DNA from: Candidatus Poriferihabitaceae bacterium | GTDB taxonomy: Bacteria > Pseudomonadota > Gammaproteobacteria > Arenicellales > Poriferihabitantaceae | Assembly: GCA_965214055.1 (NCBI GenBank) | Contig: OZ243931.1 | Span: 2,607,380-2,671,379 of the forward strand | Reading direction: 5' to 3' | Length of the DNA stretch: 64,000 nucleotides | Shown here: one piece after another, positions 1 to 64,000 of the stretch | Layout: each line of letters starts with the position of its first letter | Position numbering within the stretch: position 1 is the stretch's first letter | Position numbers and translations under genes: made by a program | Notes under the pieces: generated by a model | Told to the model about the DNA's origin: nothing | Databases searched by the model: none | What the model saw: only the letters and a program-made list of their open reading frames with translations

Positions 1-74
1 TTGAAAATCGATCTCCTTTTTTCTAATGCTTGAACACCGAATGTAATTACATTATGCTTACTTGAAATCGTTTA

Positions 75-347
75 ATGTACAAGGTCACGATCATGGCACA
101 CTTGGTGAAAATTGGTAATTCGCAGGGCATCAGAATCCCGAAACCACTTGTAGAACAAGCTCAGTTGGCAGGTACAGAGCTTACATTACAGGTAGTCGAC
201 AACGGACTCCTGGTCACTCCCAACAAAAGGGCAAGGGAAGGCTGGAAAGAATCCATTGAGGCGGCAATAGCTGTACACGGTGTTGAGGCAATTGACAGTG
301 AATGGCTGGATGCAACCTTAACATCCGATGAAGAATTCGAATGGTAA
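75..347 (+). CDS. mazE: Type II antitoxin, AbrB/MazE/SpoVT-fold DNA-binding protein
   Basis: 90-aa ORF with the 'VKIGNSQGIRIPKPL' AbrB/MazE swapped-hairpin signature. It overlaps the downstream PemK/MazF ORF by 7 nt. The true start may be the internal Met at 93. Confidence 0.85.
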   Translation: MYKVTIMAHLVKIGNSQGIRIPKPLVEQAQLAGTELTLQVVDNGLLVTPNKRAREGWKESIEAAIAVHGVEAIDSEWLDATLTSDEEFEW

Positions 348-670
348 TGCCGGATATTGCCCGCTTCGAGGTCTGGCTCGTAAAGCTTAATCCGACCCGG
401 GGCAGGGAAATCAGTAAAACAAGGCCATGTGTCGTAATTTCACCCGATGAAATGGCTGCATTATCCACTGTACTGGTAGCTCCGATGACAACAAAGAGTT
501 TTTATTTTCCAGGTCGAGTCATCTGTGAATTTCAAGGGAAGAAAGGGATGGTCCTCCTTGATCAAATCAGGGCGGTTGATAAATTACGGTTAGTAAAGAA
601 ATTGGGGGTTGTGGATGAGACCACTCAGAAGGAATCGTGCAGGTACCTCCAGGAATTATTTGCGTACTGA
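341..670 (+). CDS. mazF: Type II toxin, PemK/MazF-family endoribonuclease
   Basis: 109 aa. 'WLVKLNPTRGREISKTRPCVVISPD...VLVAPMTT' matches the MazF/PemK core. Coupled to the upstream AbrB-type antitoxin. Confidence 0.85.
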   Translation: MVMPDIARFEVWLVKLNPTRGREISKTRPCVVISPDEMAALSTVLVAPMTTKSFYFPGRVICEFQGKKGMVLLDQIRAVDKLRLVKKLGVVDETTQKESCRYLQELFAY

Positions 671-1378
671 ACCGCATATCCATAAGGACCCATGTGCAAA
701 ACAATTTCAAACCGGAGCGTAAATGACAGATTGCAAGGATAAAGCCGACCTTATCTAGGATGTGGCTGACCTCACCACGTGGCGGCTAAATTGCATAACC
801 ACATCAATGACTATTCGGTTTTGGCCCGGGAGATTATCGAGTATCTCAACTTTGATGACCAGATCGAGCGCATGGATGCTCCCAAAATTACAGCCGTGGG
901 GCTCCTTATGGGAACCTGATCCCCCTGACTCCTGGTCTTTCAAGGGTTTCCGGCAAGATTGGGTTCCCATAAAAATACTCCCTCCGTTTAGAAAATGAGT
1001 CAGACTCCTTGATCTTGTAATCACATCGGGAGTCTGAACATGACTATTCCAAAATCCGATAATTCGAATTGTGGAATATTTTTATTTTCCCATTCCCCAA
1101 TTGGGGGCAGGATCATCCGGTCAGGCACCGTGCACGGCAGCGGTGTGATCGGGTGTATACTCGCCCATAGACAGCCTGGTACGCCAATCTGTCGGTTTTC
1201 TGCCGATCCGTGTCAATGGGTCCGGCCCTGATGGGTCCGGGCGGAGGAATGGTGTATGGTTGAATGAAACCGCTACCCGGAGAAATTGGCCCATCATCGA
1301 CAACACATCTAGTGCAGTGATCCGGATTCTGTTCCGGTTGGGTCATCGTTTCGATACCGGTATTTCCCCGGGGACCCC

Positions 1379-3628
1379 GTGTGCGGGCACGCCTCCCGTT
1401 CCGTTGTGATGGCTGCTCCTGAATCCGGCCGGGAAGTGCTCGTGGGCGCCATCGAGCGGGTAACTTTCCACAGTCCGGAAAGCGGTTTTTGCGTGCTGTC
1501 TGTGAAGGCCCGGGGGCATCGGGATTTTGTCACCATCGTGGGGCATGCCGCGATGGTTTCGGCCGGGGAATGGGTGACAGCATCCGGAGAGTGGAACAAT
1601 GACCGGACCTATGGCCTGCAGTTTCGTGCTCGGTACCTGAAGATATCCGTCCCGTCCTCCCTGGACGGGATTGAGAAATATCTCGGTTCCGGCATGATCC
1701 GGGGGATCGGACCGGTGTATGCAAAGCGCATGGTCCAGCTGTTCGGCAAGGAGGTGTTTACGGTCATCGAAACCCATCCGAAGCGGTTGCGGAAGGTCGA
1801 GGGGATCGGGCCGAAACGGGCCAAAAGGATCACCTCGGCATGGGCCGACCAAAAAGTGGTCAGGGAGATCATGGTGTTCCTGCTCCAGTATGGCATCGGC
1901 ACGGCCCGGGCGGTACGTATCTTCAAGACCTATGGGGCCGATGCGGTACAGGTGATGAGTGAAAATCCCTATCGGCTGGCCCAGGATATCCGGGGGATCG
2001 GTTTTCGCACCGCGGATCTCATCGCCGGAAAGATGGGCATTGAAAAGACCGCCATGATCCGCCTGCGTGCCGGAATCTCCTACGCGTTGAGTGAAGCCAT
2101 GGGGAACGGCCATTGTGGTCTCCCGGTGGCAAAGATGACCACTCTTGGGGTAAAGCTTCTTGATGTGCCGGAAGCACTGGTGGCCTCTGCACTGGAACGG
2201 GAACTGGAAGCCGGGACCGTGATCGCTGACAGCGTGGCAGGAACTTCCTGCATCTTCCTGAGCGGGCTTCATTATGCCGAACAGGCGGTGGCCGGGCACC
2301 TGCAGCGGCTCCTCGACGGCCCTTTGCCGTGGGCAGGGATCAATGCCGACAAGGCACTTCCCTGGGTCGGGACCCGTATAGGACTCACCCTGGCGGGCCG
2401 CCAGGAGGAGGCAGTGCGGCAGGCGTTGTGCTCGAAGGCCATGGTCATTACCGGAGGTCCGGGGGTTGGCAAAACGACCATCGTCAACGCGATCCTGCAG
2501 ATTCTCCTGGCGAAAGAGGTAAAGATGCTGCTGTGTGCGCCCACGGGACGGGCTGCCAAGCGCCTGTCAGAGTCCGCCGGCATGGAAGCCAGGACCATCC
2601 ACCGGTTGCTGGAATTTGATCCGAAATCATTCGGTTTCCGACGCAAGGAAGACCACCCCCTGGACTGTGACCTTCTCGTCATGGATGAAAGCTCAATGGT
2701 GGATGTCACACTCATGCTGTCCCTGCTCAAGGCCATCCCGGGGTCGGCTGCCCTGCTGGTCATCGGCGATGTCGATCAGTTGCCCTCGGTGGGACCAGGC
2801 CAGGTGCTCGCCGATATTATCAAGTCGGGTGTCATGCCCGTGGTGCGCCTGACGGAAGTCTTCCGGCAGGCGGCCCAAAGTCGCATTGTCGCCAATGCTC
2901 ACCGGATCAATGCCGGCAGACTCCCTGAACTCAAGGCAGTGGACAGTGAAAGCGATTTCTATTTCGTGCCCGCCGAGAACGCGGAGCAGGCGGCAGAACG
3001 GGTTCTTGCCATCGTTTGCTCCCGTATTCCCCGGCGATTTGGCTTTGATCCCATCCGGGAAATCCAGGTGCTCTGTCCCATGAACCGGGGCGGAGCGGGT
3101 GCCCGGTCCCTGAACATTGAGTTACAGGCGGCACTGAATCCTGCCGGGGAAAACAAGGTGGAACGCTTCGGCTGGACGTTTGCTCCGGGAGACAAGGTCA
3201 TGCAGGTGGAGAATGACTATGACAAGGAAGTCTACAATGGAGACATCGGATTTGTGGAGCACGTGGAGGTCGAAGAGGGAGAACTCCGTGTTCGGTTCGA
3301 TGGCCGGTGCGTCGTCTATGGCTTCGGGGAACTGGACATGCTGGTTCCCGCCTATGCGGCGACGATTCACAAGAGCCAGGGGTCGGAATACCCAGCGGTG
3401 GTGATTGTCGTACTGAACCAGCACTATGCCATGCTTCAGCGTAATCTGCTCTACACCGGGATTACCCGGGGCAAGCGGCTTGTCGTTCTCGTCGGCCAGC
3501 ACAAGGCCGTTGGGATTGCAGTGAGAAATGTTTCCGGACGGCTTCGCTGGTCAAAACTGGATGAATGGCTGGTCGAGGGACTGACGGCCCCCGCATGCCC
3601 CACACTCCGTGAAACGCATCCTGCATGA
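1379..3628 (+). CDS. recD2: RecD2-type SF1B DNA helicase (RecD-like, stand-alone)
   Basis: 749 aa. N-terminal 'ERVTFHSPESGFCVL' OB-like region, HhH segment, Walker A 'GGPGVGKTT', 'LLVMDESSMVD' and C-terminal 'ATIHKSQGSEYPAVV'. Start is uncertain; Met at 1409 is possible. Confidence 0.9.
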   Translation: MCGHASRSVVMAAPESGREVLVGAIERVTFHSPESGFCVLSVKARGHRDFVTIVGHAAMVSAGEWVTASGEWNNDRTYGLQFRARYLKISVPSSLDGIEKYLGSGMIRGIGPVYAKRMVQLFGKEVFTVIETHPKRLRKVEGIGPKRAKRITSAWADQKVVREIMVFLLQYGIGTARAVRIFKTYGADAVQVMSENPYRLAQDIRGIGFRTADLIAGKMGIEKTAMIRLRAGISYALSEAMGNGHCGLPVAKMTTLGVKLLDVPEALVASALERELEAGTVIADSVAGTSCIFLSGLHYAEQAVAGHLQRLLDGPLPWAGINADKALPWVGTRIGLTLAGRQEEAVRQALCSKAMVITGGPGVGKTTIVNAILQILLAKEVKMLLCAPTGRAAKRLSESAGMEARTIHRLLEFDPKSFGFRRKEDHPLDCDLLVMDESSMVDVTLMLSLLKAIPGSAALLVIGDVDQLPSVGPGQVLADIIKSGVMPVVRLTEVFRQAAQSRIVANAHRINAGRLPELKAVDSESDFYFVPAENAEQAAERVLAIVCSRIPRRFGFDPIREIQVLCPMNRGGAGARSLNIELQAALNPAGENKVERFGWTFAPGDKVMQVENDYDKEVYNGDIGFVEHVEVEEGELRVRFDGRCVVYGFGELDMLVPAYAATIHKSQGSEYPAVVIVVLNQHYAMLQRNLLYTGITRGKRLVVLVGQHKAVGIAVRNVSGRLRWSKLDEWLVEGLTAPACPTLRETHPA

Positions 3629-3789
3629 TTTCGTATCCGGAGGATGTCGGTTACCGGTCCGGTTGCGCTGTCCGCCAACTGTCCCGCAGTCGTCGGTATC
3701 GAGAGGACGCAACGAAACCCTTCTTGCGGCTGGATGACCGCTGAACGCCGGCATCCCCGCCTGCAGCGAGGCAAAGAGCAGTGCGACGG

Positions 3790-6700
3790 TCAGGTTGGGG
3801 TGCCCAGAGCTTCCGGTGCTCCGGTGCGTGCCAGCCAGCCCCGGGTGTTTTCATAGATCATCAGTAAGCACGGCAGCAGGAACAGCACCAGGACAGTCGC
3901 AAAGGCCAGGCCAAATGCCATGCTGATGGCCATGGGAATGAGAAACTGGGCCTGGAGGGATTTCTCAAACAGCAGCGGCAGCAACCCCGCGATGGTGGTT
4001 AACGATGTGAGGATGACCGCCCGAAAACGCATGCAGGTGGCCTGGACAATGGCATCGCGGGACTGGACGCCCTGGGCGCGCAACTGCTTGTAAAACACAA
4101 TCAGGATAATGGAATCATTGACGACAATGCCGGACAAACCGAAAAAACCGAATAACGACAGGACAGTCAGGTCCAGTCCCATGACGACATGCCCCCAGAT
4201 CGCTCCAACGATACCGAACGGAATAATCGTTAACACCAGCAGTGGCCAGCCGTAAGAACCAAATACCCAAGCCAGCACCAGGTACATCAGGCACAACGCC
4301 AGACCCAGCCCCAGTTGCATGTCCTCCAGGGTTTCGCGCTCCTCGGCCTGGCGTCCTTCGAAAGAAAGCCGCACACTGTACTGGTCCGACAGGGTTGGCA
4401 GGGTATCCCGCTCCAACTCTGCCCGGACTTCGTTGGTATTGTTCACGGCAGGGTCGACATTGCCCACTACGGTAATGGCCAGCTTGCCGCCATCGTGCCG
4501 GATCGATTCAAAGCCTCTTTGCAATCGGACATGGGCCAGATTTTGAATGGGTGCTGACCGTCCGCTGGGAAGCATGATATCCAGCGTTGCCAGGCTGCCA
4601 ATGATATTCCGCTCCCGGTCAGGGAGTCGCAGGGTGACGTCGATGTCGTCAAAGCCATCCGACAACTCCTGTACGTTATACCCGTCATACGCCGCCCGCA
4701 ACTGGCGGGAAACATTGTCAACGCTCAGGCCCAGTACCTTCGCCGTTGGCGTCAGTTCCAGCACCATTTGTTCCCGGCCATAGGGGGAGTCATCCCCGAT
4801 TCCGGAGACCCCGGGTATATTGTGGAGTACATCCTGCAAGGCGATGGAGGCGGACTTCACCTGGTTGATATCTTCTCCGGTGATGCTGATTTCTATATCC
4901 TGGCCCGGGGGACCTGCCTTGGGTTCAAGAATGGACAGGTTTTCGATCTCGGGCACACGCGGCAGACGCTCTTTCCACGTCTGGATGATCGTACTGTTCC
5001 GGGTTTGTCGCTGGTCCGGGTCCCGCAATTCAACGCCGATGACACCGAAGTGGTCCCCCCGGCTCTTTATTTCTCCTTGCTGGATCCCATGACGGGACAG
5101 GACCAGATTGATGAAATCCTCGGACAGGTCCTGTTCGACTTCGTACAGGGTTTCTTCCATGACCTGCAGGTATGCCTTCACTTTATGTGCCGGGGTGCCC
5201 GAGACAAAGGCAACGTTGGCAAACAGCCGATCGGCCTCGGCGATGGGGAAAAACTGAAATCCGATGCGGCCGCTGGACAGGAATCCAACGGTGATGATCA
5301 GCAGTGCCGTGGACAGTGCCAGCGTGCTCCATCTGAACGAGATGGCTGCGGAAACGGCATTGTGAAACGGGCCATCGCGAAAGCGGTCAAACCCGCGGTT
5401 GAAGGCCACCCGCCACCGCGCAGGCTGGGTCTGCATTAACCGGCGAAACGAGTGCGTCAGGTGCCCGGGGAGGATCAGGAAACACTCAACCAAAGACGCA
5501 ATGATGACGCAGATCACGACCAGGGGAATGGATTGCATGATTGTGCCAATGGTCCCTCCGACCAGTAACAATGGCATGAATACGGCAATGGTGCTCAGTG
5601 AAGAGGAAAAAACCGGTCCCAGCATGCGCCGGGCTGAGCGTTCCGGGGCATTCACCGGGTCTTCACCGGTTCCGAACTGCGCCACGGCCTCTTCGCCCAC
5701 CACGATCGCGTCATCGACGATAATGCCGAGGGTCATGATCAACGCAAAAAGAGTGATCATGTTGATGGATCCCCCAACCAGATACAGTGCCGCCAGGGCG
5801 GCCATGAATGAGACCGGGATACCCACCGCAATCCACCAGGCAACCCGGGCATTCATAAAAAGAAACAGGATCAACACGACCAGCAATAACCCGCTAAGGC
5901 CGTTCTTTACCAGCAGTGAAATACGGCCCTGCAACAGTTGCCATTGCTCGTCGTAAACGATCAGTTCCACCCCATAGGGCACGTTGGGATGCGTTTCGTC
6001 CAGCCATTCGTGAAATGTTTTTGCCGCCTTCAGGCTGTCGCTGGACTCGGTTCGGTACAGGATCAGTTCGATGGCCGGTTCCCCCTCATGCTGGATGGAA
6101 ACCTGGCCATCCCGGGGTTTTCGGGAGATGTCCGCGATATCCCCCAGGGTGATCAGTCGGCCCTGCTCCTCGGCAACCACGGGCACACTGGCGAAGGAAA
6201 ACGCATCTTCACGTCGCTCATCAAAACGAAGCTGACGTGAAGTTTCATTCTGTCCAATCACCCCCATGGGGGAATTGCGCGACCACGAAGCGACCCGGCG
6301 ACCGACCTCATCCAGAGAAAGACCCAGTTCACGCAATCGAACCGAAGGAATTTCGATGGCAATCTGTTCTTTGGGAAGTCCGTTGATCTCGACTTTCGAA
6401 ATATCCCGGTTCAGCAATTCCGTCTCGAAACGATTGGCCAGATTGCGCAACTGGCTCAAATCGGTGGGACCCGTTATCAGCAGGCTCGCCACCCGTTCAT
6501 ACAGTGCTGCCTTGGTGACCACGGGGCGATCAATATCCACCGGCAGATCCTGAACCTGGTCGACCTGTTGCTCCACCTGGCTCACAGCCAGCCCCATGTC
6601 CGTGCCGGAGAAAAATTCCAGAGTGATGAGACAGACCCCTTCTGCGGAGGTTGAGGTCATCTTTTTGACGTGGTCAATGTTACGCAATGACTGCTCCAGC

Positions 6701-6927
6701 GGCAGGGTGATCAGGTCTTCGACGTCTTCGGCACTGGCGCCACTCCAGGTGATCTCCACCGTGACATTTTCAATTTTGAAGGTGGGGAAAAACTGGGTAT
6801 TGAGCTGTTGGATTCCCCATACGCCCGCCAGCAGCATCATGGCCATCAGCAGGTTTGCGGCCACCGGGTGACGGCTGAACAGGCCGATCAGATTGGATTG
6901 TTCGGGCACACGTAAGGCATCGTTCAT
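3790..6927 (-). CDS. RND efflux transporter permease (AcrB/HAE family)
   Basis: 1045 aa with two blocks of hydrophobic helices flanking large periplasmic loops. 'GIIVDDAIVVGE' is a TM4-type proton-relay motif. 4-nt overlap with the upstream adaptor gene. Confidence 0.9.
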   Translation of the reverse strand: MNDALRVPEQSNLIGLFSRHPVAANLLMAMMLLAGVWGIQQLNTQFFPTFKIENVTVEITWSGASAEDVEDLITLPLEQSLRNIDHVKKMTSTSAEGVCLITLEFFSGTDMGLAVSQVEQQVDQVQDLPVDIDRPVVTKAALYERVASLLITGPTDLSQLRNLANRFETELLNRDISKVEINGLPKEQIAIEIPSVRLRELGLSLDEVGRRVASWSRNSPMGVIGQNETSRQLRFDERREDAFSFASVPVVAEEQGRLITLGDIADISRKPRDGQVSIQHEGEPAIELILYRTESSDSLKAAKTFHEWLDETHPNVPYGVELIVYDEQWQLLQGRISLLVKNGLSGLLLVVLILFLFMNARVAWWIAVGIPVSFMAALAALYLVGGSINMITLFALIMTLGIIVDDAIVVGEEAVAQFGTGEDPVNAPERSARRMLGPVFSSSLSTIAVFMPLLLVGGTIGTIMQSIPLVVICVIIASLVECFLILPGHLTHSFRRLMQTQPARWRVAFNRGFDRFRDGPFHNAVSAAISFRWSTLALSTALLIITVGFLSSGRIGFQFFPIAEADRLFANVAFVSGTPAHKVKAYLQVMEETLYEVEQDLSEDFINLVLSRHGIQQGEIKSRGDHFGVIGVELRDPDQRQTRNSTIIQTWKERLPRVPEIENLSILEPKAGPPGQDIEISITGEDINQVKSASIALQDVLHNIPGVSGIGDDSPYGREQMVLELTPTAKVLGLSVDNVSRQLRAAYDGYNVQELSDGFDDIDVTLRLPDRERNIIGSLATLDIMLPSGRSAPIQNLAHVRLQRGFESIRHDGGKLAITVVGNVDPAVNNTNEVRAELERDTLPTLSDQYSVRLSFEGRQAEERETLEDMQLGLGLALCLMYLVLAWVFGSYGWPLLVLTIIPFGIVGAIWGHVVMGLDLTVLSLFGFFGLSGIVVNDSIILIVFYKQLRAQGVQSRDAIVQATCMRFRAVILTSLTTIAGLLPLLFEKSLQAQFLIPMAISMAFGLAFATVLVLFLLPCLLMIYENTRGWLARTGAPEALGTPT

Positions 6928-8156
6928 TGGGCTTCAAATCCGTCAACGTCCACTTCCAGCCCATCAATTGCCAGGGGCAACCGTGATTGCAGAATCAGTT
7001 CGCCGTTCTGGAAATCGGTTCCGTCCAGCACCAGAAACGTTCCGGTTTCATCCTGCCGCCGGCCCAGGAGCGTGATTTTCCGGGAGTGCAGTTTTCCCTC
7101 TTTGATCAGGTAAACCTGGCGGTTTCCATACAGCGCATTGAGCTTGACCAGGACCGCATTGTCGATCTTCGGCAGGGACAACTGCAAGGAGACGGTACGG
7201 CCCAGTTCCGGCAACGGTTGTTCGCTGCGAAAAAAGGCATCGACACCTCCCTGACCCTCGGCAACACTGGAGGACAGTCGGTCCAGGGTCAGGGGGATGC
7301 CGCTTTCAAGGGTGCGGGCCTGTATGCGCTGGTTGCTTTCCAGTGCTGTGCGAAGAGGCCGGATATGCTGACTGGGCACCTGGGTGCGGATTTCAAGCTG
7401 TTGGTCATCGTAAAGCCTGACCAGCGACCCGCCCCGCGCCCGTCTGTCACCCGGGGAGACCATCACCTCCACGATTCGCCCGGAAAATGGAGCCACAACA
7501 CGGCTGCGTCCGATGTCCAGCTGTGTGCGACGCAAGGCGGCCCGGGCCTTGTCCAGTCGCGCATTCCACAATTTCTGCCTGAAAGAAAAATCCGCGATCG
7601 ATTGATGACGCTGGGTAATTGCGAGCTGCTGTCGTTGTTTGTTTTTCAGCGCGGCATCCATCGCTGCCTGGCTGCCCGCCGCAGACTGCACCAGAGTACG
7701 GGCGCGGGCGACCTCCTTGTCGATAATGGCCAACAACGCCTTTTCAATGTCCAACGCATGTTGATCGGCAGCATGGCGTATGTCATCGCTGTTGATCTGG
7801 GCTTCAATTTCCGCCACCTCGGCCCGACGTTGCACCAGTTCGAGTTCGCTGTCCCGGCGGTCCATCGCAATCAGCAACTGCCCCTTTTTCACGGAATGGC
7901 CCTCCAATACCAATACCTGGTGAACATCCGCTTCGATGCTGGCCGTCAAGGTGCTCAGGTTCGGGGTTTCCACCTGTCCGTACAGGGTCAGTGTCGGCGA
8001 GATCGTCTGTTTTTCAATCACCCCGGCAGCAACCACCGGGGTACGCACCGTCCTTTCCAGTTGTTCCGGGCTTTTTGCGCTGGAGATGAGATACATGAAG
8101 CCGCCAGCACCCAGTCCCAGAATCAGTAACGGTAAAATGAACTTTACAATTTTCAC
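6924..8156 (-). CDS. RND efflux periplasmic adaptor (HlyD/MFP family)
   Basis: 410 aa with an N-terminal membrane anchor, a long coiled-coil hairpin region ('ELELVQRRAEVAEIEAQ...') and beta-barrel-like C-terminal part. Operon partner of the permease. No outer-membrane factor gene is adjacent. Confidence 0.8.
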   Translation of the reverse strand: MKIVKFILPLLILGLGAGGFMYLISSAKSPEQLERTVRTPVVAAGVIEKQTISPTLTLYGQVETPNLSTLTASIEADVHQVLVLEGHSVKKGQLLIAMDRRDSELELVQRRAEVAEIEAQINSDDIRHAADQHALDIEKALLAIIDKEVARARTLVQSAAGSQAAMDAALKNKQRQQLAITQRHQSIADFSFRQKLWNARLDKARAALRRTQLDIGRSRVVAPFSGRIVEVMVSPGDRRARGGSLVRLYDDQQLEIRTQVPSQHIRPLRTALESNQRIQARTLESGIPLTLDRLSSSVAEGQGGVDAFFRSEQPLPELGRTVSLQLSLPKIDNAVLVKLNALYGNRQVYLIKEGKLHSRKITLLGRRQDETGTFLVLDGTDFQNGELILQSRLPLAIDGLEVDVDGFEAQ

Positions 8157-8468
8157 GGCGTATCAACGGTCCGTCATAAAAAAGGAAGAAGGAGTATATC
8201 GGATACAGGGAACACCCCGTCGGTGGAAACCCTCCCTGGAGGGAGCTGTTCAGTCCACGAAAGGACATTCGGTTCTGCACAGATAGAATGTTTTTCCTGC
8301 ACGTTCATCAGGCAGTCGATTGTACAGGTACCGGGTTCATGAGTCAGTTGGATTCACCCCGGTTCCATCGTTTCATAACATCTGGTGAGTTGGCCGGATC
8401 GCATCACGAGTGCCTGCAATCATGGTTATCCGAAGGATAGTACGGCGGGTTGAAATACCTGTCAAATC

Positions 8469-8512
8469 GAACGGTTGAAGTTTGTTAGAAGCAAATAGAA
8501 CGGTTGAAGTTT
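8469..8512. repeat. Two identical 15-bp direct repeats (GAACGGTTGAAGTTT) 29 bp apart, flanked by GTCAAA
   Basis: Read directly: copies at 8469-8483 and 8498-8512, with GTCAAA at 8461-8466 and 8515-8520. Confidence 0.7.
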
Positions 8513-8525
8513 TGGTCAAACAGCT

Positions 8526-8687
8526 CTATCCCGATACGAACGTGAGAAAGATTTCAATCTGCATCATGAGCGCGTGGTATATCTTCTCCTTCAGGACATG
8601 GGACCCCGCTTTCCGATAACCTCCCCCCTGTGCCTCATCGAAGACTTCGGCCATTTTGACCATAAGTTCGACCTGATTTTCCAACAT
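8526..8687 (-). CDS. Small hypothetical ORF (53 aa), possible gene fragment
   Basis: ORF below the track cutoff: 'MLENQVELMVKMAEVFDEAQGGGYRKAGSHVLKEKIYHAL...'. It contains an R-x4-H spacing reminiscent of HEPN, but no firm family assignment. Confidence 0.2.
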   Translation of the reverse strand: MLENQVELMVKMAEVFDEAQGGGYRKAGSHVLKEKIYHALMMQIEIFLTFVSG

Positions 8688-8798
8688 TCTGGGCCATAGA
8701 GGCAACTTCCCGGGGTGGTAAACCTAAGGATTGAGATTTTATCGGTTGGGGTTGGTTTTTGATGCGCCAATACAAATCAGAAAATACTGGCCCAAAGG

Positions 8799-9308
8799 CT
8801 ATAGTCCGAGATTCACAAAGGTTTGTAGTGGCAAAAAGAGGCGGCGCGACCAGGACAGGAAAGGCTTGAATCCGTAATGCTCGTAAAAAGCACTGGCTCG
8901 ATCGCTCTTGGCTTCGACGACGACCGCGTAGACTCCTAGCGTGTTGCTCACACGCACGACGCGGTGGATGGCGTCGAGCAACAAATTCTCGCCGAGACCT
9001 CGGCCCTGGTATCCATGAGCAACGGCAAGCCGCCCAATCAGTGCCACTGGTACAGGATAGTGCGGTAACCGCTTGACCAGTGCTGCCGACAGATCGCCCT
9101 TTTCAAAACTCGCCGCGCTCAAGGTGTAATAGCCAAGTATTTCTCCGGGCTGTTCAGCAACCGCGACGTAGACCTGTGCAATGCGTCGCAGGGCATCCTG
9201 CGAGGCTTGACGGTGGAGATAGGCATTGAGAGCAGGCTCTCCACAGGAAAAGGCGGTGCGGTCGTGATGCGAGCCGAGGAGCTCGATCAGGAACGGCGAT
9301 TCATTCAC
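8799..9308 (-). CDS. GNAT-family acetyltransferase toxin (TacT/AtaT-like)
   Basis: 169 aa. 'FSCGEPALNAYL...', 'LIGRLAVAHGYQGRGLGENLLLDAI' and 'ASAFYEHYGF' GNAT motifs. 8-nt overlap with the upstream DUF1778 gene. Confidence 0.85.
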   Translation of the reverse strand: MNESPFLIELLGSHHDRTAFSCGEPALNAYLHRQASQDALRRIAQVYVAVAEQPGEILGYYTLSAASFEKGDLSAALVKRLPHYPVPVALIGRLAVAHGYQGRGLGENLLLDAIHRVVRVSNTLGVYAVVVEAKSDRASAFYEHYGFKPFLSWSRRLFLPLQTFVNLGL

Positions 9309-9606
9309 CCATGCGCTCGCGGTAGCGGTGGGCGGCGCGTCTCAGAGCGGCATTCGGGGTAGGTGGGTTGAGCAATGCCTCGTGGAAGGCATCCCAGTCG
9401 GTTGCCGACAACACGATCCGCTCGCGGGCCTCAATGACCCGCTCGGCCGCGGCAACGGCGTTGCTCAGCACGAACCGGCTGATGGTGGTTTCTTCGTAGG
9501 CGGCTGCCCGTTCCAGCTTGTACTTGCTTTGGATGTCGAGGCGAAGGTGCATGCGCTGGTGTTTTAATTTGGTTGCTTCGGCCACTGTCTTCTCTTCCGT
9601 TTCCAT
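9301..9606 (-). CDS. DUF1778 (TacA-like, RHH) antitoxin
   Basis: 101 aa. 'LRLDIQSKYKLERAAAYEETTISRFVLSNAVAAAERVIE' is typical of DUF1778 antitoxins paired with GNAT toxins. Confidence 0.85.
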   Translation of the reverse strand: METEEKTVAEATKLKHQRMHLRLDIQSKYKLERAAAYEETTISRFVLSNAVAAAERVIEARERIVLSATDWDAFHEALLNPPTPNAALRRAAHRYRERMGE

Positions 9607-9616
9607 GAATAACAGA

Positions 9617-9645
9617 AGTATGCGTCATTCTGGCGTACATTGCAA
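9617..9645 (-). promoter_or_regulatory. Putative sigma70-type promoter of the GNAT/DUF1778 operon
   Basis: On the minus strand: TTGCAA (9645-9640), a 17-nt spacer, then CATACT (9622-9617). This predicts a transcript start only ~4 nt before the ATG at 9606. An imperfect inverted repeat GTACGCC/CGCATAC lies in the spacer. Confidence 0.35.
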
Positions 9646-9764
9646 GAAAAATTACTCTTTCATATCATACGGATTATGTGTCGTTGGATTACACAACCCG
9701 GGTTCCCTCCCCGGAGCATCAGACAGACCATAGGATCAGTGAAATCCTAGAAGAACGTACTGTC

Positions 9765-10010
9765 TCAAGCCAAGGACAGAAAAACCCCGTGCCGTAAAAA
9801 GAAAAATGAGCAGTTATCCATTATGAAAACAGGAAACTCTGTCATGCCGCTCGTGGGTCTCAATGACCCGTTCGGCCGCGCGGCAACAGCGTTGCTCAGC
9901 ACGAACTGGCTGACGGCATTTCCTTCGTAGGCGGCTGCCTGTTCCAGCTTGTGCCTGCTTTGAGTCTTGAGATACCAATGGTTCTTCATTGGCTCTTTTC
10001 TTTCGCTCAC
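9765..10010 (-). pseudogene. Frameshifted partial second copy of the DUF1778 antitoxin gene, with no toxin partner
   Basis: DNA at 9847-9965 aligns by eye with 9418-9535 of the intact gene at high identity, with a 2-nt insertion (gccgcGCggcaac). The translation 'HKLEQAAAYEGNAVSQFVLSNAVAA' then goes out of frame. Confidence 0.75.
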
Positions 10011-10128
10011 GCAGAGTTATGTGTGGAGTGTTTGGGGGAATCCAAGTGTTGTTACTGTTATCGTATACCGAACGAAAGCAACCGACTGGTATCGATATGC
10101 TTTCGCAGATCATTGCCGAAGGTTCAAG

Positions 10129-10998
10129 TCAACACACCAGCGAACGCATCAATTGTTCCGAACAGCCGGCGGTCCACCGACTTTGATGGGCGGTAGCCAT
10201 GTTTGTTTTTCTGATGAGCCAATCTTTATCTCGACCAAATGTTGCCAAAGTTTCCTTACCCGGATGAGGTGACACCACAACGACTGCATCGTGAGAAATC
10301 GGGAGGCAACTCTGCTCGTTTTCTCCTGTCTTGAAAATGGTAATACCATGACTTCCGATCACAAAGCTTCTTTTTGGAATACCAATAACACCAAACAACA
10401 AACCGGTTTCCCTGCAAAATTTTTCCTCCTGCTGGGTAAGATGACTATCCTCCCCAGCAGCGAATCTTGCATCGACATTATGTTCAACTTTTTCCATCAA
10501 CCGTACAGTTTCTCTGTCTTGGTAAAATGAGTCCTTATCAGGAGGCGGATGGTTCTGTTGTTCGGTACACTCTTTTTCCGCTTCATGGAATATATCTTCA
10601 AAATTATTGCTCGACATTACTCTCTGTTGAGATTCGCGAGTCCTTCGCGCCATGGAACACACGAATCGTTTGATAGTGTCCGAATCTTCTTCAGATAGTT
10701 CGGGGCATTTTTTGCTTCGGACCTTTTCCATTATGTTCCGGATGACAGGAGCAGTTCGACTTTCAAACTCTTGCAAATCCCTTTCATATGAATAATCTTT
10801 CCTGGTCAAGGCACCTGTATCAGGATCATAGACATGCGTGGTGTACAGGTCCTTTTCTACAAAACTGTTATGTGGTTTGGCTTTCCAGACACATCCTGTT
10901 TTCGTATCTCCCATCCAGAAATAACCTTCGGAATTGCAAAAATTCCTGAGCAGAAATTGTGGAATATAATGCTGTCGTTTCGGGTTATTGGAACTCAT
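10129..10998 (-). CDS. DUF4238 domain protein
   Basis: 289 aa. N-terminal 'RQHYIPQFLLRNF' is the DUF4238 signature. ATGA overlap with the upstream 102-aa ORF. Confidence 0.8.
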   Translation of the reverse strand: MSSNNPKRQHYIPQFLLRNFCNSEGYFWMGDTKTGCVWKAKPHNSFVEKDLYTTHVYDPDTGALTRKDYSYERDLQEFESRTAPVIRNIMEKVRSKKCPELSEEDSDTIKRFVCSMARRTRESQQRVMSSNNFEDIFHEAEKECTEQQNHPPPDKDSFYQDRETVRLMEKVEHNVDARFAAGEDSHLTQQEEKFCRETGLLFGVIGIPKRSFVIGSHGITIFKTGENEQSCLPISHDAVVVVSPHPGKETLATFGRDKDWLIRKTNMATAHQSRWTAGCSEQLMRSLVC

Positions 10999-11303
10999 CC
11001 GAGTTGATCTTTACAGTTGATATTCTTAAATGCACAGGTGCCATTTTGCCCGGGCAAGGATTCTACACGCAACAACACAGATTGTGTCAGCCAGAAATAA
11101 CAGCACCGAATCTTTAACGACTCCTCGCGTGTTGTTGGACCGTGATCTCCTGGTTGGCACCAGATTTGCGAGTCCCGGATGAGCAGCCAGTCAACCCGAT
11201 GGTATTTCCTTTCCTGTCGGATTGAAAAATCGGCCAATCCCCTTGAATCAACTGCCTTCCCTGGGAGGGAGAGAAAAGTCTTCATCTCGTATCCATCGGT
11301 CAA
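10995..11303 (-). CDS. Hypothetical protein (102 aa), first gene of the DUF4238 operon
   Basis: It is the only ORF in this interval, and its stop overlaps the DUF4238 start (ATGA at 10995-10998). No recognisable motif, and it is Cys/Trp-rich, so coding status is uncertain. Confidence 0.4.
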   Translation of the reverse strand: MTDGYEMKTFLSLPGKAVDSRGLADFSIRQERKYHRVDWLLIRDSQIWCQPGDHGPTTREESLKIRCCYFWLTQSVLLRVESLPGQNGTCAFKNINCKDQLG

Positions 11304-11512
11304 AATGAATTAGAATCGATTCCAGGGGCAAGTGCTCTTTGTGAGCAGGATTGCCAACCATCCGGAAGAGGCGGATAATTTTTAAAATGTCATGTCAATC
11401 GTAATCACGACGAAGGCCCCTGCCGGGGGGAGAGTTGAAAGGGCAGCCCAAACAGGATGAAGCTCACCCTGGCCCTGAAACCGGCATCCCGCGTTGACAG
11501 TTTGAAAACTGC

Positions 11513-14500
11513 ATGCCGGGAAATTCCAGTTGCCTCTGCGATGTATTTCCATCGAACACCGCTTCTTCACAACCCGGGCACCGGGGAGGAGCGACGTATC
11601 CGGTGACCCCAGTGTTTTCATTGCCCGGAGGCCTGCTTTCCATTGATCTGGAGGTCGACCCGAAGAACAACCATATCTTCGCTTTCGCTGCGGTGAATCC
11701 GGATACCCGTGAAACCCTGATCCACGACCGAAAAACCAGTTTTGCCAGGGCGTTGACCAAGCTGGACCAGATCGCAGGGGGAGTATCCTGCCTGGTTGGC
11801 CACAACCTCATCGCCCATGACCTGCCGCAATTGAAAGCGTGCCGCCCCGGCCTGAAGCTGCTGGAGCGGCCCGCCCTCGATACCCTGATGCTGAGTCCCC
11901 TCGCTTTTCCCCAGAATCCCTATCACCGGCTCATCAAGCACTACCAGGACGGGGGACTCATCCGGGGGCAGATCAACAACCCTGAACTCGATGCCCGGCT
12001 GGCACTGGATGTCCTGCAGGAGGAATTCCGGGCCCTGCAGCAAATCCCCGGGGACCTGCTGCTGTGCTGGCACTGGCTGAGCACACTGGAACCGGGGGGA
12101 GAGGGTTTCGATCTTTTTTTCTCTGCCCTGCGACAGTCGGGACGGCCCGACGATCACACCGCACTGTCCGCCATACAACGGCAGCTGGATGGACAGGGCT
12201 GCCAGACCCATGGCAGGGAAGTGCTGGAGCACCCCACCGGCAAGGGATGGCCCCTGGCCTATGCACTGGCCTGGCTGTCCGTCAGTGGAGGCAATTCAGT
12301 CATACCGCCCTGGGTGTGCCGCCAGTTTCCCGATACGCTTCAGATCGTGAAAGTTCTGCGCGACACGGCCTGCGCGGACCCGGCCTGCCATTGGTGCACG
12401 GATCGGCACGATCCGGTGAAGGAACTCAAGCGTTGGTTCGGTTTTGAGACGTTCCGGGCGGAACCCAAAGATGAATCCGGTCAATCCATGCAACAGACCA
12501 TTGTCCAGGATTCGATGGCGGGAATGTCTGTGCTGGGGTTGCTGCCCACCGGGACCGGGAAGTCGCTGTGCTACCAGATTCCGGCCCTGTCCCGATACGA
12601 CAAGATCGGGGCCCTGACGGTGGTCATCTCGCCTCTGGTGGCCCTGATGTCCGACCAGGTAGCTGGCCTGGAAAGGCGCAATATCACGTCCTGCACCACG
12701 ATCAATGGCATGCTGTCCATGCCCGAGCGCAAAGAGGCACTGGACCGGGTGCGGCTGGGAGATGCCAGCATCCTGCTCATCTCCCCGGAACAGCTTCGGA
12801 GCACTTCGGTACGAAGGGTCCTGGACCAGCGGGAAATCAGCTTCTGGGTGGTGGATGAGGCCCACTGCCTGTCTAAGTGGGGGCACGACTTCCGGCCCGA
12901 CTATCGCTACATCGGGCGCTTCATTCGCGAGAAATCGGAACGCGAAGGCGGGGTGCCGCTGGTCATGTGCCTGACTGCGACGGCGAAACCGGACGTGGTC
13001 ACCGACATCACCCGGCACTTTCAGGACAAACTGGATATCCCTCTCAAGGTCGTGGACGGTGGCAGCGAGCGCAGCAACCTGGTTTTCGAGGTGATTCCCA
13101 CCACCCCGGACCGAAAATTCCATCATGTCCATGAACTCCTGTCCATGGCACTGCCGTCCGGTTCTTCAGGAGGGGCCATCGTGTACTGTGCGACCCGGCG
13201 TTCCACGGAAGAATTGACCGAATTCCTGCAGGCCAAGGAGATGGAATCCAAATATTTTCACGGGGGACTTTCCCCGGAAACCAAAAAGGAAGTGCTGGAG
13301 GGCTTTACCGACGGGAAACTGCAGGTGATCACGGCAACCAATGCCTTCGGCATGGGGATTGACAAACCGGACATCCGTCTTGTGGTGCATGCCGACATTC
13401 CCGGCTCGCTGGAAAACTACCTGCAGGAAGCCGGCCGGGCCGGTCGGGACGGCGGCACAGCACGGTGTATCCTTTTCCATACGCCGGATGATGTGGAGCG
13501 CCAGTTTGGCATGTCCGCCCGTTCACGACTGACCCAGCGGGAAATCCAGGGAGTGCTGAAAGCCCTGCGAAAACTGTCAGCCAGGGACAAGAGTGGCAAT
13601 GAAGACAGTGTGGTCGCCACCGCTGGTGAAATTCTCAACGAGGATGATGAATTTCTTGTGGAGCGGGACTTTGGCACCGAAGACACGAAAATCAGGACAG
13701 CGGTTGCCTGGCTGGAGGAATCGGTCCTGCTGACCCGTGAGGAGAATATCGTGAACGTGTTTCCTTCCTCTTTGCTGGTCAAGTCATTCGAGGATGCCCG
13801 GATTCGGCTCTTACAGAACCGTAAGTTGACCGAAAAGTACCGGGGACAGTTGCTGGAAATTACCCGGGCACTGATGAATGCCAGTGCAGTGGAGGGTATT
13901 ACCACCGATGAACTGCGCAACCTGGTGGGCCTGAGCCCGAATGGGATCCGGGGGGCCCTGTATAACCTGGAACAGCTGGGTATCGTCAGCAATGACATGG
14001 CATTGACTGCCTATGTGCACAAGGGGGTTCAGCGCGCTTCCACCAAACGTCTTCAGGAGGCCGTAGAACTGGAGTGCGCCCTGATCGAACAACTCCGCCT
14101 TTCGGCCCCGGATATGGAAAAGGGAGAAAAATTCCCCCTGCACCTGCGTCTCATCGCCCAGGCTCTTCGGGATGAGGAGGTTCCGAACCCCTTGCCGGAA
14201 CGGGTCTGGCGCATTCTCCGCAGTCTCCAGTTCGACGGATGGGACGAGGATGGAGGCAGGGGGAGTCTGTCATTGCGCAAAATTGACGCAGAACAGGTCA
14301 ACGTGACCCTGCAGCGGGAATGGTCCCTATTGAAAGAAACCGCCGAGATTCGCCGTACGGCGGCACACCGGTTGCTGGAACACCTGTTGTTGTCGCTGCC
14401 GGACGGTCGCCGGGGAACCGACATTCTGGCCGAAACCACCGTGGGAAAAATGCTCGATGCGATCCGCTCAGATATTGAACTGCTCAATTCCGGTAACCGG

Positions 14501-16804
14501 AAATTCGACAAGCTCCTGGACCGGGCCCTGCTGTGGCTGCACGAGCAGGAAGTGATCCGCCTGAACAAGGGCCTGTCGGTATTCCGCTCGGCCATGACCA
14601 TCCGGCTGGACAAAAGCAACCCGAAGCGCCAGTTTGTAAAAGCCGATTTCGAGCCGCTCAGCCTGCATTACGAGGGGCAAGTGCAGCAGATTCATGTCAT
14701 GGCGGAATTTGCACTGCAGGGTCTCGAATCCATGGATCAGGCCATTCGCCTGTCCATTGACTATTTCAGCCTGGAGCAGGACCAGTTTCTTCACCGCTGG
14801 TTCCCTGACCGGGAAAAGGAAATTGGCCGCCAGATGTCCCCGGCATCGTGGGAGAATATTGTCGAAAGCCTGAACGATTCCACGCAAAAGAGGATCGTCG
14901 CCGACAACCGGGAACACACCAATGTGCTGGTGCTCGCCGGGCCGGGCTCCGGAAAGACCCGAGTTCTGGTGCATCGAATTGCCTATCTGATCCGTGCCAG
15001 GCGGGAAAATCCCCGAGGGATTCTCGCCCTGACGTACAACCGGCATTCGGCGGTTGAAATCCGCCAGCGCCTTCGGGAGTTGATCGGAAAGGATGCGCGC
15101 GGCGTCATGGTGCTGACCTGCGATGCGCTGGCGATGCGGCTGGTCGGCGCCAGTTTCTCGGGCCGGGCCGAATCCCGGGACCATAAGGTGTTCGAGGAAA
15201 TCATGAATCAGGCCATTGCGCTGCTTCGCGGAGAGGGTTTGGAGCCGGAAGAGGCGGATGACCAGAGGGAACGGCTCCTGGCCGGCTTTCGCTGGATTCT
15301 GGTGGACGAATACCAGGACATCAATGAACCCCAGTATGCCTTGATTTCCGCCCTGGCCGGCCGGACCCTGGAATCCGAGGACAACAAGCTTGCCGTCTTT
15401 GCGGTGGGGGACGATGACCAGAACATCTATGCTTTCAACGGAGCATCGGTGCGGTTCATCCGGCAATTCGAAGAGGACTACGGCCCGGTCCCCACGTACA
15501 TGATCGGCAACTACCGTTCCACCGGCCATATCATCAACGCCGCCAATACCCTGATTGGACCCGCCGCCGAACGAATGAAGGCCGATCATCCCATCCAGGT
15601 CAACCGGGCACGCACCGGGGAGCCGTCCGGAGGGGCCTGGACCCGGCTTGATCCGGTTTCCCGGGGCAAGGTGCAGATTCTGGATGCCGGAGGTAACCCG
15701 GTCTCCCAGGCACAGGCCGTCATGACCGAATTCCAGCGTCTGGCAGGGTGTTCACCGGACTGGGACTGGGCTTCCTGTGCCGTGATCGCCCGAAACTGGA
15801 AGTACCTGGACCCCGTCCGGGCCTGGTGCGAATCGAACTCCATACCCGTTCAGATGGGAAACGAGGAAATACCGGGTTTCTGGGGCTTGCGGGAAACCCG
15901 GGAGCTGTTGGATTTCCTGAGAAACCGCGAGGGACCACCGATCGGTCTTTCGGAATTGCGTTCCCATTTCAACCATCGTCACGGGAATCGCTGGTACAGG
16001 CTGCTGGAACAGGCGATGGACGAATACCACCTCGAAACCGGCAACGGTGGAGGGATTGTTCCCGGGCATTTCATCGAATGGCTGGCGGAATGGGGCCGGT
16101 CGGTGTACCGCCGCCAAAAGGGACTCCTGCTGGTGACTGCACACGGTGCGAAGGGTCTCGAATTCGATCACGTCGTCGTCCTGGATGGGGGGTGGCGTGG
16201 AATTGGCCGGGACGAAGATCGGGATGCTCCCCGACGGCTGTATTACGTGGCCATGACCCGTGCCCGTCAAACCCTTGCGCTGGCGCGTTTCCACCCACGG
16301 CATGCAGGTGAAGCGGCACCTCCTCCCCATTTTCAGGGTAAGAAATATTCGATTCATCCCAATCCGTTGCTCGAAACCCTGGTACAAAGCTCCGATGTGC
16401 TGCTGCGTTGTACGGTGGAGGTTCCACCCGCTGGCCCGGAACTGTTCCGGCGCTACCTGCTGTTGAAAATGAAGGAGGTGGACCTGTCCTACGCGGGACG
16501 GTACAGGGAGACCCACCCGGTCCACTCGGCCATCCGCGACCTGAACCCGGGAGACCCGCTGTTCCTGGTCCGGTCGAAATCCAGGGCGAAACGATGGGAA
16601 CTGGCCGATCATGCCGGAAAAGTGGTGGGCCGGCTGTCGTCAAAATTCAACTGTCCGGCGAACATGAAATTCCGATCCGGGACAGTGTACGCCATTGTGA
16701 CACGGGACCAGGACCAGGGTGAAGGGGACCCGAAATACCGTTTACTTCTCAAATGCAGGACCTGGGAAATCGTGGTGCCGGAACTCATCTTTGAACCCGG
16801 GTAA
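11513..16804 (+). CDS. Giant fusion protein: DEDD-type 3'-5' exonuclease + RecQ-family SF2 helicase + UvrD/Rep-family SF1 helicase
   Basis: 1763 aa, with these modules:
- Exonuclease (~11630-12080): 'SIDLEVD' (D45/E47) and 'LVGHNLIAHDLPQL'.
- RecQ core (~12440-13510): 'PTGTGKS' (K350), 'VVDEAHCLSKWGHDFRPDY', 'TATA' and 'AGRAGRDG'.
- UvrD core (~14880-16290): 'GPGSGKT' (K1148), 'ILVDEYQDINEPQY', 'VGDDDQNIYAFNGA', 'YRSTGHII', 'AHGAKGLEFDHVVV' and 'YVAMTRARQTL'.
- C-terminal ~170 aa is unassigned.
The start may be the in-frame GTG near 11603, downstream of a GGAGGAG. Confidence 0.9.
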   Translation: MPGNSSCLCDVFPSNTASSQPGHRGGATYPVTPVFSLPGGLLSIDLEVDPKNNHIFAFAAVNPDTRETLIHDRKTSFARALTKLDQIAGGVSCLVGHNLIAHDLPQLKACRPGLKLLERPALDTLMLSPLAFPQNPYHRLIKHYQDGGLIRGQINNPELDARLALDVLQEEFRALQQIPGDLLLCWHWLSTLEPGGEGFDLFFSALRQSGRPDDHTALSAIQRQLDGQGCQTHGREVLEHPTGKGWPLAYALAWLSVSGGNSVIPPWVCRQFPDTLQIVKVLRDTACADPACHWCTDRHDPVKELKRWFGFETFRAEPKDESGQSMQQTIVQDSMAGMSVLGLLPTGTGKSLCYQIPALSRYDKIGALTVVISPLVALMSDQVAGLERRNITSCTTINGMLSMPERKEALDRVRLGDASILLISPEQLRSTSVRRVLDQREISFWVVDEAHCLSKWGHDFRPDYRYIGRFIREKSEREGGVPLVMCLTATAKPDVVTDITRHFQDKLDIPLKVVDGGSERSNLVFEVIPTTPDRKFHHVHELLSMALPSGSSGGAIVYCATRRSTEELTEFLQAKEMESKYFHGGLSPETKKEVLEGFTDGKLQVITATNAFGMGIDKPDIRLVVHADIPGSLENYLQEAGRAGRDGGTARCILFHTPDDVERQFGMSARSRLTQREIQGVLKALRKLSARDKSGNEDSVVATAGEILNEDDEFLVERDFGTEDTKIRTAVAWLEESVLLTREENIVNVFPSSLLVKSFEDARIRLLQNRKLTEKYRGQLLEITRALMNASAVEGITTDELRNLVGLSPNGIRGALYNLEQLGIVSNDMALTAYVHKGVQRASTKRLQEAVELECALIEQLRLSAPDMEKGEKFPLHLRLIAQALRDEEVPNPLPERVWRILRSLQFDGWDEDGGRGSLSLRKIDAEQVNVTLQREWSLLKETAEIRRTAAHRLLEHLLLSLPDGRRGTDILAETTVGKMLDAIRSDIELLNSGNRKFDKLLDRALLWLHEQEVIRLNKGLSVFRSAMTIRLDKSNPKRQFVKADFEPLSLHYEGQVQQIHVMAEFALQGLESMDQAIRLSIDYFSLEQDQFLHRWFPDREKEIGRQMSPASWENIVESLNDSTQKRIVADNREHTNVLVLAGPGSGKTRVLVHRIAYLIRARRENPRGILALTYNRHSAVEIRQRLRELIGKDARGVMVLTCDALAMRLVGASFSGRAESRDHKVFEEIMNQAIALLRGEGLEPEEADDQRERLLAGFRWILVDEYQDINEPQYALISALAGRTLESEDNKLAVFAVGDDDQNIYAFNGASVRFIRQFEEDYGPVPTYMIGNYRSTGHIINAANTLIGPAAERMKADHPIQVNRARTGEPSGGAWTRLDPVSRGKVQILDAGGNPVSQAQAVMTEFQRLAGCSPDWDWASCAVIARNWKYLDPVRAWCESNSIPVQMGNEEIPGFWGLRETRELLDFLRNREGPPIGLSELRSHFNHRHGNRWYRLLEQAMDEYHLETGNGGGIVPGHFIEWLAEWGRSVYRRQKGLLLVTAHGAKGLEFDHVVVLDGGWRGIGRDEDRDAPRRLYYVAMTRARQTLALARFHPRHAGEAAPPPHFQGKKYSIHPNPLLETLVQSSDVLLRCTVEVPPAGPELFRRYLLLKMKEVDLSYAGRYRETHPVHSAIRDLNPGDPLFLVRSKSRAKRWELADHAGKVVGRLSSKFNCPANMKFRSGTVYAIVTRDQDQGEGDPKYRLLLKCRTWEIVVPELIFEPG

Positions 16805-16876
16805 GCGGAACCCGAACGAGGCAGTGCCAGCACATCCCCCCTGTGCCTGGGAGGGCCATCAGTGGGCGCTGGACAG

Positions 16877-19573
16877 TCAGGATCGGGTTTTCAGCAACTG
16901 GCTCAGGGTATACAGAATCTCCAGGGCTTCCCGGGGGGTGGCATCATCCACTGAAATTGCCCGTAACCGGGCAATTACGGCCTGTTCTTCCGGCCGGACG
17001 GGTGAAAACAGGCTGGCCTGAACGGGGGGAGAATCCATTGGGTTTTGAATATTCTCCACATACTGGTCTTCCAGGCCGGACAGTTTGAGCCGGGAATCCT
17101 CGATCACCTCATCCGGGATTCCCGCGAGCCGGGCGACCTGGAGCCCATAACTCTGGCTTGCCGGCCCATTTTTTACCCGGTACAGGAAGATGATTTCACG
17201 GCCATGTTCCACGGCATCCAGATGGACATTGACCGCGGATTCGAGTTGGTCCACCAGCCCGGTCAACTCAAAATAATGGGTCGAAAACAACACGTAGGAC
17301 TTCACCCGGTTTGCCAGGTCCCTGGCACAGGCCCAGGCCAGGGCCAGGCCGTCAAAAGTGCTGGTACCCCGGCCGATTTCGTCCACCAGTACTAGGCTGT
17401 TCTGCGTGGCATTGCGCAGAATCTGGGCCATTTCAGTCATTTCGACCATGAAGGTGGACCGCCCGCCCGCCAGGTCATCGGCGGCACCGATCCGGGTAAA
17501 GATCCGGTCAACCGGTCCGATTCTTGCTGAATTCGCCGGAACGTAACTGCCGGTGAAGGCGAGCAGGACAATCAGGGCAACCTGGCGCATGTAGGTGCTT
17601 TTTCCTCCCATGTTCGGCCCGGTAATGATCTGCATTTTTGTTCTGTCGTTCAGGGCGATGGAATTGGCAATAAAGCTCGATTCCAGGACTTTCTCAACCA
17701 CCGGGTGGCGTCCATCCTCGATTTCAAGCACCGGAGTCTCCACCAGTTCAGGGCGGTGCAGGTTGAGGGACTGGGCCCTCCCTGCAAAATTATTCAGGGC
17801 ATCCAGAATCGCCAGACTGTTTGCGCAGTGCAACAGGGTCTGGATATGGGGCGAAAATTGTTCCAGCAACTCGTTGTACAGCCACTTTTCCCTGGCCAGG
17901 GCCAGGGACCGGGCACTCAATATCCTGTCTTCAAATTCCTTGAGTTCCACGGTAATGAATCGCTCGGCATTCTTGATGGTCTGCCGGCGGACGTAGTCCT
18001 GTGGCACCTGGTCCGACTGCGAGCGCGGGAGCTCGATGTAATACCCGTGCACCCGGTTGTAGCGAACCCGGAGATTCGCAACCCGGGTACGTTTTTTTTC
18101 CCTTTCTTCCAGTTCGAGCAGGAATTGGGCCGAGTCCCGTTGCAGAAGACGGTATTCCCCGAGCTCTGCATCATACTCATCCCGAAGCATTCCCCCGTCC
18201 CGGATCACGCTGGGGGGCTCATCGACCACTGCGCGTTCCAGGAGGTCATGGCATTCGCTTTGGGGCGCCAGGGAATCCAGTAACGAGATCAGGAGGGCGG
18301 AAGAGGTGGATTCGAGCGCCCTGCCCAGTACGGGAAGGACGGAAAGCGCCCCCCTCAGGCGGATCAAGTCCCGCGGCCGGGCGGTTTTCATGGCCACCCG
18401 GGCCAGGATGCGTTCCATGTCCCCGACCTGGCGCAACAACGGCTGGAACTCCTGATAGCGCCCCTGGTGCAGAAGCCAGTCCACGGCCTCATGGCGCTGG
18501 ATGAGTTCCTCCCGGTTCCGGCTGGGGCTGTGAAACCATCTGCGCAGCATTCGGGCCCCCATGGGAGAATCACAGTGGTCAAACAGTTTCAGCAGGGAGC
18601 TTTCCCGGCGACCATCGGACCCGGATTCGATTTCCAGGTTCTTTCGGCTGACCTCGTCCAGGATGACGACATCCTGGGTGTCTTCGTACTCGATACGGTG
18701 AATATGCGGGGTGTTCTCGCCATGCAGGTCTCGAATATAGAGAATCAATGCGCCGGCTGCCCGGGTCGCCACCGGAAACCGGTCGCTTTCAAAGGCAGCC
18801 AGACTGTGGGTTGCAAACAGGTCACACAGGGTGTCGGTGGCGCGCGATGGGTCGAAGTACCAGTCCGGAATCCCGGTTTCATTTTCCCGGCTGGACAATC
18901 CCGACTGGTTTTGCCCAACCAGAATCTCTGCCGCATTGATCCGGGTCAGATCATGGGTCAGCTGTTCATGGCTGCGGACTTCCAATCCCCTGAATCGACC
19001 GCTTGAAATTTCAAGGGTGGCGATGCCGATGGTCTCCCCCTCCTGCAGCACCGCGGCGGTCAGGTTTTCATGGTGGTCGGAAAGGAGATTTTCTTCGGTC
19101 AGGGTTCCCGGGGTGATGACCCGGACCACCTTGCGTTCGACGGGGCCTTTTGTGGTGGCGGGGTCGCCGGTTTGTTCACAGATGGCGACCGGAATATTCT
19201 TGTGCACCAGTTTCGCGAGGTACTGGTCCACGCTGTGGTAGGGGACGCCGGCCATGGGGATGGGAGAGCCCGCGGATTTCCCCCTGGCGGTGAGGGTGAT
19301 ATCCAGCAGTTTGGCGGCTTTTTCCGCGTCCTCGTAAAACAGTTCGTAAAAATCTCCCATGCGGTAAAGCAACAGGGTCTCCGGATACTCGGACTTGATG
19401 GACAGGTACTGCTTCATCATCGGGGTGTGGCCGGCACCACCGGAGCCGGGCTTCGACGTTTTCAGCGTCCGGGTGGTATTCTTCACTACGGGGCGGGTCG
19501 GTCTTTGGGGAAGCGGGATTTGACGATACCCAGGATATCGCTGAATATTCCCGGGCTTGCGGCAATGACGCAC
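16877..19573 (-). CDS. mutS: DNA mismatch repair protein MutS
   Basis: '[35 protein letters not shown]', '[13 protein letters not shown]' and '[12 protein letters not shown]'. The listed coordinates are the maximal ORF. The real start is probably between ~19420 and ~19489, because the suhB stop is at 19486-19488. Confidence 0.95.
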
Positions 19574-20367
19574 CCGGTGCTCAGGTGGTCCTGTTCGCCC
19601 TGAAAACCGGTCACGAGGCCGCCCGCCTCCCGGACGATCAAACTGCCCGCAGCCATGTCCCAGATATTCAGGCCGGATTCCCAGTAGGCGTCGCCTCGGC
19701 CACAGGCAACATACGCCAGGTCAAGGGCCGCGGAACCGGAATGCAGGGATTGGGATACCAGGGGGAAAATGTCCCTGAAACACGCCGTCCAGTTGTCGAA
19801 CTGACCGGGATGGCGGGAAGGAAATCCAGACAGGACCAGGCTGTTCGACAGGCGCCTCTGACCGCTGACACGGATGCGCCGGTCATTCATCTGTGCACCG
19901 CTTCCCCGGGAGGCATGAAAGATTTCATTGCGAAGCGGGTCAAAAATAATGCCATGTTCCATGCGGTTTTTATGCCGCACGCCTATCGAGATCGCAAAGT
20001 TGGGATGCCCGTGCAAAAAATTGGTGGTGCCGTCAAGGGGATCAATGATCCACTCGAAGGCATCTTTTGTGGTCCCTTTTCCAGGAGAATGCTTCGTGCC
20101 GCTTTCCTCTGCAACAATGGCATGGTCCGGATAATGGTGGTGTATGCAGCCGATGATTTCCTCTTCCGCCATGTGGTCCACTTCGCTGACAAAATCGTTT
20201 CGGCCCTTTTGGGTGACTGGAAACTGGTCCATTCGATCAAAATGGCGGACGATGAGGTTGCCAGCCCGCCGGACGGCCTTGATTCCGATATTAATGAGTG
20301 GGTTCACATTTTGTTCCGGTAATTCATGATAGGAGCTGGTTCCCTTGACGAGGTTCCTGGTGCACAA
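19486..20367 (-). CDS. suhB: Inositol monophosphatase family protein (SuhB)
   Basis: 'AEESG', '[15 protein letters not shown]' and '[20 protein letters not shown]' motifs. Divergent from trmJ, as in many Gammaproteobacteria. The start is probably downstream of the maximal ORF start. Confidence 0.9.
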
Positions 20368-21165
20368 TCACTCCCCGATACGGTGCACTGTACAAAGAAC
20401 ATGAAAGCACTAAATTATATCCGAGTCGTGCTGATGGAACCTACCCATCCGGGGAATATTGGTGCCACCGCCCGGGCCATGGCCAACATGGGGGTGAAAC
20501 AGCTCGCGTTGGTCAATCCCGGGGAGTTCCCCAGTTCCATTGCCACCCGCCGTGCCGCCGGTGCGGATTCCATACTGGAAAAGGCCAGAGTGTACCATCG
20601 GCTGGAGGATGCGGTGGCGGATTGTACTTTGGTGTTGGGGACCACTGCCAGATTGCGTTCCATTGAATGGCCTTCCCTGGAGCCCTGGGAGGCCATGTCC
20701 CGTGCCGGGGACCATGCCCGGCATTCCCGGGTGGCCATTCTTTTTGGCCGGGAAAGCAGCGGATTGACGAACGAGGAAATGGATATTTGCCACTGGCTGG
20801 TGCGCATTCCCGCAAGTCCCGAATTTGGCTCCCTGAATCTGGCCTCGGCGGTGATGGTCATGCTGTATGAACTGCGGAAATGCCTGGAATCGGATCAAGG
20901 CGAAACTCTCCGGAAAAGCAAGGAATCCAGGGCCACCGTGCAGGACCTACAATATCTGTACAGGCATCTGAAGCAGGTCTTGAATCGAATTGAGTTTATC
21001 AATGGCCGGTCGACGATGTTGATGCGGAAAATTGTGCGCATGTTCAATCGAATACACCCCTATGAACAGGAAGTGAATATGCTTCGGGGGATTCTGTCTT
21101 CCATTGAATCCAGGCTGGACAATCCGGAAAAAAGGGGGCACAGGGACAACTTCCCGGAGTCGTGA
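20326..21165 (+). CDS. trmJ: tRNA (cytidine/uridine-2'-O)-methyltransferase TrmJ (SpoU/TrmH class)
   Basis: 'IRVVLMEPTHPGNIGATARAMANMG', 'LFGRESSGLTNEE' and 'SLNLASAVMVMLYE'. Likely start is the ATG at 20401 (MKALNY...). Confidence 0.9.
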   Translation: MIGAGSLDEVPGAQSLPDTVHCTKNMKALNYIRVVLMEPTHPGNIGATARAMANMGVKQLALVNPGEFPSSIATRRAAGADSILEKARVYHRLEDAVADCTLVLGTTARLRSIEWPSLEPWEAMSRAGDHARHSRVAILFGRESSGLTNEEMDICHWLVRIPASPEFGSLNLASAVMVMLYELRKCLESDQGETLRKSKESRATVQDLQYLYRHLKQVLNRIEFINGRSTMLMRKIVRMFNRIHPYEQEVNMLRGILSSIESRLDNPEKRGHRDNFPES

Positions 21166-21637
21166 CCCCGGGGATTGGGATTTTACCGGCCCGCGGGCAG
21201 TCTCCCACGCTCGAATACATCCATCCCAAACGACATCGGGTTCCTGGTCTTCTTGCGATCAACCCTGCCGCCCGGGAGTGCTCATACCGTTCCGCATGTT
21301 GTTTGGGTGTCAACAGGGACGGTTGCGGGGACGCCGCCTGGTGGAACTCATTGATGGCCGTTCGACCCAGACGTTTCAGCTTGCTTCAAATACAACATTT
21401 ACAGTGGCACTATCTTTGGGGTTCTGCCAAAAAGCCCCCGAAACCCACAGGAGCCTCGGTTCGAATCCAAAACGGAACGGACCATGGATGTGAAGTTGAG
21501 AGTCCGTCGGATTGCAGCACTCTGGAGCACAGGACCGTTTGAGTCGACTCGACCACACACCGGTTTCAGTTGTAGCTCAGGTTGGAAACATTTCCAGCAT
21601 GCCGATTGACACAAAAGTTTATCATTAGTAAACTTAT

Positions 21638-21904
21638 TTGATGTATATTATTCACTATCAGAAACAAGCTGCTTACAGACTTATTCGCATGCCACCTAAA
21701 CTTGCAAGTAAAATTCGTGACAAGGTTGAAACAATAGCAAATAATCCCTATCAACATCATCCGAATATTACATGGCTGCAAGGGCAGAAAAATTGTTTCC
21801 GGCTCAGGGCAGTAAATTGGTGCATAGTCCATGCTTTGGAAAAAGAGCGAAATTTGCTTCTGATCGCAAAAATTGATCAAAGAGGACAGGTGTATAAACG
21901 ATGA
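21638..21904 (+). CDS. RelE/ParE-superfamily type II toxin
   Basis: 88 aa. 'AAYRLIRMPPKLASKIRDKVETIANNP...FRLRAVNWCIVHALEKERNLLLIAKIDQRGQVY' follows the RelE/ParE pattern. 4-nt overlap with the downstream HTH gene (toxin-first, HigBA-like order). Confidence 0.75.
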   Translation: MMYIIHYQKQAAYRLIRMPPKLASKIRDKVETIANNPYQHHPNITWLQGQKNCFRLRAVNWCIVHALEKERNLLLIAKIDQRGQVYKR

Positions 21905-22302
21905 ACGAGTCGAAAGTGCAATTTATAAAAAAAGGGGAAGACCCGGAGTATGTTGTATTGCCAATTAAGGATTATCTTGAAATGACTTCATTTTTGGAGG
22001 ACGTTGAAGACCGGGCTGCCGTTGATCGGGCATTAGTGGACTATCAGAAGGGTACCACTGTTCCAGGCGAAGTGGTGAACGCTGTTTTGGATGGCGTATC
22101 GCCGTTGCGGGCATGGCGAAAAAGTCGAGGCTTTACACTGGAACGGTTGGCCCGGCGTGTTGGAGTATCCAAAAGCTACCTTTCTCAAATCGAAAACAAT
22201 CGGAAATCTGGCTCACTAAATCTGTACCGTCAGATTTCAATTGTTTTGAATGTCTCTGTCGATGACCTGATCGACTGGAGAGAGGATACGGGTGTTGTCT
22301 GA
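21901..22302 (+). CDS. XRE-family HTH antitoxin (HigA-like) with N-terminal extension
   Basis: 133 aa. 'LRAWRKSRGFTLERLARRVGVSKSYLSQIENNRKSGSLNLYRQISIVLNVSVDDL' is a canonical HTH_XRE domain. Confidence 0.8.
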   Translation: MNESKVQFIKKGEDPEYVVLPIKDYLEMTSFLEDVEDRAAVDRALVDYQKGTTVPGEVVNAVLDGVSPLRAWRKSRGFTLERLARRVGVSKSYLSQIENNRKSGSLNLYRQISIVLNVSVDDLIDWREDTGVV

Positions 22303-22655
22303 AGTGGACGCAATTTGATTTCTGTCGTGCGCCGTGGAAGGGCGCGTTCCTGGTTGGTGCGTTCAGGGAGGGATGCGCGGTAGTCGGGTTGGTGACAGAC
22401 ACAGACCTGAGGCGTACCGGTCAGGAGAGATCAAAGGGGTAGTGGGATGAGGTGCACCACTCGGTGAACGGATGGTTCCACCGAGTCGACATCCCGTTTT
22501 TTGATGGCCGATGCAGTGTGTGTAAGACGCCTGATCGATCTGAAAGCTCGCCGCCGGAAATCAGCACGTCCGGTTCGGCAAGCAGGGAGTGGAGATGTGG
22601 CCAATGCGGAAATAGCGGATCTACTCGCAAAACCGAACGGGCGGGAAGGGAACAG

Positions 22656-22711
22656 CCTCCGCTTGCCCGTGCCCGTGCCACCCTCCGCTTGCCCGTGCCC
22701 GTGCCACCCTC
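22656..22711. repeat. 26-bp tandem duplication (2.15 copies) with nested GCCCGT repeat
   Basis: Read directly: period 26 from 22656 to 22711 (CCTCCGCTTGCCCGTGCCCGTGCCAC...). It lies in a 510-bp gap with no credible ORF. Confidence 0.85.
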
Positions 22712-22812
22712 TGACTTTGCAGAAGCTATCATTCTCCGTACCCCTATAGAGATTGGGAGTATCCGGACAAAATTACCTTGCAATTTTGAACTAGAACCTC
22801 AATAATACAAGG

Positions 22813-24021
22813 ATGATTCCCCGGGGAGCTCGGAAAGTTGTACAAACTCGCCTGAAACAGTTCGACAGTGTGGCGCTGATTGGCCCACGCCAGGTGGGCA
22901 AAACAACGCTGGCGCATCAGGTTGCGACCAGGTGGAGTAGCGGAGCGAAGTACCTGGATCTTGAAAATCCTTCGAACCGGCGTCTTCTGGATGATCCGGT
23001 TGAGTACCTTTCCGCAAATACCGACCGGCTCATTGTTCTGGATGAGATTCACCGGATGCCCGGGCTATTCCAGGTATTGAGGGGACAGATCGACGAACGT
23101 CGTCGAATGGGCAGGAAGGACGGAAAGTTCCTGATTCTCGGCTCGGCATCGATGGAACTTCTGCGCCAGTCGTCCGAAAGCCTGGCGGGCCGCATCAGTT
23201 TTGTAGAACTGGTGCCGCTCACCTTGCCCGAAGTACGGGGGCAGGACATCGCCGTTGCCGGAGGGGCAGCGGTGGAAATCGACCGACTCTGGCTACAGGG
23301 CGGCTTTCCTCCCAGTTATCTTTACAGCGATGAGAGCACTAGTTTGCAGTGGCGGTTCGATTTCATCCAGACGTACCTGGAGCGTGATCTTCCACAATTC
23401 GGTCTGCAGGTGGATGCCGAACGCATGAACCGATTCTGGCGCATGATCGCAAATGATCAGGGGGAGCTTTTTAATGCCCAGCGCTATGCAAGGTCCCTGG
23501 GGGTGAGCGGGCATACCGTTACCCGTTATCTTGAAATCCTCCAGCGGTTGCTCATGATTCGACTGTTGCAGCCCTGGCATGCCAATATCGGCAAGCGCCT
23601 TGTCAAATCGCCCCGACCCTATGTGCGGGACAGCGGTATCCTGCATGCATTTCTGGGCCTGCGCACCAAGGATGATCTCAGGTCTCACTCGGTGGCTGGC
23701 AGGAGTTGGGAAGGGTTTGTCATCGAAAATCTTGTGAGTGCGGCCGCTGGCCGGGCAAGGCCATATTTTTATCGTACGAGTGCGGGTGCAGAGATAGACC
23801 TGGTATTGGAATTCGCCTCCGGAAATTGCTGGGCGATCGAAATCAAGTTGTCCAGTGCACCGAGCATAGATCGGGGCTATCTCAATGCAGTCAATGACAC
23901 CGGAGCGGAACGAAGGCTGTTGGTACACAAGGGGGTGGAATCGTTTCCCATGCGCTATGGAGTCGAAGCAATGCCGTTGTTGGAAGCCATGAACGAAGTC
24001 AGTGTGGCGGTGAGCGCATGA
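22813..24021 (+). CDS. AAA ATPase with C-terminal DUF4143 (PD-(D/E)xK-like) domain
   Basis: 402 aa. Walker A 'GPRQVGKTTL', Walker B 'LIVLDEIH', 'LGSAS...SESLAGR' and C-terminal 'GAEIDLVL...WAIEIKLS'. Same family as ORF 58626-59903. Confidence 0.85.
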   Translation: MIPRGARKVVQTRLKQFDSVALIGPRQVGKTTLAHQVATRWSSGAKYLDLENPSNRRLLDDPVEYLSANTDRLIVLDEIHRMPGLFQVLRGQIDERRRMGRKDGKFLILGSASMELLRQSSESLAGRISFVELVPLTLPEVRGQDIAVAGGAAVEIDRLWLQGGFPPSYLYSDESTSLQWRFDFIQTYLERDLPQFGLQVDAERMNRFWRMIANDQGELFNAQRYARSLGVSGHTVTRYLEILQRLLMIRLLQPWHANIGKRLVKSPRPYVRDSGILHAFLGLRTKDDLRSHSVAGRSWEGFVIENLVSAAAGRARPYFYRTSAGAEIDLVLEFASGNCWAIEIKLSSAPSIDRGYLNAVNDTGAERRLLVHKGVESFPMRYGVEAMPLLEAMNEVSVAVSA

Positions 24022-24192
24022 ATTCCCAAGGAGCACAGGTTTCAGGAAAGCTGCCCCGGGTCGATCAGAATGGCAGGAGGCCTCTCATCACCCCAGCGTC
24101 CTGTTGACGGGTTGCGGGTGCCCTTTGTTATTCTGGGCGAGGCCGGGATGTGCAAGACAGGCTGATGGATGATTCCCTATCCCGAATAATTC

Positions 24193-24242
24193 ATAAAAAT
24201 GGAGTGAGAAAGAGAGTGAGGCCTCTTTTTATGATATAATTC
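24193..24242. repeat. 50-bp direct repeat, left copy (identical to 34067-34116)
   Basis: CGAATAATTCATAAAAATGGAGTGAGAAAGAGAGTGAGGCCTCTTTTTAT, compared base by base: 50/50 identical with the right copy. Confidence 0.95.
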
Positions 24243-24285
24243 AATTAGTTATAATAATTACAGGACGACCTACTCGTGACAGATT

Positions 24286-25120
24286 GTGCTCAAAAAGTTA
24301 TTTCATTTCCAGCCCTGAAATGACGTTGGATCGAGGCTGAATTCACCGGCGGGGACATTACTTCGGATACCGGAGCACTGTTTCTAAGAGAAATAGACCG
24401 TTATTGGGGATTGCTCAAGGCCGTGGACAAGGCGATTCCCGATGAACGGGATCGACGCTATATCCAACATTCTCAGTTAAACCTGATAAGACAGCGGGTG
24501 TATGGTCTGGCACTGGGATATGAGGACCTCAATGATCAGGATACGATGCGGTCCGACCCGGCGTTGGTGTATGCCGTGGAGTCGGATTAATCCCTGAGTA
24601 GGGCTTCGACTCTTTGTCGATTAGAGAATCGCATGAAATCCCACGCTTGGCATTTCGCATGGGCCGACCCACGGCGGTGGCCTTGTATGAGGTCATGATC
24701 GAGACCTTTATTGCGTCGTTCAAGAAGCCTCCGGCGGAACTGATTCTGGACTTTGACGCTACCGATGATCGGGTCCATGGGGACCAGGAAGGCCGGCATT
24801 ACAATGGCTATTACCATCATCATTGTTTTTTGCCGCTTTATGTCTTTTGCGGGGACCAGTTACTGGTCAGTTATCTGCGACGCAGCAAGGGTCAGGCGAA
24901 GCACGCGTGGTGCATTCTGGCGTTGCTGGTCAATCGGTTCCGTCAGCAGTGGCCCGATGTGGAAATACTTTTCCGGGGAGATGCCCGGTTCTGCCGTCAT
25001 GACATCATGACCTGGTGTGAACGCTATGGGGTGGGGTATATCGTTGGAATTGGCCGCAATCAGCGGATTACGAAGCGGTCCCAGGTGACCCGCCTGAACA
25101 GTTCAGACCCTGTACCATGA
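24286..25120 (+). mobile_element. IS1380-family transposase gene remnant (pseudogene, 3'-truncated)
   Basis: - The translation starts 'VTDCAQKVISFPALK*RWIEAEFTGGDITSDTGALFLREIDR...LIRQRVYGLALGYEDLNDQD...'.
- It continues with 'ASTLCRLENR'.
- After a frameshift it reads 'LILDFDATDDRVHGDQEGRHYNGYYHHHCFLPLYVF...'.
- In-frame stops lie at 24321 and 24588, and the frameshift is near 24640.
- The C-terminal third of the protein is absent. Confidence 0.8.
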
Positions 25121-25531
25121 CCTATGCTCCGAAACCCTGTTATCTTTCTTCAGCACTTTGGACTGACTCTGAGTACAGCGATTGAAAACTCCATGGAAAA
25201 GCACACACTGCTTCAGGCTCACTTCAGGATTGGAAAACACTGCCCTGATTTCACCCAATATTGGCCCGATTCATTGGAAATGCCCGGTCAGCGACCCGAA
25301 AAGCCCTTTGCGACTTTTGACTTTCCTTGCTTTGGGGGTTGAAAAGTATCGGGCTGTTTGGCTATAATTGTTCCATAAGAACCATTGATTGTTATCATAA
25401 GAAACCCTGGGGATTATGCCCACAGGGTCAGGCAGGAGAATCTGGGCGTGAACCGGGTTCGGTTGTATTTACCCAGATTATACACAGCACATACACAATA
25501 CAGAGATAAAACCAAAATAGAATAGAACAGA

Positions 25532-25549
25532 AATCGGAATCGGAATCGG
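25532..25549. repeat. Hexanucleotide microsatellite (AATCGG)x3
   Basis: Read directly in the AT-rich spacer upstream of the poly-C tract. Confidence 0.8.
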
Positions 25550-25670
25550 AAAGTTCCGTTACTAATTCATGATTACAAGGCAGGTCGAGTCGCCGTACCG
25601 CCGTGCCAGCATGACTACCCTCGTTACATGCCGGCATGCCTTTGTTTGGTCTACCGCCCCGCCTGAACCA

Positions 25671-25686
25671 CCCCCCCCCCCCCCCC
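25671..25686. repeat. Homopolymeric poly-C tract (16 C)
   Basis: Counted directly: 25671-25686. It sits at the point where AT-rich spacer DNA changes to very GC-rich DNA, ~335 nt upstream of the likely ATG (26022) of the giant gene. Confidence 0.95.
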
Positions 25687-26003
25687 GGTAGGTTTCCTCC
25701 GGCTCCCGCACCGCAGCGGGTTCTCGGCCTGTCGTCCGCCGTCTGTGGCGCGATTTTTCCACCGCGCTATTCTCCCTGGCGATGTTCGCAGCCGGAGTGC
25801 AGGCGTCCGCGCTGCTCAGCCGCCTCGGCCAGGCGGGCGGCCGTACCGGAACTTTGGGCAACGACCGCATCCAGCGGTTCACGACCGGCGACTACGCGAA
25901 CGGATACAACCCGACCGGTGTCAAGATGGAGCCCACCAAACTGGATGCCAGTGATGTCGCCGGCGCCGCTTGAGCGATCAGCATCTGGACCGCCAACAGT
26001 TCT

Positions 26004-29000
26004 GTGCGTGCGGGTCCGACCATGAAGGCCAGCACACACCGGCGTACCCCGATCCGTAGTGCCGCGTCCCGTGCACTCCTTCAGGTACTGGCCGCATGGG
26101 CGCTCGCCCTGCCGCTCCTCGCGTTGCTCGCGCCCGTCGCCGAAGCGAACTCGGCCAACTGTTCCGCGTCGAGCGGTCCCTACCCAGCCCACGAGGACTG
26201 GGTGTTCACGCCCGGGAGTCTCGACGCCGGCGACACCTTCCGCCTGCTCTTCGCAACAAGCGCGAAACGCAGCGCGGACTCTGTACTCCCGTCCGTGTAC
26301 AACGACTTCGTGCGCACCGCCGCCAAGGGCGGACACGGTCAGATCCCCGCAAGCTGCGGGAACAGGTTCAACGCGATCATCTCGACGCAGTACGACTCTG
26401 CGCGGTTTAACACAAGGACCAGGGCGACCGACACCGACGCACCCATCTGGTGGGTGAAGGGCGAGAAGGTCGCAGACAACTACGCCGACTTCTACGACGG
26501 GTCCTGGGACAGCCGCATCGCAAGGAACGAGTACGGAACGACCCCCATCATCGATTACAGGGTATGGACCGGAAGCTTGTCGAACGGGCACCACCCCGGA
26601 ACCGGCTACGCAGGCCACTTCGGCGTTGAGGTCCATCGAGGCCACCTCACCACGGGCGATCCACTGAACGCGGGAAGCACGAACAGCGGTGCCAAGTATC
26701 GCTTGTACGGTCTCTCGCCCATCTTCACCGTGGTGAAGGCCCCGCGGCTTTCGATTTCGCTCAACAAGACTTCGGGGAACGAGCTGAATTCAGCGGGAGG
26801 CCATGCCACCATCACGGTCAAACTCGACCAGACGCGCCCCAACGACACGTCGTTCAAGATGTGCGTCAAGAACACGAGCACCGCAACGTTTCGCACGAGC
26901 ACCAGCACAAACGACCGCGATTTCGACCTCTACGAGTACCGTCTCGACGCCCACGCTCAGCTCGTTGAGCTCGCCGTCGACGCCTCGAACTGCCACACGA
27001 TGACGATCAAGAAGTTCACCTCAGAACACAAAGCCCGTCTGTTCTACTACGGAGACACCCTGAAGGAAGAGAACGAGACCGTGGTGCTCGAGCTGAAGGA
27101 CCCGCCGTCGGACGTCAAGATTGCCTCCTCCGGGGGCACCGCGACGTACACCATCACCAACGACGACTCCGAGCCCACCGTGACCATCACCGGCGGTGCA
27201 ACGGCGTCCGAAGGCACCAACGCGACCTTCACCGTCAAGTCGAGCCACGCCCCCACGCAAGCCCTCTCGGTCAAGGTGAACATCACCGAAGACGAAGACG
27301 CCGACACGGGGAAGGACCACGTCGCCGCCGACGACGAGGGCGTGCGCACGGTGACGGTCGCTGCGGGCAGCACGAGCCAGTCGTTCACGGTGCCAACGAC
27401 CGAGGACTGGGTCGACGAGCCCGACGGCGTCATCACCGCGACCGTGCAGGCGGGGACCGGCTACGTCGTCGGGCAGGCCAACAAGTCCGCGCAGGTGAAC
27501 GTCAAGGACGACGACACGCGCGGGTTCGTGTTCCGTCCCGAAAGGCTGAAGCTCAAGGAAGGGGGAAGCGCCACCTACACCGTGGCGCTCACCTCGCGCC
27601 CGCTCGACGAGCCCGAAGGCGTCACCGTCACGCTGACGCCCTTGGGCGACTTCACCGTGGACACCGACAGCAGCAAGGACGGCAACCAGACGACGCTGCG
27701 CTTCGACGCCGTGGGCGGGAACCTCTGGCAGTCCGGACAGACGGTGAAGGTCACTGCGAACGAGGACGCGAACAGCACCGACGACACCACCGCCATCAAC
27801 CACGAAGGGTCCGGTGCCGGTTACGGCCCACGCCCCGGCGCCGATTTCGGCGCGCTCCTGGGCATCGTAGTGACCGTCACCGACAACGACGTCCCGCACC
27901 TGGTGGTCGCGCCGACCGCGCTCAGCGTCACCGAAGGCGGCAGCGCGACCTTCACCGTGCAGCTCGGGACGCAGCCGTCCGCCGACGGGACCCTCGCGTT
28001 CGCCTCGACGAACCCGGACATCACCTTCAACCCCGCGAGCCTCAGCTACTTCAAAAATGACAGTCACCAGACCCAGGGGTGGGACAAGGTGCGGACCGTG
28101 ACCGTCCATGCCGCGAGCGACAACGACATCGGCGACGACGCAGCGACCTTGACCGTGACCGCCTCAGGGGGCGACTACGAGGGCAAGACCGCGACCATCG
28201 CCGCCACCGTCACCGACACCACCACCCCGGCGCTCGTGCTCTCGACCAGCACGCTCGCCGTCATGGAGGGCGCGAGCACCACCTACACGGTCAAGCTCGC
28301 CGCCAAGCCGACCGGGACGGTGACGGTCGCCATCGGGTCGAACAACGGCGACGTCATGGTCGATACCGACAACGATGACACCAACGGCAACCAGAACAGG
28401 CTCACCTTCAACGCCAACGGCAGCAACCTCTGGAGCACGGCACAGACCGTGAAGGTCACTGCACGCGGCGACGCCAACACCGCCAGCGAGGCCGTGACCC
28501 TCACCCACACCGCCTCGGGCGGCGGCTACGGCGCGGTCAGGAAGACGCTCTCGGGCACCGTCACCGACGACGGCAAGAAGACCGTCGCGTTCGCCCAAAC
28601 GAACTACCCCGTCATCGAGGGCAAGGGGCCGGTGACGGTCACGCTCGTCATGTCCGAAGCGCGCACCTCGACCACCAACGTGAGGGTCTCCGCGACGCCG
28701 CTGACCGCGACGGGCAGCGGCGTGGATTACACCGGCCAGGCCTTTGTCGCGACGTTTGCGGCAGGGAGCACGAGCGCGACCTTCGAGATACCCATCACGG
28801 CGGACAACAATCTCGAGGATGCGGACGGAGAGACATTCCGGCTCGACATCTATGACGTCGACTTTCCGGGCGACCTGAAGAAGGTCAAACCCGACTTGGC
28901 CTACGTCACCATCTACGACGCGCCGGTCCTGTCCTTCACCCGCCCGGAGACGACGACGGTCTTCGAAGGCGGGCGTCCGCTCGAGTTCACCCTGAACGCC

Positions 29001-32000
29001 CGCGCGCCGTACTTCGACGAGACCGACGGGTCGCACGGCTTTGCCCATGTCCGGCTGTCGGGACGGGCAAGCTCGTACAGCGACTATCGCATCGAGTACT
29101 GGTACCCCAACCTCGGCTGGCTGAAGGGGCGGAACCTCATCGCAATTCCGGTGGGTAAGCCGAGCGCCCGCGTACGCGTGACGGCGCTTGAAGACGGGCG
29201 CAAGGAAGGACGCGAGACGGCGACCCTCACGCTGATTGAGCTCCCGCAGGTCTACCGCGACACGGGGCAACCGTTCTATCGCGCAGGGAGCCCCCGCACG
29301 GTGAACTTCACCGTGGCCGACCGCGAGACGGTGGAACCGCGCGTTGAGTCGATCGCGCATCACGACCCGGCCACATCGACGGCTGTTTCTCCGGCAAGCC
29401 TCACCTGGCGGGTGACCTTCGACGAGGAGGTGCACGGTGTCGATGCGAGCGACTTCACGCTGACGGGCACCAGCGCGACGCTCGCCGTGACGCGGGTCGC
29501 GGGCACGCATGCGTTCGACGTCACCGCCTCGGGCGGGAACCTCGGGCGCATCACCGGCGGACAGGTCGTACTCGGCCTGGCGAGCGACAACGACATCACC
29601 GATGGCAGCAGCAACGCATTCACCCGGTGGGACGAATTCACGAGCACGTACTGGGTCCACGACGGCACCACACCGCCGCCACTGCCGGTGGTGACGGTCG
29701 TGGTCACGAGCAACTCGGTGGTCGCCGAAGGCGCAAGGACACTCTTCACGGCGAGTCCGAGCGTGTCGCCGAGTACAAACCTGCAGCTCAATGTGACGAT
29801 GGCCCAGAGCGGCGATTTCTTCCAGTCCGGCCACCTTGGCAAGCGATCGTTGTCGTACAGCCGTAGCGCGGGTAATTGGCAGTACGGCCCCCGCTCGCAG
29901 AACGACGCCGTCGACGAGCCTGACGGCAGCCTCACGCTGACCATCGACAGCGGCGACGGCTACACCGTCGGGAGCCCGCCCTCGGCGACGATTACGATCA
30001 GGGACGACGACCCGACGGTGGTGAGTCTCGCCCGTACGGGCACCGGCGCGGTGACCGAGGGCGGCACCGTCGAGCTTGACGTGACGCTCGCCCGCGCGCT
30101 CGTCGCCGGCGAGACCATCGACGCACCGCTCGCCATCGGCGGCACGGGCGTGACCACCGGCGACTGGAGCGTAGGCAAGAAGTCGGGTGCGACCAACACG
30201 GGCGTGACGCTCCTCGATGCGGGCACCACGACCCCGAAGGTGCGCTTCGAGGGCGCGGGGGCGCAAACGGCGACGCTTGAGCTCACCGCGACGGCGGACG
30301 GCACGGTGGAGGGCGTCGAGACCTTCACCGTCGCGCTCGGCGCGGACAGCGCCTTCGACGACTCAAGCCTCGGCACCAACGTCGGCGGCGGCGCCGACCC
30401 CCACGGCACGGACAACACCTTCGACGTGACGGTGAACGACGGCGCCGCCCCGCCGCCGGGCACGCCCGCGGTCGGGTTCGCCTCCGCCACCTCAAGCGCG
30501 GCCGAGGATGCCGGCACGCACAACGTGACGCTCGACCTCGCCCCGGCGGCGCCCTCGGGCGGCCTTGACATTGCCTACGCCGTCACCGGCACGGCGATGG
30601 CGGGCAGCGGCAACGACTTCACCATCGCGGGCTCGGGCACCCTCAGCGTCGCGGCCGGGGCGACCACGGCGAGCGTCCCCATTGCCATTATTGACGACAG
30701 CACCGACGACGACGCCGAGACGGTGGTGCTGACGCTGAGCCCGGGCACGGGCTACACGCTCGGCGGCACGACGGTCCATACGCTGACCATTGCCGACAAC
30801 GACGACCCAATCACGCCGACGGCTTGCGTGTCGGCGCAGTTGTTGAGCGACGTCCAGGGCTATGCGGGCGAGAACCGGCCGAACTCGCCGGACCATGTCG
30901 AGCGCTGGAGCCGGGTGCTCGCCGCCTTCGGGGAGAGCAACAGCTACGACAACAACCCGATGACCGCGAGCGAGGCGCAGACCCAGGCCGACAGGGGCTT
31001 GGCCCGCTGGGTGCCGGTGGTGACCGCGCTCGAATGCCTCGAGGGCACGCCGCCGCCGATTGTCCCCCAAGTCACGGTGCAGGGCGGCAGCGCCGTCACC
31101 GAGGGCGGCAATGCGGTGTTCACCGTCAGCGCGAGCTCAAGTCCCGCGGCGGCCCTCACGGTGACGCTCACCGTTGCCGATGACGCGAGCAGCGATTTCT
31201 TAAGCGCCAGCGACCAGGGGGAGAAGACGGTCAGCATCGCCGCCGGCCAGACCTCCGCTACCCTGACGGTCCCGACGCAAAACGACAGCACCGACGAGGC
31301 CGACGGCAGCGTGACGGCCACTGTCGCAAGCGGTACCGGCTACACCGTCGGGAGCCCCTCCACCGCCACGGTGGCAGTGAGTGACAACGACCCGACACCG
31401 CAAGGGACACCGGTCGTTCGCATCGCCGCGGGCACCGGCGTCACCGAAGGCGCCAGCGCCGAGTTCACGCTTACCGCATCACCCGCCCCGACCGCGTCCA
31501 TCACCATCAACGTCGCCGTCACGCAGAGCGGCGACTTCGCGACGAGCGGACAAGCCGGGACGCGCAGCGTCACCATTGGGTCGAGCGGCACCGCGACGCT
31601 CACCGTCGCCACCGACGACGACAGCACTGACGAGACGAACGGCAGCATCACCGCCACCGTGCAGACGGGCACCGGGTACACCGCGCACGGGACACAAAAC
31701 GCCGCTACGGTTGCAGTGGACGACGACGACGCCCCGACGTTAAGCATCACGGGCGGCGCCGGCATCACCGAAGGGGGAACCGCAGCGTTCACCCTTACGG
31801 CAAGCCCGGCGCCGGCAGCCGCCATCACCGTCAACGTCGCCATCACGCAGAGCGGCGACTTCGCGACGAGCGGACAGACGGGGACGCGCACCGTCACCAT
31901 CGGGTCGAGCGGCACCGGCACCGTCAATGTCACGACCATCAACGACACCGCCGACGAAGCGAACGGGGCCATCACCGCCACCGTGCAGGCGGGCACCGGC

Positions 32001-34040
32001 TACACGGTCGCGACGGCGCCGAACCATGCGGCAAGCGTCACCGTCGCCGACGACGACGCAGCGCCCGGTGCTCCGACCATCTCGATTGCCGATGCCACCA
32101 TGAAGGAGAGCCATGTCAACGGATATTTCAAGGTGACACTGAGTGAGAAGGTGGACTGGCCGGTCAGGGTCCACTACGCGACGCGGGACTCGACACCGGT
32201 GTCGGCCGTGGCGGGCCAGGACTACCTCGCGTGGAAGCGGTCCTGGCAGCTCAGCGCCCGGTTCAAACCGGGTCAGACGGAAACGCAGATTCACGTCCCC
32301 CTCTACAACGACAGCCACGACGAGGACCCGGAGACCTTCGAGGTAGTGCTGTTCGACGCGCGCGTGAACGGCCCGCCCGGGGTGTCGGTGTCGATTGCGG
32401 ACGGCGTCGCCGTCGGGACCATTGTCAACTCCGACCCCATGCCCGCGGCATGGCTCGCGCGGTTCGTTCGCGCCACGGCCGAACAGGCCCTCGACGGCAT
32501 CGCCGGGCGCATCGCGGCTTCACGAACCGCCGGGATGCGCGGCACCATCGCCGGACAGGCGATCAACTTCGATTCCGGACCGGGGTCCGGGGAAGACCCT
32601 GATGGATCGGCGGCGAATGGGAATACTGCCCCGGGCAGCCTTGCCGACAATGACCTGTTCGCACAGTCCAATGTCGTCCGCGCCTTCGATGCCGGCAGGG
32701 GTGGAATCAACCACGACGCACATGGCTTCGACCCGGATCGTTTCACAGACGGCGACGCACAATCCTGGTCCATGACGACCCGCGAAGCCTTGCTCGGCAG
32801 CAGCTTCACGGCAACCGGGGAGAAGGATGCCATGGGCGGCAGCCTCGCCTTCTGGGGCCGGGCGGCGCAGTCAAGCTTCGACGGACAGGAGGGAACCTTC
32901 TCCCTCGACGGCGAGACCACCACCACCATGCTCGGCGCCGACTATGCCCGGGACAACTGGCTGGTCGGCATGGCGCTGATGCAGGGCAGCGGCAAGGGCA
33001 AGTATGCCGATACCGACGTCATGCCCCGCCCGGCTTCCCAGACCTGCCCCGAGGAAGTGGAGAAAATGAATAACGCCCTGTGCAGCGGTACCGTGCGCGA
33101 TGGCGACGGCAAGATTGAGGCCTCAATGACCGCGGCGGTGCCCTATGCCTCCATCCAGGCATCGGAGCGGTTGAAGCTCTGGGGTGCCCTGGGGTATGGC
33201 ACCGGGGAGGTGACGCTGAAGCCGGATGCGGGTACGGATGAGAAGAAGGAATCCTACCAATCCGACATCTCCTGGAACATGATGGCGGTGGGTGGACGTC
33301 AGGAGTTGCTGTCTTCCCCACAGAACGGCCCAACACTGGACCTGACCGGGGATGCCCTGTGGGCGCGGACGGAATCGGACAGGACAAACGCCCTGGCGGC
33401 ATCGGATTCCGATGTGACCCGGTTGCGCCTGGGTCTTGAAGGCAGCTGGCGCATTGCCACCGAAGGCGATGGCAGTATCACGCCCAAGCTCGAACTTGGC
33501 GTCCGCCAGGACGGCGGGGATGCGGAGACCGGGTCCGGGATGGAGCTGGGCGCCGGCATTGCCTGGAGCGATCCCGGTGCGGGCCTGAGTCTGGACCTTT
33601 CCGGTCGTACCCTGATTACCCATACCGAGGAGGACCTGGAGAACGAGGGCTTTTCGGTCTCGTTCCACTATGATCCGAAACCGGCCTCGGCACGGGGGCT
33701 GGAGCTTTCCCTGAGCCAGGAGATCGGTGGACCATCCACGGGAGGACTCGATGCGCTGTTTGCGTCCGAGCCCTTGAGCGAACGTCCGGACAGCGACGAG
33801 GACAGCCGTTTGAAGCTGGAAGCCGCCTATGGCTTCCCGGTCTTCTCGGGGCAGTACATCGGCAGCCCGCATATGGGGCTGGGCTTCGCCACTGGCGCGC
33901 GCGACTACAGCTTGGGTTGGAAACTGACGCCCTCGAAGAATGCACCCGATGTCTCTTTCGGCCTGCAGGCGACGCGAAGGGAGAGCGATATGGCCAGGCC
34001 GGAACATACCGTTGGGTTCGAAATCAACGCGCGGTGGTAG
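26004..34040 (+). CDS. Giant (2678-aa) type Va autotransporter-like surface protein with Calx-beta-like repeat passenger
   Basis: - Likely start is the ATG at 26022, followed by the signal peptide 'MKASTHRRTPIRSAASRALLQVLAAWALALPLLALLAPVAEA'.
- An N-terminal globular domain spans ~26170-26730.
- About 18 repeats of ~100-110 aa follow the pattern '...TEGxxAxFTVxLS...VxVxxx...DY...tvTfaAGxTsxtftVpxxdDxxxEpdExxtvtl'.
- One repeat is a canonical Calx-beta module, with 'GQDY' and 'FKPGQTETQIHVPLYNDSHDEDPETFEVVL' (~32083-32435).
- The linker is 'PMPAAWLARF'.
- The C-terminal beta-barrel-like region (~32838-34037) ends in '...VGFEINARW', a terminal aromatic residue. Confidence 0.85.
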   Translation: MRAGPTMKASTHRRTPIRSAASRALLQVLAAWALALPLLALLAPVAEANSANCSASSGPYPAHEDWVFTPGSLDAGDTFRLLFATSAKRSADSVLPSVYNDFVRTAAKGGHGQIPASCGNRFNAIISTQYDSARFNTRTRATDTDAPIWWVKGEKVADNYADFYDGSWDSRIARNEYGTTPIIDYRVWTGSLSNGHHPGTGYAGHFGVEVHRGHLTTGDPLNAGSTNSGAKYRLYGLSPIFTVVKAPRLSISLNKTSGNELNSAGGHATITVKLDQTRPNDTSFKMCVKNTSTATFRTSTSTNDRDFDLYEYRLDAHAQLVELAVDASNCHTMTIKKFTSEHKARLFYYGDTLKEENETVVLELKDPPSDVKIASSGGTATYTITNDDSEPTVTITGGATASEGTNATFTVKSSHAPTQALSVKVNITEDEDADTGKDHVAADDEGVRTVTVAAGSTSQSFTVPTTEDWVDEPDGVITATVQAGTGYVVGQANKSAQVNVKDDDTRGFVFRPERLKLKEGGSATYTVALTSRPLDEPEGVTVTLTPLGDFTVDTDSSKDGNQTTLRFDAVGGNLWQSGQTVKVTANEDANSTDDTTAINHEGSGAGYGPRPGADFGALLGIVVTVTDNDVPHLVVAPTALSVTEGGSATFTVQLGTQPSADGTLAFASTNPDITFNPASLSYFKNDSHQTQGWDKVRTVTVHAASDNDIGDDAATLTVTASGGDYEGKTATIAATVTDTTTPALVLSTSTLAVMEGASTTYTVKLAAKPTGTVTVAIGSNNGDVMVDTDNDDTNGNQNRLTFNANGSNLWSTAQTVKVTARGDANTASEAVTLTHTASGGGYGAVRKTLSGTVTDDGKKTVAFAQTNYPVIEGKGPVTVTLVMSEARTSTTNVRVSATPLTATGSGVDYTGQAFVATFAAGSTSATFEIPITADNNLEDADGETFRLDIYDVDFPGDLKKVKPDLAYVTIYDAPVLSFTRPETTTVFEGGRPLEFTLNARAPYFDETDGSHGFAHVRLSGRASSYSDYRIEYWYPNLGWLKGRNLIAIPVGKPSARVRVTALEDGRKEGRETATLTLIELPQVYRDTGQPFYRAGSPRTVNFTVADRETVEPRVESIAHHDPATSTAVSPASLTWRVTFDEEVHGVDASDFTLTGTSATLAVTRVAGTHAFDVTASGGNLGRITGGQVVLGLASDNDITDGSSNAFTRWDEFTSTYWVHDGTTPPPLPVVTVVVTSNSVVAEGARTLFTASPSVSPSTNLQLNVTMAQSGDFFQSGHLGKRSLSYSRSAGNWQYGPRSQNDAVDEPDGSLTLTIDSGDGYTVGSPPSATITIRDDDPTVVSLARTGTGAVTEGGTVELDVTLARALVAGETIDAPLAIGGTGVTTGDWSVGKKSGATNTGVTLLDAGTTTPKVRFEGAGAQTATLELTATADGTVEGVETFTVALGADSAFDDSSLGTNVGGGADPHGTDNTFDVTVNDGAAPPPGTPAVGFASATSSAAEDAGTHNVTLDLAPAAPSGGLDIAYAVTGTAMAGSGNDFTIAGSGTLSVAAGATTASVPIAIIDDSTDDDAETVVLTLSPGTGYTLGGTTVHTLTIADNDDPITPTACVSAQLLSDVQGYAGENRPNSPDHVERWSRVLAAFGESNSYDNNPMTASEAQTQADRGLARWVPVVTALECLEGTPPPIVPQVTVQGGSAVTEGGNAVFTVSASSSPAAALTVTLTVADDASSDFLSASDQGEKTVSIAAGQTSATLTVPTQNDSTDEADGSVTATVASGTGYTVGSPSTATVAVSDNDPTPQGTPVVRIAAGTGVTEGASAEFTLTASPAPTASITINVAVTQSGDFATSGQAGTRSVTIGSSGTATLTVATDDDSTDETNGSITATVQTGTGYTAHGTQNAATVAVDDDDAPTLSITGGAGITEGGTAAFTLTASPAPAAAITVNVAITQSGDFATSGQTGTRTVTIGSSGTGTVNVTTINDTADEANGAITATVQAGTGYTVATAPNHAASVTVADDDAAPGAPTISIADATMKESHVNGYFKVTLSEKVDWPVRVHYATRDSTPVSAVAGQDYLAWKRSWQLSARFKPGQTETQIHVPLYNDSHDEDPETFEVVLFDARVNGPPGVSVSIADGVAVGTIVNSDPMPAAWLARFVRATAEQALDGIAGRIAASRTAGMRGTIAGQAINFDSGPGSGEDPDGSAANGNTAPGSLADNDLFAQSNVVRAFDAGRGGINHDAHGFDPDRFTDGDAQSWSMTTREALLGSSFTATGEKDAMGGSLAFWGRAAQSSFDGQEGTFSLDGETTTTMLGADYARDNWLVGMALMQGSGKGKYADTDVMPRPASQTCPEEVEKMNNALCSGTVRDGDGKIEASMTAAVPYASIQASERLKLWGALGYGTGEVTLKPDAGTDEKKESYQSDISWNMMAVGGRQELLSSPQNGPTLDLTGDALWARTESDRTNALAASDSDVTRLRLGLEGSWRIATEGDGSITPKLELGVRQDGGDAETGSGMELGAGIAWSDPGAGLSLDLSGRTLITHTEEDLENEGFSVSFHYDPKPASARGLELSLSQEIGGPSTGGLDALFASEPLSERPDSDEDSRLKLEAAYGFPVFSGQYIGSPHMGLGFATGARDYSLGWKLTPSKNAPDVSFGLQATRRESDMARPEHTVGFEINARW

Positions 34041-34064
34041 GACCCAGGATCATTTCACCCTTAA

Positions 34065-34128
34065 CTCGAATAATTCATAAAAATGGAGTGAGAAAGAGAG
34101 TGAGGCCTCTTTTTATAAATTATTCGAG
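34065..34128. repeat. 64-bp hairpin-type element containing the right copy of the 50-bp direct repeat (34067-34116)
   Basis: Perfect 11-bp terminal inverted repeats CTCGAATAATT (34065-34075) and AATTATTCGAG (34118-34128). An internal AAAGAG/CTCTTT stem is followed by a T-run, so it is terminator-like. The left copy (24193-24242) lacks the right inverted repeat. Confidence 0.85.
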
Positions 34129-34557
34129 CTATTGATCATCGATGGTCTGTGAAAAACCTCCCTTTATCAATTTCGTGCCGTTCAGCCCAATGGCGGACGA
34201 CAGCACGGTTTGACACAGCGGATGACTATAGCCAGGCCCCGGAAGGTATTTGGCCTTGGGCCATTTGCCAAAGAAGAGGCAATTGGAATATTCTCTCGCG
34301 AAGCGGGCAGGGAAAAAGACTGAAATCGGTCCGGTGTTGGGCTGTTCACGGTGGACATCCTCGAAAGTGGATTTTTTTACCTTTTACCAATACAAATGGC
34401 GCCGCACTCCATGTATCATAGCCCCCACAGAAGGGTGGACGCCACCCGGTCGGTACGTGGGCATTCCGCGTACGGGGAGATTGCAGACATTTTTGAATTT
34501 CAGGGTTACTCTATTTTTACCCAATTTAACTTCTTTACCAATCAGGGGGCATACACA

Positions 34558-34755
34558 ATGAATGCGATACGTGAATCCATGAGCCAATGGACTCAAATTC
34601 AGACCATGACAGTGCCATGGTCAAAGGTGGTGGGAATCGCTGCGGCACTATTGATGGGGTTTTTCATCCTTTATTCGGTTGGTTTCGCATCACCTGAAGT
34701 CATTCACAGCGCGGCTCACGATGCCCGTCACGGAATGGCGTTTCCCTGTCACTGA
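34558..34755 (+). CDS. cbtB: Cobalt transporter subunit CbtB
   Basis: 65 aa from the ATG at 34558, with one TM helix and a C-terminal 'HDARHGMAFPCH' motif characteristic of CbtB. A purine-rich (AGGGGG) Shine-Dalgarno-like run sits 8 nt upstream. Confidence 0.8.
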   Translation: MNAIRESMSQWTQIQTMTVPWSKVVGIAAALLMGFFILYSVGFASPEVIHSAAHDARHGMAFPCH

Positions 34756-34765
34756 AAAACATTTT

Positions 34766-35491
34766 ATGGCCGGAGGGTTCATTCACCGCATTTTCTGGAC
34801 GGCACTGATCGCCGGCGGTTTTGCGGGACTGGTTCTCGCCGGTATCCAGCAGTTCACGATTGTGCCCATGATTCTGGAAGCCGAGACGTATGAAACCGGC
34901 GACAGTGATCAGGGTCATCGTCACGAGCCCGAAGAGCAGGCCGACGGACACTCCCATGGAGCCTGGAGCCCCGAAGAGGGGATGGAAAGGAGCGTCTTCA
35001 CTTTTATGAGCACGATGGTCGTGGGCATGGGGTTCGCCCTGCTGCTGGTTGCCTGTTACGCAATCCGGGCCATGATCATGGAGTCCCGCATACACTGGCG
35101 ATGGGGGATACTCTGGGGTCTTGGCGGGTTCGCTGCATTTCACTTGGCACCTGCCCTGGGCATTCCTCCGGAGTTGCCGGGCGCGGCAGCGGCTGAATTG
35201 AGCGGACGCCAGGGATGGTGGTTGCTGACGGTGGGTTTGACCGCAGGCGGACTGTTGTGTCTCGTCTTTGTTCCCGGTGCCTTCCGGTGGTCTGGATTGC
35301 TGCTGATTGCACTGCCTCATCTGACCGGGGCTCCACAACCGGAAACCCCCGGCGGCCTAGCTCCGGTAGAACTAACAAGAGATTTTGTCTATATGTCATT
35401 GTTTACCAATGCTATATTCTGGGTCGTACTGGGGTCCGTGACGGCCTACCTCTATGACCGGCTGGGAGTCGACGATGGGGTCCCGGGATAA
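34766..35491 (+). CDS. cbtA: Cobalt transporter subunit CbtA
   Basis: Start at the ATG at 34766 (MAGGFIHRIFWTALIAGG...). Multi-TM protein with a His-rich loop 'DQGHRHEPEEQADGHSHG'. Immediately follows cbtB. Confidence 0.8.
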   Translation: MAGGFIHRIFWTALIAGGFAGLVLAGIQQFTIVPMILEAETYETGDSDQGHRHEPEEQADGHSHGAWSPEEGMERSVFTFMSTMVVGMGFALLLVACYAIRAMIMESRIHWRWGILWGLGGFAAFHLAPALGIPPELPGAAAAELSGRQGWWLLTVGLTAGGLLCLVFVPGAFRWSGLLLIALPHLTGAPQPETPGGLAPVELTRDFVYMSLFTNAIFWVVLGSVTAYLYDRLGVDDGVPG

Positions 35492-35646
35492 GCCGCACTC
35501 CGGGGCCTCGAAGGGAAAAACCACCGCCGTTCCCATTGGCCAGGGCCTCCCGTCCGCAGTTTCCCGGCTTTTGGGCTCATACGGGTCAATGCATGGAGTG
35601 ACCTGCCTCGGAATGCCGTCGAGAAAATGATCCGGCAACGAAGGTT

Positions 35647-36120
35647 CTATATCTCCATTTCGTAGGTATTCCATTTGGTTTTACTGGATATCCGGTCATA
35701 AAGGCTTCGGGCGCGGTAGTTGTCGTCCGCAGTAATCCAGCGTATTTTTGGCCACCCGCGTTCCCTTGCCGTGGACTTCAACGCGTCGAACAGGGCGTCA
35801 CCAACCCGGTTGCCGCGAAAGGCCGGGTCCACGAACAGATCATCGAGAAATCCGATATTCATCCCTCTGAGCGGGCTGGGCATTCTGCGGACATGGGCCA
35901 ATCCGCAGGGAGAGGAGTGGCCATGGAGAAATGCGAGCAGGCATTCGATTTCGTGGTCTTCATCCAGAATCCAGCCCCATAACGTATGGAGAATGGTTTC
36001 ATTCATGGGTACCTTGTAAAATTCAGCATAGCCGGCGTACAGTCGACACCAGTCCTCGAAATTTTTATGTTTCGGGGAGCGGACAACGATTGGATTTTTT
36101 ATTTCGGTTTTCGGGGTCAT
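35647..36120 (-). CDS. GNAT-family N-acetyltransferase
   Basis: 157 aa. 'LDDLFVDPAFRGNRVGDALFDALKSTARERGWPKIRWITADDNYRARSLYDRI' is an acetyl-CoA-binding motif A region. Confidence 0.8.
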   Translation of the reverse strand: MTPKTEIKNPIVVRSPKHKNFEDWCRLYAGYAEFYKVPMNETILHTLWGWILDEDHEIECLLAFLHGHSSPCGLAHVRRMPSPLRGMNIGFLDDLFVDPAFRGNRVGDALFDALKSTARERGWPKIRWITADDNYRARSLYDRISSKTKWNTYEMEI

Positions 36121-36158
36121 GGAATGTGGGTTCCAGGCATGGGTCCATTCACCGCAAG

Positions 36159-36890
36159 TTACAGCGACTTCAGTGCACTGGAAGTAAAGACGGACAGGCT
36201 TTGCTTTTGTTGGCCCTGGTCATCAAAGTTGTCGGGCGAAAGCCATTGTTGAAAGGCCGGTTTGATCGCGGGCCATTCCCGGTCAAGCAGGGAAAACCAG
36301 GCGGTATCCCGATTTTGTCCTTTCACGACCTGCATCTGCCGAAAAGTGCCTTCATAGGTAAAACCCAGCCTCCGTGCCAAACGGCAGGATGACTCGTTGA
36401 GTGCGTTGCACTTCCATTCATACCGGCGATTGCCCAGTCGGAACGCGTTTTCCATCAGCAGGAACATCGCTTCGGTGGCCGCAGTTGTTTTTTGCAGGAG
36501 CGGGGAGTAGTTGATGTGGCCGACCTCAATGGACCCGTCCCGGGTATTGATGTTCAGATAGCTGACCACCCCCGTTGCCATCCCGGTGGCGTGATCGACG
36601 ATGGCATAAAACCAGGGGTCACCCGTAAAACAGGTCGAAGCCATCCATTCCTGGAAGAGACCGAACTCATCAAAGGGCCCGTAACCGAGATAAGTCCATA
36701 CCCGGTCTTGCCGGTCGGATTGGTAGGCCGTGAACAGGTCCTTGCCATGGGCCTGTGTATTGAGCGGTTCGCATCGGCAATATTGGCCCTCCAGCACTTC
36801 CCGGCCGGGTCGTTGGGCCCCGGACCAGTCCGGTACGTCAAACCCAATGGGCAGCCCCAGTGAAGTGGTTTGGTTCAAGGGAGTGGTCAT
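36159..36890 (-). CDS. GNAT-family N-acetyltransferase (RimJ/RimL-like, Acetyltransf_3)
   Basis: Likely start is the Met at 36890 (MTTPLNQ...). 'SIEVGHINYSPLLQKTTAATEAMFLLMENAFRLGNRRYEWKCNALNESSCRLARRLGFTYEGTFR'. Confidence 0.8.
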   Translation of the reverse strand: MTTPLNQTTSLGLPIGFDVPDWSGAQRPGREVLEGQYCRCEPLNTQAHGKDLFTAYQSDRQDRVWTYLGYGPFDEFGLFQEWMASTCFTGDPWFYAIVDHATGMATGVVSYLNINTRDGSIEVGHINYSPLLQKTTAATEAMFLLMENAFRLGNRRYEWKCNALNESSCRLARRLGFTYEGTFRQMQVVKGQNRDTAWFSLLDREWPAIKPAFQQWLSPDNFDDQGQQKQSLSVFTSSALKSL

Positions 36891-37169
36891 GATTGTGGGA
36901 ATGCAAAATAAAATGGGTTGATATTGTGAACAATCCGGTTTCCGGAATCGACGGGAAGGTATGCCAAATGTGGTGGCAGTGTGAAGATTGCTTGGTAACC
37001 GAATGACCCGGACGGTCTCGATTTTAACATGGGACGGGCCCTGTCCATCCGGGTTGCACAAGAATGATCCGGCCGTTCCTGCCCCCGTGTCTTGCCGGGT
37101 CTGGCCGGCATGGTTTTCCAGTCCAAAGCGCCAGACGGAGTGCGCCCGGTGCGGCGGCAGGCCATCATT

Positions 37170-38357
37170 TCAAAGTACCTTGTCCAGATCGTTGATAATG
37201 TCAGAGGCATCTTCCAGTCCCACTGAAAACCGGAAGAGGCCATCCCCGGCCAGCGCACGATAGGCCTCCAGGTCGCTTCCCTCCAGCCGGTAGGAGGATT
37301 CAATCAGGTCCCGGGTTTCCAGGAGGTAGATCAGACTTCGATGGTGGCCCAGCGAGACGGCATAATGCACTACCTGCAGGCCCCGCATGAACGCTTCGGC
37401 GGTTTTGCGGGGATTTTTGACCCGAAAGGAAAGCATGCCGGAAAAATTGTCCATCTGCGTCCTCGCCAGTTCGTGGGACGGGTGGGAGGGGTGTCCGGGA
37501 TACAGGACCGTTTCCACCCGGGGATGGGCATGGAGATACTCTGCCACCTGCAGGGCATTTTCCTGGTGTGCCTTCATGCGCAGGGGCAGCGTCGCCGCAC
37601 CGCGCATGATGAGCCAGGCATTGAATGGGCTGATGGTGGCGCCATAATGTAGCACTCCGTCGCCGCGAAGCGATGAAATCAACGCCTTTGAGCCAAGGAT
37701 CGCACCGCCGAGTGCATCGCCATGGCCGCCAATGTATTTGGTCAGGGAGTGAATGACCAGGTCGGCCCCCAGGCTGATTGGACAGGTTCCGATCGGGGTG
37801 GCAAAGGTGGAGTCCACTGCCAGCAGTGCCTGGTTGCCTCGGGCGATTTTGGCCATCGCCGCGATGTCTGTAATGCGCAACAGCGGGTTGGAAGGAGTTT
37901 CCACCCAGATCATCCGGGTGTTGGAGCGCATGGCATTTTGAACACTGGCCAGGTCCGAGGTGTCCACGGGGGTCACCTCAACCCCCCTGGCAGGAAGATG
38001 ATCCCGGGCCAGTTCCGCGGTTCCCGGATAATTGGTATTGCTGACAACCAAATGGTCCCCCGGGTTCAACTGGGTCAGCAGCACGCCGGTGGAGGCTGCC
38101 ATTCCGGAAGCCAGTGCCAGGCAATCTTCGGCATTTTCGAGCAGCGCCAGCTTTTCTTCGAGTTGACGGATGGTTGGATTGGACCAGCGGGTGTAGACAT
38201 AGGGGGAATCGTCATCGATGTTGGTGGCGGAAAAACTCATGGGTTCGTCCACAACGAACGTACTGGACATGACAATGTTGGGTGCTGATGCCCCGGTCTT
38301 GCCATCCGGTTTTTCTCCGCCGTGAATGGCGACGGTCTGAATGCCTCGATTTTTCAT
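37170..38357 (-). CDS. Cys/Met-metabolism PLP-dependent enzyme (cystathionine gamma-synthase / O-acylhomoserine sulfhydrylase / methionine gamma-lyase family)
   Basis: Start at the Met at 38357 (MKNRGIQTVAIHGG...). 'YTRWSNPT' and 'SLTKYIGGHGD' (PLP lysine). The exact reaction is not assignable from sequence. Confidence 0.85.
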   Translation of the reverse strand: MKNRGIQTVAIHGGEKPDGKTGASAPNIVMSSTFVVDEPMSFSATNIDDDSPYVYTRWSNPTIRQLEEKLALLENAEDCLALASGMAASTGVLLTQLNPGDHLVVSNTNYPGTAELARDHLPARGVEVTPVDTSDLASVQNAMRSNTRMIWVETPSNPLLRITDIAAMAKIARGNQALLAVDSTFATPIGTCPISLGADLVIHSLTKYIGGHGDALGGAILGSKALISSLRGDGVLHYGATISPFNAWLIMRGAATLPLRMKAHQENALQVAEYLHAHPRVETVLYPGHPSHPSHELARTQMDNFSGMLSFRVKNPRKTAEAFMRGLQVVHYAVSLGHHRSLIYLLETRDLIESSYRLEGSDLEAYRALAGDGLFRFSVGLEDASDIINDLDKVL

Positions 38358-38756
38358 TGTTCCTGGGTTTCTGGTTGAAGGTAACGTTCTCAATTGCCCC
38401 TTGCAAAGGGGAGTGTATTGTCCGGTGGTCGGGTACCGTAAATTGTACCGTTCCGAAGAAAAAAATACTGGAAATAATCCGGTGTCGCTCCGACCTTTGG
38501 AACCGGGAGAAAAATTCCCGGATGGCCTTTTGGTGCAGGAGCCGGCTGTCCGCCAATCCGGTTGAATTGACCGATTTCGGTGAGGGCTGCCAGGGCCGGA
38601 AGGGGAGTCGGAACCAGGTGGGTATGCGATTGCGGAGGTATTTGACACGGGGTGAATCCTGAATCCCGGTTTTTGCCCAAGATCGAAAAAGCAGGGCGAT
38701 TGAAGCCATGCAAAGGGCTATAATGCGGGCAGTATGACCGGTACAGGCAGTGAAAT

Positions 38757-40178
38757 ATGCGCAGAAACCGAAAAGCAAAAATAGTGGCGACCCTGGGGCC
38801 ATCCAGTTCAACCTCCGAAGTGATCGAGGAACTGTTTCATTCGGGAGTCGATGTCTTTCGTCTCAACTTCAGCCATGGCAGCCATGACGACCACTCGGAA
38901 AGGGTGGACATCATACGTCGTATCGAACAGGAGACCGGACGGCCCATCGGTATTTTAATGGACATACAGGGTCCGAAATTGCGTCTCGGCCGGTTTGAAA
39001 ATGGTCCGGTCACCCTGGCCAAAGGAGATCCATTCAGGCTGGACCTGGAGGCTGCACCCGGCAACCAGGACCGGGTGCAGTTGCCTCACCCGGAGATTTT
39101 CGAGGCACTTTCGATCGGCAGTGACCTGATGATCGATGATGGGCGGGTCCGGCTGCAGGTCACCGGGTGTGGGCAGGCCCATGCGGACACCCGGGTCATT
39201 GTCGGGGGGGACATCCGTGACAGCAAGGGCGTCAACGTGCCGGGCGTGATCCTGCCGATCTCGGTGATCACGGAGAAAGACCGGGCGGATCTGGAGTATG
39301 GTCTGACGCTGGGCGTGGACTGGGTCGGCCAGTCGTTTGTGCAGCAGCCGGACGATGTGCGGGAACTGCGCCGCCTCGTCGGGGAAAACCTGAAAATACT
39401 GGTTAAGCTGGAAAAACCCTCTGCCTGGATGAAAATCGATGGCATTCTGGAGCTGTGTGACGGGATCATGGTGGCCAGGGGGGACCTGGGAGTGGAATTG
39501 CCACCCCAGAGAGTTCCGGTGGTGCAAAAGGAGATCATACGCCGCTGCCGGGATGCAGGTAAACCCGTGGTAATTGCGACGCACATGCTGGATTCCATGG
39601 TCAGTGCACCGGTGCCGACAAGAGCCGAGGCTTCGGATGTGGCCACGGCCATCTACGATGGAGTGGATGCCGTCATGCTTTCCGCGGAATCCGCCGCAGG
39701 AGAGTACCCGGTCCAGTCGGTGAAGATGATGGACAGCATCATCAGTGAGGTGGAAGGAGATCACGCGTACCGGGCGATTCTGGATGCGCAGAGACCCGAC
39801 CCCCATTCGACCACGGCAGATGCCATCTGCAATGGCCTGCAGCGCGTGACGAATATCCTGGAATCCGCGGCAACCGTAACCTATACGGCTTCTGGAAGTA
39901 CCAGTTTGAGGGCGGCCCGGGAGCGTCCGCATGCACCGATTTTGAGTTTGACACCGTTTATTGAAACCGCGAGATACCTGACACTGGCCTGGGGGGTGTA
40001 TGCGGTGACCGTGGATGTCGCCAGCGAAAATGCACGGGTCATGGATGTCATCAATGTTGCCAAGGACATCGCCGTGCAGGAAAAATTTGCCCGGCCCGGG
40101 CAGGCGGTGGTGATTGCGGCGGGGCTGCCTTTCGGGACATCCGGCGCCACCAACCTCCTTCATATCGCCCGGATCTGA
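38757..40178 (+). CDS. pyk: Pyruvate kinase
   Basis: 473 aa. 'KIVATLGPSS', 'FRLNFSHG' and 'MVARGDLGVELP' canonical motifs. Confidence 0.95.
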   Translation: MRRNRKAKIVATLGPSSSTSEVIEELFHSGVDVFRLNFSHGSHDDHSERVDIIRRIEQETGRPIGILMDIQGPKLRLGRFENGPVTLAKGDPFRLDLEAAPGNQDRVQLPHPEIFEALSIGSDLMIDDGRVRLQVTGCGQAHADTRVIVGGDIRDSKGVNVPGVILPISVITEKDRADLEYGLTLGVDWVGQSFVQQPDDVRELRRLVGENLKILVKLEKPSAWMKIDGILELCDGIMVARGDLGVELPPQRVPVVQKEIIRRCRDAGKPVVIATHMLDSMVSAPVPTRAEASDVATAIYDGVDAVMLSAESAAGEYPVQSVKMMDSIISEVEGDHAYRAILDAQRPDPHSTTADAICNGLQRVTNILESAATVTYTASGSTSLRAARERPHAPILSLTPFIETARYLTLAWGVYAVTVDVASENARVMDVINVAKDIAVQEKFARPGQAVVIAAGLPFGTSGATNLLHIARI

Positions 40179-40272
40179 TTCTCGGACCGGGTACAATGTG
40201 TTCATTCGGGTGCATCCGTGAAACCTGAATTATTGTATAATCCGGCCCCGGACTGGATCGGAACCAATTATT

Positions 40273-41442
40273 ATGAACATTCATGAGTATCAGGCAAAAT
40301 CCCTTCTCGCTGAATTTGGAGTAGCGGTGCCCAGAGGTCACGTTGCCTTCAGCGTGGACGAGGCGGTGGAAGCGGCCGAAGAACTCGGTGGTCCGGTCTG
40401 GGTAGTCAAGGCCCAGATCCATGCAGGGGGGCGGGGCAAGGGTGGTGGTGTCCGGGTGGTCAAATCCCTGGAAGAATTGAAGTCTGCGGCCGGGGACATT
40501 CTGGGTATGCAACTGGTGACCCACCAGACGGGTCCTGAAGGCAAGGAGGTCAAACGGCTGTACATCGAGGAAGGATGTGAGATCGCGAATGAAATGTATC
40601 TCGGGATGCTGGTGGACCGCGGATCCAGCCGGGTCACCCTCATCGCCTCCACCGAGGGAGGGATGGATATCGAGGAGGTGGCGGCGAATACCCCGGAAAA
40701 AATACTCAAGGTGATGATTGATCCGGCCACCGGGCTGCAGCCCTTCCATGCCAGGAAGCTGGCTTTCGGCCTCGGACTTTCCGGGAACGAGGTCCGTTCC
40801 GCCGTCACGTTTCTGATGGGGATGTACCGTGCGTTCAACCAGCTGGATGCCAGCCTTATGGAGATCAACCCCCTCGTATTGACCGGGGCCGGGGAGATGA
40901 TTGCGCTGGATGCGAAAATGAATTTTGACAGCAATGCGCTGTATCGCCAGCCAACCGTGCAGGCACTGCGGGACCGGGATGAAGAAGACCCGGCAGAAGT
41001 CGAAGCCAGTGAATATGATCTGAACTACATCAAGCTGGATGGCTCCATCGGGTGCATGGTGAACGGGGCCGGGCTGGCCATGGCAACCATGGATATTATC
41101 CAGTTGTGCGGCAGTTCGCCGGCCAATTTCCTGGATGTGGGGGGCGGGGCCACCACGGAGCGGGTCACCATCGCATTCAAGATCATCCTGTCGGACCCCA
41201 ATGTAAAGGGGATACTGGTGAATATATTTGGCGGGATCATGCGTTGCGATGTGATCGCCGAAGGGATTGTTGCAGCGGCCCGGGAAGTGAAGCTGGATGT
41301 TCCACTGGTGGTTCGGCTGGAGGGCACCAACGTGGGCAGGGGGAAACAGATCCTTGCGGATTCCGGGTTGCCGATTGTTTCGGCAGATGATTTGGGCGAT
41401 GCCGCCCGCAAAGTGGTTCAGGCAGTCTCGGAGGCAGGATAA
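40273..41442 (+). CDS. sucC: Succinate--CoA ligase (ADP-forming) beta subunit
   Basis: '[17 protein letters not shown]', '[17 protein letters not shown]', '[15 protein letters not shown]' and '[16 protein letters not shown]'. Confidence 0.9.
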
Positions 41443-42314
41443 TGGCAATTTTGGTGGACAAGAATACAACCGTGATCTGTCAGGGTTTTACCGGTTCCCA
41501 GGCGACATTCCACAGCGAACAGGCAATCGAATACGGTACAAAAATGGCCGGCGGTGTGACCCCCGGCAAGGGAGGCCAGGTGCACCTGGGCCTGCCGGTG
41601 TTCAATACGGTGGACGAGGCGGTGACCCGGACCGGGGCGAACGCGTCCGTGATTTATGTGCCCCCGGCGTTCGCCGGGGATGCGATCCTGGAAGCCATTG
41701 ACGCCCGGATCCCGCTGGTGGTCTGTATCACCGAGGGTGTGCCGGTACTGGACATGATCCGGGTAAAACGGGCATTGGAAAAATCTCCGACCCGATTGGT
41801 CGGCCCGAACTGCCCAGGGGTCATTACACCGGATGAATGCAAGATCGGCATCATGCCCGGGCACATTCACCGCAAGGGCAGTGTGGGCATCATCTCCCGG
41901 TCCGGAACCCTCACGTATGAAGCGGTTGCCCAGACTACTGCAGAAGGGTTGGGACAGACATCCTGTATTGGTATCGGTGGCGACCCCGTGAATGGCACGA
42001 ATTTTATTGATTGTCTGGAATTGTTTCTGGCAGACCCGGAAACGGAGTCCCTGATCATGATCGGTGAAATTGGCGGGACGGCGGAAGAAGAAGCGGCGGA
42101 TTTTATCCGGCAGAGCAACACCAAAAAGCCCATCTGCGGATTCATTGCCGGGGTGACCGCCCCCCCCGGGCGGAGAATGGGTCATGCCGGTGCCATCATC
42201 GCAGGAGGAAAGGGTGGGGCAGGGGATAAAATTGAAGCGCTCAAGAGTGCGGGGGTTACGGTAGCGGATTCCCCCGCAACCCTGGGCCGTACCCTTAAAT
42301 CGATGATTGGCTGA
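41442..42314 (+). CDS. sucD: Succinate--CoA ligase alpha subunit
   Basis: '[17 protein letters not shown]', '[10 protein letters not shown]', '[10 protein letters not shown]' and 'MGHAGAII' (phosphohistidine loop). Confidence 0.9.
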
Positions 42315-42410
42315 CAGACCCACTGGTTTACCATCGCGGAGCCATCAAAGAAGTGTGTGATCGCGTATTTGCCGGTTGAAAAACAAATGTAGAGCGAAAA
42401 TATAGAGTCT

Positions 42411-44111
42411 ATGAGCACCGACACCCATGCAGTCATGAAAAGGGGGCACCCGGGCAGGGGAAAGAAAAAGGCCAGTGCATCCACCAAGGGGAGACAGGTT
42501 GTCCCTTCCGCCCGGGATGAAGTGCAGAACCTGTTGGGCGGGGGTCCGTACAGGCGGGATATGCTGATCGAATACCTCCATCTGATCCAGGATGAATACG
42601 GTCACCTGTCCAGCGCGCATATCGCCGCGTTGGCGGATGTACTGAAACTGGCACAAACCGAGGTGTATGAGGCGGCCACCTTTTATGCGCATTTTGATGT
42701 GGTGAAAGAAGGGGAAACTCCGCCCCCTGCGGTCACCGTCCGGGTCTGCGACAGTATCGCCTGCCAGTTGGCCGGGGCCGAAACCCTGTTGTCGGCGCTC
42801 ACCGGCGAGGGGTTGCCCGATGTGCGTATTGTCCGGGCCCCCTGCATGGGGCGATGCGAAACCGCGCCGGTGGCGGAAGTCGGTCACCACCATCTTGTCA
42901 GCACCAGTCCCGAAGCCGTGCTCCAGGCCATTGAACGGGAAGATTTCCATGCTCCCCTCCCCGATTACATTGACCTGGAAGCGTACCGGAAAGAGGGCGG
43001 ATATCAACTGTTGAATGCCTGCCTGGCCGGGGAGTTCACCCCCGAAGAAATCATCGGCAAGCTGGACCGGTCTGAACTGAAGGGACTGGGCGGGGCCGGA
43101 TTTCCCACGGGCAGAAAATGGAATATCGTTCGCAGTTATGAGGGCCCGCGCCTGCTGGCCGTCAACGCCGACGAGGGAGAGCCCGGCACGTTCAAGGACC
43201 GGTTTTATCTGGAGTCTGACCCCCATCGTTTCATTGAGGGCATGCTCATCGGTGCCTGGGCGGTGGGCACACAGGCCAGCTATATTTATGTGCGGGATGA
43301 ATATCCTGCCATCATTTCCCTGCTAAAGACCGAAATCGGCAAAGTCGAGGAAGCGGGCCTGGCCGACCATGTCAGGATTGAAATACGCCGGGGCGCCGGA
43401 GCATATATCTGTGGCGAGGAATCCGCCATGATTGAATCCATTGAAGGCAAACGGGGTCTGCCCCGAAACCGTCCCCCCTATGTTGCCGAGGTGGGGCTGT
43501 TTGGTTGCCCAACCCTGGAAAACAATGTGGAAACCCTCTTCTGGGTCCGGGATATTGTTGAAAAGGGACCGGAGTGGTTTGCCGGAGCCGGGATCAACGG
43601 TTCCAGGGGCTGGCGCAGTTTTTCGGTCTCGGGCCGGGTTAACCACCCCGGGGTCAAGCTGGCCCCGGCCGGCATCACCATCCGTCAGCTGATTGAGGAC
43701 TACTGCGGCGGCATGCACAAAGGACATGTTTTCAAGGGATATTTGCCCGGTGGGGCATCCGGGGGGATTTTGCCGGCATCCCTGGGAGACGTTCCCATGG
43801 ATTTCGGGACGCTTCAGGCGCATGGCTGTTTTATCGGATCCGCGGCAGTGGTGGTCTTCAGCGATGCGGACAACATGAAAGACGCGGCACTGAACCTGAT
43901 GCGGTTTTTCCAGGATGAAAGCTGCGGCCAGTGCACGCCGTGCCGGGTCGGCACCGAAAAGGCGGTGAAAATCATGGAACAGCCGAAATGGGATGAAGGC
44001 CTGCTCAGGGACCTGAGCACGGTGATGACGGATGCCTCGATTTGCGGACTGGGGCAGGCCGCGGGCAACCCCATTAACTGTGTACTGAAATATTTTCCGG
44101 AGGACCTGTGA
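42411..44111 (+). CDS. NAD-linked formate dehydrogenase diaphorase subunit (NuoE-like + NuoF-like fusion)
   Basis: 566 aa. The N-terminal part is a thioredoxin-like 2Fe-2S module ('VCDSIACQLAG...APCMGRCETAP'). It is followed by a NuoF core ('LKGLGGAGFPTGRKW', 'ADEGEPGTFKDR', 'ESCGQCTPCR'). 4-nt overlap with the alpha-subunit gene. Confidence 0.85.
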   Translation: MSTDTHAVMKRGHPGRGKKKASASTKGRQVVPSARDEVQNLLGGGPYRRDMLIEYLHLIQDEYGHLSSAHIAALADVLKLAQTEVYEAATFYAHFDVVKEGETPPPAVTVRVCDSIACQLAGAETLLSALTGEGLPDVRIVRAPCMGRCETAPVAEVGHHHLVSTSPEAVLQAIEREDFHAPLPDYIDLEAYRKEGGYQLLNACLAGEFTPEEIIGKLDRSELKGLGGAGFPTGRKWNIVRSYEGPRLLAVNADEGEPGTFKDRFYLESDPHRFIEGMLIGAWAVGTQASYIYVRDEYPAIISLLKTEIGKVEEAGLADHVRIEIRRGAGAYICGEESAMIESIEGKRGLPRNRPPYVAEVGLFGCPTLENNVETLFWVRDIVEKGPEWFAGAGINGSRGWRSFSVSGRVNHPGVKLAPAGITIRQLIEDYCGGMHKGHVFKGYLPGGASGGILPASLGDVPMDFGTLQAHGCFIGSAAVVVFSDADNMKDAALNLMRFFQDESCGQCTPCRVGTEKAVKIMEQPKWDEGLLRDLSTVMTDASICGLGQAAGNPINCVLKYFPEDL

Positions 44112-46858
44112 TGTCGGACGAGATCAATTTTATCCTGAACGGGGAATCGGTCCAGGCAGCCCCGGGAGAAACCCTGTGGCAGGTTGCCAGACGCCGGGGC
44201 GTCGAGATTCCCCATTTATGCTACACCCCCCAGCTCGACTACCGGCCGGACGGGAATTGCCGGGCCTGCATGGTGGAGATCGAGGGAGAACGCGTGCTCG
44301 CGGCTTCCTGCCTGAGAACCCCCGCCGAAGGCATGGTCGTCAGGACCGACACGGCCAAGGCCGTGACCGCACAGAAGCTGGTGATGGAGCTTCTGGTGGC
44401 GGACCAGCCGGACCGGAAAGTCGCCCATGACCGGAATTCCCACCTGTGGGAATGGGCGGACCGGTTGAATGTGCACGACAGCCGTTTCCCCCAAAGACCT
44501 CCCCCTATTGCCGATGCCAGCCATCCGGCAATGCATGTGGCACTGGATGCCTGTATCCAGTGCAATCTTTGTGTGCGTGCCTGCCGGGAAGTTCAGGTCA
44601 ACGATGTCATTGGCATGGCGTACCGGGGACATGGCGCACAGATCGTCTTTGACCAGGATGACCCCATGGGCAGCAGTACCTGTGTGGCGTGTGGAGAGTG
44701 TGTTCAGGCCTGCCCCACCGGTGCCCTGATGGAAGCGACCCGGGTGGACGCAAACGGGGTCGGGAAAAGTGATGAGCTGGAAGAAACCCACAGTGTCTGC
44801 CCCTATTGCGGCGTGGGGTGCCAGATCACCTACCAGGTCAGCGGGAATGAAATCGTGGCGGTACAGGGCCGGGAGGGCCCGGCCAACCGGAACCGGTTGT
44901 GCGTGAAAGGCCGATTCGGTTTTGATTATGTCAGGCATCCCCACCGGTTGACGGTCCCCCTGATCCGCAAAGACCCTTCCACAAAGACCGGGACAGCGGA
45001 CCTGGACCCCGCCAATCCCTGGACCCACTTTCGGGAAGCAAGCTGGGAGGAAGCTCTGGAACATGCCGCCAGCGGTCTGCGAACCATTCGCAAGGAACGG
45101 GGCAGCCAGGCGCTGGCGGGATTCGGTTCTGCCAAGTGTTCCAACGAAGAAGCCTATATTTTCCAGAAACTGGTGCGCACCGGATTTGGCACCAACAATG
45201 TGGATCACTGCACCCGGTTATGTCATGCCTCCTCCGTCGCTGCCCTGCTTGAAGGGATTGGGTCCGGGGCCGTGTCGGCGCCGTTCAATGCCGTGGAGGA
45301 TTCGGATTGTGTGCTGGTCATTGGTGCAAACCCCGTGAGCAACCATCCCGTTGCCGCCACTTTTTTCAAACAGGCGGCAAAAAACGGAACACTGATTGTC
45401 ATGGATCCCAGGGGGACCTCGCTCAAACGGCATGCGACCCATATGCTGCAATTCAAGCCGGGTACCGATGTTGCCATGCTCAACGGTATCCTGCATACCA
45501 TTATTGAAGAATCCCTTTACGACCGGGAGTACGTGGAAAAACATACGGAAGGGTTTGAAAACCTGAAGAAGCATCTCCAGGATTTCTCTCCTGAAAAAAT
45601 GTCCCGGGTCTGCGGAATTGATGCCGACACCCTGAAAACGGTGGCCCGGACGTTCGCGAAAGCCCGGGCTTCCATCATTTTCTGGGGAATGGGAATCTCC
45701 CAGCATGTTCATGGCACGGACAATGCCCGATGTCTGATTGCGCTGTCATTGATCACCGGTCAGGTGGGGCGGCCGGGTACGGGGCTGCATCCATTGCGTG
45801 GCCAGAATAATGTGCAGGGTGCGTCCGACGCCGGGCTGATTCCGATGATGCTTCCGGATTATCAGCTGGTGGAAAATGCCGATCTGCGTTCCCGGTTCGA
45901 GGATGCCTGGGGCACGTCCCTGGATCCGAAACGGGGGTTGACCGTGGTGGAGATCATGGATGCGGTCCATCGCGATGAAATTACCGGGATGTATGTCATG
46001 GGTGAAAATCCTGCGATGTCCGACCCGGATGTGCAGCATGCCCGGGACGCCCTGGCCAAACTGGAGCACCTGGTGGTGCAGGATCTGTTCCTCACCGAGA
46101 CCGCGTTTTATGCGGATGTGGTGTTGCCGGCCTCCGCCTGGCCGGAAAAAGACGGGACGGTTACCAATACCAACCGGCAGGTTCAAATGGGCCGAAAAGC
46201 CCTGGAGTTGCCCGGAGATGCCCGTCCTGACTGGTGGATCACCCAGGAAATCGCCCGGCGTATGGGCCTGGACTGGCACTACCGCCACCCGGGAGATATC
46301 TATACGGAAATGGCTGGGGTAATGCCTTCTTTGGACAACATCTCCTGGGACCGGCTGGTGGAGGAAAGTGCGGTGACGTACCCGTGCGATGCCGGAGATG
46401 TTCCCGGCAATGACATCGTATTTGGCAATGGTTTTCCGACACCAAGCGGACGGGGGAAACTGGTGCCTGCGGACCTGGTCCCGCCGGATGAGTTGCCGAG
46501 CAAGGAATACCCCATGATTCTGTCCACCGGCCGGCAGCTTGAGCACTGGCATACGGGTGCGATGACGCGACGGGCCAGCGTGCTGGATGAGATCGAGCCC
46601 GAGGCAGTGGCTTCGTTGTCCCCCCTGGCACTGGAGAAGCTGAATGTCAATCCCGGGGGGCGGATCACCGTTTCAACCCGGCGGGGAGCCATCGAACTGG
46701 TTGCCAGGGTGGACCCTGCGGTGCCGGATGACATGATATTTATCCCGTTTTGCTATGCCGAAGCGGCCGCCAACACGCTGACAAATCCGGCATTGGATCC
46801 CGTTGGCAAGATTCCGGAATTCAAGTTTTGTGCGGCAAGGGTCGACGCATCGATCTGA
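44108..46858 (+). CDS. Formate dehydrogenase alpha subunit (Mo/W-bis-PGD, Cys-type)
   Basis: 916 aa. N-terminal 2Fe-2S and 4Fe-4S Cys clusters ('CIQCNLCVRAC', 'CVACGECVQACP', 'CPYCGVGC'). The active-site region 'HCTRLCHASSV' carries Cys, not an in-frame TGA. Confidence 0.9.
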   Translation: MMSDEINFILNGESVQAAPGETLWQVARRRGVEIPHLCYTPQLDYRPDGNCRACMVEIEGERVLAASCLRTPAEGMVVRTDTAKAVTAQKLVMELLVADQPDRKVAHDRNSHLWEWADRLNVHDSRFPQRPPPIADASHPAMHVALDACIQCNLCVRACREVQVNDVIGMAYRGHGAQIVFDQDDPMGSSTCVACGECVQACPTGALMEATRVDANGVGKSDELEETHSVCPYCGVGCQITYQVSGNEIVAVQGREGPANRNRLCVKGRFGFDYVRHPHRLTVPLIRKDPSTKTGTADLDPANPWTHFREASWEEALEHAASGLRTIRKERGSQALAGFGSAKCSNEEAYIFQKLVRTGFGTNNVDHCTRLCHASSVAALLEGIGSGAVSAPFNAVEDSDCVLVIGANPVSNHPVAATFFKQAAKNGTLIVMDPRGTSLKRHATHMLQFKPGTDVAMLNGILHTIIEESLYDREYVEKHTEGFENLKKHLQDFSPEKMSRVCGIDADTLKTVARTFAKARASIIFWGMGISQHVHGTDNARCLIALSLITGQVGRPGTGLHPLRGQNNVQGASDAGLIPMMLPDYQLVENADLRSRFEDAWGTSLDPKRGLTVVEIMDAVHRDEITGMYVMGENPAMSDPDVQHARDALAKLEHLVVQDLFLTETAFYADVVLPASAWPEKDGTVTNTNRQVQMGRKALELPGDARPDWWITQEIARRMGLDWHYRHPGDIYTEMAGVMPSLDNISWDRLVEESAVTYPCDAGDVPGNDIVFGNGFPTPSGRGKLVPADLVPPDELPSKEYPMILSTGRQLEHWHTGAMTRRASVLDEIEPEAVASLSPLALEKLNVNPGGRITVSTRRGAIELVARVDPAVPDDMIFIPFCYAEAAANTLTNPALDPVGKIPEFKFCAARVDASI

Positions 46859-46927
46859 TTTTCCCCGAAACAGCGCCCGGAGAATGTATCCAATATTCTT
46901 CCTTGATTTATCCCTAAATACAACGAT

Positions 46928-48604
46928 TTGAGAACCATGAGTGACATAGAAATTGCACGGGCAGCGTCCATGAAGCCCATAACCGAAATTGCCGACAGGC
47001 TGGGAATTCCCGATTCTGCCCTGGTGCCGTACGGACATACCAAGGCAAAGGTGGGCCTGGATTTCATTGATTCATTGCAGGACCGGCCCGACGGCAAGCT
47101 GATACTGGTCACGGCGATTACCCCGACACCCGCTGGAGAAGGAAAAACAACCACCTCGGTGGGGTTGGTTGATGGAATGAACCGGATCGGCAAAAACACC
47201 ATGGTGTGTCTTCGGGAACCTTCCCTGGGTCCCTGTTTTGGCATGAAAGGAGGCGCGGCGGGAGGAGGCTATGCCCAAGTGGTTCCCATGGAAGATATCA
47301 ATCTTCATTTCACGGGTGATTTCCATGCGATTACGTCTGCACACAGCCTGTTGTCGGCGCTGATCGACAACCATATCTACTGGGGCAACCAGGCCGGACT
47401 GGATACGCGTCGGATTGGCTGGCGGCGGGTAGTGGACATGAATGACCGTGCATTGCGCCAGATTACCAATTCACTGGGAGGGGTGGCCAACGGCTATCCC
47501 CGTGAAGATGGTTTTGATATCACGGTGGCATCGGAGGTGATGGCTATTTTCTGTCTTTCCAGGAATGCCAGGGACCTGGAGGAAAGACTGGGAAAGATGG
47601 TTATTGGCTACACCCGGGACAGAGAGCCTGTTCGGGCCGAAGCCGTGATGGGGCCCGGACCCATGACGGTGTTGCTCAAGGATGCCATTGCACCGAACCT
47701 GGTGCAGACCCTGGAAAACAACCCCGCCTTCGTGCATGGCGGTCCTTTTGCGAATATTGCCCATGGCTGCAACTCTGTGATTGCAACCCGGGCTGCGATG
47801 AAGCTGTCGGACTACACCATCACAGAAGCAGGATTTGGAGCCGACCTTGGGGCGGAAAAGTTCTTTGACATCAAATGTCGGCAGGCCGGTTTGTCACCGG
47901 ATGCGGTGGTGCTGGTTGCCACCATCCGGGCATTGAAGATGCACGGCGGAGTCGGCAGGGACGACCTGGGGGCTGAAAATGTTCAGGCTGTCCGGGCCGG
48001 TTGTGTGAACCTGGCCCGGCATATTGAGAATATTCGCTCATTCGGGTTGCCCGTCGTGGTGGCCATTAACCAGTTCAGTGCAGACACGGCGGCGGAGCGG
48101 GCTGCAGTGCGGGAATTGTGCGGGGCCCAGGGGGTGAAAGCGGTGGATGCCAATCATTGGGCCGAAGGCGGGAAGGGAACCACCGAACTGGCCCAGGCGG
48201 TGGCGGACATGGCGGACAGTGGTACCGCAGACTTCACGACCACCTATCCGGATGAAATGCCGTTGTGGGAGAAGATCGAGGCCGTTGCGACGAAGATTTA
48301 CCGGGCAGATGGGATCAGTGCGGACCAGAAGACCCGAAACCAGATTGCGGACCTGCAGAACGGCGGGTTCGGACACCTGCCCATTTGCATTGCCAAGACC
48401 CAGTACAGTTTTTCCACGGACCCCAATCGCAAGGGTGCGCCAACCGGTTATACACTGGGAATCCGGGAAGTCAGACTGTCCGCGGGAGCGGGATTTGTCG
48501 TCGTGGTTTGCGGGGATATCATGACCATGCCAGGTCTTCCCAGGGTGCCCGCGGCCAACCGGATCCGGATTAACGAGGCCGGTGAAGTGGAAGGGTTGTT
48601 TTAG
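46928..48604 (+). CDS. fhs: Formate--tetrahydrofolate ligase
   Basis: '[13 protein letters not shown]', '[19 protein letters not shown]' and '[11 protein letters not shown]'. Probable start is the ATG at 46937. Confidence 0.95.
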
Positions 48605-48606
48605 GA

Positions 48607-48636
48607 CCCGGCACACGCCAGGAAACCGGGGTTTTT
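48607..48636 (+). terminator. Weak candidate intrinsic terminator after fhs
   Basis: CCCGG (48607-48611) pairs with CCGGG (48626-48630), followed by a T5 run (48632-48636). The stem is short and the loop long. Confidence 0.25.
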
Positions 48637-48704
48637 CTTCTCAAATGACAACAGAAAACATCCCTGCTAAAATGTATCGGAATTCCACACTGTAGGAGAG
48701 TCGG

Positions 48705-49712
48705 TTGCTCCCCACCCATGACATCTCCAGCTTTCTGAACAATCCTGTCAGTGAAGAGGGCCGGGCCTTTGTAACCGCGCTTCTCGAAACCTGTCATGAT
48801 CCCGGTTTCTTTTACCTGGTCGGCCATGGGATTTCTGCTGACAAAAATGATGAAATGATCGAGGTTGCCCGTCGTTTCTTCGCCCTGCCTGAAAACGAAC
48901 GGCACCAGATGGCCATCGCCAATTCTCCCCATTTTCGGGGGTACACCGTGCTCGGTGATGAAGTGACTGCAGGTCGGCGTGACTGGCGGGATCAACTGGA
49001 TATCGGCCCTGAAGAACCCGCGTTGGCCCTGGGTACGGAAGACCCCCCGTGGCTGCGCCTGAGGGGGCCGAATCAATGGCCGGACAGCCTTCCCGAAATG
49101 CGTACGGCAGTGGTTTCCTGGATGGGAGAGATCCAGTCTCTTGGACTGGCCATCATCCGGGCCCTGGCCATGGGGCTGGGCCAATCCATGGATTTCTTTG
49201 ATCATACCGTGTCGCCAGACCCGTATACGCGTTTGAAAATCGTGCGCTATCCAGCCCGGTCAGCTGATGCGTACACCGGGCAGGGGCTGGGTCTGCATCA
49301 TGATTCCGGTTTGGTAACATTGATACTCCAGGACGAAGTGCCCGGGTTGCAGGTAGAAAATAACGGGAGACTGTTTGAGGTGGAGCCGATTCCCGGTGCC
49401 TATGTGGTCAATCTGGGTGAAATGCTGCAGGTCGCCAGTAATGGCTATTTGCGTGCCACCAAACATCGGGTCGAAAGCCCGCCACCGGGCAAGCAACGAA
49501 TTTCCATTGCCTATTTCATGAACCCGCGGCTGGACGCGGTATTCAAGCCCGTTTCTCTTCCCCTCGAACTCGAAACCCGGGCACCCGGAGGGCAGAATGC
49601 GAACCCGGATGATCCGGTCTATCCGGTTTTTGGAGACAACACCCTGAAAATCCGAATGCGGGCCCATCCCGACGTAGTGGCCAGGCACTATAATGGGATC
49701 AATCCGTATTGA
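48705..49712 (+). CDS. 2-oxoglutarate/Fe(II)-dependent oxygenase (isopenicillin-N-synthase-like family)
   Basis: 335 aa. N-terminal DIOX_N-like region, the 'LGLHHDSG' H-x-D motif and a distal 'ATKHRV' His. TTG start in the ORF track. Confidence 0.8.
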   Translation: MLPTHDISSFLNNPVSEEGRAFVTALLETCHDPGFFYLVGHGISADKNDEMIEVARRFFALPENERHQMAIANSPHFRGYTVLGDEVTAGRRDWRDQLDIGPEEPALALGTEDPPWLRLRGPNQWPDSLPEMRTAVVSWMGEIQSLGLAIIRALAMGLGQSMDFFDHTVSPDPYTRLKIVRYPARSADAYTGQGLGLHHDSGLVTLILQDEVPGLQVENNGRLFEVEPIPGAYVVNLGEMLQVASNGYLRATKHRVESPPPGKQRISIAYFMNPRLDAVFKPVSLPLELETRAPGGQNANPDDPVYPVFGDNTLKIRMRAHPDVVARHYNGINPY

Positions 49713-49772
49713 TGCCCCCCGTAACCGGTACGGATTCTGTTCAGCCCGAGACACCGGGATCCCGGGACGGGG

Positions 49773-50702
49773 GTGTGGCAACGGTTCGCGGGTGGCAGAT
49801 GCCGGCAGAACCGGTGCCGCCCGGATTTCCGGCATGAATTTCAACAGAAAGTGATTCCAACACCGCAGGGCCCATCCGTGTCCACAATATCCGACCAGCA
49901 GATTCAGGATTACCAGCGCGATGGTGTGATCGTATTGCGCAAATACTTCACTCAACCCTGGCTCAAGAGACTGGCTTCAGGGATTGAACGTTGTTCTCTC
50001 AAACCGAGCTCACGCAGCAAGATTTACGTGGACGATGCGCATTCCGGTGGGCACTTGTTTTTTGATGCCCGCACCGTGGGTGAAATTGATGAATTTGACG
50101 AACTCATGCTGGAATCGCCCATGGCCGAGGCGGCGGGCCGTTTGATGAAGGCCCAGTACGCCACCCCCTACTACATCACGATGTTTGTGAGAACTCCCGG
50201 GACGCAACAAAGGACACCCTGGCATCAGGACCAGCCATCCTGGTCAGCCGGGGGGGAGCAGGGGTGCAGCATGTGGATGTCCCTGGACCCAGTGCCTGCC
50301 CAAACCGGGCTCGAATTTGTGCGTGGGTCCCATCGCTGGAAAACGAAATATTCCCGGGACCCGTTCTTTCAAACCGAGTACGAGGAGGGGAATTCCCCGG
50401 ATTTACAGCCGTTCCCGGACATAGAGGGGCATCGGCACGACTATGACATTGTCTCATGGGGGATGGAGCCCGGGGACTGTGTCGTTTTTCACGGCATGCT
50501 GACGCACGGGGGGTCGGGCAACCTGCCGGCGAACCTCGGTCGCAGAACGGTATCGGTGCAATGGCTCGGTGAAGACGCACGCTACCGCATCGTCCCCGGG
50601 GGCGATGATCCCAACATCAGCGCCGAAGTCGTGAAATTCGGTATTCAACCCGGGGACCCCCTGGTCAGTGATCTTTGTCCCGTGGTATGGCGGGCCGAAT
50701 AA
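49773..50702 (+). CDS. Phytanoyl-CoA dioxygenase (PhyH)-family Fe(II)/2OG oxygenase
   Basis: 'DQQIQDYQRDGVIVLRKYF', 'TPWHQDQPSW' and 'VVFHGMLTHGG'. The start is uncertain because the N-terminal ~35 codons look non-coding. Confidence 0.7.
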   Translation: MWQRFAGGRCRQNRCRPDFRHEFQQKVIPTPQGPSVSTISDQQIQDYQRDGVIVLRKYFTQPWLKRLASGIERCSLKPSSRSKIYVDDAHSGGHLFFDARTVGEIDEFDELMLESPMAEAAGRLMKAQYATPYYITMFVRTPGTQQRTPWHQDQPSWSAGGEQGCSMWMSLDPVPAQTGLEFVRGSHRWKTKYSRDPFFQTEYEEGNSPDLQPFPDIEGHRHDYDIVSWGMEPGDCVVFHGMLTHGGSGNLPANLGRRTVSVQWLGEDARYRIVPGGDDPNISAEVVKFGIQPGDPLVSDLCPVVWRAE

Positions 50703-51069
50703 CCGGAACCATTACTTTTTTATCCACCACCTCCACCGTGTATCCGGCGTAGCCGGGGCATTTCCCGTGGAGATACGCTTTGCGTAATCCGGGCACAAGG
50801 GATATGCCGGCTGCCAGGGGAGGAAAGTATCCGTCCGAAGAGGCCTCCCCCACGGTGGTTACGGTGGGTTCAAATGAAAACCGCCGGGCATTGCCCCGGG
50901 TGTTAACGGTATAATGGGAGACCAACCGATTCGGGCAGACCGTGTTCGACTTGAGCGGGAAAGTCCATTTTCTTGTGAACAGTCTGTACTGGAAACTGTA
51001 AGAAATTCTGTAGTTATGGTATAAAAAAGACAGGCAGGACAAGTGATATCCATCCACAAATACTTTCAA
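50665..51069 (-). CDS. Hypothetical ORF (coding status doubtful)
   Basis: It is the only long ORF in the 375-bp gap between the PhyH-like and hisA-like genes. No motif recognised. The 5' third is AT-rich and probably non-coding. Confidence 0.2.
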   Translation of the reverse strand: MKVFVDGYHLSCLSFLYHNYRISYSFQYRLFTRKWTFPLKSNTVCPNRLVSHYTVNTRGNARRFSFEPTVTTVGEASSDGYFPPLAAGISLVPGLRKAYLHGKCPGYAGYTVEVVDKKVMVPVIRPAIPRDKDH

Positions 51070-51077
51070 ATCGATAG

Positions 51078-51830
51078 GTGGTGCAAATGATAATTTACCC
51101 GGATATTGAGTTGCACAATGGTCAGTGCGTCAATTTGAAGCATGGGAGTATTGAGGACCCCCAGACGTTCGACATACGGCCCCTGGACGCTGCACGGGAA
51201 TTTGAAAATGGGGGAGCACAGTGGTTGCATGTGGTGGACCTTGATGGGGTATTTGAACATCACGGGCAAAACGCTGAAATCATCCGGGATATCATTTCGA
51301 AATCGAATATTCCAGTTCAGGTCGGCGGAGGAATCCGGTCATTAAGTTCCGCCGACTGGTGGATGGAAAACGGAGCCGCCCGGGTGGTGCTCGGCACTGC
51401 CGCGGTGGTGGATCAACACCTGGTGGAGTCTTTGTGTTCCAAGTATCCCGATGGTGTGGCCATCAGTATTGATGCCAGAGATGGCAAGGTGGTTTCCCAT
51501 GGCTGGAAGCACACCTCGGCGTTTACCGCGATGGAACTGGCAAAACGTTTTGAAAGAAGTGGGGCGGCGGCCATTATCTATACCGATATCGACCGCTACG
51601 ACGAATTGCCGGAAAGCAGTATGGCCAATACCACGCAGATGGCGACTGAACTGGCGTGCCCGGTTGTATCCAGCGGAACGGTCCGCAATCTCGACGACAT
51701 CTCAATGCTGGTCAATCTTCCCAATATCTCCGGGGCGGTAACAGGCTGGGCGTTGTTCAACCGGGTGTTTACGATTGAAGAGGCGGTTGCCGTGGCGAGC
51801 CAACAGACCACCAAAGCGGAATTCATCTAG
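51078..51830 (+). CDS. HisA-family (beta/alpha)8-barrel protein, divergent paralogue
   Basis: 250 aa. 'WLHVVDLDG', 'VQVGGGIR', 'ARVVLGTAAV' and 'AAIIYTDIDR' match ProFAR isomerase HisA. It is not in a his operon, and several canonical positions are altered (see findings). Confidence 0.75.
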   Translation: MVQMIIYPDIELHNGQCVNLKHGSIEDPQTFDIRPLDAAREFENGGAQWLHVVDLDGVFEHHGQNAEIIRDIISKSNIPVQVGGGIRSLSSADWWMENGAARVVLGTAAVVDQHLVESLCSKYPDGVAISIDARDGKVVSHGWKHTSAFTAMELAKRFERSGAAAIIYTDIDRYDELPESSMANTTQMATELACPVVSSGTVRNLDDISMLVNLPNISGAVTGWALFNRVFTIEEAVAVASQQTTKAEFI

Positions 51831-51873
51831 CACCGTCCGATGGAGATCCCCCTTGTATCCGGTTGAGGGCGGA

Positions 51874-52773
51874 TCAGATAGAGGTCATCCGGGCTATCCT
51901 GCGTTGCTGCTGGATCCCGGTGAAAGCCTGCAATACGATGGCACCAAACACAATCAATCCGCCAACTAGGGTATAGACGCCGGGAACTTCTCCCACGGCC
52001 ATCCAGACCCACAGGGGGCCGAGAATCACCTCGGTCAGGGACAGCAGCACCAGCTCTGCCGCCGGCACATGTTTTGACCCAGCTGTATAGATGATCATCC
52101 CAATGCCGACCTGAACCAGTCCCAGCAGGGCGCACATTTCAAAATCATGGTGGGATACCTGAAATCCGGTTCCGGATATCAGGATCATGACCGCTCCGAT
52201 CAGGGTACCGGAAAGACCGGCCCAGAAGACGGTCGGCGTCATGTCAATGCTTTTGGTTCTGCGCAACAGAACGGAAAACATGGAAAATCCAACCGCTGCA
52301 CCCAGGGCGAACAGGTTGCCGAGGAATGCACCCACCAGAATCCCTTCGATCACCATCACCAGTATGCCCAGGGCGGTTGCAATCATGCAGTAGACCGTGA
52401 CCCTCTTGACCGCTTCACCCAGAATCAGCCGTCCGAGCAAAGCGGTAATGAACGGTGCGGCGGCCAGCACAAACAGGGCATTGGCGATGGTGGTGTGGGT
52501 CATGGCAAAGATCCAGCTGCAGAAGGTTACGCCAAGACACACTCCGGCAATCACCGACCCCCACCCCGGTTCCCGGTATGCGTTGATCAGGGGACCGCGA
52601 TATCGGAACCCGATGTAGAAAAAAAGGAAAACCGAAAGGGTCAGGGACCGATAAAATAACACCTGCCATTCATTCGCGTTTTCCATGTACCGCATCACCA
52701 CTCCGGCGATACTCCAGATACCTCCCGCAATGAGCACCAGCGCCACCCCTTTGGAATAGTCTTCCCGTACCAT
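51874..52773 (-). CDS. DMT-superfamily transporter (EamA family)
   Basis: 299 aa with ~10 predicted hydrophobic helices in two EamA-like halves. Confidence 0.8.
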   Translation of the reverse strand: MVREDYSKGVALVLIAGGIWSIAGVVMRYMENANEWQVLFYRSLTLSVFLFFYIGFRYRGPLINAYREPGWGSVIAGVCLGVTFCSWIFAMTHTTIANALFVLAAAPFITALLGRLILGEAVKRVTVYCMIATALGILVMVIEGILVGAFLGNLFALGAAVGFSMFSVLLRRTKSIDMTPTVFWAGLSGTLIGAVMILISGTGFQVSHHDFEMCALLGLVQVGIGMIIYTAGSKHVPAAELVLLSLTEVILGPLWVWMAVGEVPGVYTLVGGLIVFGAIVLQAFTGIQQQRRIARMTSI

Positions 52774-53202
52774 AAAGCAGCCCTAGGAGACTGTCCGGAA
52801 ACAGAAGGAATCCCGATTTTTAAAAAAAATAATCATTATATATAAATCATTTAAAGTGATATTATAAAAAAAATCTATTCCCGGGCAACCTTCCGGTTCA
52901 GGAAAATCCAGACAACCACGGCAGTCGGATGGACGGGTTTTTTGGGAAGGACCCGGACGAAAAAAGGGATGAACCGGAATTGGGGAACTGCTTTGTGGAA
53001 AACGCTGTTTTTTGCGGGCACAACCGTGGCATGCGGACCTTTCTCAATTTGTAATGGCGCGGTATTTGCCGGATAATACCGACTGTTTTCCATGTCATTC
53101 AGAATCGGCGCATCCAGGATCAATGAAGATTGATGCCGAGGATTGATGCCCTGAAAATCCTGATGAGGTGGATTTTTTCCATCCCACTCCCTGAGACAGG
53201 CC

Positions 53203-54363
53203 TTGTCACTGCATTTTACAGCCGAAGAATATCAGTACAGGATCGGGAATGCACGCCGTGCAATGGCCGGGAGGGACCTCGACGGCATGTTGCTGTTTGC
53301 ACCGGAAAGCCACTATTACCTGACCGGATACGACACGTTTGGATATGCCATGTTCCAGTGCATGGTGCTGTCCGCCGACGGAGACATCCACCTGTTTACC
53401 CGCCTGCCGGATTTGCGGCAGGCACAGCAGACATCGGTTCTGCCGGATTCTCACATTCACCTGTGGCATGATTGGGAAGGTGTGGACCCATTTCAGGGCC
53501 TGTACCGGTTACTGCAGCAAATCGGCCTGGGAAGTGCCCGGTTGGGCATTGAAACCAATACAGTGGGACTGAATGCCTTCAACGGACAGAAACTGCATAG
53601 GGCGCTCCAGGAAAAAGGGTCCCTGGTGGAGGCATCCGATCTCATCAGCGGGCTGCGCCGGCAAAAAAGTGAACAGGAAATCGAGTACCACAAAAAGGCG
53701 GCGGCGCTGAGCGATGATGCGCTGGATGCCGCGGTCGCCATGACCACGGCCGGGGTCTTTGAGGGGGAGATCCTTGCCGCCATGCAGGGGGCGGTTTTCC
53801 GGGGCGGGGGCAGTTATGCGGGAAACGAGTTTATCGTCGGTTCCGGCGAGGGAGCGCTATTGTGCCGATACCAGTCGGGGCCGCGACACCTGGATGAATC
53901 GGATCAATTGACCCTGGAATGGGCGGGGGCGTATCACCGGTATCATTCGGCAATGATGCGAACCCTGGTCGTGGGTCCTGCATCGGAGACCCAGAAAAAA
54001 ATGCACGCCGCGGTGGTGGAAGCACTCCAGGCCTGCGAACAGGCCATACAACCGGGCCGGCCCATGGGGCAGGTCTACCAGGCCCACGCCACCGTCCTGG
54101 ATGAGCATGGACTGGGGCATGCCAGAATGAAAGCATGCGGGTATGGAATGGGGGCGGTATTCAACCCGATCTGGGTGGATTTTCCGATGTTCTATGAGGA
54201 CAATCCATTGCTCATGCATGCCGGAAATGTCTTTTTCCTCCACATGATCCTGATGGATTCCGATTCCGGGTATGCCATGTGCTGGGGGCATTCGGTGCTG
54301 GTGACCGAAACCGGGGTGGAAAGACTCAGCCGCTCTCCCCTGGATCTCGTGGAGAATCTTTGA
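53203..54363 (+). CDS. M24-family metallopeptidase/hydrolase with creatinase-type N-terminal domain
   Basis: 386 aa. N-terminal 'LDGMLLFAPESHYYLTGYDTFGY' (creatinase_N). The C-terminal pita-bread fold region carries metal-ligand-like residues ('GYGMG', 'NVFFLHMILMD'). TTG start. Confidence 0.75.
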   Translation: MSLHFTAEEYQYRIGNARRAMAGRDLDGMLLFAPESHYYLTGYDTFGYAMFQCMVLSADGDIHLFTRLPDLRQAQQTSVLPDSHIHLWHDWEGVDPFQGLYRLLQQIGLGSARLGIETNTVGLNAFNGQKLHRALQEKGSLVEASDLISGLRRQKSEQEIEYHKKAAALSDDALDAAVAMTTAGVFEGEILAAMQGAVFRGGGSYAGNEFIVGSGEGALLCRYQSGPRHLDESDQLTLEWAGAYHRYHSAMMRTLVVGPASETQKKMHAAVVEALQACEQAIQPGRPMGQVYQAHATVLDEHGLGHARMKACGYGMGAVFNPIWVDFPMFYEDNPLLMHAGNVFFLHMILMDSDSGYAMCWGHSVLVTETGVERLSRSPLDLVENL

Positions 54364-54522
54364 CCGGCCCATTGTGTTTCGGTGGTGAAGACTGCCGGCA
54401 TGTGGGGGCTGATCATGTGGGCACAATGGAAAGGGGTGTGCATTCCGGTCACGGGAAGCCAGCCCCGAGGCATGTATGCCAGGCAGCGAGCGAGTTCGGT
54501 TATTGTTCGCCTTTCCCCCGAA

Positions 54523-57500
54523 TTATTTTGCAGGAGGAATGGAAACATCAATTACGCAGACCCGGATTTTTAATTGCTCTTCATTCAGGAGCGTGTTTTT
54601 CAAAAGATCCGCGAGTTCGCCAGGACTTCCTGGAGGGGGTCCTGTCTCTGGTGGTGTCGGGTGATCGCCTTTTCTATCTCCGAACCAAAACACAAGATAG
54701 ATGCCATGCCCGCCCGTCCCAGAATCTATAACGTATTTAGCAATAAGTGGTGATCGGATCGCACTCCAGAGATCTTGGCTACTGCTTTTCTTGACTTCGA
54801 TGGGCACATTGAAGTCGTGGTGAGAAACACGAATGTCCGCCCGTTTGTCATTGGCGTAGCGGCCTTCCGCCTCAACGTTAATACCAAGGTGCGCCAACCT
54901 GCTCTTCAAATTCGGCAGCAGCGCATCACGGCATGAAGGTTCCGGTCGTGTGTTCTGTGGGCGGTTGTGCCCATCTACATTCCAGTATTGACGCCAGTCG
55001 GAGGTGTTGCCGTTGCGAATGTGGTTGGCGATCTCGTTCAAATGCTCGAAAGTCAGCGCCGCCAGGTCGGCTGCATTTGCTGGTGCTTTCCTGTCCAGTG
55101 TGTCAAGCACCTGGATAACGCCATAATAGCGGAATTCGGCTTCGCGGCGGATCGCTTTTTGTCGATATGTAGCGTCTATGAGAAAGGAGCGCCAAGGACG
55201 CAGTGCGTTGTTGGAAGATAACACGTCAAGAGCTTTGGTGGCGTCTGCGGACGAAATGATCGCCAACTGCTCAATGAAATCTCGGACCCGGTCCGCAGCA
55301 TTCATTTCCAGTCCCACCATGATTTTTTGGTGGGAGGCGTCACCAAGGGAGTATGGTCTGCAGGACGCACCGATGAGTCGGATCAGGAGGAGCAAAGCAG
55401 GAACGTTTCGAAGGTGTTGCAGATCAGGTAAGAGGTGGAATTGTCTGGATACGGCCTCCGCAAGGAAACGGATCCGGCGTTCTTTTCCAGTCGCATAAGA
55501 GTCCAGTCGATCGATGTAAGAGTCCGGCGCAATGCAAAGGCCGGCGGCCAGCCAGTGGACGCGTTGTGCCACGTTCATATCGCGATGAGCGAGTTTCCTT
55601 TCGATGAGTTCCAGAAGCGGTTCGATATCGTAGTGTTGTCTGGCTGCCAGCAACAGATGGTCCAAACTCGACAACTGATCGGAAGTGCAACGCACGGGAA
55701 AGCGCTTGAGCAGAGGCATGGTGGCCAAGGGGGCGACGCGAGCGTAGTCAGGGGAATGGGCCAGTTTATGGAGTCCCGCGGGAGATACCACGCCGTTGCG
55801 CAATTTGGAGAGAATTGTTCTGACCAACATGTCGGCAACCACCTCAGGACGGTTGGATAGCAACCAGCTGAACCAACGCGGTGACCGGTTCTCTGGAGGC
55901 CTCGCGGTGGGCCACATAGGCACGGTATAGTGAACAGCCAGGGCCAACCGCAAACGGCTTTCTTCTCTTTCGGTCTCACCCGATAGTGCGGACTCTGGGA
56001 TTTCTTCCAGTCCAGCCATGAATGGATGCGCAAGGGGATGCGTCCGGTTCGAGGTCCCGAGGCGTATGATTTGTGTATCCGAAGGGAGATCGTCTCGTTC
56101 GATGGTCCTGCGAAACCCGGACAGGACGGCCTCGACCAAGCTCTCGTCGTTGGCCAAGAGAGCATTCAGCCTGTCTCTTGGTGAATCGCCTCGAACATTG
56201 AGGTATTTGCCGAAATACACTCCGGCAAGTTCGTGCAAAAGAGCGGATGATGCCATATTTCCACGCAGTTCGTTCTCGTGCGGTTTCACTTGGTCGTGCC
56301 AGTTCGGCTGCTTGGTTTGCGCTCGGCGTTCGGAAACGCTCATGTCGGAGACCGGCGCTTCAAGCTCAGCCAATTTCTGGTCAAATATATCCTGAAGGTC
56401 GGAGTATCCAGCCAGCCGACCCGATACAACATCGCGGGAAAGACCGTCGTCGAAGCGACGGCAGTGCAGGCATATCGCAATTTCGCCTAGGAGCCACTCA
56501 GCAGCCCTTTCGTCTTCCGCGAGGATTGCCTGATCGAGGCACCAAAAAGCAAAATCGGATGGCGGTTCGGTACGGAGGAGGCGATCATGCTCTTCTTGGT
56601 ACATGCAGTGGTATGGTTCGAAGCATTCGGATGAGCCGATACAATGCTTGAGGCTCATGATCAGCAGGGTCTTCCATGCGGCAGGGCGTCTTTCGAGCCA
56701 TCCGCGAATTTTTTCGTTGTCTGGACAGTAGCGCCCGTCGGCTACTGCGTGTACCACGGGTCCCAACCAGTGGAACAAGTGGGTCAGGTCCACATCATCT
56801 TCTGATAGGCAAAGAAACCGCTCCAAGAGATCCGTGGGCAACCGGCGTAAGAAGCCAGCGGGATATCCATGCATCGCTTCTTTCGAGAGCAGTTGAGCGT
56901 AGTGTTCAGCGAGTTGGTCAAGAAGAAGGGCGAGTTGATTTCTCGTCGAACTCTTTGGAAGGTGTAAGTTCCAGAAAGATTCATATTCGGGGCAATAGCT
57001 GGGTTTGCGCGAAACCCGGAGATAATGCATGACCTCGGTTTCCGAGATCGCCTCGGGATAGAGGGTGTACAGCAGACAGCCGAGCAGGGCGTCGTCGGGA
57101 TCTGGAATTTTTCCAGCATAAACGTCGGTGGTCAGCACTTTGAGTTCCGCGAAAGCTTTTTCGTCATTTCCCCGGTGTTGCACGAACGCGTCGATGGCAC
57201 GATGCCGAATCCTCGGCCACCACGAGGCATCGCGTATCAGATTCATCAACGGGTCGGCAAGTTCTGGAAGTGGCTCGCCATCCTGGAGTGCTTCGAGCAG
57301 GATAACAATGAAAGATTGCCACGAATCCTGTCTCGACGGGTTGGTCAAGAACTCGCGGAATTGGTCCGCCATGTCGGAGGACACTAGATCACCGAGTCGC
57401 GAATCCGACTGAACCGTGACGATCAGGCGGGGATTTGCTGCGGTTTCCCGTTTGAGGCCGTGCAGAAGCCGTCCCTTTTCTTTTGGCGAGAAGTGTTGGG

Positions 57501-58629
57501 CATCACCGTACAGGACGGTTCCGAGGGGGTCGCGTTCGATCACCTCGGCCCGGCTGAGGTTACTGTGGGCCGCGAGCCACGCGGAAAGACCGCGCAATTC
57601 GGAAACCACGACGCTGTCATGTCCGGTGATCAGTGCGAGAATTCGCCCGACCGGTAGCCCTTTCCTGACAAGAACAGCCAAGTAGTTGGCGGCGAGAAAC
57701 TCCGCGATCTGACGGTGAACGGGAACTGTCCGGTGCTGAGTCAGGGTTTTGAACAACTTGCTCTGCAGGCAGTTGCGAAGTATCGCCCGGTCTTTTCCCG
57801 GTATCTGGTCGAGTCCAAGGAAATTCCGGTCGTTGTCCGTGTCAAAACGCAAGTAGTATCCGGAGGTACCGGTTAACAATTGTATGGCGCAAAGCCTGCC
57901 GCTGGCATTCATCAGATCGGAAACGCTGCCGTGATCTGGTTGCGCTACCCAATGCTCTTCATTGTGTTCCACCAGCAGGGTGCGGCAAGCCATATCGAAG
58001 GCCTCCATCCTGGTGTTGGGCCAACCCGTGTGTGATCCGACCGCGACCGCGAGCATTTTAAGGGTTTGAGGATTGGCCAGTAGTTCCTGGAGACCTTTGT
58101 TCTGGGCCGAAGCGATGAAATTCTCTGGATCATCGATTCCGAGATTTTCACGCAGGATTCGACGAACGTCCTGATCGGACAGAGGCTCGAGGCGTAGGAC
58201 CGTGATGGTTTCGTCGGGTGCGACCGACTGGAGTTGGTTGCGGTCGTTCGTGCCAAACCAATCGGCCTCACGACACGACAGGCGGAAGTGCGGTCGCCCC
58301 ATTTTTTTGAGTTTGGCGCGGATACTGTCCAAGGGTGTCCGTCCGTCGGCGATTCCTGCCCGCGCCTCGTCAAGCCCGTCGATAAATAAGGTTGTATCGT
58401 GCCACTCGGGCCTGTCGTCGAAGGTCAGGAAATTGCGCACAGTGACGTAGGATCCGCGTTGGCGGTTAGCTTCACGGTTGAAAGTGGTGGTCTTACCGGA
58501 GCCCGGAGGGCCAAGCAGAACGTAGGCCTTCTTATCCTCCCATTTCTCTACAGGCTGAGGCGGAAGTTCCGACCCACCGCGAGAATCGTTTTGCAGAATT
58601 TCGCGACACTTTCGTGAAACGGCGTTCAT
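54523..58629 (-). CDS. 1368-aa STAND/NACHT-like P-loop NTPase with long helical middle region and C-terminal PD-(D/E)xK nuclease-like domain
   Basis: - Walker A is 'GPPGSGKTT' (K46; nt 58486-58512).
- Walker B is 'LFIDGLDEA' (D84/D87/E88).
- An 'LANPQTLKML' segment follows.
- About 1000 aa of helical sequence has no recognised motif.
- The C-terminus reads 'VEAEGRYANDKRADIRVSHHDFNVPIEVKK' (D1265, E1278, K1280; nt ~54790-54870).
- The start codon overlaps the stop of the upstream ATPase gene (ATGA at 58626-58629). Confidence 0.8.
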   Translation of the reverse strand: MNAVSRKCREILQNDSRGGSELPPQPVEKWEDKKAYVLLGPPGSGKTTTFNREANRQRGSYVTVRNFLTFDDRPEWHDTTLFIDGLDEARAGIADGRTPLDSIRAKLKKMGRPHFRLSCREADWFGTNDRNQLQSVAPDETITVLRLEPLSDQDVRRILRENLGIDDPENFIASAQNKGLQELLANPQTLKMLAVAVGSHTGWPNTRMEAFDMACRTLLVEHNEEHWVAQPDHGSVSDLMNASGRLCAIQLLTGTSGYYLRFDTDNDRNFLGLDQIPGKDRAILRNCLQSKLFKTLTQHRTVPVHRQIAEFLAANYLAVLVRKGLPVGRILALITGHDSVVVSELRGLSAWLAAHSNLSRAEVIERDPLGTVLYGDAQHFSPKEKGRLLHGLKRETAANPRLIVTVQSDSRLGDLVSSDMADQFREFLTNPSRQDSWQSFIVILLEALQDGEPLPELADPLMNLIRDASWWPRIRHRAIDAFVQHRGNDEKAFAELKVLTTDVYAGKIPDPDDALLGCLLYTLYPEAISETEVMHYLRVSRKPSYCPEYESFWNLHLPKSSTRNQLALLLDQLAEHYAQLLSKEAMHGYPAGFLRRLPTDLLERFLCLSEDDVDLTHLFHWLGPVVHAVADGRYCPDNEKIRGWLERRPAAWKTLLIMSLKHCIGSSECFEPYHCMYQEEHDRLLRTEPPSDFAFWCLDQAILAEDERAAEWLLGEIAICLHCRRFDDGLSRDVVSGRLAGYSDLQDIFDQKLAELEAPVSDMSVSERRAQTKQPNWHDQVKPHENELRGNMASSALLHELAGVYFGKYLNVRGDSPRDRLNALLANDESLVEAVLSGFRRTIERDDLPSDTQIIRLGTSNRTHPLAHPFMAGLEEIPESALSGETEREESRLRLALAVHYTVPMWPTARPPENRSPRWFSWLLSNRPEVVADMLVRTILSKLRNGVVSPAGLHKLAHSPDYARVAPLATMPLLKRFPVRCTSDQLSSLDHLLLAARQHYDIEPLLELIERKLAHRDMNVAQRVHWLAAGLCIAPDSYIDRLDSYATGKERRIRFLAEAVSRQFHLLPDLQHLRNVPALLLLIRLIGASCRPYSLGDASHQKIMVGLEMNAADRVRDFIEQLAIISSADATKALDVLSSNNALRPWRSFLIDATYRQKAIRREAEFRYYGVIQVLDTLDRKAPANAADLAALTFEHLNEIANHIRNGNTSDWRQYWNVDGHNRPQNTRPEPSCRDALLPNLKSRLAHLGINVEAEGRYANDKRADIRVSHHDFNVPIEVKKSSSQDLWSAIRSPLIAKYVIDSGTGGHGIYLVFWFGDRKGDHPTPPETGPPPGSPGELADLLKNTLLNEEQLKIRVCVIDVSIPPAK

Positions 58630-59903
58630 TGGTCGTCAAACCATTTCGAAGCGGGAGTTGAAAGACACTCAGAAATTGAAAGACCGCCCTCGCCTACAAC
58701 GACGGATTCTCGAACGTCGAAGCGTTCTGCAAATCGTTCAAGTCCGCTTGTCCTGATCTTGCGTGCGCCGCTTTTGACCTCGAAGACAACCAATCTTCGA
58801 CCGCGTGTCAAGACGAAATCCACTTCGGAGCCGTTCTCGCGCCAATAGTACAGGTGGTGTTCGGGCGTACCCGTATTGAAAAGATGCGCGCCCACCGCGC
58901 TTTCGACAAGACGCCCCCAATAGCTCCGGTCCGCCTTCGCTTCCTCAAACGTGTATTCCGAGGCAACCGCCATGAGCGCGGTGTTGAGAACGTTGAGTTT
59001 GGGGCTGGAGGACCTCCGTTGATGGGTCCCGGTGTAATATTTGAGGAGACCTGTAATCAGACCCGCTTTCGACAGGAGGTCCAGATACCGCGCCAGGGTC
59101 GTTGTATTTCCAGCGTCCTGAAGTTGGCCGAGCATCTTGTTGTATGAAAGGATCTGTCCAGAGTACTCGGTACCGAGCTGAAACAGCCGCTTCAGCAGTG
59201 CAGGCTTGTCCACTCGCTGCATAGCGAGAATGTCACGCTCGATATTGGGTTCAACCAACGCCTCGGCGATGTACGCACGCCATTTAGCCTGCTCCCAGAT
59301 GAGTGGGGCACTTCCCGGGTAGCCCCCGAAATAGACATAGTGCTGAAGATCGAAGCCGAATGCCGCCGACATTTCGGTGAACGACCAGTGCGTAAGACGG
59401 ACGGTCTCGAATCTGCCGGCAAGGCTTTCACTCATTCCCTGCTGCATCAGCAACGGGGCCGAACCCAGTAGAATGATATGAAGTGGGCGATCATACCGCC
59501 GGTCTGCATCCCAGAGCCCCTTGACCGTTTCTGACCAGTTCGGGATTTTCTGTATTTCGTCAATCGCCAGAACAAATCCCCGGTCAGAATTCTGGGCAAC
59601 CATCCGTGCCAGCTCCCAGTGCTGGATGAGCCAAGGTGTGTCTCTGGGGCCGGCGAGCGGGATTGTTGGTGGGTCCCCAAATTCAGGGGGGAGGTTCCTC
59701 AAGCCTAAATCCGAGGGCAGGGTGGCGCGTTCCGGCTCATCGGTCGATACATAACGAGATGGCCGGTCGATCTGTCCAAGCACCTGCAGAACCAGAGTGG
59801 TCTTGCCAGTTTGGCGCGGACCGGTCACGATTGTGAGGTGTCGGGGCTTCTCGTTCAGCTGGCTGAACAAGGTCGAAATCTGGGTTCGTTCATAAACTGT
59901 CAT
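58626..59903 (-). CDS. AAA ATPase with C-terminal DUF4143 (PD-(D/E)xK-like) domain
   Basis: 425 aa. Walker A 'GPRQTGKTTL', Walker B 'VLAIDEIQ', 'LGSAP...SESLAGR' and C-terminal 'GSEVDFVL...VVFEVKSG'. Confidence 0.85.
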   Translation of the reverse strand: MTVYERTQISTLFSQLNEKPRHLTIVTGPRQTGKTTLVLQVLGQIDRPSRYVSTDEPERATLPSDLGLRNLPPEFGDPPTIPLAGPRDTPWLIQHWELARMVAQNSDRGFVLAIDEIQKIPNWSETVKGLWDADRRYDRPLHIILLGSAPLLMQQGMSESLAGRFETVRLTHWSFTEMSAAFGFDLQHYVYFGGYPGSAPLIWEQAKWRAYIAEALVEPNIERDILAMQRVDKPALLKRLFQLGTEYSGQILSYNKMLGQLQDAGNTTTLARYLDLLSKAGLITGLLKYYTGTHQRRSSSPKLNVLNTALMAVASEYTFEEAKADRSYWGRLVESAVGAHLFNTGTPEHHLYYWRENGSEVDFVLTRGRRLVVFEVKSGARKIRTSGLERFAERFDVRESVVVGEGGLSISECLSTPASKWFDDQ

Positions 59904-59909
59904 GGCATA

Positions 59910-59915
59910 ATTATA
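59910..59915 (-). promoter_or_regulatory. Consensus -10 hexamer (TATAAT on minus strand) 6 nt upstream of the ATPase ATG
   Basis: Plus-strand ATTATA at 59910-59915. The last T is 7 nt from the A of the ATG (59903), which predicts a leaderless mRNA. No Shine-Dalgarno sequence is possible in the 6-nt gap. Confidence 0.45.
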
Positions 59916-59917
59916 CT

Positions 59918-59941
59918 GTATTGAGTAAATTTACTCAATAC
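59918..59941. promoter_or_regulatory. Perfect 24-bp palindrome (putative operator)
   Basis: GTATTGAGTAAA|TTTACTCAATAC, checked base by base. It is directly adjacent to the -10 hexamer and covers the spacer and -35 position. Confidence 0.6.
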
Positions 59942-60022
59942 AAGCGCAAAATCGATCAGATCGCAGTCTGAGTGCCTATGGCTACCGGGTGGCAAGCGCT
60001 ACGAAGCGGTGTTTGCGATGGA

Positions 60023-60109
60023 TCACCACCCGGGCCGGGTTGAGTGCGGCAGACCGGGAAAGAACGCCCCGAGGTGTCTTCGTATAGACTCGTCAGGCAG
60101 CCGTGTCAT
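60023..60109 (-). pseudogene. 28-codon stump resembling the N-terminus of a DUF5615 (PIN-like) toxin
   Basis: 'MTRLPDESIRRHLGAFFPGLPHSTRPGW*'. The start overlaps the end of the DUF433 gene by 17 nt. 'L.DE(S/N)(I/L)' is the usual DUF5615 opening. It is truncated after 28 aa. Confidence 0.3.
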
Positions 60110-60317
60110 CGCCGCCGGCGGCCTGCACCGCAGTCCCTCGTTCCAGCATCCCGATCGCCTGGGCCCGGGTCACGGTGGGGTAGTCTACCAGGAAGTCGTC
60201 GAGCCGGTCCCCCGCCTCCAGATGCTCCATCAGGATGCGCACCGGCACCCGGGTTCCCGCGAACACGGGGGTTCCCCCCAGGATGTCCGGGTTCCTGTCG
60301 ATCAGCTTATCGGTCAT
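60093..60317 (-). CDS. DUF433 domain protein (antitoxin-like)
   Basis: 74 aa. 'ILGGTPVFAGTRVPVRILMEHLEAGDRLDDFLVDYPTVTRAQA' follows the DUF433 pattern. Confidence 0.75.
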   Translation of the reverse strand: MTDKLIDRNPDILGGTPVFAGTRVPVRILMEHLEAGDRLDDFLVDYPTVTRAQAIGMLERGTAVQAAGGDDTAA

Positions 60318-60337
60318 CGTTAATCTCCGGACAACGG

Positions 60338-61486
60338 CTATCCGGTCCGCAATGTTTTGAGTTCATCCACCGTCGGGCAGCCAAGCTGTGCCAGGGTACC
60401 CCGGAGTTCTTCCCTGAAGATTTTCATGATGTGCCGGGCTCCCGGGTCCCCCAGTGCCGCCATGGCATAGTAGAACGGACGGCCCATCATGACAAGGTCG
60501 GCTCCGAGAAACAGCAGGCGGGCAATATCCAGGCCATTTCGGACCCCTCCATCCACAATGAGGGCAAAATCCTCCCCGGTGGCGGCCCGGATGTCCCGAA
60601 CCATGTTGCAGGGAGCGGGTGCGGCGGCAAGCTGCCGTCCCCCGTGGTTGGAAACGACGATCCCGTCCACCCCCAGGTCCCGGCACATGGCCGCTTCACG
60701 GGGGCTCAACACTCCCTTTACCAGCAATTTCCCATTCCATCGTTTTCGCAGTTGCCGGATGGCATCGGGGGTGATGTGCCCGGTCATGATATCCGAAAGA
60801 TAGTGGAGTGCCTCATTGCCCTTCAGCGCTTCCGGGATGTACGGGTCCAGGGTCTGGAATGACGGAAAACCCTTTCTGGCCATGGCGAATGTCCACTGTG
60901 GGTGCATGGCTGCCTGCCAGAGTTTTCGGAAGTCAAACCGGACCGGAACGGAAAACCCATTCAGGATGTCGTGGTCCCGTCGCACGGGTGCGGGGACATC
61001 AACGGTTACCAGCAGTACTTCGTACCCCGCGGCCTCCGCCCGATTGAGAAGGTCTTCTTCAATGGTGGAGAGATTCGGCCGGTACAGCTGAAACCAGGTG
61101 CAGGGGCCCGCACAGTCATACAGCGTCTCCAGGCTGGCCATGGCGAACGTGGAGGCCACGAATGGAATGCCCTGTTCCCGGGATGCCCGGGCGAGGCTTT
61201 CTGCAGAATTGGGCCAGGCCATACCGCCGAGGCCAACCGGGGCAACGCCAAAGGGTGCACTGAACGTTTGGCCCAGAAACTCTTTGTGCATGGTCACCTT
61301 ATCGGAGTTGATGAGGTAGCGGGGGACCAGTTTTATCTGGTCCAGCGCATGGCGGTTGCGTTTGACCGCCTCCCCGCGCCCCATTCCACAATACAGGTAC
61401 TCCCATACAAATGCAGGCAACCGCTTTTGTGCGGCCTGTTCCAGGTAAGCCGCCGAGGGGTATTTGCGCTCCAGAGCCGGTTGCAT
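60338..61486 (-). CDS. FMN-dependent alpha-hydroxy-acid dehydrogenase/oxidase (LldD/glycolate oxidase family)
   Basis: 382 aa. 'GIVVSNHGGRQL', 'IVDGGVRNGLDI' and 'GADLVMMGRPF' motifs. Confidence 0.85.
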   Translation of the reverse strand: MQPALERKYPSAAYLEQAAQKRLPAFVWEYLYCGMGRGEAVKRNRHALDQIKLVPRYLINSDKVTMHKEFLGQTFSAPFGVAPVGLGGMAWPNSAESLARASREQGIPFVASTFAMASLETLYDCAGPCTWFQLYRPNLSTIEEDLLNRAEAAGYEVLLVTVDVPAPVRRDHDILNGFSVPVRFDFRKLWQAAMHPQWTFAMARKGFPSFQTLDPYIPEALKGNEALHYLSDIMTGHITPDAIRQLRKRWNGKLLVKGVLSPREAAMCRDLGVDGIVVSNHGGRQLAAAPAPCNMVRDIRAATGEDFALIVDGGVRNGLDIARLLFLGADLVMMGRPFYYAMAALGDPGARHIMKIFREELRGTLAQLGCPTVDELKTLRTG

Positions 61487-61491
61487 ACCAC

Positions 61492-62868
61492 TCAGGAATC
61501 AGAGACAGGAGCCAAAACGCTGGATGATGAAACCGGGTCAATCCCGGTTTCACGGGTCCCCGGGACCCTTTCCCATTGGCCGGAAACATTCAGGAATTCG
61601 GTGCCCTGGTTCCGGTAAAAGGTGGATTCTCCGGAATCAATGAGAACCTGCAGCATGGCGGGCATGGCAAACGGAGTTTCCCTGGCGAGTGCAACCAGCC
61701 GGTGGGCCCCGATTTCATCCATGAGCTGGAAAGGGCCTTTTTCCCACCCGAAGCCCCAGCGCATCGCACGGTCCACATTGACGATATCCTCCGAGATTTC
61801 CGGAACACATGCAGCCGTATAACATAAAGTGGTTGCCATGAGGTTTCGGACCAGCCGCCCCGCGGGATCCGGGTTTTCAAACAGGTCCCGGAACGATTGT
61901 TCGTTTTCGTGCAGGGTCACGGAGGATTCGCTTCTCCACGTTTCCCCCGCGAAGTCAAACACCTCCATGGATTTGCGGCCATCTCCATGCCGGATCAGCT
62001 TGTAAAATCCGCCGCCGGTTTTCCGGCCAAGCTGGCCGCGGTCATACATCCCCTGTACCTTTTCGGGCAGGGCGGTGAACCGGAGGCTGTAATCGTTGTC
62101 CGGAAGATTCGCTTCCAGGTTGCGGTTCACGTTGTACATGACATCAATGCCAATCAGGTCGCACAGACCGTACAGGCCGGTGGGCGGGAGTCCCAGGGGG
62201 GTGCTCAGCACCGCATCCACCTGTTCCACAGTCAATCCATCCGTCAGGATGGACTTTTCCGCCAGGTGAAGCCCGGCGTTGATCCACAGACAACCAATCC
62301 GGTTGCCAATGAAATTCACCGTGTCCCTGGCATATACCACGCCCTTGCCGACGGTATTGCCCAGGAAATCCGCCAATGCCGGAATGACTTCAGGCCGGGT
62401 CTGGGTGCCCGGAACCAGTTCAACCAGTTTCATGACGTGAACGGGATTGAAAAAGTGGGTGACGGCCACATCCTGTTGCAGCCTTTCCGGCATGCCGGTA
62501 TAGAGGTCACGAAGCGGAATCCCCGAGGTGTTGGTGGAAAGAATGGATCCGTCGGACCGGTATCTTTCCGCTTTGCGGAATATCCGGCGCTTGATCGATA
62601 CCTCTTCGATGATGGCTTCACAAATCCACTGGCACTCCGCAATCCTCGGCATGTCGTCGGCAAAGGACCCCGTGGTGATGCGCTGCAACAGGGATTCATC
62701 TTCCAGTACGGGGGCCCGGCCTGCGAGGAGCCTGGGCAGCGCGTTGTCACAGGATTCCTTGTGCAGGTCCAGCAACAATACGTCGCACCCGGCACTTGCG
62801 CACATTCCCGCGATTCCCAGCCCCATGGTACCGGAGCCCAATACCGCTACACGTTTGATTGATCCCAT
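61492..62868 (-). CDS. 3-hydroxyacyl-CoA dehydrogenase family protein
   Basis: 458 aa. N-terminal Rossmann 'VAVLGSGTMGLGIAGMCASAGCDVLLLD', 'HFFNPVHVMKLVE' and C-terminal 3HCDH helical domains. Confidence 0.85.
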   Translation of the reverse strand: MGSIKRVAVLGSGTMGLGIAGMCASAGCDVLLLDLHKESCDNALPRLLAGRAPVLEDESLLQRITTGSFADDMPRIAECQWICEAIIEEVSIKRRIFRKAERYRSDGSILSTNTSGIPLRDLYTGMPERLQQDVAVTHFFNPVHVMKLVELVPGTQTRPEVIPALADFLGNTVGKGVVYARDTVNFIGNRIGCLWINAGLHLAEKSILTDGLTVEQVDAVLSTPLGLPPTGLYGLCDLIGIDVMYNVNRNLEANLPDNDYSLRFTALPEKVQGMYDRGQLGRKTGGGFYKLIRHGDGRKSMEVFDFAGETWRSESSVTLHENEQSFRDLFENPDPAGRLVRNLMATTLCYTAACVPEISEDIVNVDRAMRWGFGWEKGPFQLMDEIGAHRLVALARETPFAMPAMLQVLIDSGESTFYRNQGTEFLNVSGQWERVPGTRETGIDPVSSSSVLAPVSDS

Positions 62869-62940
62869 AAGATGAGTCCTCCCGGCTTGAAAGTGAAAAA
62901 TGGCGGGTCGGCGGTTCAGCGAATCGTGGCCGCAACCGGC

Positions 62941-64000
62941 CTATACTTCCCCATCCGCCACCATTTCGCGCAATATGAACTTCTGTATTTTTCCAGTGGA
63001 GGTCTTGGGCAGATCCAGAAAGACCACCTGGGACGGTCGCTTGAATCCCGCCATATTCGCCTTGCAAAATTCGATGATTTCTTCTTCGCAGGACTCTTCC
63101 CCGGCTTTCAGTTCAATAAAGGCACAGGGAGTTTCCCCCCATTTTTCATCGGGCTTGGCAACGACCGCCGCTGCCGCGACTTTCGGGAATTTGTACAACA
63201 CCGATTCCACTTCAATGGAGGAAATATTTTCACCGCCGGAGATAATGATATCCTTGAGCCGATCCTTGATTTCAATGTACCCGTCACGGTGTACCACCGC
63301 CAGATCACCGCTGTGAAACCAGCCATCCTCGAACGCACTGTCTGTCGCGGCCGGGTTCTTGTAGTAGCCTTTCATCACCGTATTGCCCTGAATCACGATT
63401 TCTCCGATGGTCTTTCCATCGGCAGGAACCGGTTCTCCGGAATGGACATCCACCACCCGTGACAGTTCTGTCATGGGAAAGCGGACCCCCTGCCGTGCCT
63501 TGATTTCCGCCTGTTCTTCGATGGTCAGATCAGACCACTCCCTGCGCCAGTCACAAAATACAACATGGCCGTATGTCTCAGTCAGGCCATAGACGTGGGT
63601 CACGTTCAGTCCGAGTTCAGCCGTGGCTTCCAGTACCTTGCTCGGTGGCGGCGCACCGGCGGTCATGACCTCAATCGTATAGTCCGGGGTGAACTGGATT
63701 TCCTTTGGCGCGTTGGCCAGCATGGCGAGGACAATGGGAGCTCCGCCGAAGTGTGTGATGCGGTAGTTCCTGATCGCCGAAAAAATATTTTCTGCGCTGA
63801 CGGCCCGGTTGCAATACAGGGTGCCGCCCATTAATGCCATGGTCCAGATGTGCCCCCAGCCATTGCAATGAAACATGGGCACAATGGTCAGATAACGCGC
63901 ATGCTTTGGAATCTGCCAGGCCGCAACGGTGCCCATGGACATCAGGTAAGCGCCCCGGTGGTGATACACCACCCCTTTGGGTTTTCCGCTGGTGCCGGAA
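62941..64000 (-). CDS. AMP-forming acyl-CoA synthetase (partial; 5' end beyond the window)
   Basis: 'SGTSGKPKGVV' lies at the window edge. Also 'YGLTETYG', 'WFHSGDLAVVHRDGYIEIKDRLKDIIISGGENISS' and 'PKTSTGKIQKF'. Confidence 0.9.
   Translation of the reverse strand, partial: SGTSGKPKGVVYHHRGAYLMSMGTVAAWQIPKHARYLTIVPMFHCNGWGHIWTMALMGGTLYCNRAVSAENIFSAIRNYRITHFGGAPIVLAMLANAPKEIQFTPDYTIEVMTAGAPPPSKVLEATAELGLNVTHVYGLTETYGHVVFCDWRREWSDLTIEEQAEIKARQGVRFPMTELSRVVDVHSGEPVPADGKTIGEIVIQGNTVMKGYYKNPAATDSAFEDGWFHSGDLAVVHRDGYIEIKDRLKDIIISGGENISSIEVESVLYKFPKVAAAAVVAKPDEKWGETPCAFIELKAGEESCEEEIIEFCKANMAGFKRPSQVVFLDLPKTSTGKIQKFILREMVADGEV

Follow-up and report, generated by a model that had tools for sequence, protein, structure and literature searches.

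A bacterial protein combining a DnaQ-like exonuclease fold with RecQ-type and UvrD-type helicase cores, a probable 3'→5' unwind-and-resect machine

A gene in the window (the whole stretch of 64,000 nucleotides that was analysed) encodes in a single chain a DnaQ-like exonuclease fold, a helical domain with four conserved cysteines, a RecQ-type SF2 helicase core, a linker, a UvrD/PcrA-like SF1 helicase core and a tail, in this order, and the protein probably unwinds and resects DNA in the 3'→5' direction. The original prediction of a dedicated multi-module DNA machine agrees with these results: the architecture is fixed throughout the family (shorter database entries are collinear fragments) and, because its recQ and uvrD scores fall far below the equivalog cut-offs, the protein is not an orthologue of housekeeping RecQ or UvrD. 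As to substrates and role, we tentatively infer a one-gene, defence-like barrier against foreign or unwanted DNA rather than a core repair paralogue. Database annotation of the homologues goes no further than 'RecQ family ATP-dependent DNA helicase', and full-text searching of the literature found no paper or experiment on an exonuclease-RecQ-UvrD fusion family.

The gene and its modules

The open reading frame runs uninterrupted from an ATG start over 1763 codons to a stop codon (11513..16804, forward strand, +), and the ATG is kept in two related genomes (L001 and L002). The single 1763-aa polypeptide claimed in the original prediction is real, and since more than 120 full-length collinear homologues with 61-91% identity exist, an assembly error or frameshift joining separate genes is excluded. 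The residue numbering given earlier for D45/E47, K350 and K1148 was right when checked on the translation, and the suggested HMMER check with Pfam found DEAD (326-496), Helicase_C (538-647), UvrD-helicase (from 1125) and UvrD_C (1538-1591). Intact signatures had been read in all three modules, which holds for both motors and for the DEDD acids but not for the Exo III histidine, which is replaced. In the intergenic region 5' of the gene, a consensus scan gave a candidate sigma-70-like promoter, TTGCCA-17-GATAAT (11351..11379, +), in a stretch that is also conserved in L001 and, in part, in L002. No LexA-type (SOS) box or other conserved operator was seen upstream of the gene, and the palindrome ACAGTTTGAAAACTG just 5' of the ATG was rejected as an operator because it is absent from L001 and L002.

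Residues 40-178 (11630..12046, +) are predicted to adopt a DnaQ-like (DEDD) 3'-5' exonuclease fold according to an AF2 model (pLDDT 92.8), Foldseek, a profile match in PDB and residue counts among homologues. Foldseek matched the model at probability 1.0, but with modest E-values of about 1e-4, to the exonuclease domains of S. aureus DinG and of Pol II and T7 polymerase, to a DnaQ domain and to Cap18; viral RNase H-like/DnaQ proteins were matched as well, and the family profile matched 8zef, the S. aureus DinG exonuclease domain, at E 1.3e-4. The claimed exonuclease module is therefore recovered as a fold by profile, AF2 and Foldseek, although Pfam, including RNase_T, gave no match to the domain at E<=10. 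The acidic tetrad is conserved (D45 in 233/233, E47 in 233/233, D103 in 252/255 and D160 in 262/264 homologues) and is kept in homologues down to 35% identity. The position of the Exo III histidine is occupied by Asn155, which aligns with the Exo III His of DinG in the profile alignment; among 264 homologues the residue is Asn in 251, Ser in 8, Gln in 3 and Gly in 1, and never His or Tyr. Because this histidine is missing, nuclease activity is not assured. However, an invariant loop, Y137-H138-x3-K142, lies immediately N-terminal to the Exo III helix, and its Tyr137-His138 dyad together with Lys142 could supply the missing base. The domain has the DnaQ-like fold and the four acids but not the fifth residue, His or Tyr, and its exonuclease activity is predicted.

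The same residues could also be read as those of a catalytically weak or dead DnaQ-like domain that binds 3' ends or single strands, in which case the protein would act purely as a two-motor translocase or remodeller, displacing proteins or migrating branches. Such a reading would account for the loss of the general base in 264/264 homologues, for the failure of Pfam RNase_T to recognise the domain and for the modest structure matches, but the near-complete invariance of the four metal-binding acids down to 35% identity is unexpected for a dead site and the Tyr-His loop with its lysine is a candidate source of the base, and we consider a dead domain improbable. The change of the Exo III His to Asn together with an invariant Tyr-His loop would represent a variant of DEDD catalysis that is open to experiment.

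The next domain (residues 179-300; 12047..12412, +) is helical, was modelled by AF2 at high pLDDT and directly precedes motif 0 of the RecQ core. Its cysteines C230, C287, C292 and C295 are near-invariant in the alignment, forming invariant columns in 35 diverse homologues and being present in at least 99% of 222-253 homologues, and they are presumed to make up a metal site, either Zn or Fe-S. The RecQ-family SF2 core follows at residues 301-665 (12413..13507, +) and carries motif 0, PTGTGKS, DEAH, the aromatic-rich loop HCLSKWGHDFRPDY and QEAGRAGRDG, all of which are conserved among homologues and were accompanied by Pfam matches. With 296.8 bits against a cut-off of 219.8, the NCBIfam model recQ_fam (TIGR00614) places the protein in the RecQ family, whereas the RecQ equivalog TIGR01389 gave 338.8 bits against a cut-off of 640.2 and was covered at model positions 5-360 of 591 only. 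The RecQ, RECQ5, BLM and WRN cores in PDB match at E 1e-49 to 1e-61 with alignments that reach the end of lobe 2 and go no further, and Pfam detected no RQC, HRDC or RecQ Zn-binding family in the 1763-aa protein. Judged from these profiles, the protein is classed as a member of the RecQ family and not as a canonical bacterial RecQ.

Between the two motors lies a linker of about 450 aa (residues 666-1114; 13508..14854, +), for which the AF2 model (pLDDT 83) and weak structure matches suggest repeated winged-helix-like units. The original prediction had described an unassigned helical stretch here; the region is indeed unassigned but is not purely helical, as repeated H-H-H-E-E elements, that is, winged-helix-like helix-strand repeats, are predicted. 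Weak local resemblance to the winged-helix domains of Cdt1, RTP, ROQ, RepE and DtxR-type proteins was found in the structure search, with no significant match (best E 0.027), and no Pfam family was assigned. The first part of the linker has no cysteines and consequently no RecQ Zn domain.

The UvrD/PcrA-like SF1A core (residues 1115-1592; 14855..16288, +) contains the motifs GPGSGKT, DEYQD, VGDDDQ, YRST and TRAR, conserved among homologues, and is placed in SF1A by Pfam (UvrD-helicase PF00580 at E 1.5e-40, UvrD_C PF13361 at E 4e-12, and AAA_19). Its PDB matches are UvrD1, UvrD, PcrA and Rep, and the NCBIfam UvrD/PcrA equivalogs gave only 164-173 bits against cut-offs of 911-1144, which does not indicate an orthologue. 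In both motors the Walker A, DExx and arginine-finger motifs are conserved in homologues down to 35% identity. The C-terminal tail of about 170 aa corresponds, as claimed earlier, to residues 1593-1763 (16289..16801, +) and is variable, with 44-50% identity where the motors have about 70% and with no invariant residues past the edge of UvrD motif VI in the family alignment. Searches of the tail with Pfam, PHROGs and PDB profiles matched only the UvrD motif VI/UvrD_C edge. A RecB-type nuclease in the tail was ruled out as no catalytic residues are conserved there, and no PD-(D/E)xK domain was found in the protein.

Distribution, mobility and neighbouring genes

The family belongs to the accessory, horizontally mobile gene pool and has afterwards been kept in synteny. 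The N-terminal signature is carried by 1166 clusters at 50% identity, at least 560 metagenome matches were confirmed and the median identity among 120 clusters is 75%; a scan of genome contigs with the single protein as query found only two close relatives. The hosts include Pseudomonadota, Cyanobacteriota, Bacteroidota and a Nitrospirota-like genome (assigned via MnmG), and copies on plasmids or chromids occur in Alpha- and Gammaproteobacteria, Cyanobacteria and Bacteroides. In 26 plasmid records the match spans at least 80% of the protein, and the family is present in 8 of 2.9 million viral contigs. These records, together with an integrase gene that overlaps the start of the helicase gene in one locus (L017) and tyrosine recombinase genes within about 4 kb in Allochromatium and Nostoc plasmids, would be expected if the protein were cargo serving the mobile element itself and not the host, for example by helping plasmids or integrative elements to replicate, to transfer, to be stably maintained or to counter defence systems. 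Service to the element nevertheless seems very unlikely to us: no element-type neighbour recurs in 76 loci, many chromosomal copies lie among housekeeping or metabolic genes, and the carrier plasmids are mostly non-mobilisable megaplasmids or chromids.

The GC content of the gene exceeds that of its flanks by more than 6 points in 13/63 loci and is more than 3 points lower in 6/63. In the Nitrospirota-like genome the copy has 65.5% GC and the flanks 53%, and it is 81.5% identical to the copy of a host with 67% GC. The copy in L001 is interrupted (TGG→TAG, possibly an assembly error) and that in Nostoc is split into three CDS, so the gene appears dispensable unless the changes in L001 are assembly errors. 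The label '3'-5' exonuclease' on the Nostoc plasmid was discarded as support for the N-terminal domain because it tags the C-terminal UvrD fragment of the split copy. Vertical inheritance as a core gene had been named as a check on the original prediction, and the outcome is mixed, as the family is mobile and accessory overall but is kept in a syntenic position in three lineages, one of these positions being surrounded by core housekeeping genes. The gene lies between the atp operon and mnmA-parAB-gidAB in Nitrospirota-like genomes and is also retained syntenically in the L013/L015/L016 group, and in the one lineage tested, the Nitrospirota-like one, the divergence of the helicase resembled that of housekeeping neighbours (81% vs 72-95%).

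In the window, the accessory-island setting from which a defence role had been argued was not borne out. The cassette with DUF4238 and TA genes (8453-11122) has a GC content of 49%, compared with 59% for the helicase gene, and is an indel missing from L001, a 93%-identical relative, while the helicase gene and mutS form a collinear backbone in three genomes. DUF4238, which we take to be a validated defence gene, was rejected as a functional partner since L001 lacks the cassette; nor did any neighbour family occur in more than 7 of the 76 loci, and the association of homologues with DUF4238 that had been looked for does not recur. The window also holds a GNAT/TacA module and a PDC-S01 candidate. 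PADLOC models gave no matches to the DUF4238 and TA genes of the window, and no dpd cluster genes were found in the window neighbourhood or in annotated homologue loci. A DUF4238 domain features in a preprint that deals with defence hotspots encoded by prophages.

The helicase gene is a single-gene unit. The 597 neighbour ORFs of the 76 loci include no conserved partner, with the commonest family on either side in 7 loci only. In 58 loci, most ORFs lying up to 2.5 kb from the gene are ordinary genes, and a comparison of Pfam profiles between 150 ORFs from this range and 150 ORFs at distances above 5 kb showed no enrichment of any defence family. Bona fide defence genes were present within about 10 kb in 5/14 inspected contexts. 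Some loci carry a type I RM system and HNH, CRISPR I-D, a methylase with a helicase, or a GmrSD_C-like gene, and some carry TA modules (HipA, RES, BrnT, HicB, VapBC, MazE-PIN). Run on the protein, PADLOC returned only generic helicase matches (DpdF, PsyrT, GajB).

Proposed function

Both motors belong to classes that translocate 3'→5' along ssDNA (RecQ-type SF2 and UvrD-type SF1A), the polarity being taken from family properties. We suggest that the protein would engage DNA that is 3'-tailed, nicked or branched, that its winged-helix array and 4-Cys domain would grip the duplex or branch, and that the DNA would be unwound and the freed or trailing 3' end degraded by the N-terminal domain, which would strip nucleotides off 3' ends. 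Such an action would destroy the 3'-OH ends required for replication or recombination in D-loops, rolling-circle or recombination-dependent intermediates and nicked or linear incoming DNA.

For a barrier against foreign DNA we count the fixed architecture with its conserved catalytic motifs, the single-gene unit, the mobility, the GC mismatch, the disrupted copies and the nearby defence and TA genes, and against it the backbone position, the synteny, the ordinary neighbours, the lack of a specific PADLOC match and the 8 viral contigs; further weaknesses are that the motors come from classic repair families and that the Exo III histidine is missing. The original defence reading keeps some ground in those loci where copies stand beside RM, CRISPR, GmrSD-like and TA genes, but is supported neither by the setting in the window nor by neighbour enrichment. 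Given the backbone position, the ordinary neighbours and the generic PADLOC matches, a defence role is therefore only possible. In its most specific form, the barrier would be a one-gene immunity in which two motors, a DEDD exonuclease with its base moved to the Tyr-His loop and a 4-Cys metal domain unwind phage or plasmid replication and recombination intermediates and destroy their 3' ends, which we regard as somewhat unlikely.

A serious candidate, though one that we would not call probable, is accessory genome maintenance with a logic similar to that of WRN or MrfAB, where the gene was acquired horizontally and kept for repair or anti-recombination at the cell's own stalled forks, D-loops and nicked or damaged duplexes. 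The labour would be divided so that the UvrD part clears proteins or RecA and unwinds from nicks, the RecQ part takes branched DNA and the exonuclease trims the released 3' strand. The motors, nearest to cellular RecQ and UvrD/PcrA, the highly conserved catalytic motifs, the mostly ordinary neighbours, and the syntenic retention with housekeeping-rate divergence all suit such a role. The adjacent mutS in three related genomes also suits it, but this gene runs convergently to the helicase gene without being co-transcribed, and the two are neighbours in this lineage only. Similarly, HhH-GPD (2 loci), an SbcCD-like pair and nfo are occasionally found nearby, but we estimate that repair genes occur there at no more than chance frequency. 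Maintenance is less easily reconciled with the patchy distribution, the composition mismatch and the close homologues common to distant hosts, with plasmid copies beside RM, CRISPR or TA genes, with the disrupted copies in L001 and Nostoc, and with an upstream region where no LexA-type box is seen and the sole palindrome is not conserved. On balance we lean towards an anti-foreign-DNA role over accessory repair. Deciding between defence and repair would establish either a new one-gene defence system or a horizontally traded repair module.

Comparison with known systems

The RecQ core resembles bacterial RecQ and the RqlH/PsyrT clade in motifs 0-VI and in the aromatic-rich loop, and the PsyrT model of PADLOC matches at 1e-85, but the C-terminal Zn/winged-helix/HRDC region of bacterial RecQ is replaced. 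In contrast to PsyrTA and RqlHI, no PsyrA/RqlI-type partner recurs in the 76 loci, and the downstream gene is the convergent mutS. With UvrD, PcrA and Rep the protein shares the SF1A motif set and UvrD_C, but it scores far below the UvrD/PcrA equivalog cut-offs. GajB models match at about 1e-48 over the generic helicase core only, and whereas Gabija has a GajA-like TOPRIM partner, none is present here: the neighbours in the window are DUF4238, TA genes and mutS, and the 76 loci show no recurrent partner. Models of DpdF match the RecQ core only, and the dpdA-K cluster of the Dpd system, which serves 7-deazaguanine DNA modification, was not found in the window neighbourhood or in annotated homologue loci.

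RecBCD, AddAB and AdnAB likewise join one or more helicase motors with a nuclease in one machine. However, their nucleases are of the RecB-type PD-(D/E)xK kind and their motors SF1 only, those of RecBCD having opposite polarity, while the protein described here has a DEDD-type nuclease and motors of different superfamilies with nominally the same polarity. The best profile and structure match of the N-terminal domain is DinG of S. aureus and B. subtilis (8zef, 9ii8), in which a bacterial DEDD exonuclease is also fused to an SF2 helicase. The helicase of DinG is nevertheless of the XPD/DinG type, which moves 5'→3', and not a RecQ; DinG has no second motor, and it retains the Exo III His where the present protein has Asn155.

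The likeness to WRN lies in a 3'-5' exonuclease fold placed N-terminal to a RecQ-family core in a single chain, in the same expected polarity of exonuclease and helicase, and in the match of the RecQ core to WRN helicase structures (E about 1e-48). WRN is composed of a DEDDy RNase D-type exonuclease, RecQ, RQC and HRDC, whereas the protein here lacks the Exo III Tyr, RQC and HRDC, its exonuclease is closest to DnaQ/DinG-type domains, and it has in addition the 4-Cys domain, the winged-helix-like array and a full UvrD-type motor. From this domain content we regard the protein as an independent bacterial fusion and not as a WRN orthologue. Few systems allow the joint action of SF1 and SF2 motors on a shared substrate to be studied, and if active as predicted, the protein would be a bacterial counterpart of the exonuclease-helicase logic of WRN with a second, unrelated motor.

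Architecture of the fusion protein

The helicase gene (11513..16804, forward strand) is, as first read, one long ORF that begins with ATG and has 1763 codons. This start codon is kept in the two closest genomes, as are about 200 bp 5' of the gene, a stretch that includes a candidate sigma-70-like element (11351-11379). An assembly or frameshift artefact joining separate genes had been considered, and this is countered by more than 120 full-length collinear homologues (1700-1800 aa, 61-91% identity, 98% coverage) found in a search of 5.8 billion proteins. Shorter database entries of the family are fragments, and the alignment is collinear. The triple fusion is thus no artefact, and the residues proposed for mutagenesis (D45, E47, K350 and K1148) are correctly numbered.

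No Pfam family was found in residues 1-326, even at E<=10, and because Pfam is blind to this region the motif-based reading of a DEDD exonuclease needed an independent test. A profile built from 35 diverse homologues, which share 32-51% identity with the query, matched the DEDD exonuclease domain of Staphylococcus aureus DinG (8zef, E 1.3e-4) and, more weakly, Cas2-DEDDh and the exonuclease domains of Pol II and T7 polymerase. The AF2 model of residues 29-325 (mean pLDDT 92.8) retrieved in Foldseek the DinG, Pol II and T7 exonuclease domains, a DnaQ domain and Cap18 with a probability of about 1.0, and also proteins of viral origin (DnaQ, RNase H-like and YprB-like). The four residues of the acidic tetrad hardly vary among the homologues (D45 and E47 each in 233/233, D103 in 252/255, D160 in 262/264). 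Fold and tetrad therefore uphold the exonuclease reading, and the part of it that did not hold is the catalytic His of Exo III: the position aligned with this residue in DinG is occupied by Asn155, which is Asn in 251 of 264 homologues, otherwise Ser, Gln or Gly, and His or Tyr in none of the 264. This replacement would fit a catalytically weakened domain as a rival explanation. An invariant P-Y137-H138-x-L-x-K142 loop, modelled less confidently (pLDDT about 77), directly precedes the Exo III helix, and we infer that its Y137-H138 dyad may be the source of the general base.

Four near-invariant cysteines (C230, C287, C292 and C295, each conserved in at least 99% of homologues), presumably a Zn or Fe-S site, mark a helical domain at residues 179-300, whose end directly adjoins RecQ motif 0. 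For the two motors, predicted to be of RecQ (SF2) and UvrD type, Pfam, NCBIfam and PDB matches agree. Pfam places DEAD at residues 326-496, Helicase_C at 538-647, UvrD-helicase/AAA_19 from 1125 and UvrD_C at 1538-1591, and the first motor belongs to the RecQ family in NCBIfam (TIGR00614, 296.8 bits vs a cut-off of 219.8), with both motors far under the RecQ, UvrD and PcrA equivalog cut-offs. In the PDB, residues ~300-665 match the cores of RecQ, RECQ5, BLM, RECQ1 and WRN, and the second motor matches UvrD1, UvrD, PcrA and Rep. Zn-binding, RQC and HRDC regions, canonical in RecQ proteins, are absent from the RecQ core here; matches stop at lobe 2, and the following ~140 residues hold no Cys.

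The predicted unassigned linker and tail are both present, although the linker (residues 666-1114, 449 residues) is not purely helical as had been thought: it is predicted to consist of four or five helix-helix-helix-strand-strand units (pLDDT 83), with weak local resemblance only, to winged-helix domains of the Cdt1, RTP, ROQ, RepE and DtxR type. The C-terminal tail (residues 1593-1763) is the least conserved part of the protein, with 44-50% identity where the motors have ~70%. A RecB-type nuclease hidden there is unlikely because the tail has neither detectable relatives nor invariant residues.

Backbone position and mobility

The gene had been placed within an accessory island, which did not hold. 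Window positions 11122-21208, comprising the helicase gene, the convergent mutS directly downstream (16877-19573) and sequence beyond, are collinear with the nearest relative L001, an Arenicellales MAG, at 92.7% nucleotide identity, and L002, a third genome at 84%, has the same helicase-mutS arrangement. The divergent DUF4238 gene (10129-10998) and the TA module nearby, a GNAT toxin (8799-9308) and TacA antitoxin (9301-9606), are there as described, together with a 99-aa ORF (9814-10113) and a 102-aa ORF (10995-11303) that contains the right boundary of the cassette. In L001, about 320 bp stand in place of this 2.7-kb cassette (8453-11122), and its GC content is 49.3%, compared with 59.4% in the helicase gene, 58.5% in mutS and 57.6% in the window. 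Collinearity, replacement and GC contrast together show that the cassette is the island and that the fusion gene is backbone adjoining an insertion hotspot.

At a distance of 8 kb upstream is a RecD2-type SF1B helicase gene (1379-3628; OB_YrrC, HHH_RecD2 and SH3_13 domains), with AcrB and HlyD-type efflux genes at 3790-8156; the RecD2 gene, the fusion gene and mutS are three DNA-metabolism genes, all collinear with L001. Beyond mutS and SpoU, a second variable patch (21901-25120) comprises an HTH gene of Xre type (21901-22302), an AAA_14+DUF4143 ATPase (22813-24021; PADLOC candidate PDC-S01, E 1e-90) and a DDE transposase fragment (24614-25120), and similarity to L001 stops within it at 22879. 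A giant ORF of 2678 aa with Calx-beta repeats (26004-34040, where GC is 65-71% and the AT skew strong) probably encodes a large surface or adhesin-type protein.

Three further lineages retain the gene syntenically. In L012, L014 and L031 it lies between the atp operon and mnmA-parAB-gidAB (helicase 81% identical, neighbours 72-95%); in L013, L015 and L016 between an aminotransferase gene and hicB-parA-RND genes, with a VapBC-type module inserted in one genome; and L010 and L011 share a common gene context. Horizontal transfer is also evident. The helicase gene of L012, whose host is Nitrospirota-like by MnmG, has 65.5% GC within flanks of 53% and is 81.5% identical to the copy of L006, from a host of 67% GC. 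Whatever the host, gene GC regresses toward ~60-64% (slope 0.73, 63 loci), being more than 6 points above the flanks in 13 of the 63 loci and more than 3 points below in 6. Low-GC hosts (L012, L013-L016, L017, L007, L033, L064, L084) carry it 6-14 points above their flanks, and the difference is reversed in a few high-GC hosts, for example L050 at -10. In L017, a phage-integrase-family gene (7256-8008 of a Mb-sized contig) overlaps the helicase start by 8 nt and is followed by hypothetical genes; an integrative element may carry the helicase there.

Two copies appear disrupted. In that of L001 the codon of the near-invariant Trp254 is changed from TGG to TAG (L001 8700-8702) and an indel of 1 nt lies close to the 5' end (about 7990-8030), the mark either of a pseudogene or of an error in long-read assembly; a Nostoc plasmid copy is split into three CDS.

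Distribution and association with defence

The N-terminal 292 residues alone retrieved 1166 clusters (50% identity representatives, E<=1e-3) among 1.84 billion, in which all complete members have 1670-1890 aa, and a metagenome scan gave at least 560 confirmed relatives among the 600 pattern matches listed. Full-length copies occur on plasmids or chromids of Thiothrix, Rhizobium, Microvirga, Cereibacter, Sulfitobacter, Paracoccus, Croceicoccus and Allochromatium, and at ~30% identity in Nostoc, Calothrix, Scytonema and Bacteroides/Phocaeicola. Relatives were present on only 8 of 2.9 million viral contigs. PGAP labels homologues 'RecQ family ATP-dependent DNA helicase', the protein is not covered by a PADLOC model of its own (only DpdF, PsyrT and GajB matched, to the helicase cores), and our literature search found no paper on an exonuclease–RecQ–UvrD fusion. 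The family is best described as a conserved, widespread, uncharacterised exonuclease / 4-Cys / RecQ / winged-helix / UvrD fusion.

Bona fide defence genes lay within ~10 kb in 5 of 14 inspected contexts: CRISPR I-D, type I RM with HNH, a methylase with a helicase, a GmrSD_C-like gene and the DUF4238 gene of the window, which we take to belong here. TA modules directly adjoin the fusion gene in several other contexts, and types seen beside it in many unrelated loci are HicB-like, FitA-PIN, MazE-PIN, HipA, RES and BrnT (L013/L015/L016 downstream of the helicase; L018 13487-14127; L005 16122-17718; L008 1116-7530 and 15456-15978). Since TA insertions differ between otherwise syntenic genomes, this suggests that the gene borders an insertion hotspot in these loci too. 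No partner gene emerged, the commonest neighbour family occurring in 7 of 76 loci on either side (597 ORFs within 5 kb). When 150 ORFs within 2.5 kb (58 loci) were profiled with Pfam against 150 ORFs more than 5 kb away, the near ones were mostly ordinary genes and no defence family was enriched; only Xre-type HTH differed (4 vs at most 1). The association with defence is therefore a modest one, and plasmids account for part of it.

Possible role and comparison with known systems

Overall, the original observation was confirmed with corrections, and its interpretation as a dedicated DNA-surveillance or degradation machine was partly supported. The protein combines three enzyme-type modules with conserved catalytic residues in a fixed architecture and a single-gene unit. 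DnaQ-like domains take nucleotides off 3' ends, and RecQ and UvrD/PcrA motors alike move 3'→5' along ssDNA. The protein could load on 3'-tailed, nicked or branched DNA and unwind it, with the exonuclease degrading the 3' end left behind or released by the motors. Because motors of the same polarity cannot both enter a duplex end on opposite strands, it is more plausible that they would act in tandem along a single strand or on separate arms of a branched molecule (fork, D-loop), and the winged-helix array and the 4-Cys domain may clamp the DNA. In sum, 3'-OH ends would be removed and recombination or replication intermediates dismantled.

Two roles would fit such an activity: the restriction of foreign DNA, whether incoming or replicating, and an accessory function in fork processing and anti-recombination. 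In favour of the second are the gene's syntenic retention, its high conservation and its ordinary neighbourhoods, and we regard this role as possible but less favoured; the gene's mobility and dispensability, its behaviour as a single-gene cassette and the recurrence of TA, RM and integrase genes as neighbours, however, incline us slightly and tentatively to restriction of foreign DNA.

The defining partner genes of Gabija, Dpd and PsyrTA are absent beside the fusion gene. Like WRN and DinG-exonuclease proteins, the fusion combines an exonuclease with a helicase, but it lacks the RQC and HRDC domains and DEDDy Tyr of WRN and the XPD-type motor of DinG; it loosely resembles the motor and nuclease machines RecBCD, AddAB and AdnAB, but without their RecB-type nucleases. 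It belongs to none of these groups, and is an unusual and testable fusion, yet one made of known parts.

Follow-up and report, generated by a model that had tools for sequence, protein, structure and literature searches.

Direct repeats around a giant Calx-beta autotransporter gene are IS1380-family ends and probably bound a transposition unit

The two identical 50-bp direct repeats that bracket a 9.9-kb segment of the 64-kb stretch of DNA analysed here (the window) are terminal sequences of IS1380-family elements. We put the probability at about 0.75 that the segment from 24181 to 34128 is an IS1380-family transposition unit, either a 'transposable module' of the ISEcp1/ISPme1 type or a decayed composite transposon. 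From its left inverted repeat (IRL, starting at 24181) to its right inverted repeat (IRR, ending at 34128) the unit measures 9,948 bp, and it sits between a DUF4143-ATPase gene and cbtB. Its make-up is as the first-pass annotation had it: an IS remnant (24181 to ~25090), a spacer, a poly-C tract and one 8-kb gene. The features are as follows.

24177–24180, no strand: target-site duplication CTAT, left; identical to 34129–34132 and fits YTAN
24181–25095, + strand: degenerate, 3'-truncated IS1380-family IS, comprising about the first 880–893 of ~1650 bp
24181–24199, + strand: IRL of the IS1380-family element, CCCGAATAATTCATAAAAA; aligns with the sister IRL CCCGAATATTGCAAGAAA and matches the IRR at 34110–34128 at 17/19 positions
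24183–24232, + strand: left 50-bp repeat copy, in the left terminal/subterminal region of the IS; exact match to 34067–34116
25096–25560, no strand: spacer of ~475 bp, ~48% GC (host-like)
25339–25368, facing the giant gene: candidate sigma-70 promoter-like site, TTGAAA-18-TATAAT, 11/12 against the consensus
25671–25686, + strand: C16 homopolymer, 317 bp before the GTG at 26004
26004–34040, + strand: giant gene for a Calx-beta autotransporter; 2,672 aa when read from the ATG at 26022
34061–34064, no strand: inner flank of the mini-IS, TTAA; fits YTAN and differs from the outer flank CTAT
34065–34128, + strand: mini-IS (MITE-like), 64 bp, made of 52 bp of IS left end and a 12-bp IRR tip
34067–34116, + strand: right 50-bp repeat copy; exact match to 24183–24232
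34110–34128, - strand: IRR closing the 9,948-bp unit; inverted-repeat match to the IRL
34129–34132, no strand: target-site duplication CTAT, right; read from the sequence
34133–34140, no strand: 8 bp, TGATCATC, which together with CTAT replaces the ~75-bp block of the relatives (alignment A1)

The repeat (CGAATAATTCATAAAAATGGAGTGAGAAAGAGAGTGAGGCCTCTTTTTAT) is identical at 50/50 positions between its two copies, and two matches to the 50-mer were reached in 0/100 shuffles. A search of the 64-kb window allowing up to three mismatches found no copies beyond these two. The first-pass annotation had recognised the identity and had located the right copy correctly, but its left copy was placed ten bases too far along (24193–24242 instead of 24183–24232). 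It had also let the left copy run into an IS1380 remnant. A remnant of that family does adjoin, but the 50-mer is the terminus of this very IS and not a separate element: it starts 2 bp inside the homologous IS terminus (CCCGAATAATT... at 24181).

The transposase remnant matches the profile PF13701 (DDE_Tnp_1_4) with E values of 3e-26 and 7e-49 over profile positions 9–258 of 435. A search with a pseudo-protein reconstructed from it led to relatives, the best of which are named 'IS1380 family transposase' at source. The nearest intact one, P0001 (392 aa), has 84% amino acid identity, and apart from the remnant's own ORF no protein above that value was found in a collection of 5.8 billion proteins that includes the source genome; an intact copy of the exact IS of the window was likewise not found. 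P0001 is present four times in the assembly ERZ25069711 (L014–L017), in copies of the sister IS that are 99.6–99.9% identical over a sharply bounded stretch. Reading the edges of these four copies gives a length of 1650 bp, with IRL CCCGAATATTGCAAGAAA and IRR (reverse complement) CCCGTATATTTCATAAA, both inverted repeats beginning CCCG. The target duplications of the sister IS are perfect and 4 bp long in 4/4 copies (CTAA, TTAG, CTAG and TTAC, that is, YTAN).

Window positions 24276–25084 are 88% identical in nucleotide sequence to positions ~98–880 of the 1650-bp sister IS. Upstream of 24276 the two elements align blockwise to a common terminus, CCCGAATA, which lies at 24181 in the window, and the spacing from the IRL to the subterminal block GTGACA.ATTGT is the same in both (±2 bp). 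Because the four sister copies delimit the ends of the IS and the blocks align to 24181, the left 50-mer is the left terminal/subterminal region of the IS.

IS1380 family target duplications are typically 4–5 bp long. The left element belongs to this family, having a PF13701 DDE transposase, terminal inverted repeats and a short target duplication (CTAT on both sides of the unit). It is no longer a complete autonomous element: the transposase reading frame contains a TAA stop codon at 24588–24590 and a frameshifting 26-bp insertion at 24629–24654, and the 3' half of the IS, including its own IRR, is lost, the break being at ~880–893 of 1650. The 26-bp insertion is flanked by a TCGCATG direct repeat, which suggests that it arose by slippage or a small duplication and is not inserted foreign DNA. 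Plasmid megablast with 20000–38000 gave no match, and a distant plasmid search returned solely remote IS1380-family transposase segments of 66–76% identity.

At the right end of the unit, the 64-bp element at 34065–34128 with perfect 11-bp terminal inverted repeats is borne out by the sequence. Its inverted repeat extends to 19 bp with one mismatch (18/19; CTCGAATAATTCATAAAAA against the reverse complement, CTCGAATAATTTATAAAAA), the 19-bp sequence being CYCGAATAATTYATAAAAA. Positions 3–52 of the element are identical to the left end of the IS (24183–24232), and its right end, TTTATAAATTATTCGAG, agrees with the right end of the sister IS, TTTATGAAATATACGGG, at 13/17 positions when the printed sequences are aligned by reading. 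Judged by these matches, the element is the same IS in miniature, an internal deletion having reduced it to IRL and IRR. Its two flanks differ (TTAA on the inner side, CTAT on the outer), so that it lacks a target duplication of its own, as it should if it came as the right end of a larger unit and not independently. Like a MITE it is short and non-coding, is bounded by terminal inverted repeats (18/19) and has ends homologous to those of the window IS and the sister IS. Searches of the window, of related loci totalling 383 kb, of the GTDB representatives and of metagenome contigs revealed no further, dispersed copies with duplications of their own, and 'mini-IS' or 'internally deleted IS copy' is the safer name.

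We then turn to the insertion site. Relatives were collected by a related-locus search with CbtA and then from the members of CbtA's 90% cluster. Five of them (L001, L020, L021, L022 and L023) have flanks ~92–97% identical to the window; L001 is an Arenicellales MAG with ~92–94% nucleotide identity, L020 has ~96%, and L023 comes from the same genome as the four sister IS copies (ERZ25069711). In all five, window position ~24177 is joined to 34141, and the IS, the giant gene and the 64-bp element are missing. Both repeat copies thus arrived with the segment. The earlier view that the repeats mark the edges of an acquired, compositionally foreign segment agrees with the absence of 24178–34140 from 5/5 related genomes and with the cargo's GC content at third codon positions (GC3) of 0.86. 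A second instance of the 9.9-kb unit was not found in the sequences searched. The CTAT match between the two flanks is modest evidence, as four bases would agree by chance in 1/256 of random cases, and perhaps in 1/8 if the two ends had inserted independently into YTAN sites.

The insert is not the sole difference between the window and the relatives' sites. A conserved block of ~75 bp (GGCCGGCCATCAATGG...AAACTGAAAAAGTT) is present at 5/5 empty sites, where the window has CTAT and TGATCATC alone (alignment A1); the exact pre-insertion target allele would read ...GATGATTCC-CTAT-TGATCATCGATGG.... The block contains a GGAGA...TCTCC hairpin (L001, 9294–9371; L020, 9345–9419) without an Rfam match. 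Because the empty sites are not the exact target minus the insert, one further step has to be assumed: the target allele may already have been without the block, a deletion may have accompanied or followed the insertion, or the whole allele with the unit may have been imported by homologous recombination. The identity of the immediate flanks is 77–87%, and other intergenic stretches are equally diverged (52–73%), so that low flank identity is indecisive with regard to an imported recombination tract.

The interval from the SpoU-methylase gene to cbtB is a rearrangement hotspot (window 21140–24180 and 34141–34560; L001, L002 and L022). It is just 275 bp long in L002; in L001 the interior of the DUF4143/AAA_14 ATPase gene is deleted between 14-bp direct repeats (window 22866–22879 and 24000–24013); and in L022 an IS630-type (DDE_3) element replaces the ATPase gene. 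The window itself has a tandem 26-bp repeat at 22653–22704 (two copies, 96% identical), in a diverged intergenic stretch upstream of the ATPase gene. Elsewhere in L020 (2075–4685), mutS is called as two ORFs of 413 and 450 aa, compared with a single gene of 869 aa in L021–L023; this may be a pseudogene, marking a mutator lineage, or an assembly frameshift.

The strongest competing explanation, which we regard as unlikely, is that the IS and the 64-bp element inserted separately beside a giant gene that had arrived by other means, the matching CTAT flanks being a coincidence favoured by the YTAN preference. Such a history needs three events where one suffices. It would be in keeping with the ~75-bp block, by which the empty sites differ from the window beyond the insert, with the higher chance of matching flanks that a YTAN target preference brings, and with the record of the interval as a hotspot (the ATPase deletion of L001, the IS630-type element of L022, the 275-bp spacer of L002). 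However, the TTAA and CTAT flanks of the mini-IS mean that it was not inserted here as a unit, and none of the relatives examined has an intermediate, that is, the gene without the ends or the ends without the gene.

Very improbable, in our judgement, is a generic origin of the 64-bp palindrome as a common dispersed REP-type repeat or bidirectional terminator, two copies of which would flank the gene by chance. The element does sit just past a stop codon and its palindrome is strong, with a predicted minus-strand fold of -25.1 kcal/mol (z = -6.9); the minus strand folds better than the plus strand (-17.1 kcal/mol, z = -2.4) because G-U pairs close mismatches. Of the internal terminator-like hairpin in the first-pass annotation little remains beyond this plus-strand fold: a terminator scan of 33900–34700 was empty and does not support an intrinsic terminator. 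At up to three mismatches the window holds two copies only, the loci from related genomes (383 kb) hold none, and the 20-nt core of the repeat has 0 matches in the GTDB species representatives. Its two matches in metagenome contigs lie inside unrelated coding-like sequence and were set aside as chance. Rfam searches of 20000–38000, of 34000–34800 and of the intergenic region at the L020 empty site found no family; no cobalamin riboswitch is interrupted there, and the element matches none of the known RNAs. Moreover, both copies are missing from the orthologous sites of the relatives, and the ends of the element are homologous to IS1380-family inverted repeats. The proposal of a dispersed repeat that lies on both sides of the gene by chance is largely refuted: both copies are ends of one IS1380-family element, came in together with the segment and are bracketed by a 4-bp target duplication.

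Least credible of all is an att-like duplication, in which a circular element would have integrated site-specifically into a resident REP/MITE-like sequence and duplicated its 50-bp core: identical 50-bp direct repeats at the boundaries are typical of integrase-mediated islands, but the single copy of the element looked for at the empty site upstream of cbtB is present in 0/5 relatives, without any trace of the core, which excludes duplication of a resident element; the repeats enclose no integrase or recombinase gene, the DDE transposase remnant being the sole recombination gene there; the repeat itself is the end of an IS with a DDE transposase; and the outer ends are inverted repeats, around which 4 bp are duplicated.

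We therefore return to the IS1380-family transposition unit as the preferred reading. On the left it would be bounded by the IRL of an IS copy with its transposase gene pointing at the cargo, and on the right by the IRR of the mini-IS, 24 bp past the stop codon of the cargo gene. In a single event, a transposase would have acted on these two outer ends and carried the whole unit to the site between the DUF4143-ATPase gene and cbtB, where the 4-bp target CTAT would have become duplicated. What appeared as a 50-bp direct repeat is the left-terminal sequence common to two IS-derived ends in direct orientation. As to the donor, we infer that the cargo originated in a lineage of higher GC content. 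The left IS would have decayed afterwards, by the stop codon, the 26-bp insertion and the loss of its 3' half; with the transposase dead, the unit is now fixed and immobile on its own. In its present state the unit has an IS upstream that reads towards the cargo and an IRR-like end downstream that closes it, is flanked by CTAT on both sides, and is absent from five orthologous sites, which hold the ~75-bp block that the window lacks. An authentic internal IRR is absent, the 3' half of the IS being deleted, and for this reason a one-ended transposable module (TMo) is indistinguishable from a composite transposon.

The IS1380-family elements ISEcp1 and ISPme1 mobilise DNA next to their 3' end because the transposase takes an IR-like sequence further downstream for the right end; the resulting structures are known as transposition units or transposable modules (PMC9330008). 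As in the modules of ISEcp1 and ISPme1, an IS1380-family IS lies 5' in our unit and reads towards a cargo on its 3' side, the downstream end is of the IRR type, a short direct repeat surrounds the whole, and the cargo is foreign to the host. Several differences are apparent. The right end in the window is a genuine IRR provided by a 64-bp mini-IS and not a fortuitous IR-like sequence, and with the IRR and 3' half of the IS itself deleted, read-through of that IRR cannot be shown. Instead of a resistance gene, the unit carries an 8-kb autotransporter gene, and its host is an uncultured Arenicellales-like bacterium. The target duplication is 4 bp long in the window and 5 bp long for ISEcp1. With composite transposons the unit has in common a cargo lying between two directly oriented IS-derived elements, an outer IRL and an outer IRR as its ends, and a target duplication outside both; unlike in a composite transposon, neither partner can supply transposase, since one 'IS' has shrunk to 64 bp and the other is a dead, truncated copy. 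The 64-bp element, for its part, resembles IS-derived MITEs in being short, non-coding, bounded by terminal inverted repeats and matched at its ends to the cognate IS; it differs from them in being known from one copy without a target duplication of its own, a dispersed family not having been found in the collections searched.

Between the IS remnant and the giant gene lies the ~475-bp spacer, for which no homology to the sister IS, the related loci or plasmids was found. That the spacer might be the missing 3' half of the IS was ruled out, there being neither nucleotide nor protein homology to the sister IS. The candidate promoter-like site at 25339–25368 resembles in its layout the outward promoter of ISEcp1, TTGAAA-18N-TACAAT (PMC9330008), but lies in this spacer, which is unrelated to the sister IS. 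The C16 tract further downstream is the sole homopolymer of nine or more bases in the window. A C22 tract (L018, 5979–6000) directly abuts the start codon of one orthologue of the giant gene, and no poly-C tract was found at the orthologues of L019 and L024. The two tracts are candidate switches for phase variation by slipped-strand mispairing.

The cargo gene encodes a protein with Calx-beta repeats (PF03160, E = 7e-33) and a C-terminal autotransporter beta-domain (PF03797, encoded at ~32850–33545; E = 1.5e-12, 48.2 bits against a cut-off of 26), and the protein also matches TIGR01414 (23.6 bits, cut-off 16). The N-terminus, MKASTHRRTPIRSAASRALLQVLAAWALALPLLALL, is a putative signal peptide, judged by eye. 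From this domain arrangement the protein is predicted to be a type Va autotransporter with an adhesin-like passenger. The GC content of the gene is 66.8%, compared with ~56% in the flanks, and its GC3 of 0.86 compares with 0.60–0.71 for all other long ORFs of the window; as this difference is at synonymous sites, the foreign composition is not a mere amino acid effect.

Full-length orthologues of the cargo gene are present in many large contigs, of which three were examined, all from sample ERZ25070917: L018, a circular genome of 3.56 Mb (flanks 61% GC); L019, a circular genome of 3.94 Mb (flanks 70% GC); and L024 (67–69% GC), in which the orthologue is split by a Mu-like insertion. The passenger region (26070–32570) is 86–90% identical in nucleotide sequence to the three orthologues, and their genomic contexts are unrelated. 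Neither IS1380 ends nor the 64-bp element were found beside the giant genes of L018, L019 and L024. The part encoding the barrel (32780–34040) is just 69–71% identical to the same orthologues, and the gene is thus a mosaic. In L024 (1494–12375), the orthologue with its Mu-like transposon (rve and AAA_22 genes) has as neighbours an IS21-type element and another giant gene of the Calx-beta type. The IS has a GC content of 50–52%, resembling the host lineage, and the cargo resembles high-GC genomes, so that an IS of the host lineage appears to have captured a horizontally acquired gene.

It is a reasonable inference that the locus could in principle be lost by homologous recombination between the 50-bp repeats, with one hybrid mini-IS left behind. 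A bolder and rather doubtful extension would see in the 64-bp mini-IS a portable right end, with which a transposase of the family packages the 8-kb adhesin gene along with the promoter region and the poly-C tract in front of it. The gene would then have been spread by such units (86–90% nucleotide identity) across phylogenetically distant members, of 56–70% GC, of one, possibly host-associated, community, its expression being switched by slippage in the upstream poly-C tracts.

Seen as an IS1380-family transposition unit or composite transposon, the locus would be a case of gene mobilisation of an already known and ordinary kind, and what looked like an att-like repeat becomes a textbook signature, the two ends of one IS in direct orientation. 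For annotation the lesson is that short identical direct repeats beside an IS remnant should be compared with IS termini first. The locus would also provide an example from outside clinical bacteria, dated by its decay, of an IS1380-family element capturing a large surface-protein gene and not a resistance gene. Of greater interest as leads are the poly-C tracts that precede two of the orthologues and the spread of the autotransporter gene across lineages: at least four genomes that differ widely in base composition share the cargo at 86–90% nucleotide identity, which suggests an active exchange of adhesin-type genes among co-occurring uncultured bacteria.

Follow-up and report, generated by a model that had tools for sequence, protein, structure and literature searches.

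Avs (AVAST) and bNACHT systems are built on STAND/NACHT NTPases with a fused sensor region, made of repeats or a solenoid, and with a nuclease as effector, and their oligomerisation is expected to be induced by a trigger. Two further families are named in NCBIfam as "NACHT domain-containing antiphage protein EruA" (NF058535) and "NACHT domain-containing antiphage protein HyoA" (NF058534). PDC-S01 has been described as a single-gene, experimentally unvalidated candidate defence gene encoding an ATPase with a PD-(D/E)xK domain, and the census that describes it leaves a palindromic operator unmentioned (PMC12988326).

The window analysed here is a 64,000-nucleotide stretch from a Candidatus Poriferihabitaceae bacterium, in which two overlapping minus-strand ORFs form the locus of interest. 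Judged by sequence, neither product is undescribed, the large protein being EruA-like and the small one matching PDC-S01. We interpret the locus as a two-gene form of a known NLR-type defence family and as a self-contained module that probably serves in anti-phage defence. The antiphage label rests on the database family name EruA, and we infer a defence role for the locus from this likeness. The features are listed below.

58626–59903, minus strand: gene 1, 425-aa AAA+ ATPase (Pfam and PADLOC matches, invariant residues)
54523–58629, minus strand: gene 2, 1368-aa EruA-like NACHT NTPase, alpha-solenoid and nuclease protein (NCBIfam match)
57490–58542, minus strand: NACHT module of gene 2, approximately residues 30–380 (AF2 model, Foldseek, residue conservation)
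54955–57489, minus strand: all-helical alpha-solenoid of gene 2, approximately residues 381–1225 (AF2 secondary structure)
54526–54954, minus strand: C-terminal PD-(D/E)xK-like domain of gene 2, approximately residues 1226–1368 (AF2, invariant residues)
58626–58629, minus strand: ATGA overlap of the ATPase stop (TGA) and the NACHT start (ATG) (sequence)
59917–59942, minus strand: 26-nt perfect palindrome TGTATTGAGTAAATTTACTCAATACA, candidate operator over the -35 and spacer (sequence)
59910–59938, minus strand: predicted sigma-70-type promoter, -35 TTGAGT (59938–59933), 17-nt spacer, -10 TATAAT (59915–59910)
60093–60317, minus strand: 74-aa DUF433-type (antitoxin-like) ORF, context outside the cassette

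Domain organisation of the two proteins

Both ORFs and all the motifs quoted from them in the preliminary description are present in the translations. The gene 1 product carries GPRQTGKTTL (K34), LAIDEIQ (D115/E116) and EVDFVL...FEVKSG (E360/D362/E375/K377), and Pfam assigns approximately residues 21–178 to AAA_14 (1.2e-22) and residues 222–379 to DUF4143 (1.4e-28), the latter region enclosing the nuclease-like motif E360/D362...E375-x-K377. The PADLOC model PDLC04791 (PDC-S01) matches the protein over its full length with an E-value of 4.9e-162. These residues do not vary among 63 homologues, with the sole exception of K377 (lysine in 62 of the 63). The gene 2 product carries GPPGSGKTT (K46), LFIDGLDEA (D84/D87/E88), LANPQTLKML and ADIRVSHHDFNVPIEVKK (D1265/E1278/K1280), whose listed residues are invariant in 70 of 70 homologues. 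Since more than 8000 homologues of the gene 1 product and more than 3800 of the gene 2 product were found, with invariant motif residues, the two ORFs are beyond chance.

NF058535 matches residues 24–1363 of the gene 2 product with positions 15–1318 of its 1318 (E 1.3e-265), the score of 885 bits lying below the equivalog cut-off of 1000 bits. HyoA gives a partial match to residues 914–1324 (E 7e-51), and gene 2 homologues carry PF28130/DUF8371. The Pfam families expected earlier were recovered as DUF4143 and AAA_14 in the small protein, whereas no Pfam NACHT match was obtained in the large one; PADLOC likewise gave no Avs or bNACHT match. The NACHT/STAND assignment of the N-terminus was nevertheless borne out by its predicted structure, which in Foldseek resembles NLRC4 (4kxf, E 2e-8) as well as NLRP3 and NAIP5 (range 2e-8 to 2e-4). 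In the AF2 model of residues 1–700 (pLDDT 86.3, pTM 0.81), the module comprises a nucleotide-binding domain, a helical domain and a winged-helix region, with Walker A K46, Walker B D84, D87/E88 of DGLDE, and R116/R120. The long helical middle region noted earlier is an alpha-solenoid in the AF2 prediction; its top PDB matches are HEAT/ARM-type solenoids, none of them significant, and its approximately 850 residues presumably form a sensor or scaffold.

The C-terminal PD-(D/E)xK signature that had been proposed agrees with the predicted order alpha-beta-beta-beta-alpha-beta, in which a helix with E1230/R1234 is followed by strands with E1255, D1265 and E1278-x-K1280. The E/D/ExK residues are invariant across the paired and EruA clades. 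A search with the C-terminal 184 aa of 19 family members gave weak matches to the PADLOC LmuA model PDLC03853 for 16 of them (best E 4e-6; E 0.015 for the gene 2 product), spanning approximately 50 residues that surround the D...ExK core, and matches to a Cas4 profile for 2. No significant Pfam, PDB-sequence, Foldseek or fold match was found for this nuclease fold, and hhalign gave a probability below 1% for its alignment with the nuclease region of the ATPase.

Pairing of the two genes across genomes

The ATGA stop/start overlap is found at 58626–58629 as described before, and is predicted to couple the translation of the two genes. Conservation of the genes as neighbours, earlier put forward as a check, was found as well, overlapping pairs being widely kept. 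Among 80 related genome loci, which come from MAGs of at least ten phyla, 66 have the ATPase directly upstream of the NACHT gene, and the junction of the intact pairs reads ATGA in 55 of 61 and NTGA in 58 of 61. The pair is spread over many MAG phyla at up to 65–69% identity, the two proteins diverge in a correlated manner (r = 0.93), and a rough NJ tree recovers the paired clade as monophyletic.

An alternative is that the EruA-like NLR and the PDC-S01 ATPase are two independent single-gene defence genes that travel as a mini defence island without cooperating, which we consider rather unlikely. Each family does persist alone: the true EruA relatives of rhizobia and the plasmid relatives are solo genes, and so are the Vibrio and Pantoea homologues. 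An inner sub-clade of the paired lineage has lost the ATPase while its NACHT gene keeps all catalytic residues, and the partnership is thus not obligatory. ATPase relatives at no more than 54% identity are mostly solo or beside other genes, with a NACHT gene downstream in only 5 of the 26 such loci that have enough downstream sequence, and one of them overlaps a type I HsdR gene instead; PDC-S01 is itself a single-gene candidate in PADLOC. Linked co-transfer alone would also yield correlated divergence. Against independence, however, the 4-nt overlap is kept in 58 of 61 pairs across these phyla and down to approximately 32% identity of the large protein, the gene order is invariable, and a third gene is never found between the two. 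Close ATPase homologues moreover show the reciprocal association, with a NACHT gene or its remnant downstream in three out of three, and a single predicted promoter would serve both genes, gene 2 having no separate promoter-like site within 54300–60400.

A cooperating pair is therefore the reading we prefer. Because neither protein family is new, the apparent novelty is confined to the coupling and the shared palindromic operator. No published account of an ATPase–NACHT coupling was found in the literature covered, to which the EruA naming paper does not belong, and the tight, conserved coupling may thus be novel.

Promoter, palindrome and genomic setting

The operator-like palindrome of the preliminary description proved to be a conserved cis-element. 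Its core, TTGAGTA-N4-TACTCAA (59921–59938), has one match in the window against none expected, and of 61 paired loci, 59 have it 34–36 nt ahead of the ATPase ATG. The palindrome is absent from all solo NACHT loci. Of 75 ATPase relatives in unrelated metagenomes, 62 carry it upstream, and it precedes ATPase relatives even where the NACHT partner is missing; at one locus (L033) with a displaced ATPase, it goes with the ATPase. It coincides with the promoter, which matches the consensus at 10 of 12 positions, is the top promoter-like site in 54300–60400, and keeps its spacing to the ATG across loci. With only 6 nt between the -10 and the ATG (59903), the mRNA is predicted to be leaderless or nearly so.

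We propose that both genes would be expressed from one leaderless transcript, with the palindromic operator laid over the promoter and translation coupled through the ATGA. A dimer of the PDC-S01-type AAA+ ATPase, which has its own nuclease-like motif, may bind the palindrome through a helix-turn-helix-like stretch of DUF4143 and thereby set or gate expression of the operon. The gene 2 product, a putative bacterial NLR of the EruA/HyoA kind with a NACHT NTPase, a solenoid and a C-terminal PD-(D/E)xK-type nuclease, would sense a phage-derived trigger through its solenoid, oligomerise in a nucleotide-dependent manner, gather its nuclease domains, cut DNA and halt infection. We infer the activation of the nuclease by oligomerisation from the analogy with the Avs and bNACHT systems.

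The ATPase might instead be a purely transcriptional, autoregulatory factor, an unusually large repressor-sensor with a role like that of BrxR- or CapW-type regulators, with all immunity residing in the NACHT nuclease. That the operator follows the ATPase family whatever gene is downstream, overlaps the -35 hexamer and spacer, and occurs in two or three copies or half-sites at some loci would suit such a regulator. Yet the 63 homologues keep Walker A/B and the E/D/ExK residues with no or almost no exception, which argues for an enzymatic activity beyond DNA binding, and DNA binding is itself putative: a helix-turn-helix search of the ATPase gave no confirmation, only one weak HTH_69 match (E 0.17). 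We regard this regulatory role alone as improbable; the ATPase may in addition serve the NACHT protein as a DNA sensor or co-effector.

The cassette lies between genes of housekeeping types, in agreement with the earlier description: the flanking families are PhyH, His_biosynth, EamA and M24 peptidase on one side, and FMN_dh, 3HCDH and AMP-binding on the other. The lower GC content reported before is a slight dip, but a marginal one (0.52–0.57 against 0.51–0.59 in the left flank and 0.58–0.62 in the right). Horizontal acquisition is plausible from the cross-phylum distribution, the local GC signal being too weak to speak for it. As for the supposedly decayed TA locus, no toxin ORF follows the 74-aa DUF433-type ORF, but that ORF is intact and 93% identical to one annotated PF04255 DUF433 at a syntenic locus (L086); 59943–60092 contains no ORF. 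At related loci, too, most neighbours are of housekeeping types, TA, RM or Abi genes being few, and a defence-island context is therefore unsupported.

This setting bears on a non-immune function, in which the cassette would be selfish or mobile, its palindromes serving as ends or recombination sites, or would have a DNA-maintenance or host-interaction role peculiar to symbiont communities. The spread over many MAG phyla, the insertion between housekeeping genes, and the extra palindromes just past the large gene or elsewhere at some loci could all be understood in this way, as could the lack of copies on viral contigs, none of which was found. In contrast, neither transposases nor integrases recur consistently as neighbours at related loci, and the palindrome keeps a constant distance from the ATG within the promoter, a placement typical of operators and not of element ends. 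Together with the homology to a family curated as antiphage and the architecture of known NLR-type defence proteins, this makes a non-immune role very improbable in our view.

Comparison with known defence systems

The preliminary description had proposed that the cassette and its inverted architecture might be undescribed, a claim that has to be given up: the large protein is colinear with EruA over its full length and partly with HyoA, so NACHT-first, nuclease-last is an already named kind, and the small protein is a PDC-S01 candidate. EruA has the same architecture as gene 2, with the NACHT module first, a helical middle and a C-terminal E/D/ExK domain, and the catalytic residues and DUF8371 are common to both clades. 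The gene 2 product is only approximately 26–29% identical to proteins that pass the EruA cut-off, such as a Bradyrhizobium plasmid homologue (1189.6 bits), and belongs to a separate clade; EruA-clade genes are solo, with neither a DUF4143 ATPase nor the palindrome upstream. With HyoA the C-terminal solenoid-plus-nuclease region is common (profile positions 973–1388 of 1430), but the match is far weaker and partial, scoring 173 bits where the cut-off is 1200, and the N-terminal halves are unaligned. PDC-S01 is catalogued as a single gene, whereas here it opens a conserved operon of two genes. Lamassu LmuA and Cas4 show a short, weak likeness to the nuclease core of gene 2, the remaining architecture being unrelated. 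Gene 2 resembles Avs and bNACHT proteins in combining NTPase, solenoid and nuclease, and its fold matches animal NLRs. Unlike in those systems, where the effector is usually N-terminal, the effector of gene 2 stands at the extreme C-terminus, past the sensor region, and the gene is accompanied by a seemingly obligate ATPase partner.

The two genes and their surroundings

Both genes of what the preliminary description put forward as a candidate undescribed two-gene defence cassette were confirmed on the minus strand at exactly the coordinates it had given, and all the motifs that it quoted are present in the two translations. The features of the locus are as follows.

54523–58629, minus strand: 1368-aa large protein (NACHT NTPase, solenoid, nuclease-like C-terminus)
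58626–59903, minus strand: 425-aa small protein (AAA_14 and DUF4143 ATPase)
58626–58629: ATGA in which the TGA of the small gene overlaps the ATG of the large gene
59917–59942: perfect 26-nt palindrome TGTATTGAGTAAATTTACTCAATACA, upstream of the ATPase gene
60093–60317, minus strand: intact 74-aa DUF433-type ORF, between the FMN dehydrogenase gene and the cassette

The ATGA overlap shows a predicted translational coupling of the two genes. The genes flanking the cassette are, as had been described, ordinary metabolic or transport genes, namely PhyH, His_biosynth, EamA and M24 peptidase on one side and FMN-dependent dehydrogenase, 3-hydroxyacyl-CoA dehydrogenase and AMP-binding enzyme on the other, and no Rfam family or tRNA was found in or near the cassette region. 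The GC dip seen earlier by eye is present (0.52–0.57, barely under the flanks), but it is not counted as a sign of horizontal transfer. The "decayed" toxin–antitoxin locus stands in part: no toxin gene is found in the ~150 nt beside it, but the DUF433-type ORF is intact. About 150 nt of non-coding DNA lies at the expected place of the toxin gene in 59943–60317 of the window, and the same layout of DUF433-type ORF and empty toxin place recurs in L086, a locus on another large contig that carries an 87%-identical ortholog with the same synteny as the window.

Domain composition of the two proteins

Both proteins combine an NTPase part with nuclease-type residues that are invariant among their homologues. 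For the small protein, Pfam placed AAA_14 (PF13173; 80.7 bits against a cut-off of 27) and DUF4143 (PF13635; 100.1 bits against 28.1, residues 222–379) in N-to-C order, both over their gathering thresholds, as had been anticipated. The PADLOC PDC-S01 model PDLC04791 matches it at 4.9e-162 over residues 4–422 (profile positions 2–394 of 395), with six more PDC-S01 models matching at the HMM-profile level. Hence the partner gene is not undescribed, being already a catalogued PADLOC candidate. Across 63 homologues, K34, D115/E116, E360, D362 and E375 are invariant, and position 377 is lysine in 62. A 2026 census lists PDC-S01, an ATPase fused to a PD-(D/E)xK domain, as a single-gene candidate that is very common and experimentally unvalidated, and by that one census it ranks among the commonest putative defence genes of prokaryotes (PMC12988326).

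The large protein carries the motifs that define NACHT/STAND NTPases, GxxxxGK[ST] and hhhhD followed by an acidic DGLDE-type extension, as the Walker A sequence GPPGSGKTT (K46) and the Walker B/extension sequence LFIDGLDEA (D84, D87, E88), both invariant in 70/70 homologues. An AlphaFold2 model of residues 1–700 from a 55-sequence alignment (pLDDT 86, pTM 0.81) shows a P-loop α/β domain, then helical and winged-helix-like elements, then helical repeats. Among solved structures, Foldseek matched this N-terminal model to NLRC4 (4kxf, E 2e-8), NLRP3 (8.7e-6) and NAIP5 (2.3e-4), each over ~500–550 aligned columns. The proposed STAND/NACHT identity is thus upheld by an NBD–helical–winged-helix fold like that of the NACHT modules of NLRs. 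The Pfam NACHT family (PF05729) gave no match to the large protein at E ≤ 1; its Pfam P-loop matches are weak (AAA_22, nSTAND3 and AAA_16), and its PADLOC matches are weak P-loop ones alone.

The model of residues 681–1368 (pLDDT 83) presents an α-solenoid, followed by a terminal helix, three strands, a helix and a strand. The helix bears E1230, strand 2 bears D1265 and strand 3 bears E1278/K1280, giving the PD-(D/E)xK layout of D...(D/E)xK on consecutive β-strands with a preceding helix that bears a glutamate; E1230, R1234, E1255, D1265, E1278 and K1280 are invariant in 70/70 homologues of the window clade and the EruA clade. In PADLOC searches of 19 family members, the LmuA model matches the C-terminus in 16 (best E 4e-6) and Cas4 in two. 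The nuclease assigned earlier to this end of the protein finds support in motif and modelled topology, which make a C-terminal PD-(D/E)xK nuclease likely, but not in Pfam and PDB sequence searches with the domain, which gave no match, nor in fold searches: Foldseek results with the 688-residue model were dominated by the solenoid, and in BFVD the small-domain matches were all non-significant, one of them being annotated Endonuclease.

Over almost its whole length the large protein aligns with NCBIfam NF058535, named "NACHT domain-containing antiphage protein EruA" (885 bits, E 1.3e-265), in a single colinear stretch from residue 24 to 1363 (profile positions 15–1318 of 1318). The curated equivalog cut-off is 1000 bits; by this threshold the large protein is not an EruA equivalog, and its sequence places it in a sister clade. 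A second match, to NF058534 (HyoA) at 7e-51, covers its C-terminal 410 residues. The architecture described as inverted and undescribed is therefore already that of two NCBI-curated named families, EruA and HyoA. More than 3800 homologues exist and carry the recent Pfam family PF28130 (DUF8371). A homologue on the Bradyrhizobium plasmid pCW1_1, ~26–30% identical to the large protein, passes the EruA cut-off with 1189.6 bits, and Vibrio and Pantoea plasmid homologues fail it with ~775 bits. The rhizobial clade is termed "predicted NACHT family NTPase" in database sources, and the antiphage label of the EruA family appears to come solely from the curated family name.

Conservation of the pair and its palindrome

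A genome scan with one genome per species yielded relatives of the large protein at 80 loci, and at 66 of these the gene directly upstream, on the same strand, encodes a homologue of the small ATPase (49–84% identical). Sixty-one of these pairs are intact, the others being cut by a contig end, frameshifted or decayed jointly with the large gene, and the stop/start junction of the intact pairs reads ATGA in 55/61 and NTGA in 58/61. The identities of the small and the large protein to those of the window co-vary across loci (Pearson r = 0.93), and a rough neighbour-joining tree groups the paired genes in a single clade, apart from the solo EruA clade and the Vibrio/Pantoea sequences. Order, adjacency and overlap, together with co-evolution, thus hold within a large clade, and the co-inheritance of the two genes is evident. 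In the reverse direction, three close ATPase homologues were looked up independently, and each of them overlaps a downstream DUF8371 gene or its fragments.

The close relatives are nearly all in metagenome-assembled genomes and span at least 10 phyla (Alpha- and Gammaproteobacteria, Binatia, Latescibacterota, Acidobacteriota, Nitrospirales, Gemmatimonadota, Rhodothermales, Spirochaetia, Acidimicrobiales and Thermodesulfobacteriota among the groups). Identity that reaches 65–69% across phyla points to horizontal spread in recent times within a single kind of community; judged by bin names, record titles and taxa alone, the habitats look like marine sponge or coral microbiomes.

Could the pair be two independent defence genes that travel together? 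This is the main alternative, and it draws on the fact that both families also exist solo. True EruA-clade genes stand alone in Mesorhizobium, Methylocystis and on the Bradyrhizobium plasmid, without an NCBIfam "EruB"-type partner beside them; the Vibrio and Pantoea copies are solo too, and in an inner sub-clade (L033, L034, L038, L040, L041, L048 and L073) the ATPase has been lost or displaced. Solo relatives exist for both genes, which shows that no universal dependence ties either family to the other. The strict maintenance of overlap and gene order, however, weakens this alternative. No third conserved gene was found among 121 flanking ORFs of 46 loci, and these ORFs are mostly housekeeping; a few are PIN, Uma2, Schlafen/PDC-S03, AbiEi and type I RM genes.

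Several single loci show further arrangements. Within the ATPase-less sub-clade, the upstream gene is a Mrr_cat restriction endonuclease in one locus (L038:5015–5914) and a phage-type integrase in another (L041:840–2000). The large gene is truncated beside an rve integrase (IS) in L055:4788–5849. In L091:6001–8324, an intact ATPase 80% identical to that of the window is followed, at the place of the NACHT gene, by two 157-aa ORFs, probably what is left of a large gene that has decayed; in the vicinity are an IS (DDE_Tnp_1), a HicB-like gene and an AAA_21/AAA_15 ATPase. The solo EruA-clade gene of Methylocystis sp. JAN1 (L085:1–8984) comes directly after genes for Mu-transposase-C, TniB and TniQ and seems to be carried as cargo by a Tn7-like transposon; a ParDE pair lies downstream. 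On the Bradyrhizobium plasmid (L083:10382–11245), a small ORF comes after the EruA gene and then a SIR2-family gene weakly similar to the defence sirtuin Dsr2 (E 1.8e-6), suggesting that the true EruA clade occurs in a defence-island setting.

The palindrome core TTGAGTA-N4-TACTCAA occurs once in the window, where none is expected by chance, and coincides with the best σ70-like promoter of the region (TTGAGT, 17 nt, TATAAT; 10/12 positions). Within 59901–59942 the ATPase ATG comes 6 nt after the −10 hexamer, and no Shine-Dalgarno sequence precedes it; this layout implies a leaderless cassette mRNA, and the spacing is kept across phyla. The palindrome pointed out earlier has proved conserved, with the core 34–36 nt ahead of the ATG in 59/61 paired loci from all phyla sampled. 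The cassette is thus seen to have a single predicted promoter with an operator-like palindrome. None of the solo NACHT loci and none of the EruA-clade loci has this palindrome, and in L033 it stays with the displaced ATPase, not with the NACHT gene.

A metagenome scan with the ATPase alignment added 80 relatives (44–81% identical) from varied environments. The palindrome lies within 100 nt upstream in 62 of the 75 with enough upstream sequence, against ~0.3 expected by chance on our own estimate, and most of these loci have no NACHT partner. Often there is also a third half-site, (A/T)TGAGTAAA, at, near or overlapping the start codon. An EruA-like gene follows in 5/26 loci with at least 4 kb downstream, and these five are among the closest ATPase relatives. 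Since the candidate operator follows the ATPase family and not the NACHT gene, it is, as far as sequence tells, a property of this PDC-S01 ATPase subfamily. Whatever factor reads it has to be carried along with the gene, so the ATPase itself is the best candidate. The idea that the ATPase binds DNA has two bases, its conserved stretch GNTTTLARYLDLLxxAGL and the winged helix contained in COG1373-type ATPases; a helix-turn-helix was looked for in the ATPase and not confirmed.

At L100:4995–9343 the same operator accompanies an ATPase relative (52% identical) whose gene is joined, here too through an ATGA overlap, to one for a 1050-aa type I restriction HsdR protein (PDB HsdR matches at E 1e-29), and therefore the ATPase can couple to different defence genes. 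Extra copies of the extended palindrome lie off the ATPase promoter (L032:10662 and 12472; L030:15366; L024:5037; L060:10009; L067:9997; L058:3741; L089:3819), and second copies are found ~60–85 nt upstream in L012, L015–L018, L051 and L089/L090. Some lie just past the large-gene stop, some 120–130 nt ahead of an AbrB/MazE-type antitoxin and PIN pair, and some without an obvious gene nearby. Possible readings are orphan operators, traces of cassettes since lost, and pieces of a small repeated element.

Proposed mechanism and relation to known systems

The Avs and bNACHT systems provide the analogy for a mechanism. The NACHT protein would sense a phage cue through its solenoid and, upon sensing, would oligomerise and thereby activate the putative C-terminal nuclease. 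The ATPase may autoregulate the operon by way of the palindrome; sensing DNA or licensing the NACHT protein would be possible further roles. A more far-reaching proposal, which we regard as rather unlikely, is that the PDC-S01 ATPase is a sequence-specific DNA-binding AAA+ switch, with TTGAGTA-N4-TACTCAA as its own universal operator, pluggable before different defence effectors, and that it here forms a true two-component NLR system by licensing, sensing for or activating an EruA-like NACHT nuclease. If true, bacteria would have a counterpart of sensor/helper NLR pairs, and PDC-S01, one of the most abundant unvalidated defence candidates, would gain its first functional handle.

The coupling of a PDC-S01 clade to an NLR-type nuclease, together with a conserved operator, offers testable hypotheses for the role of PDC-S01. 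Annotation pipelines would call the large gene hypothetical because it falls under the EruA cut-off, and would list the small gene as a separate single-gene candidate, so that the operon would be missed. The stable two-gene operon and the ATPase-family operator appear to be without a prior description in the literature covered, to which the EruA-defining paper does not belong. In contrast to the solo EruA relatives, the sequences document a lineage whose NACHT protein is predicted to be non-autonomous, and the paired and solo forms make a natural comparison for the control of NLR-like defence proteins. Unlike PDC-S01 as a single-gene system, the ATPase gene here leads a two-gene operon whose cistrons overlap, as it likewise does in 66 of the 80 related loci.
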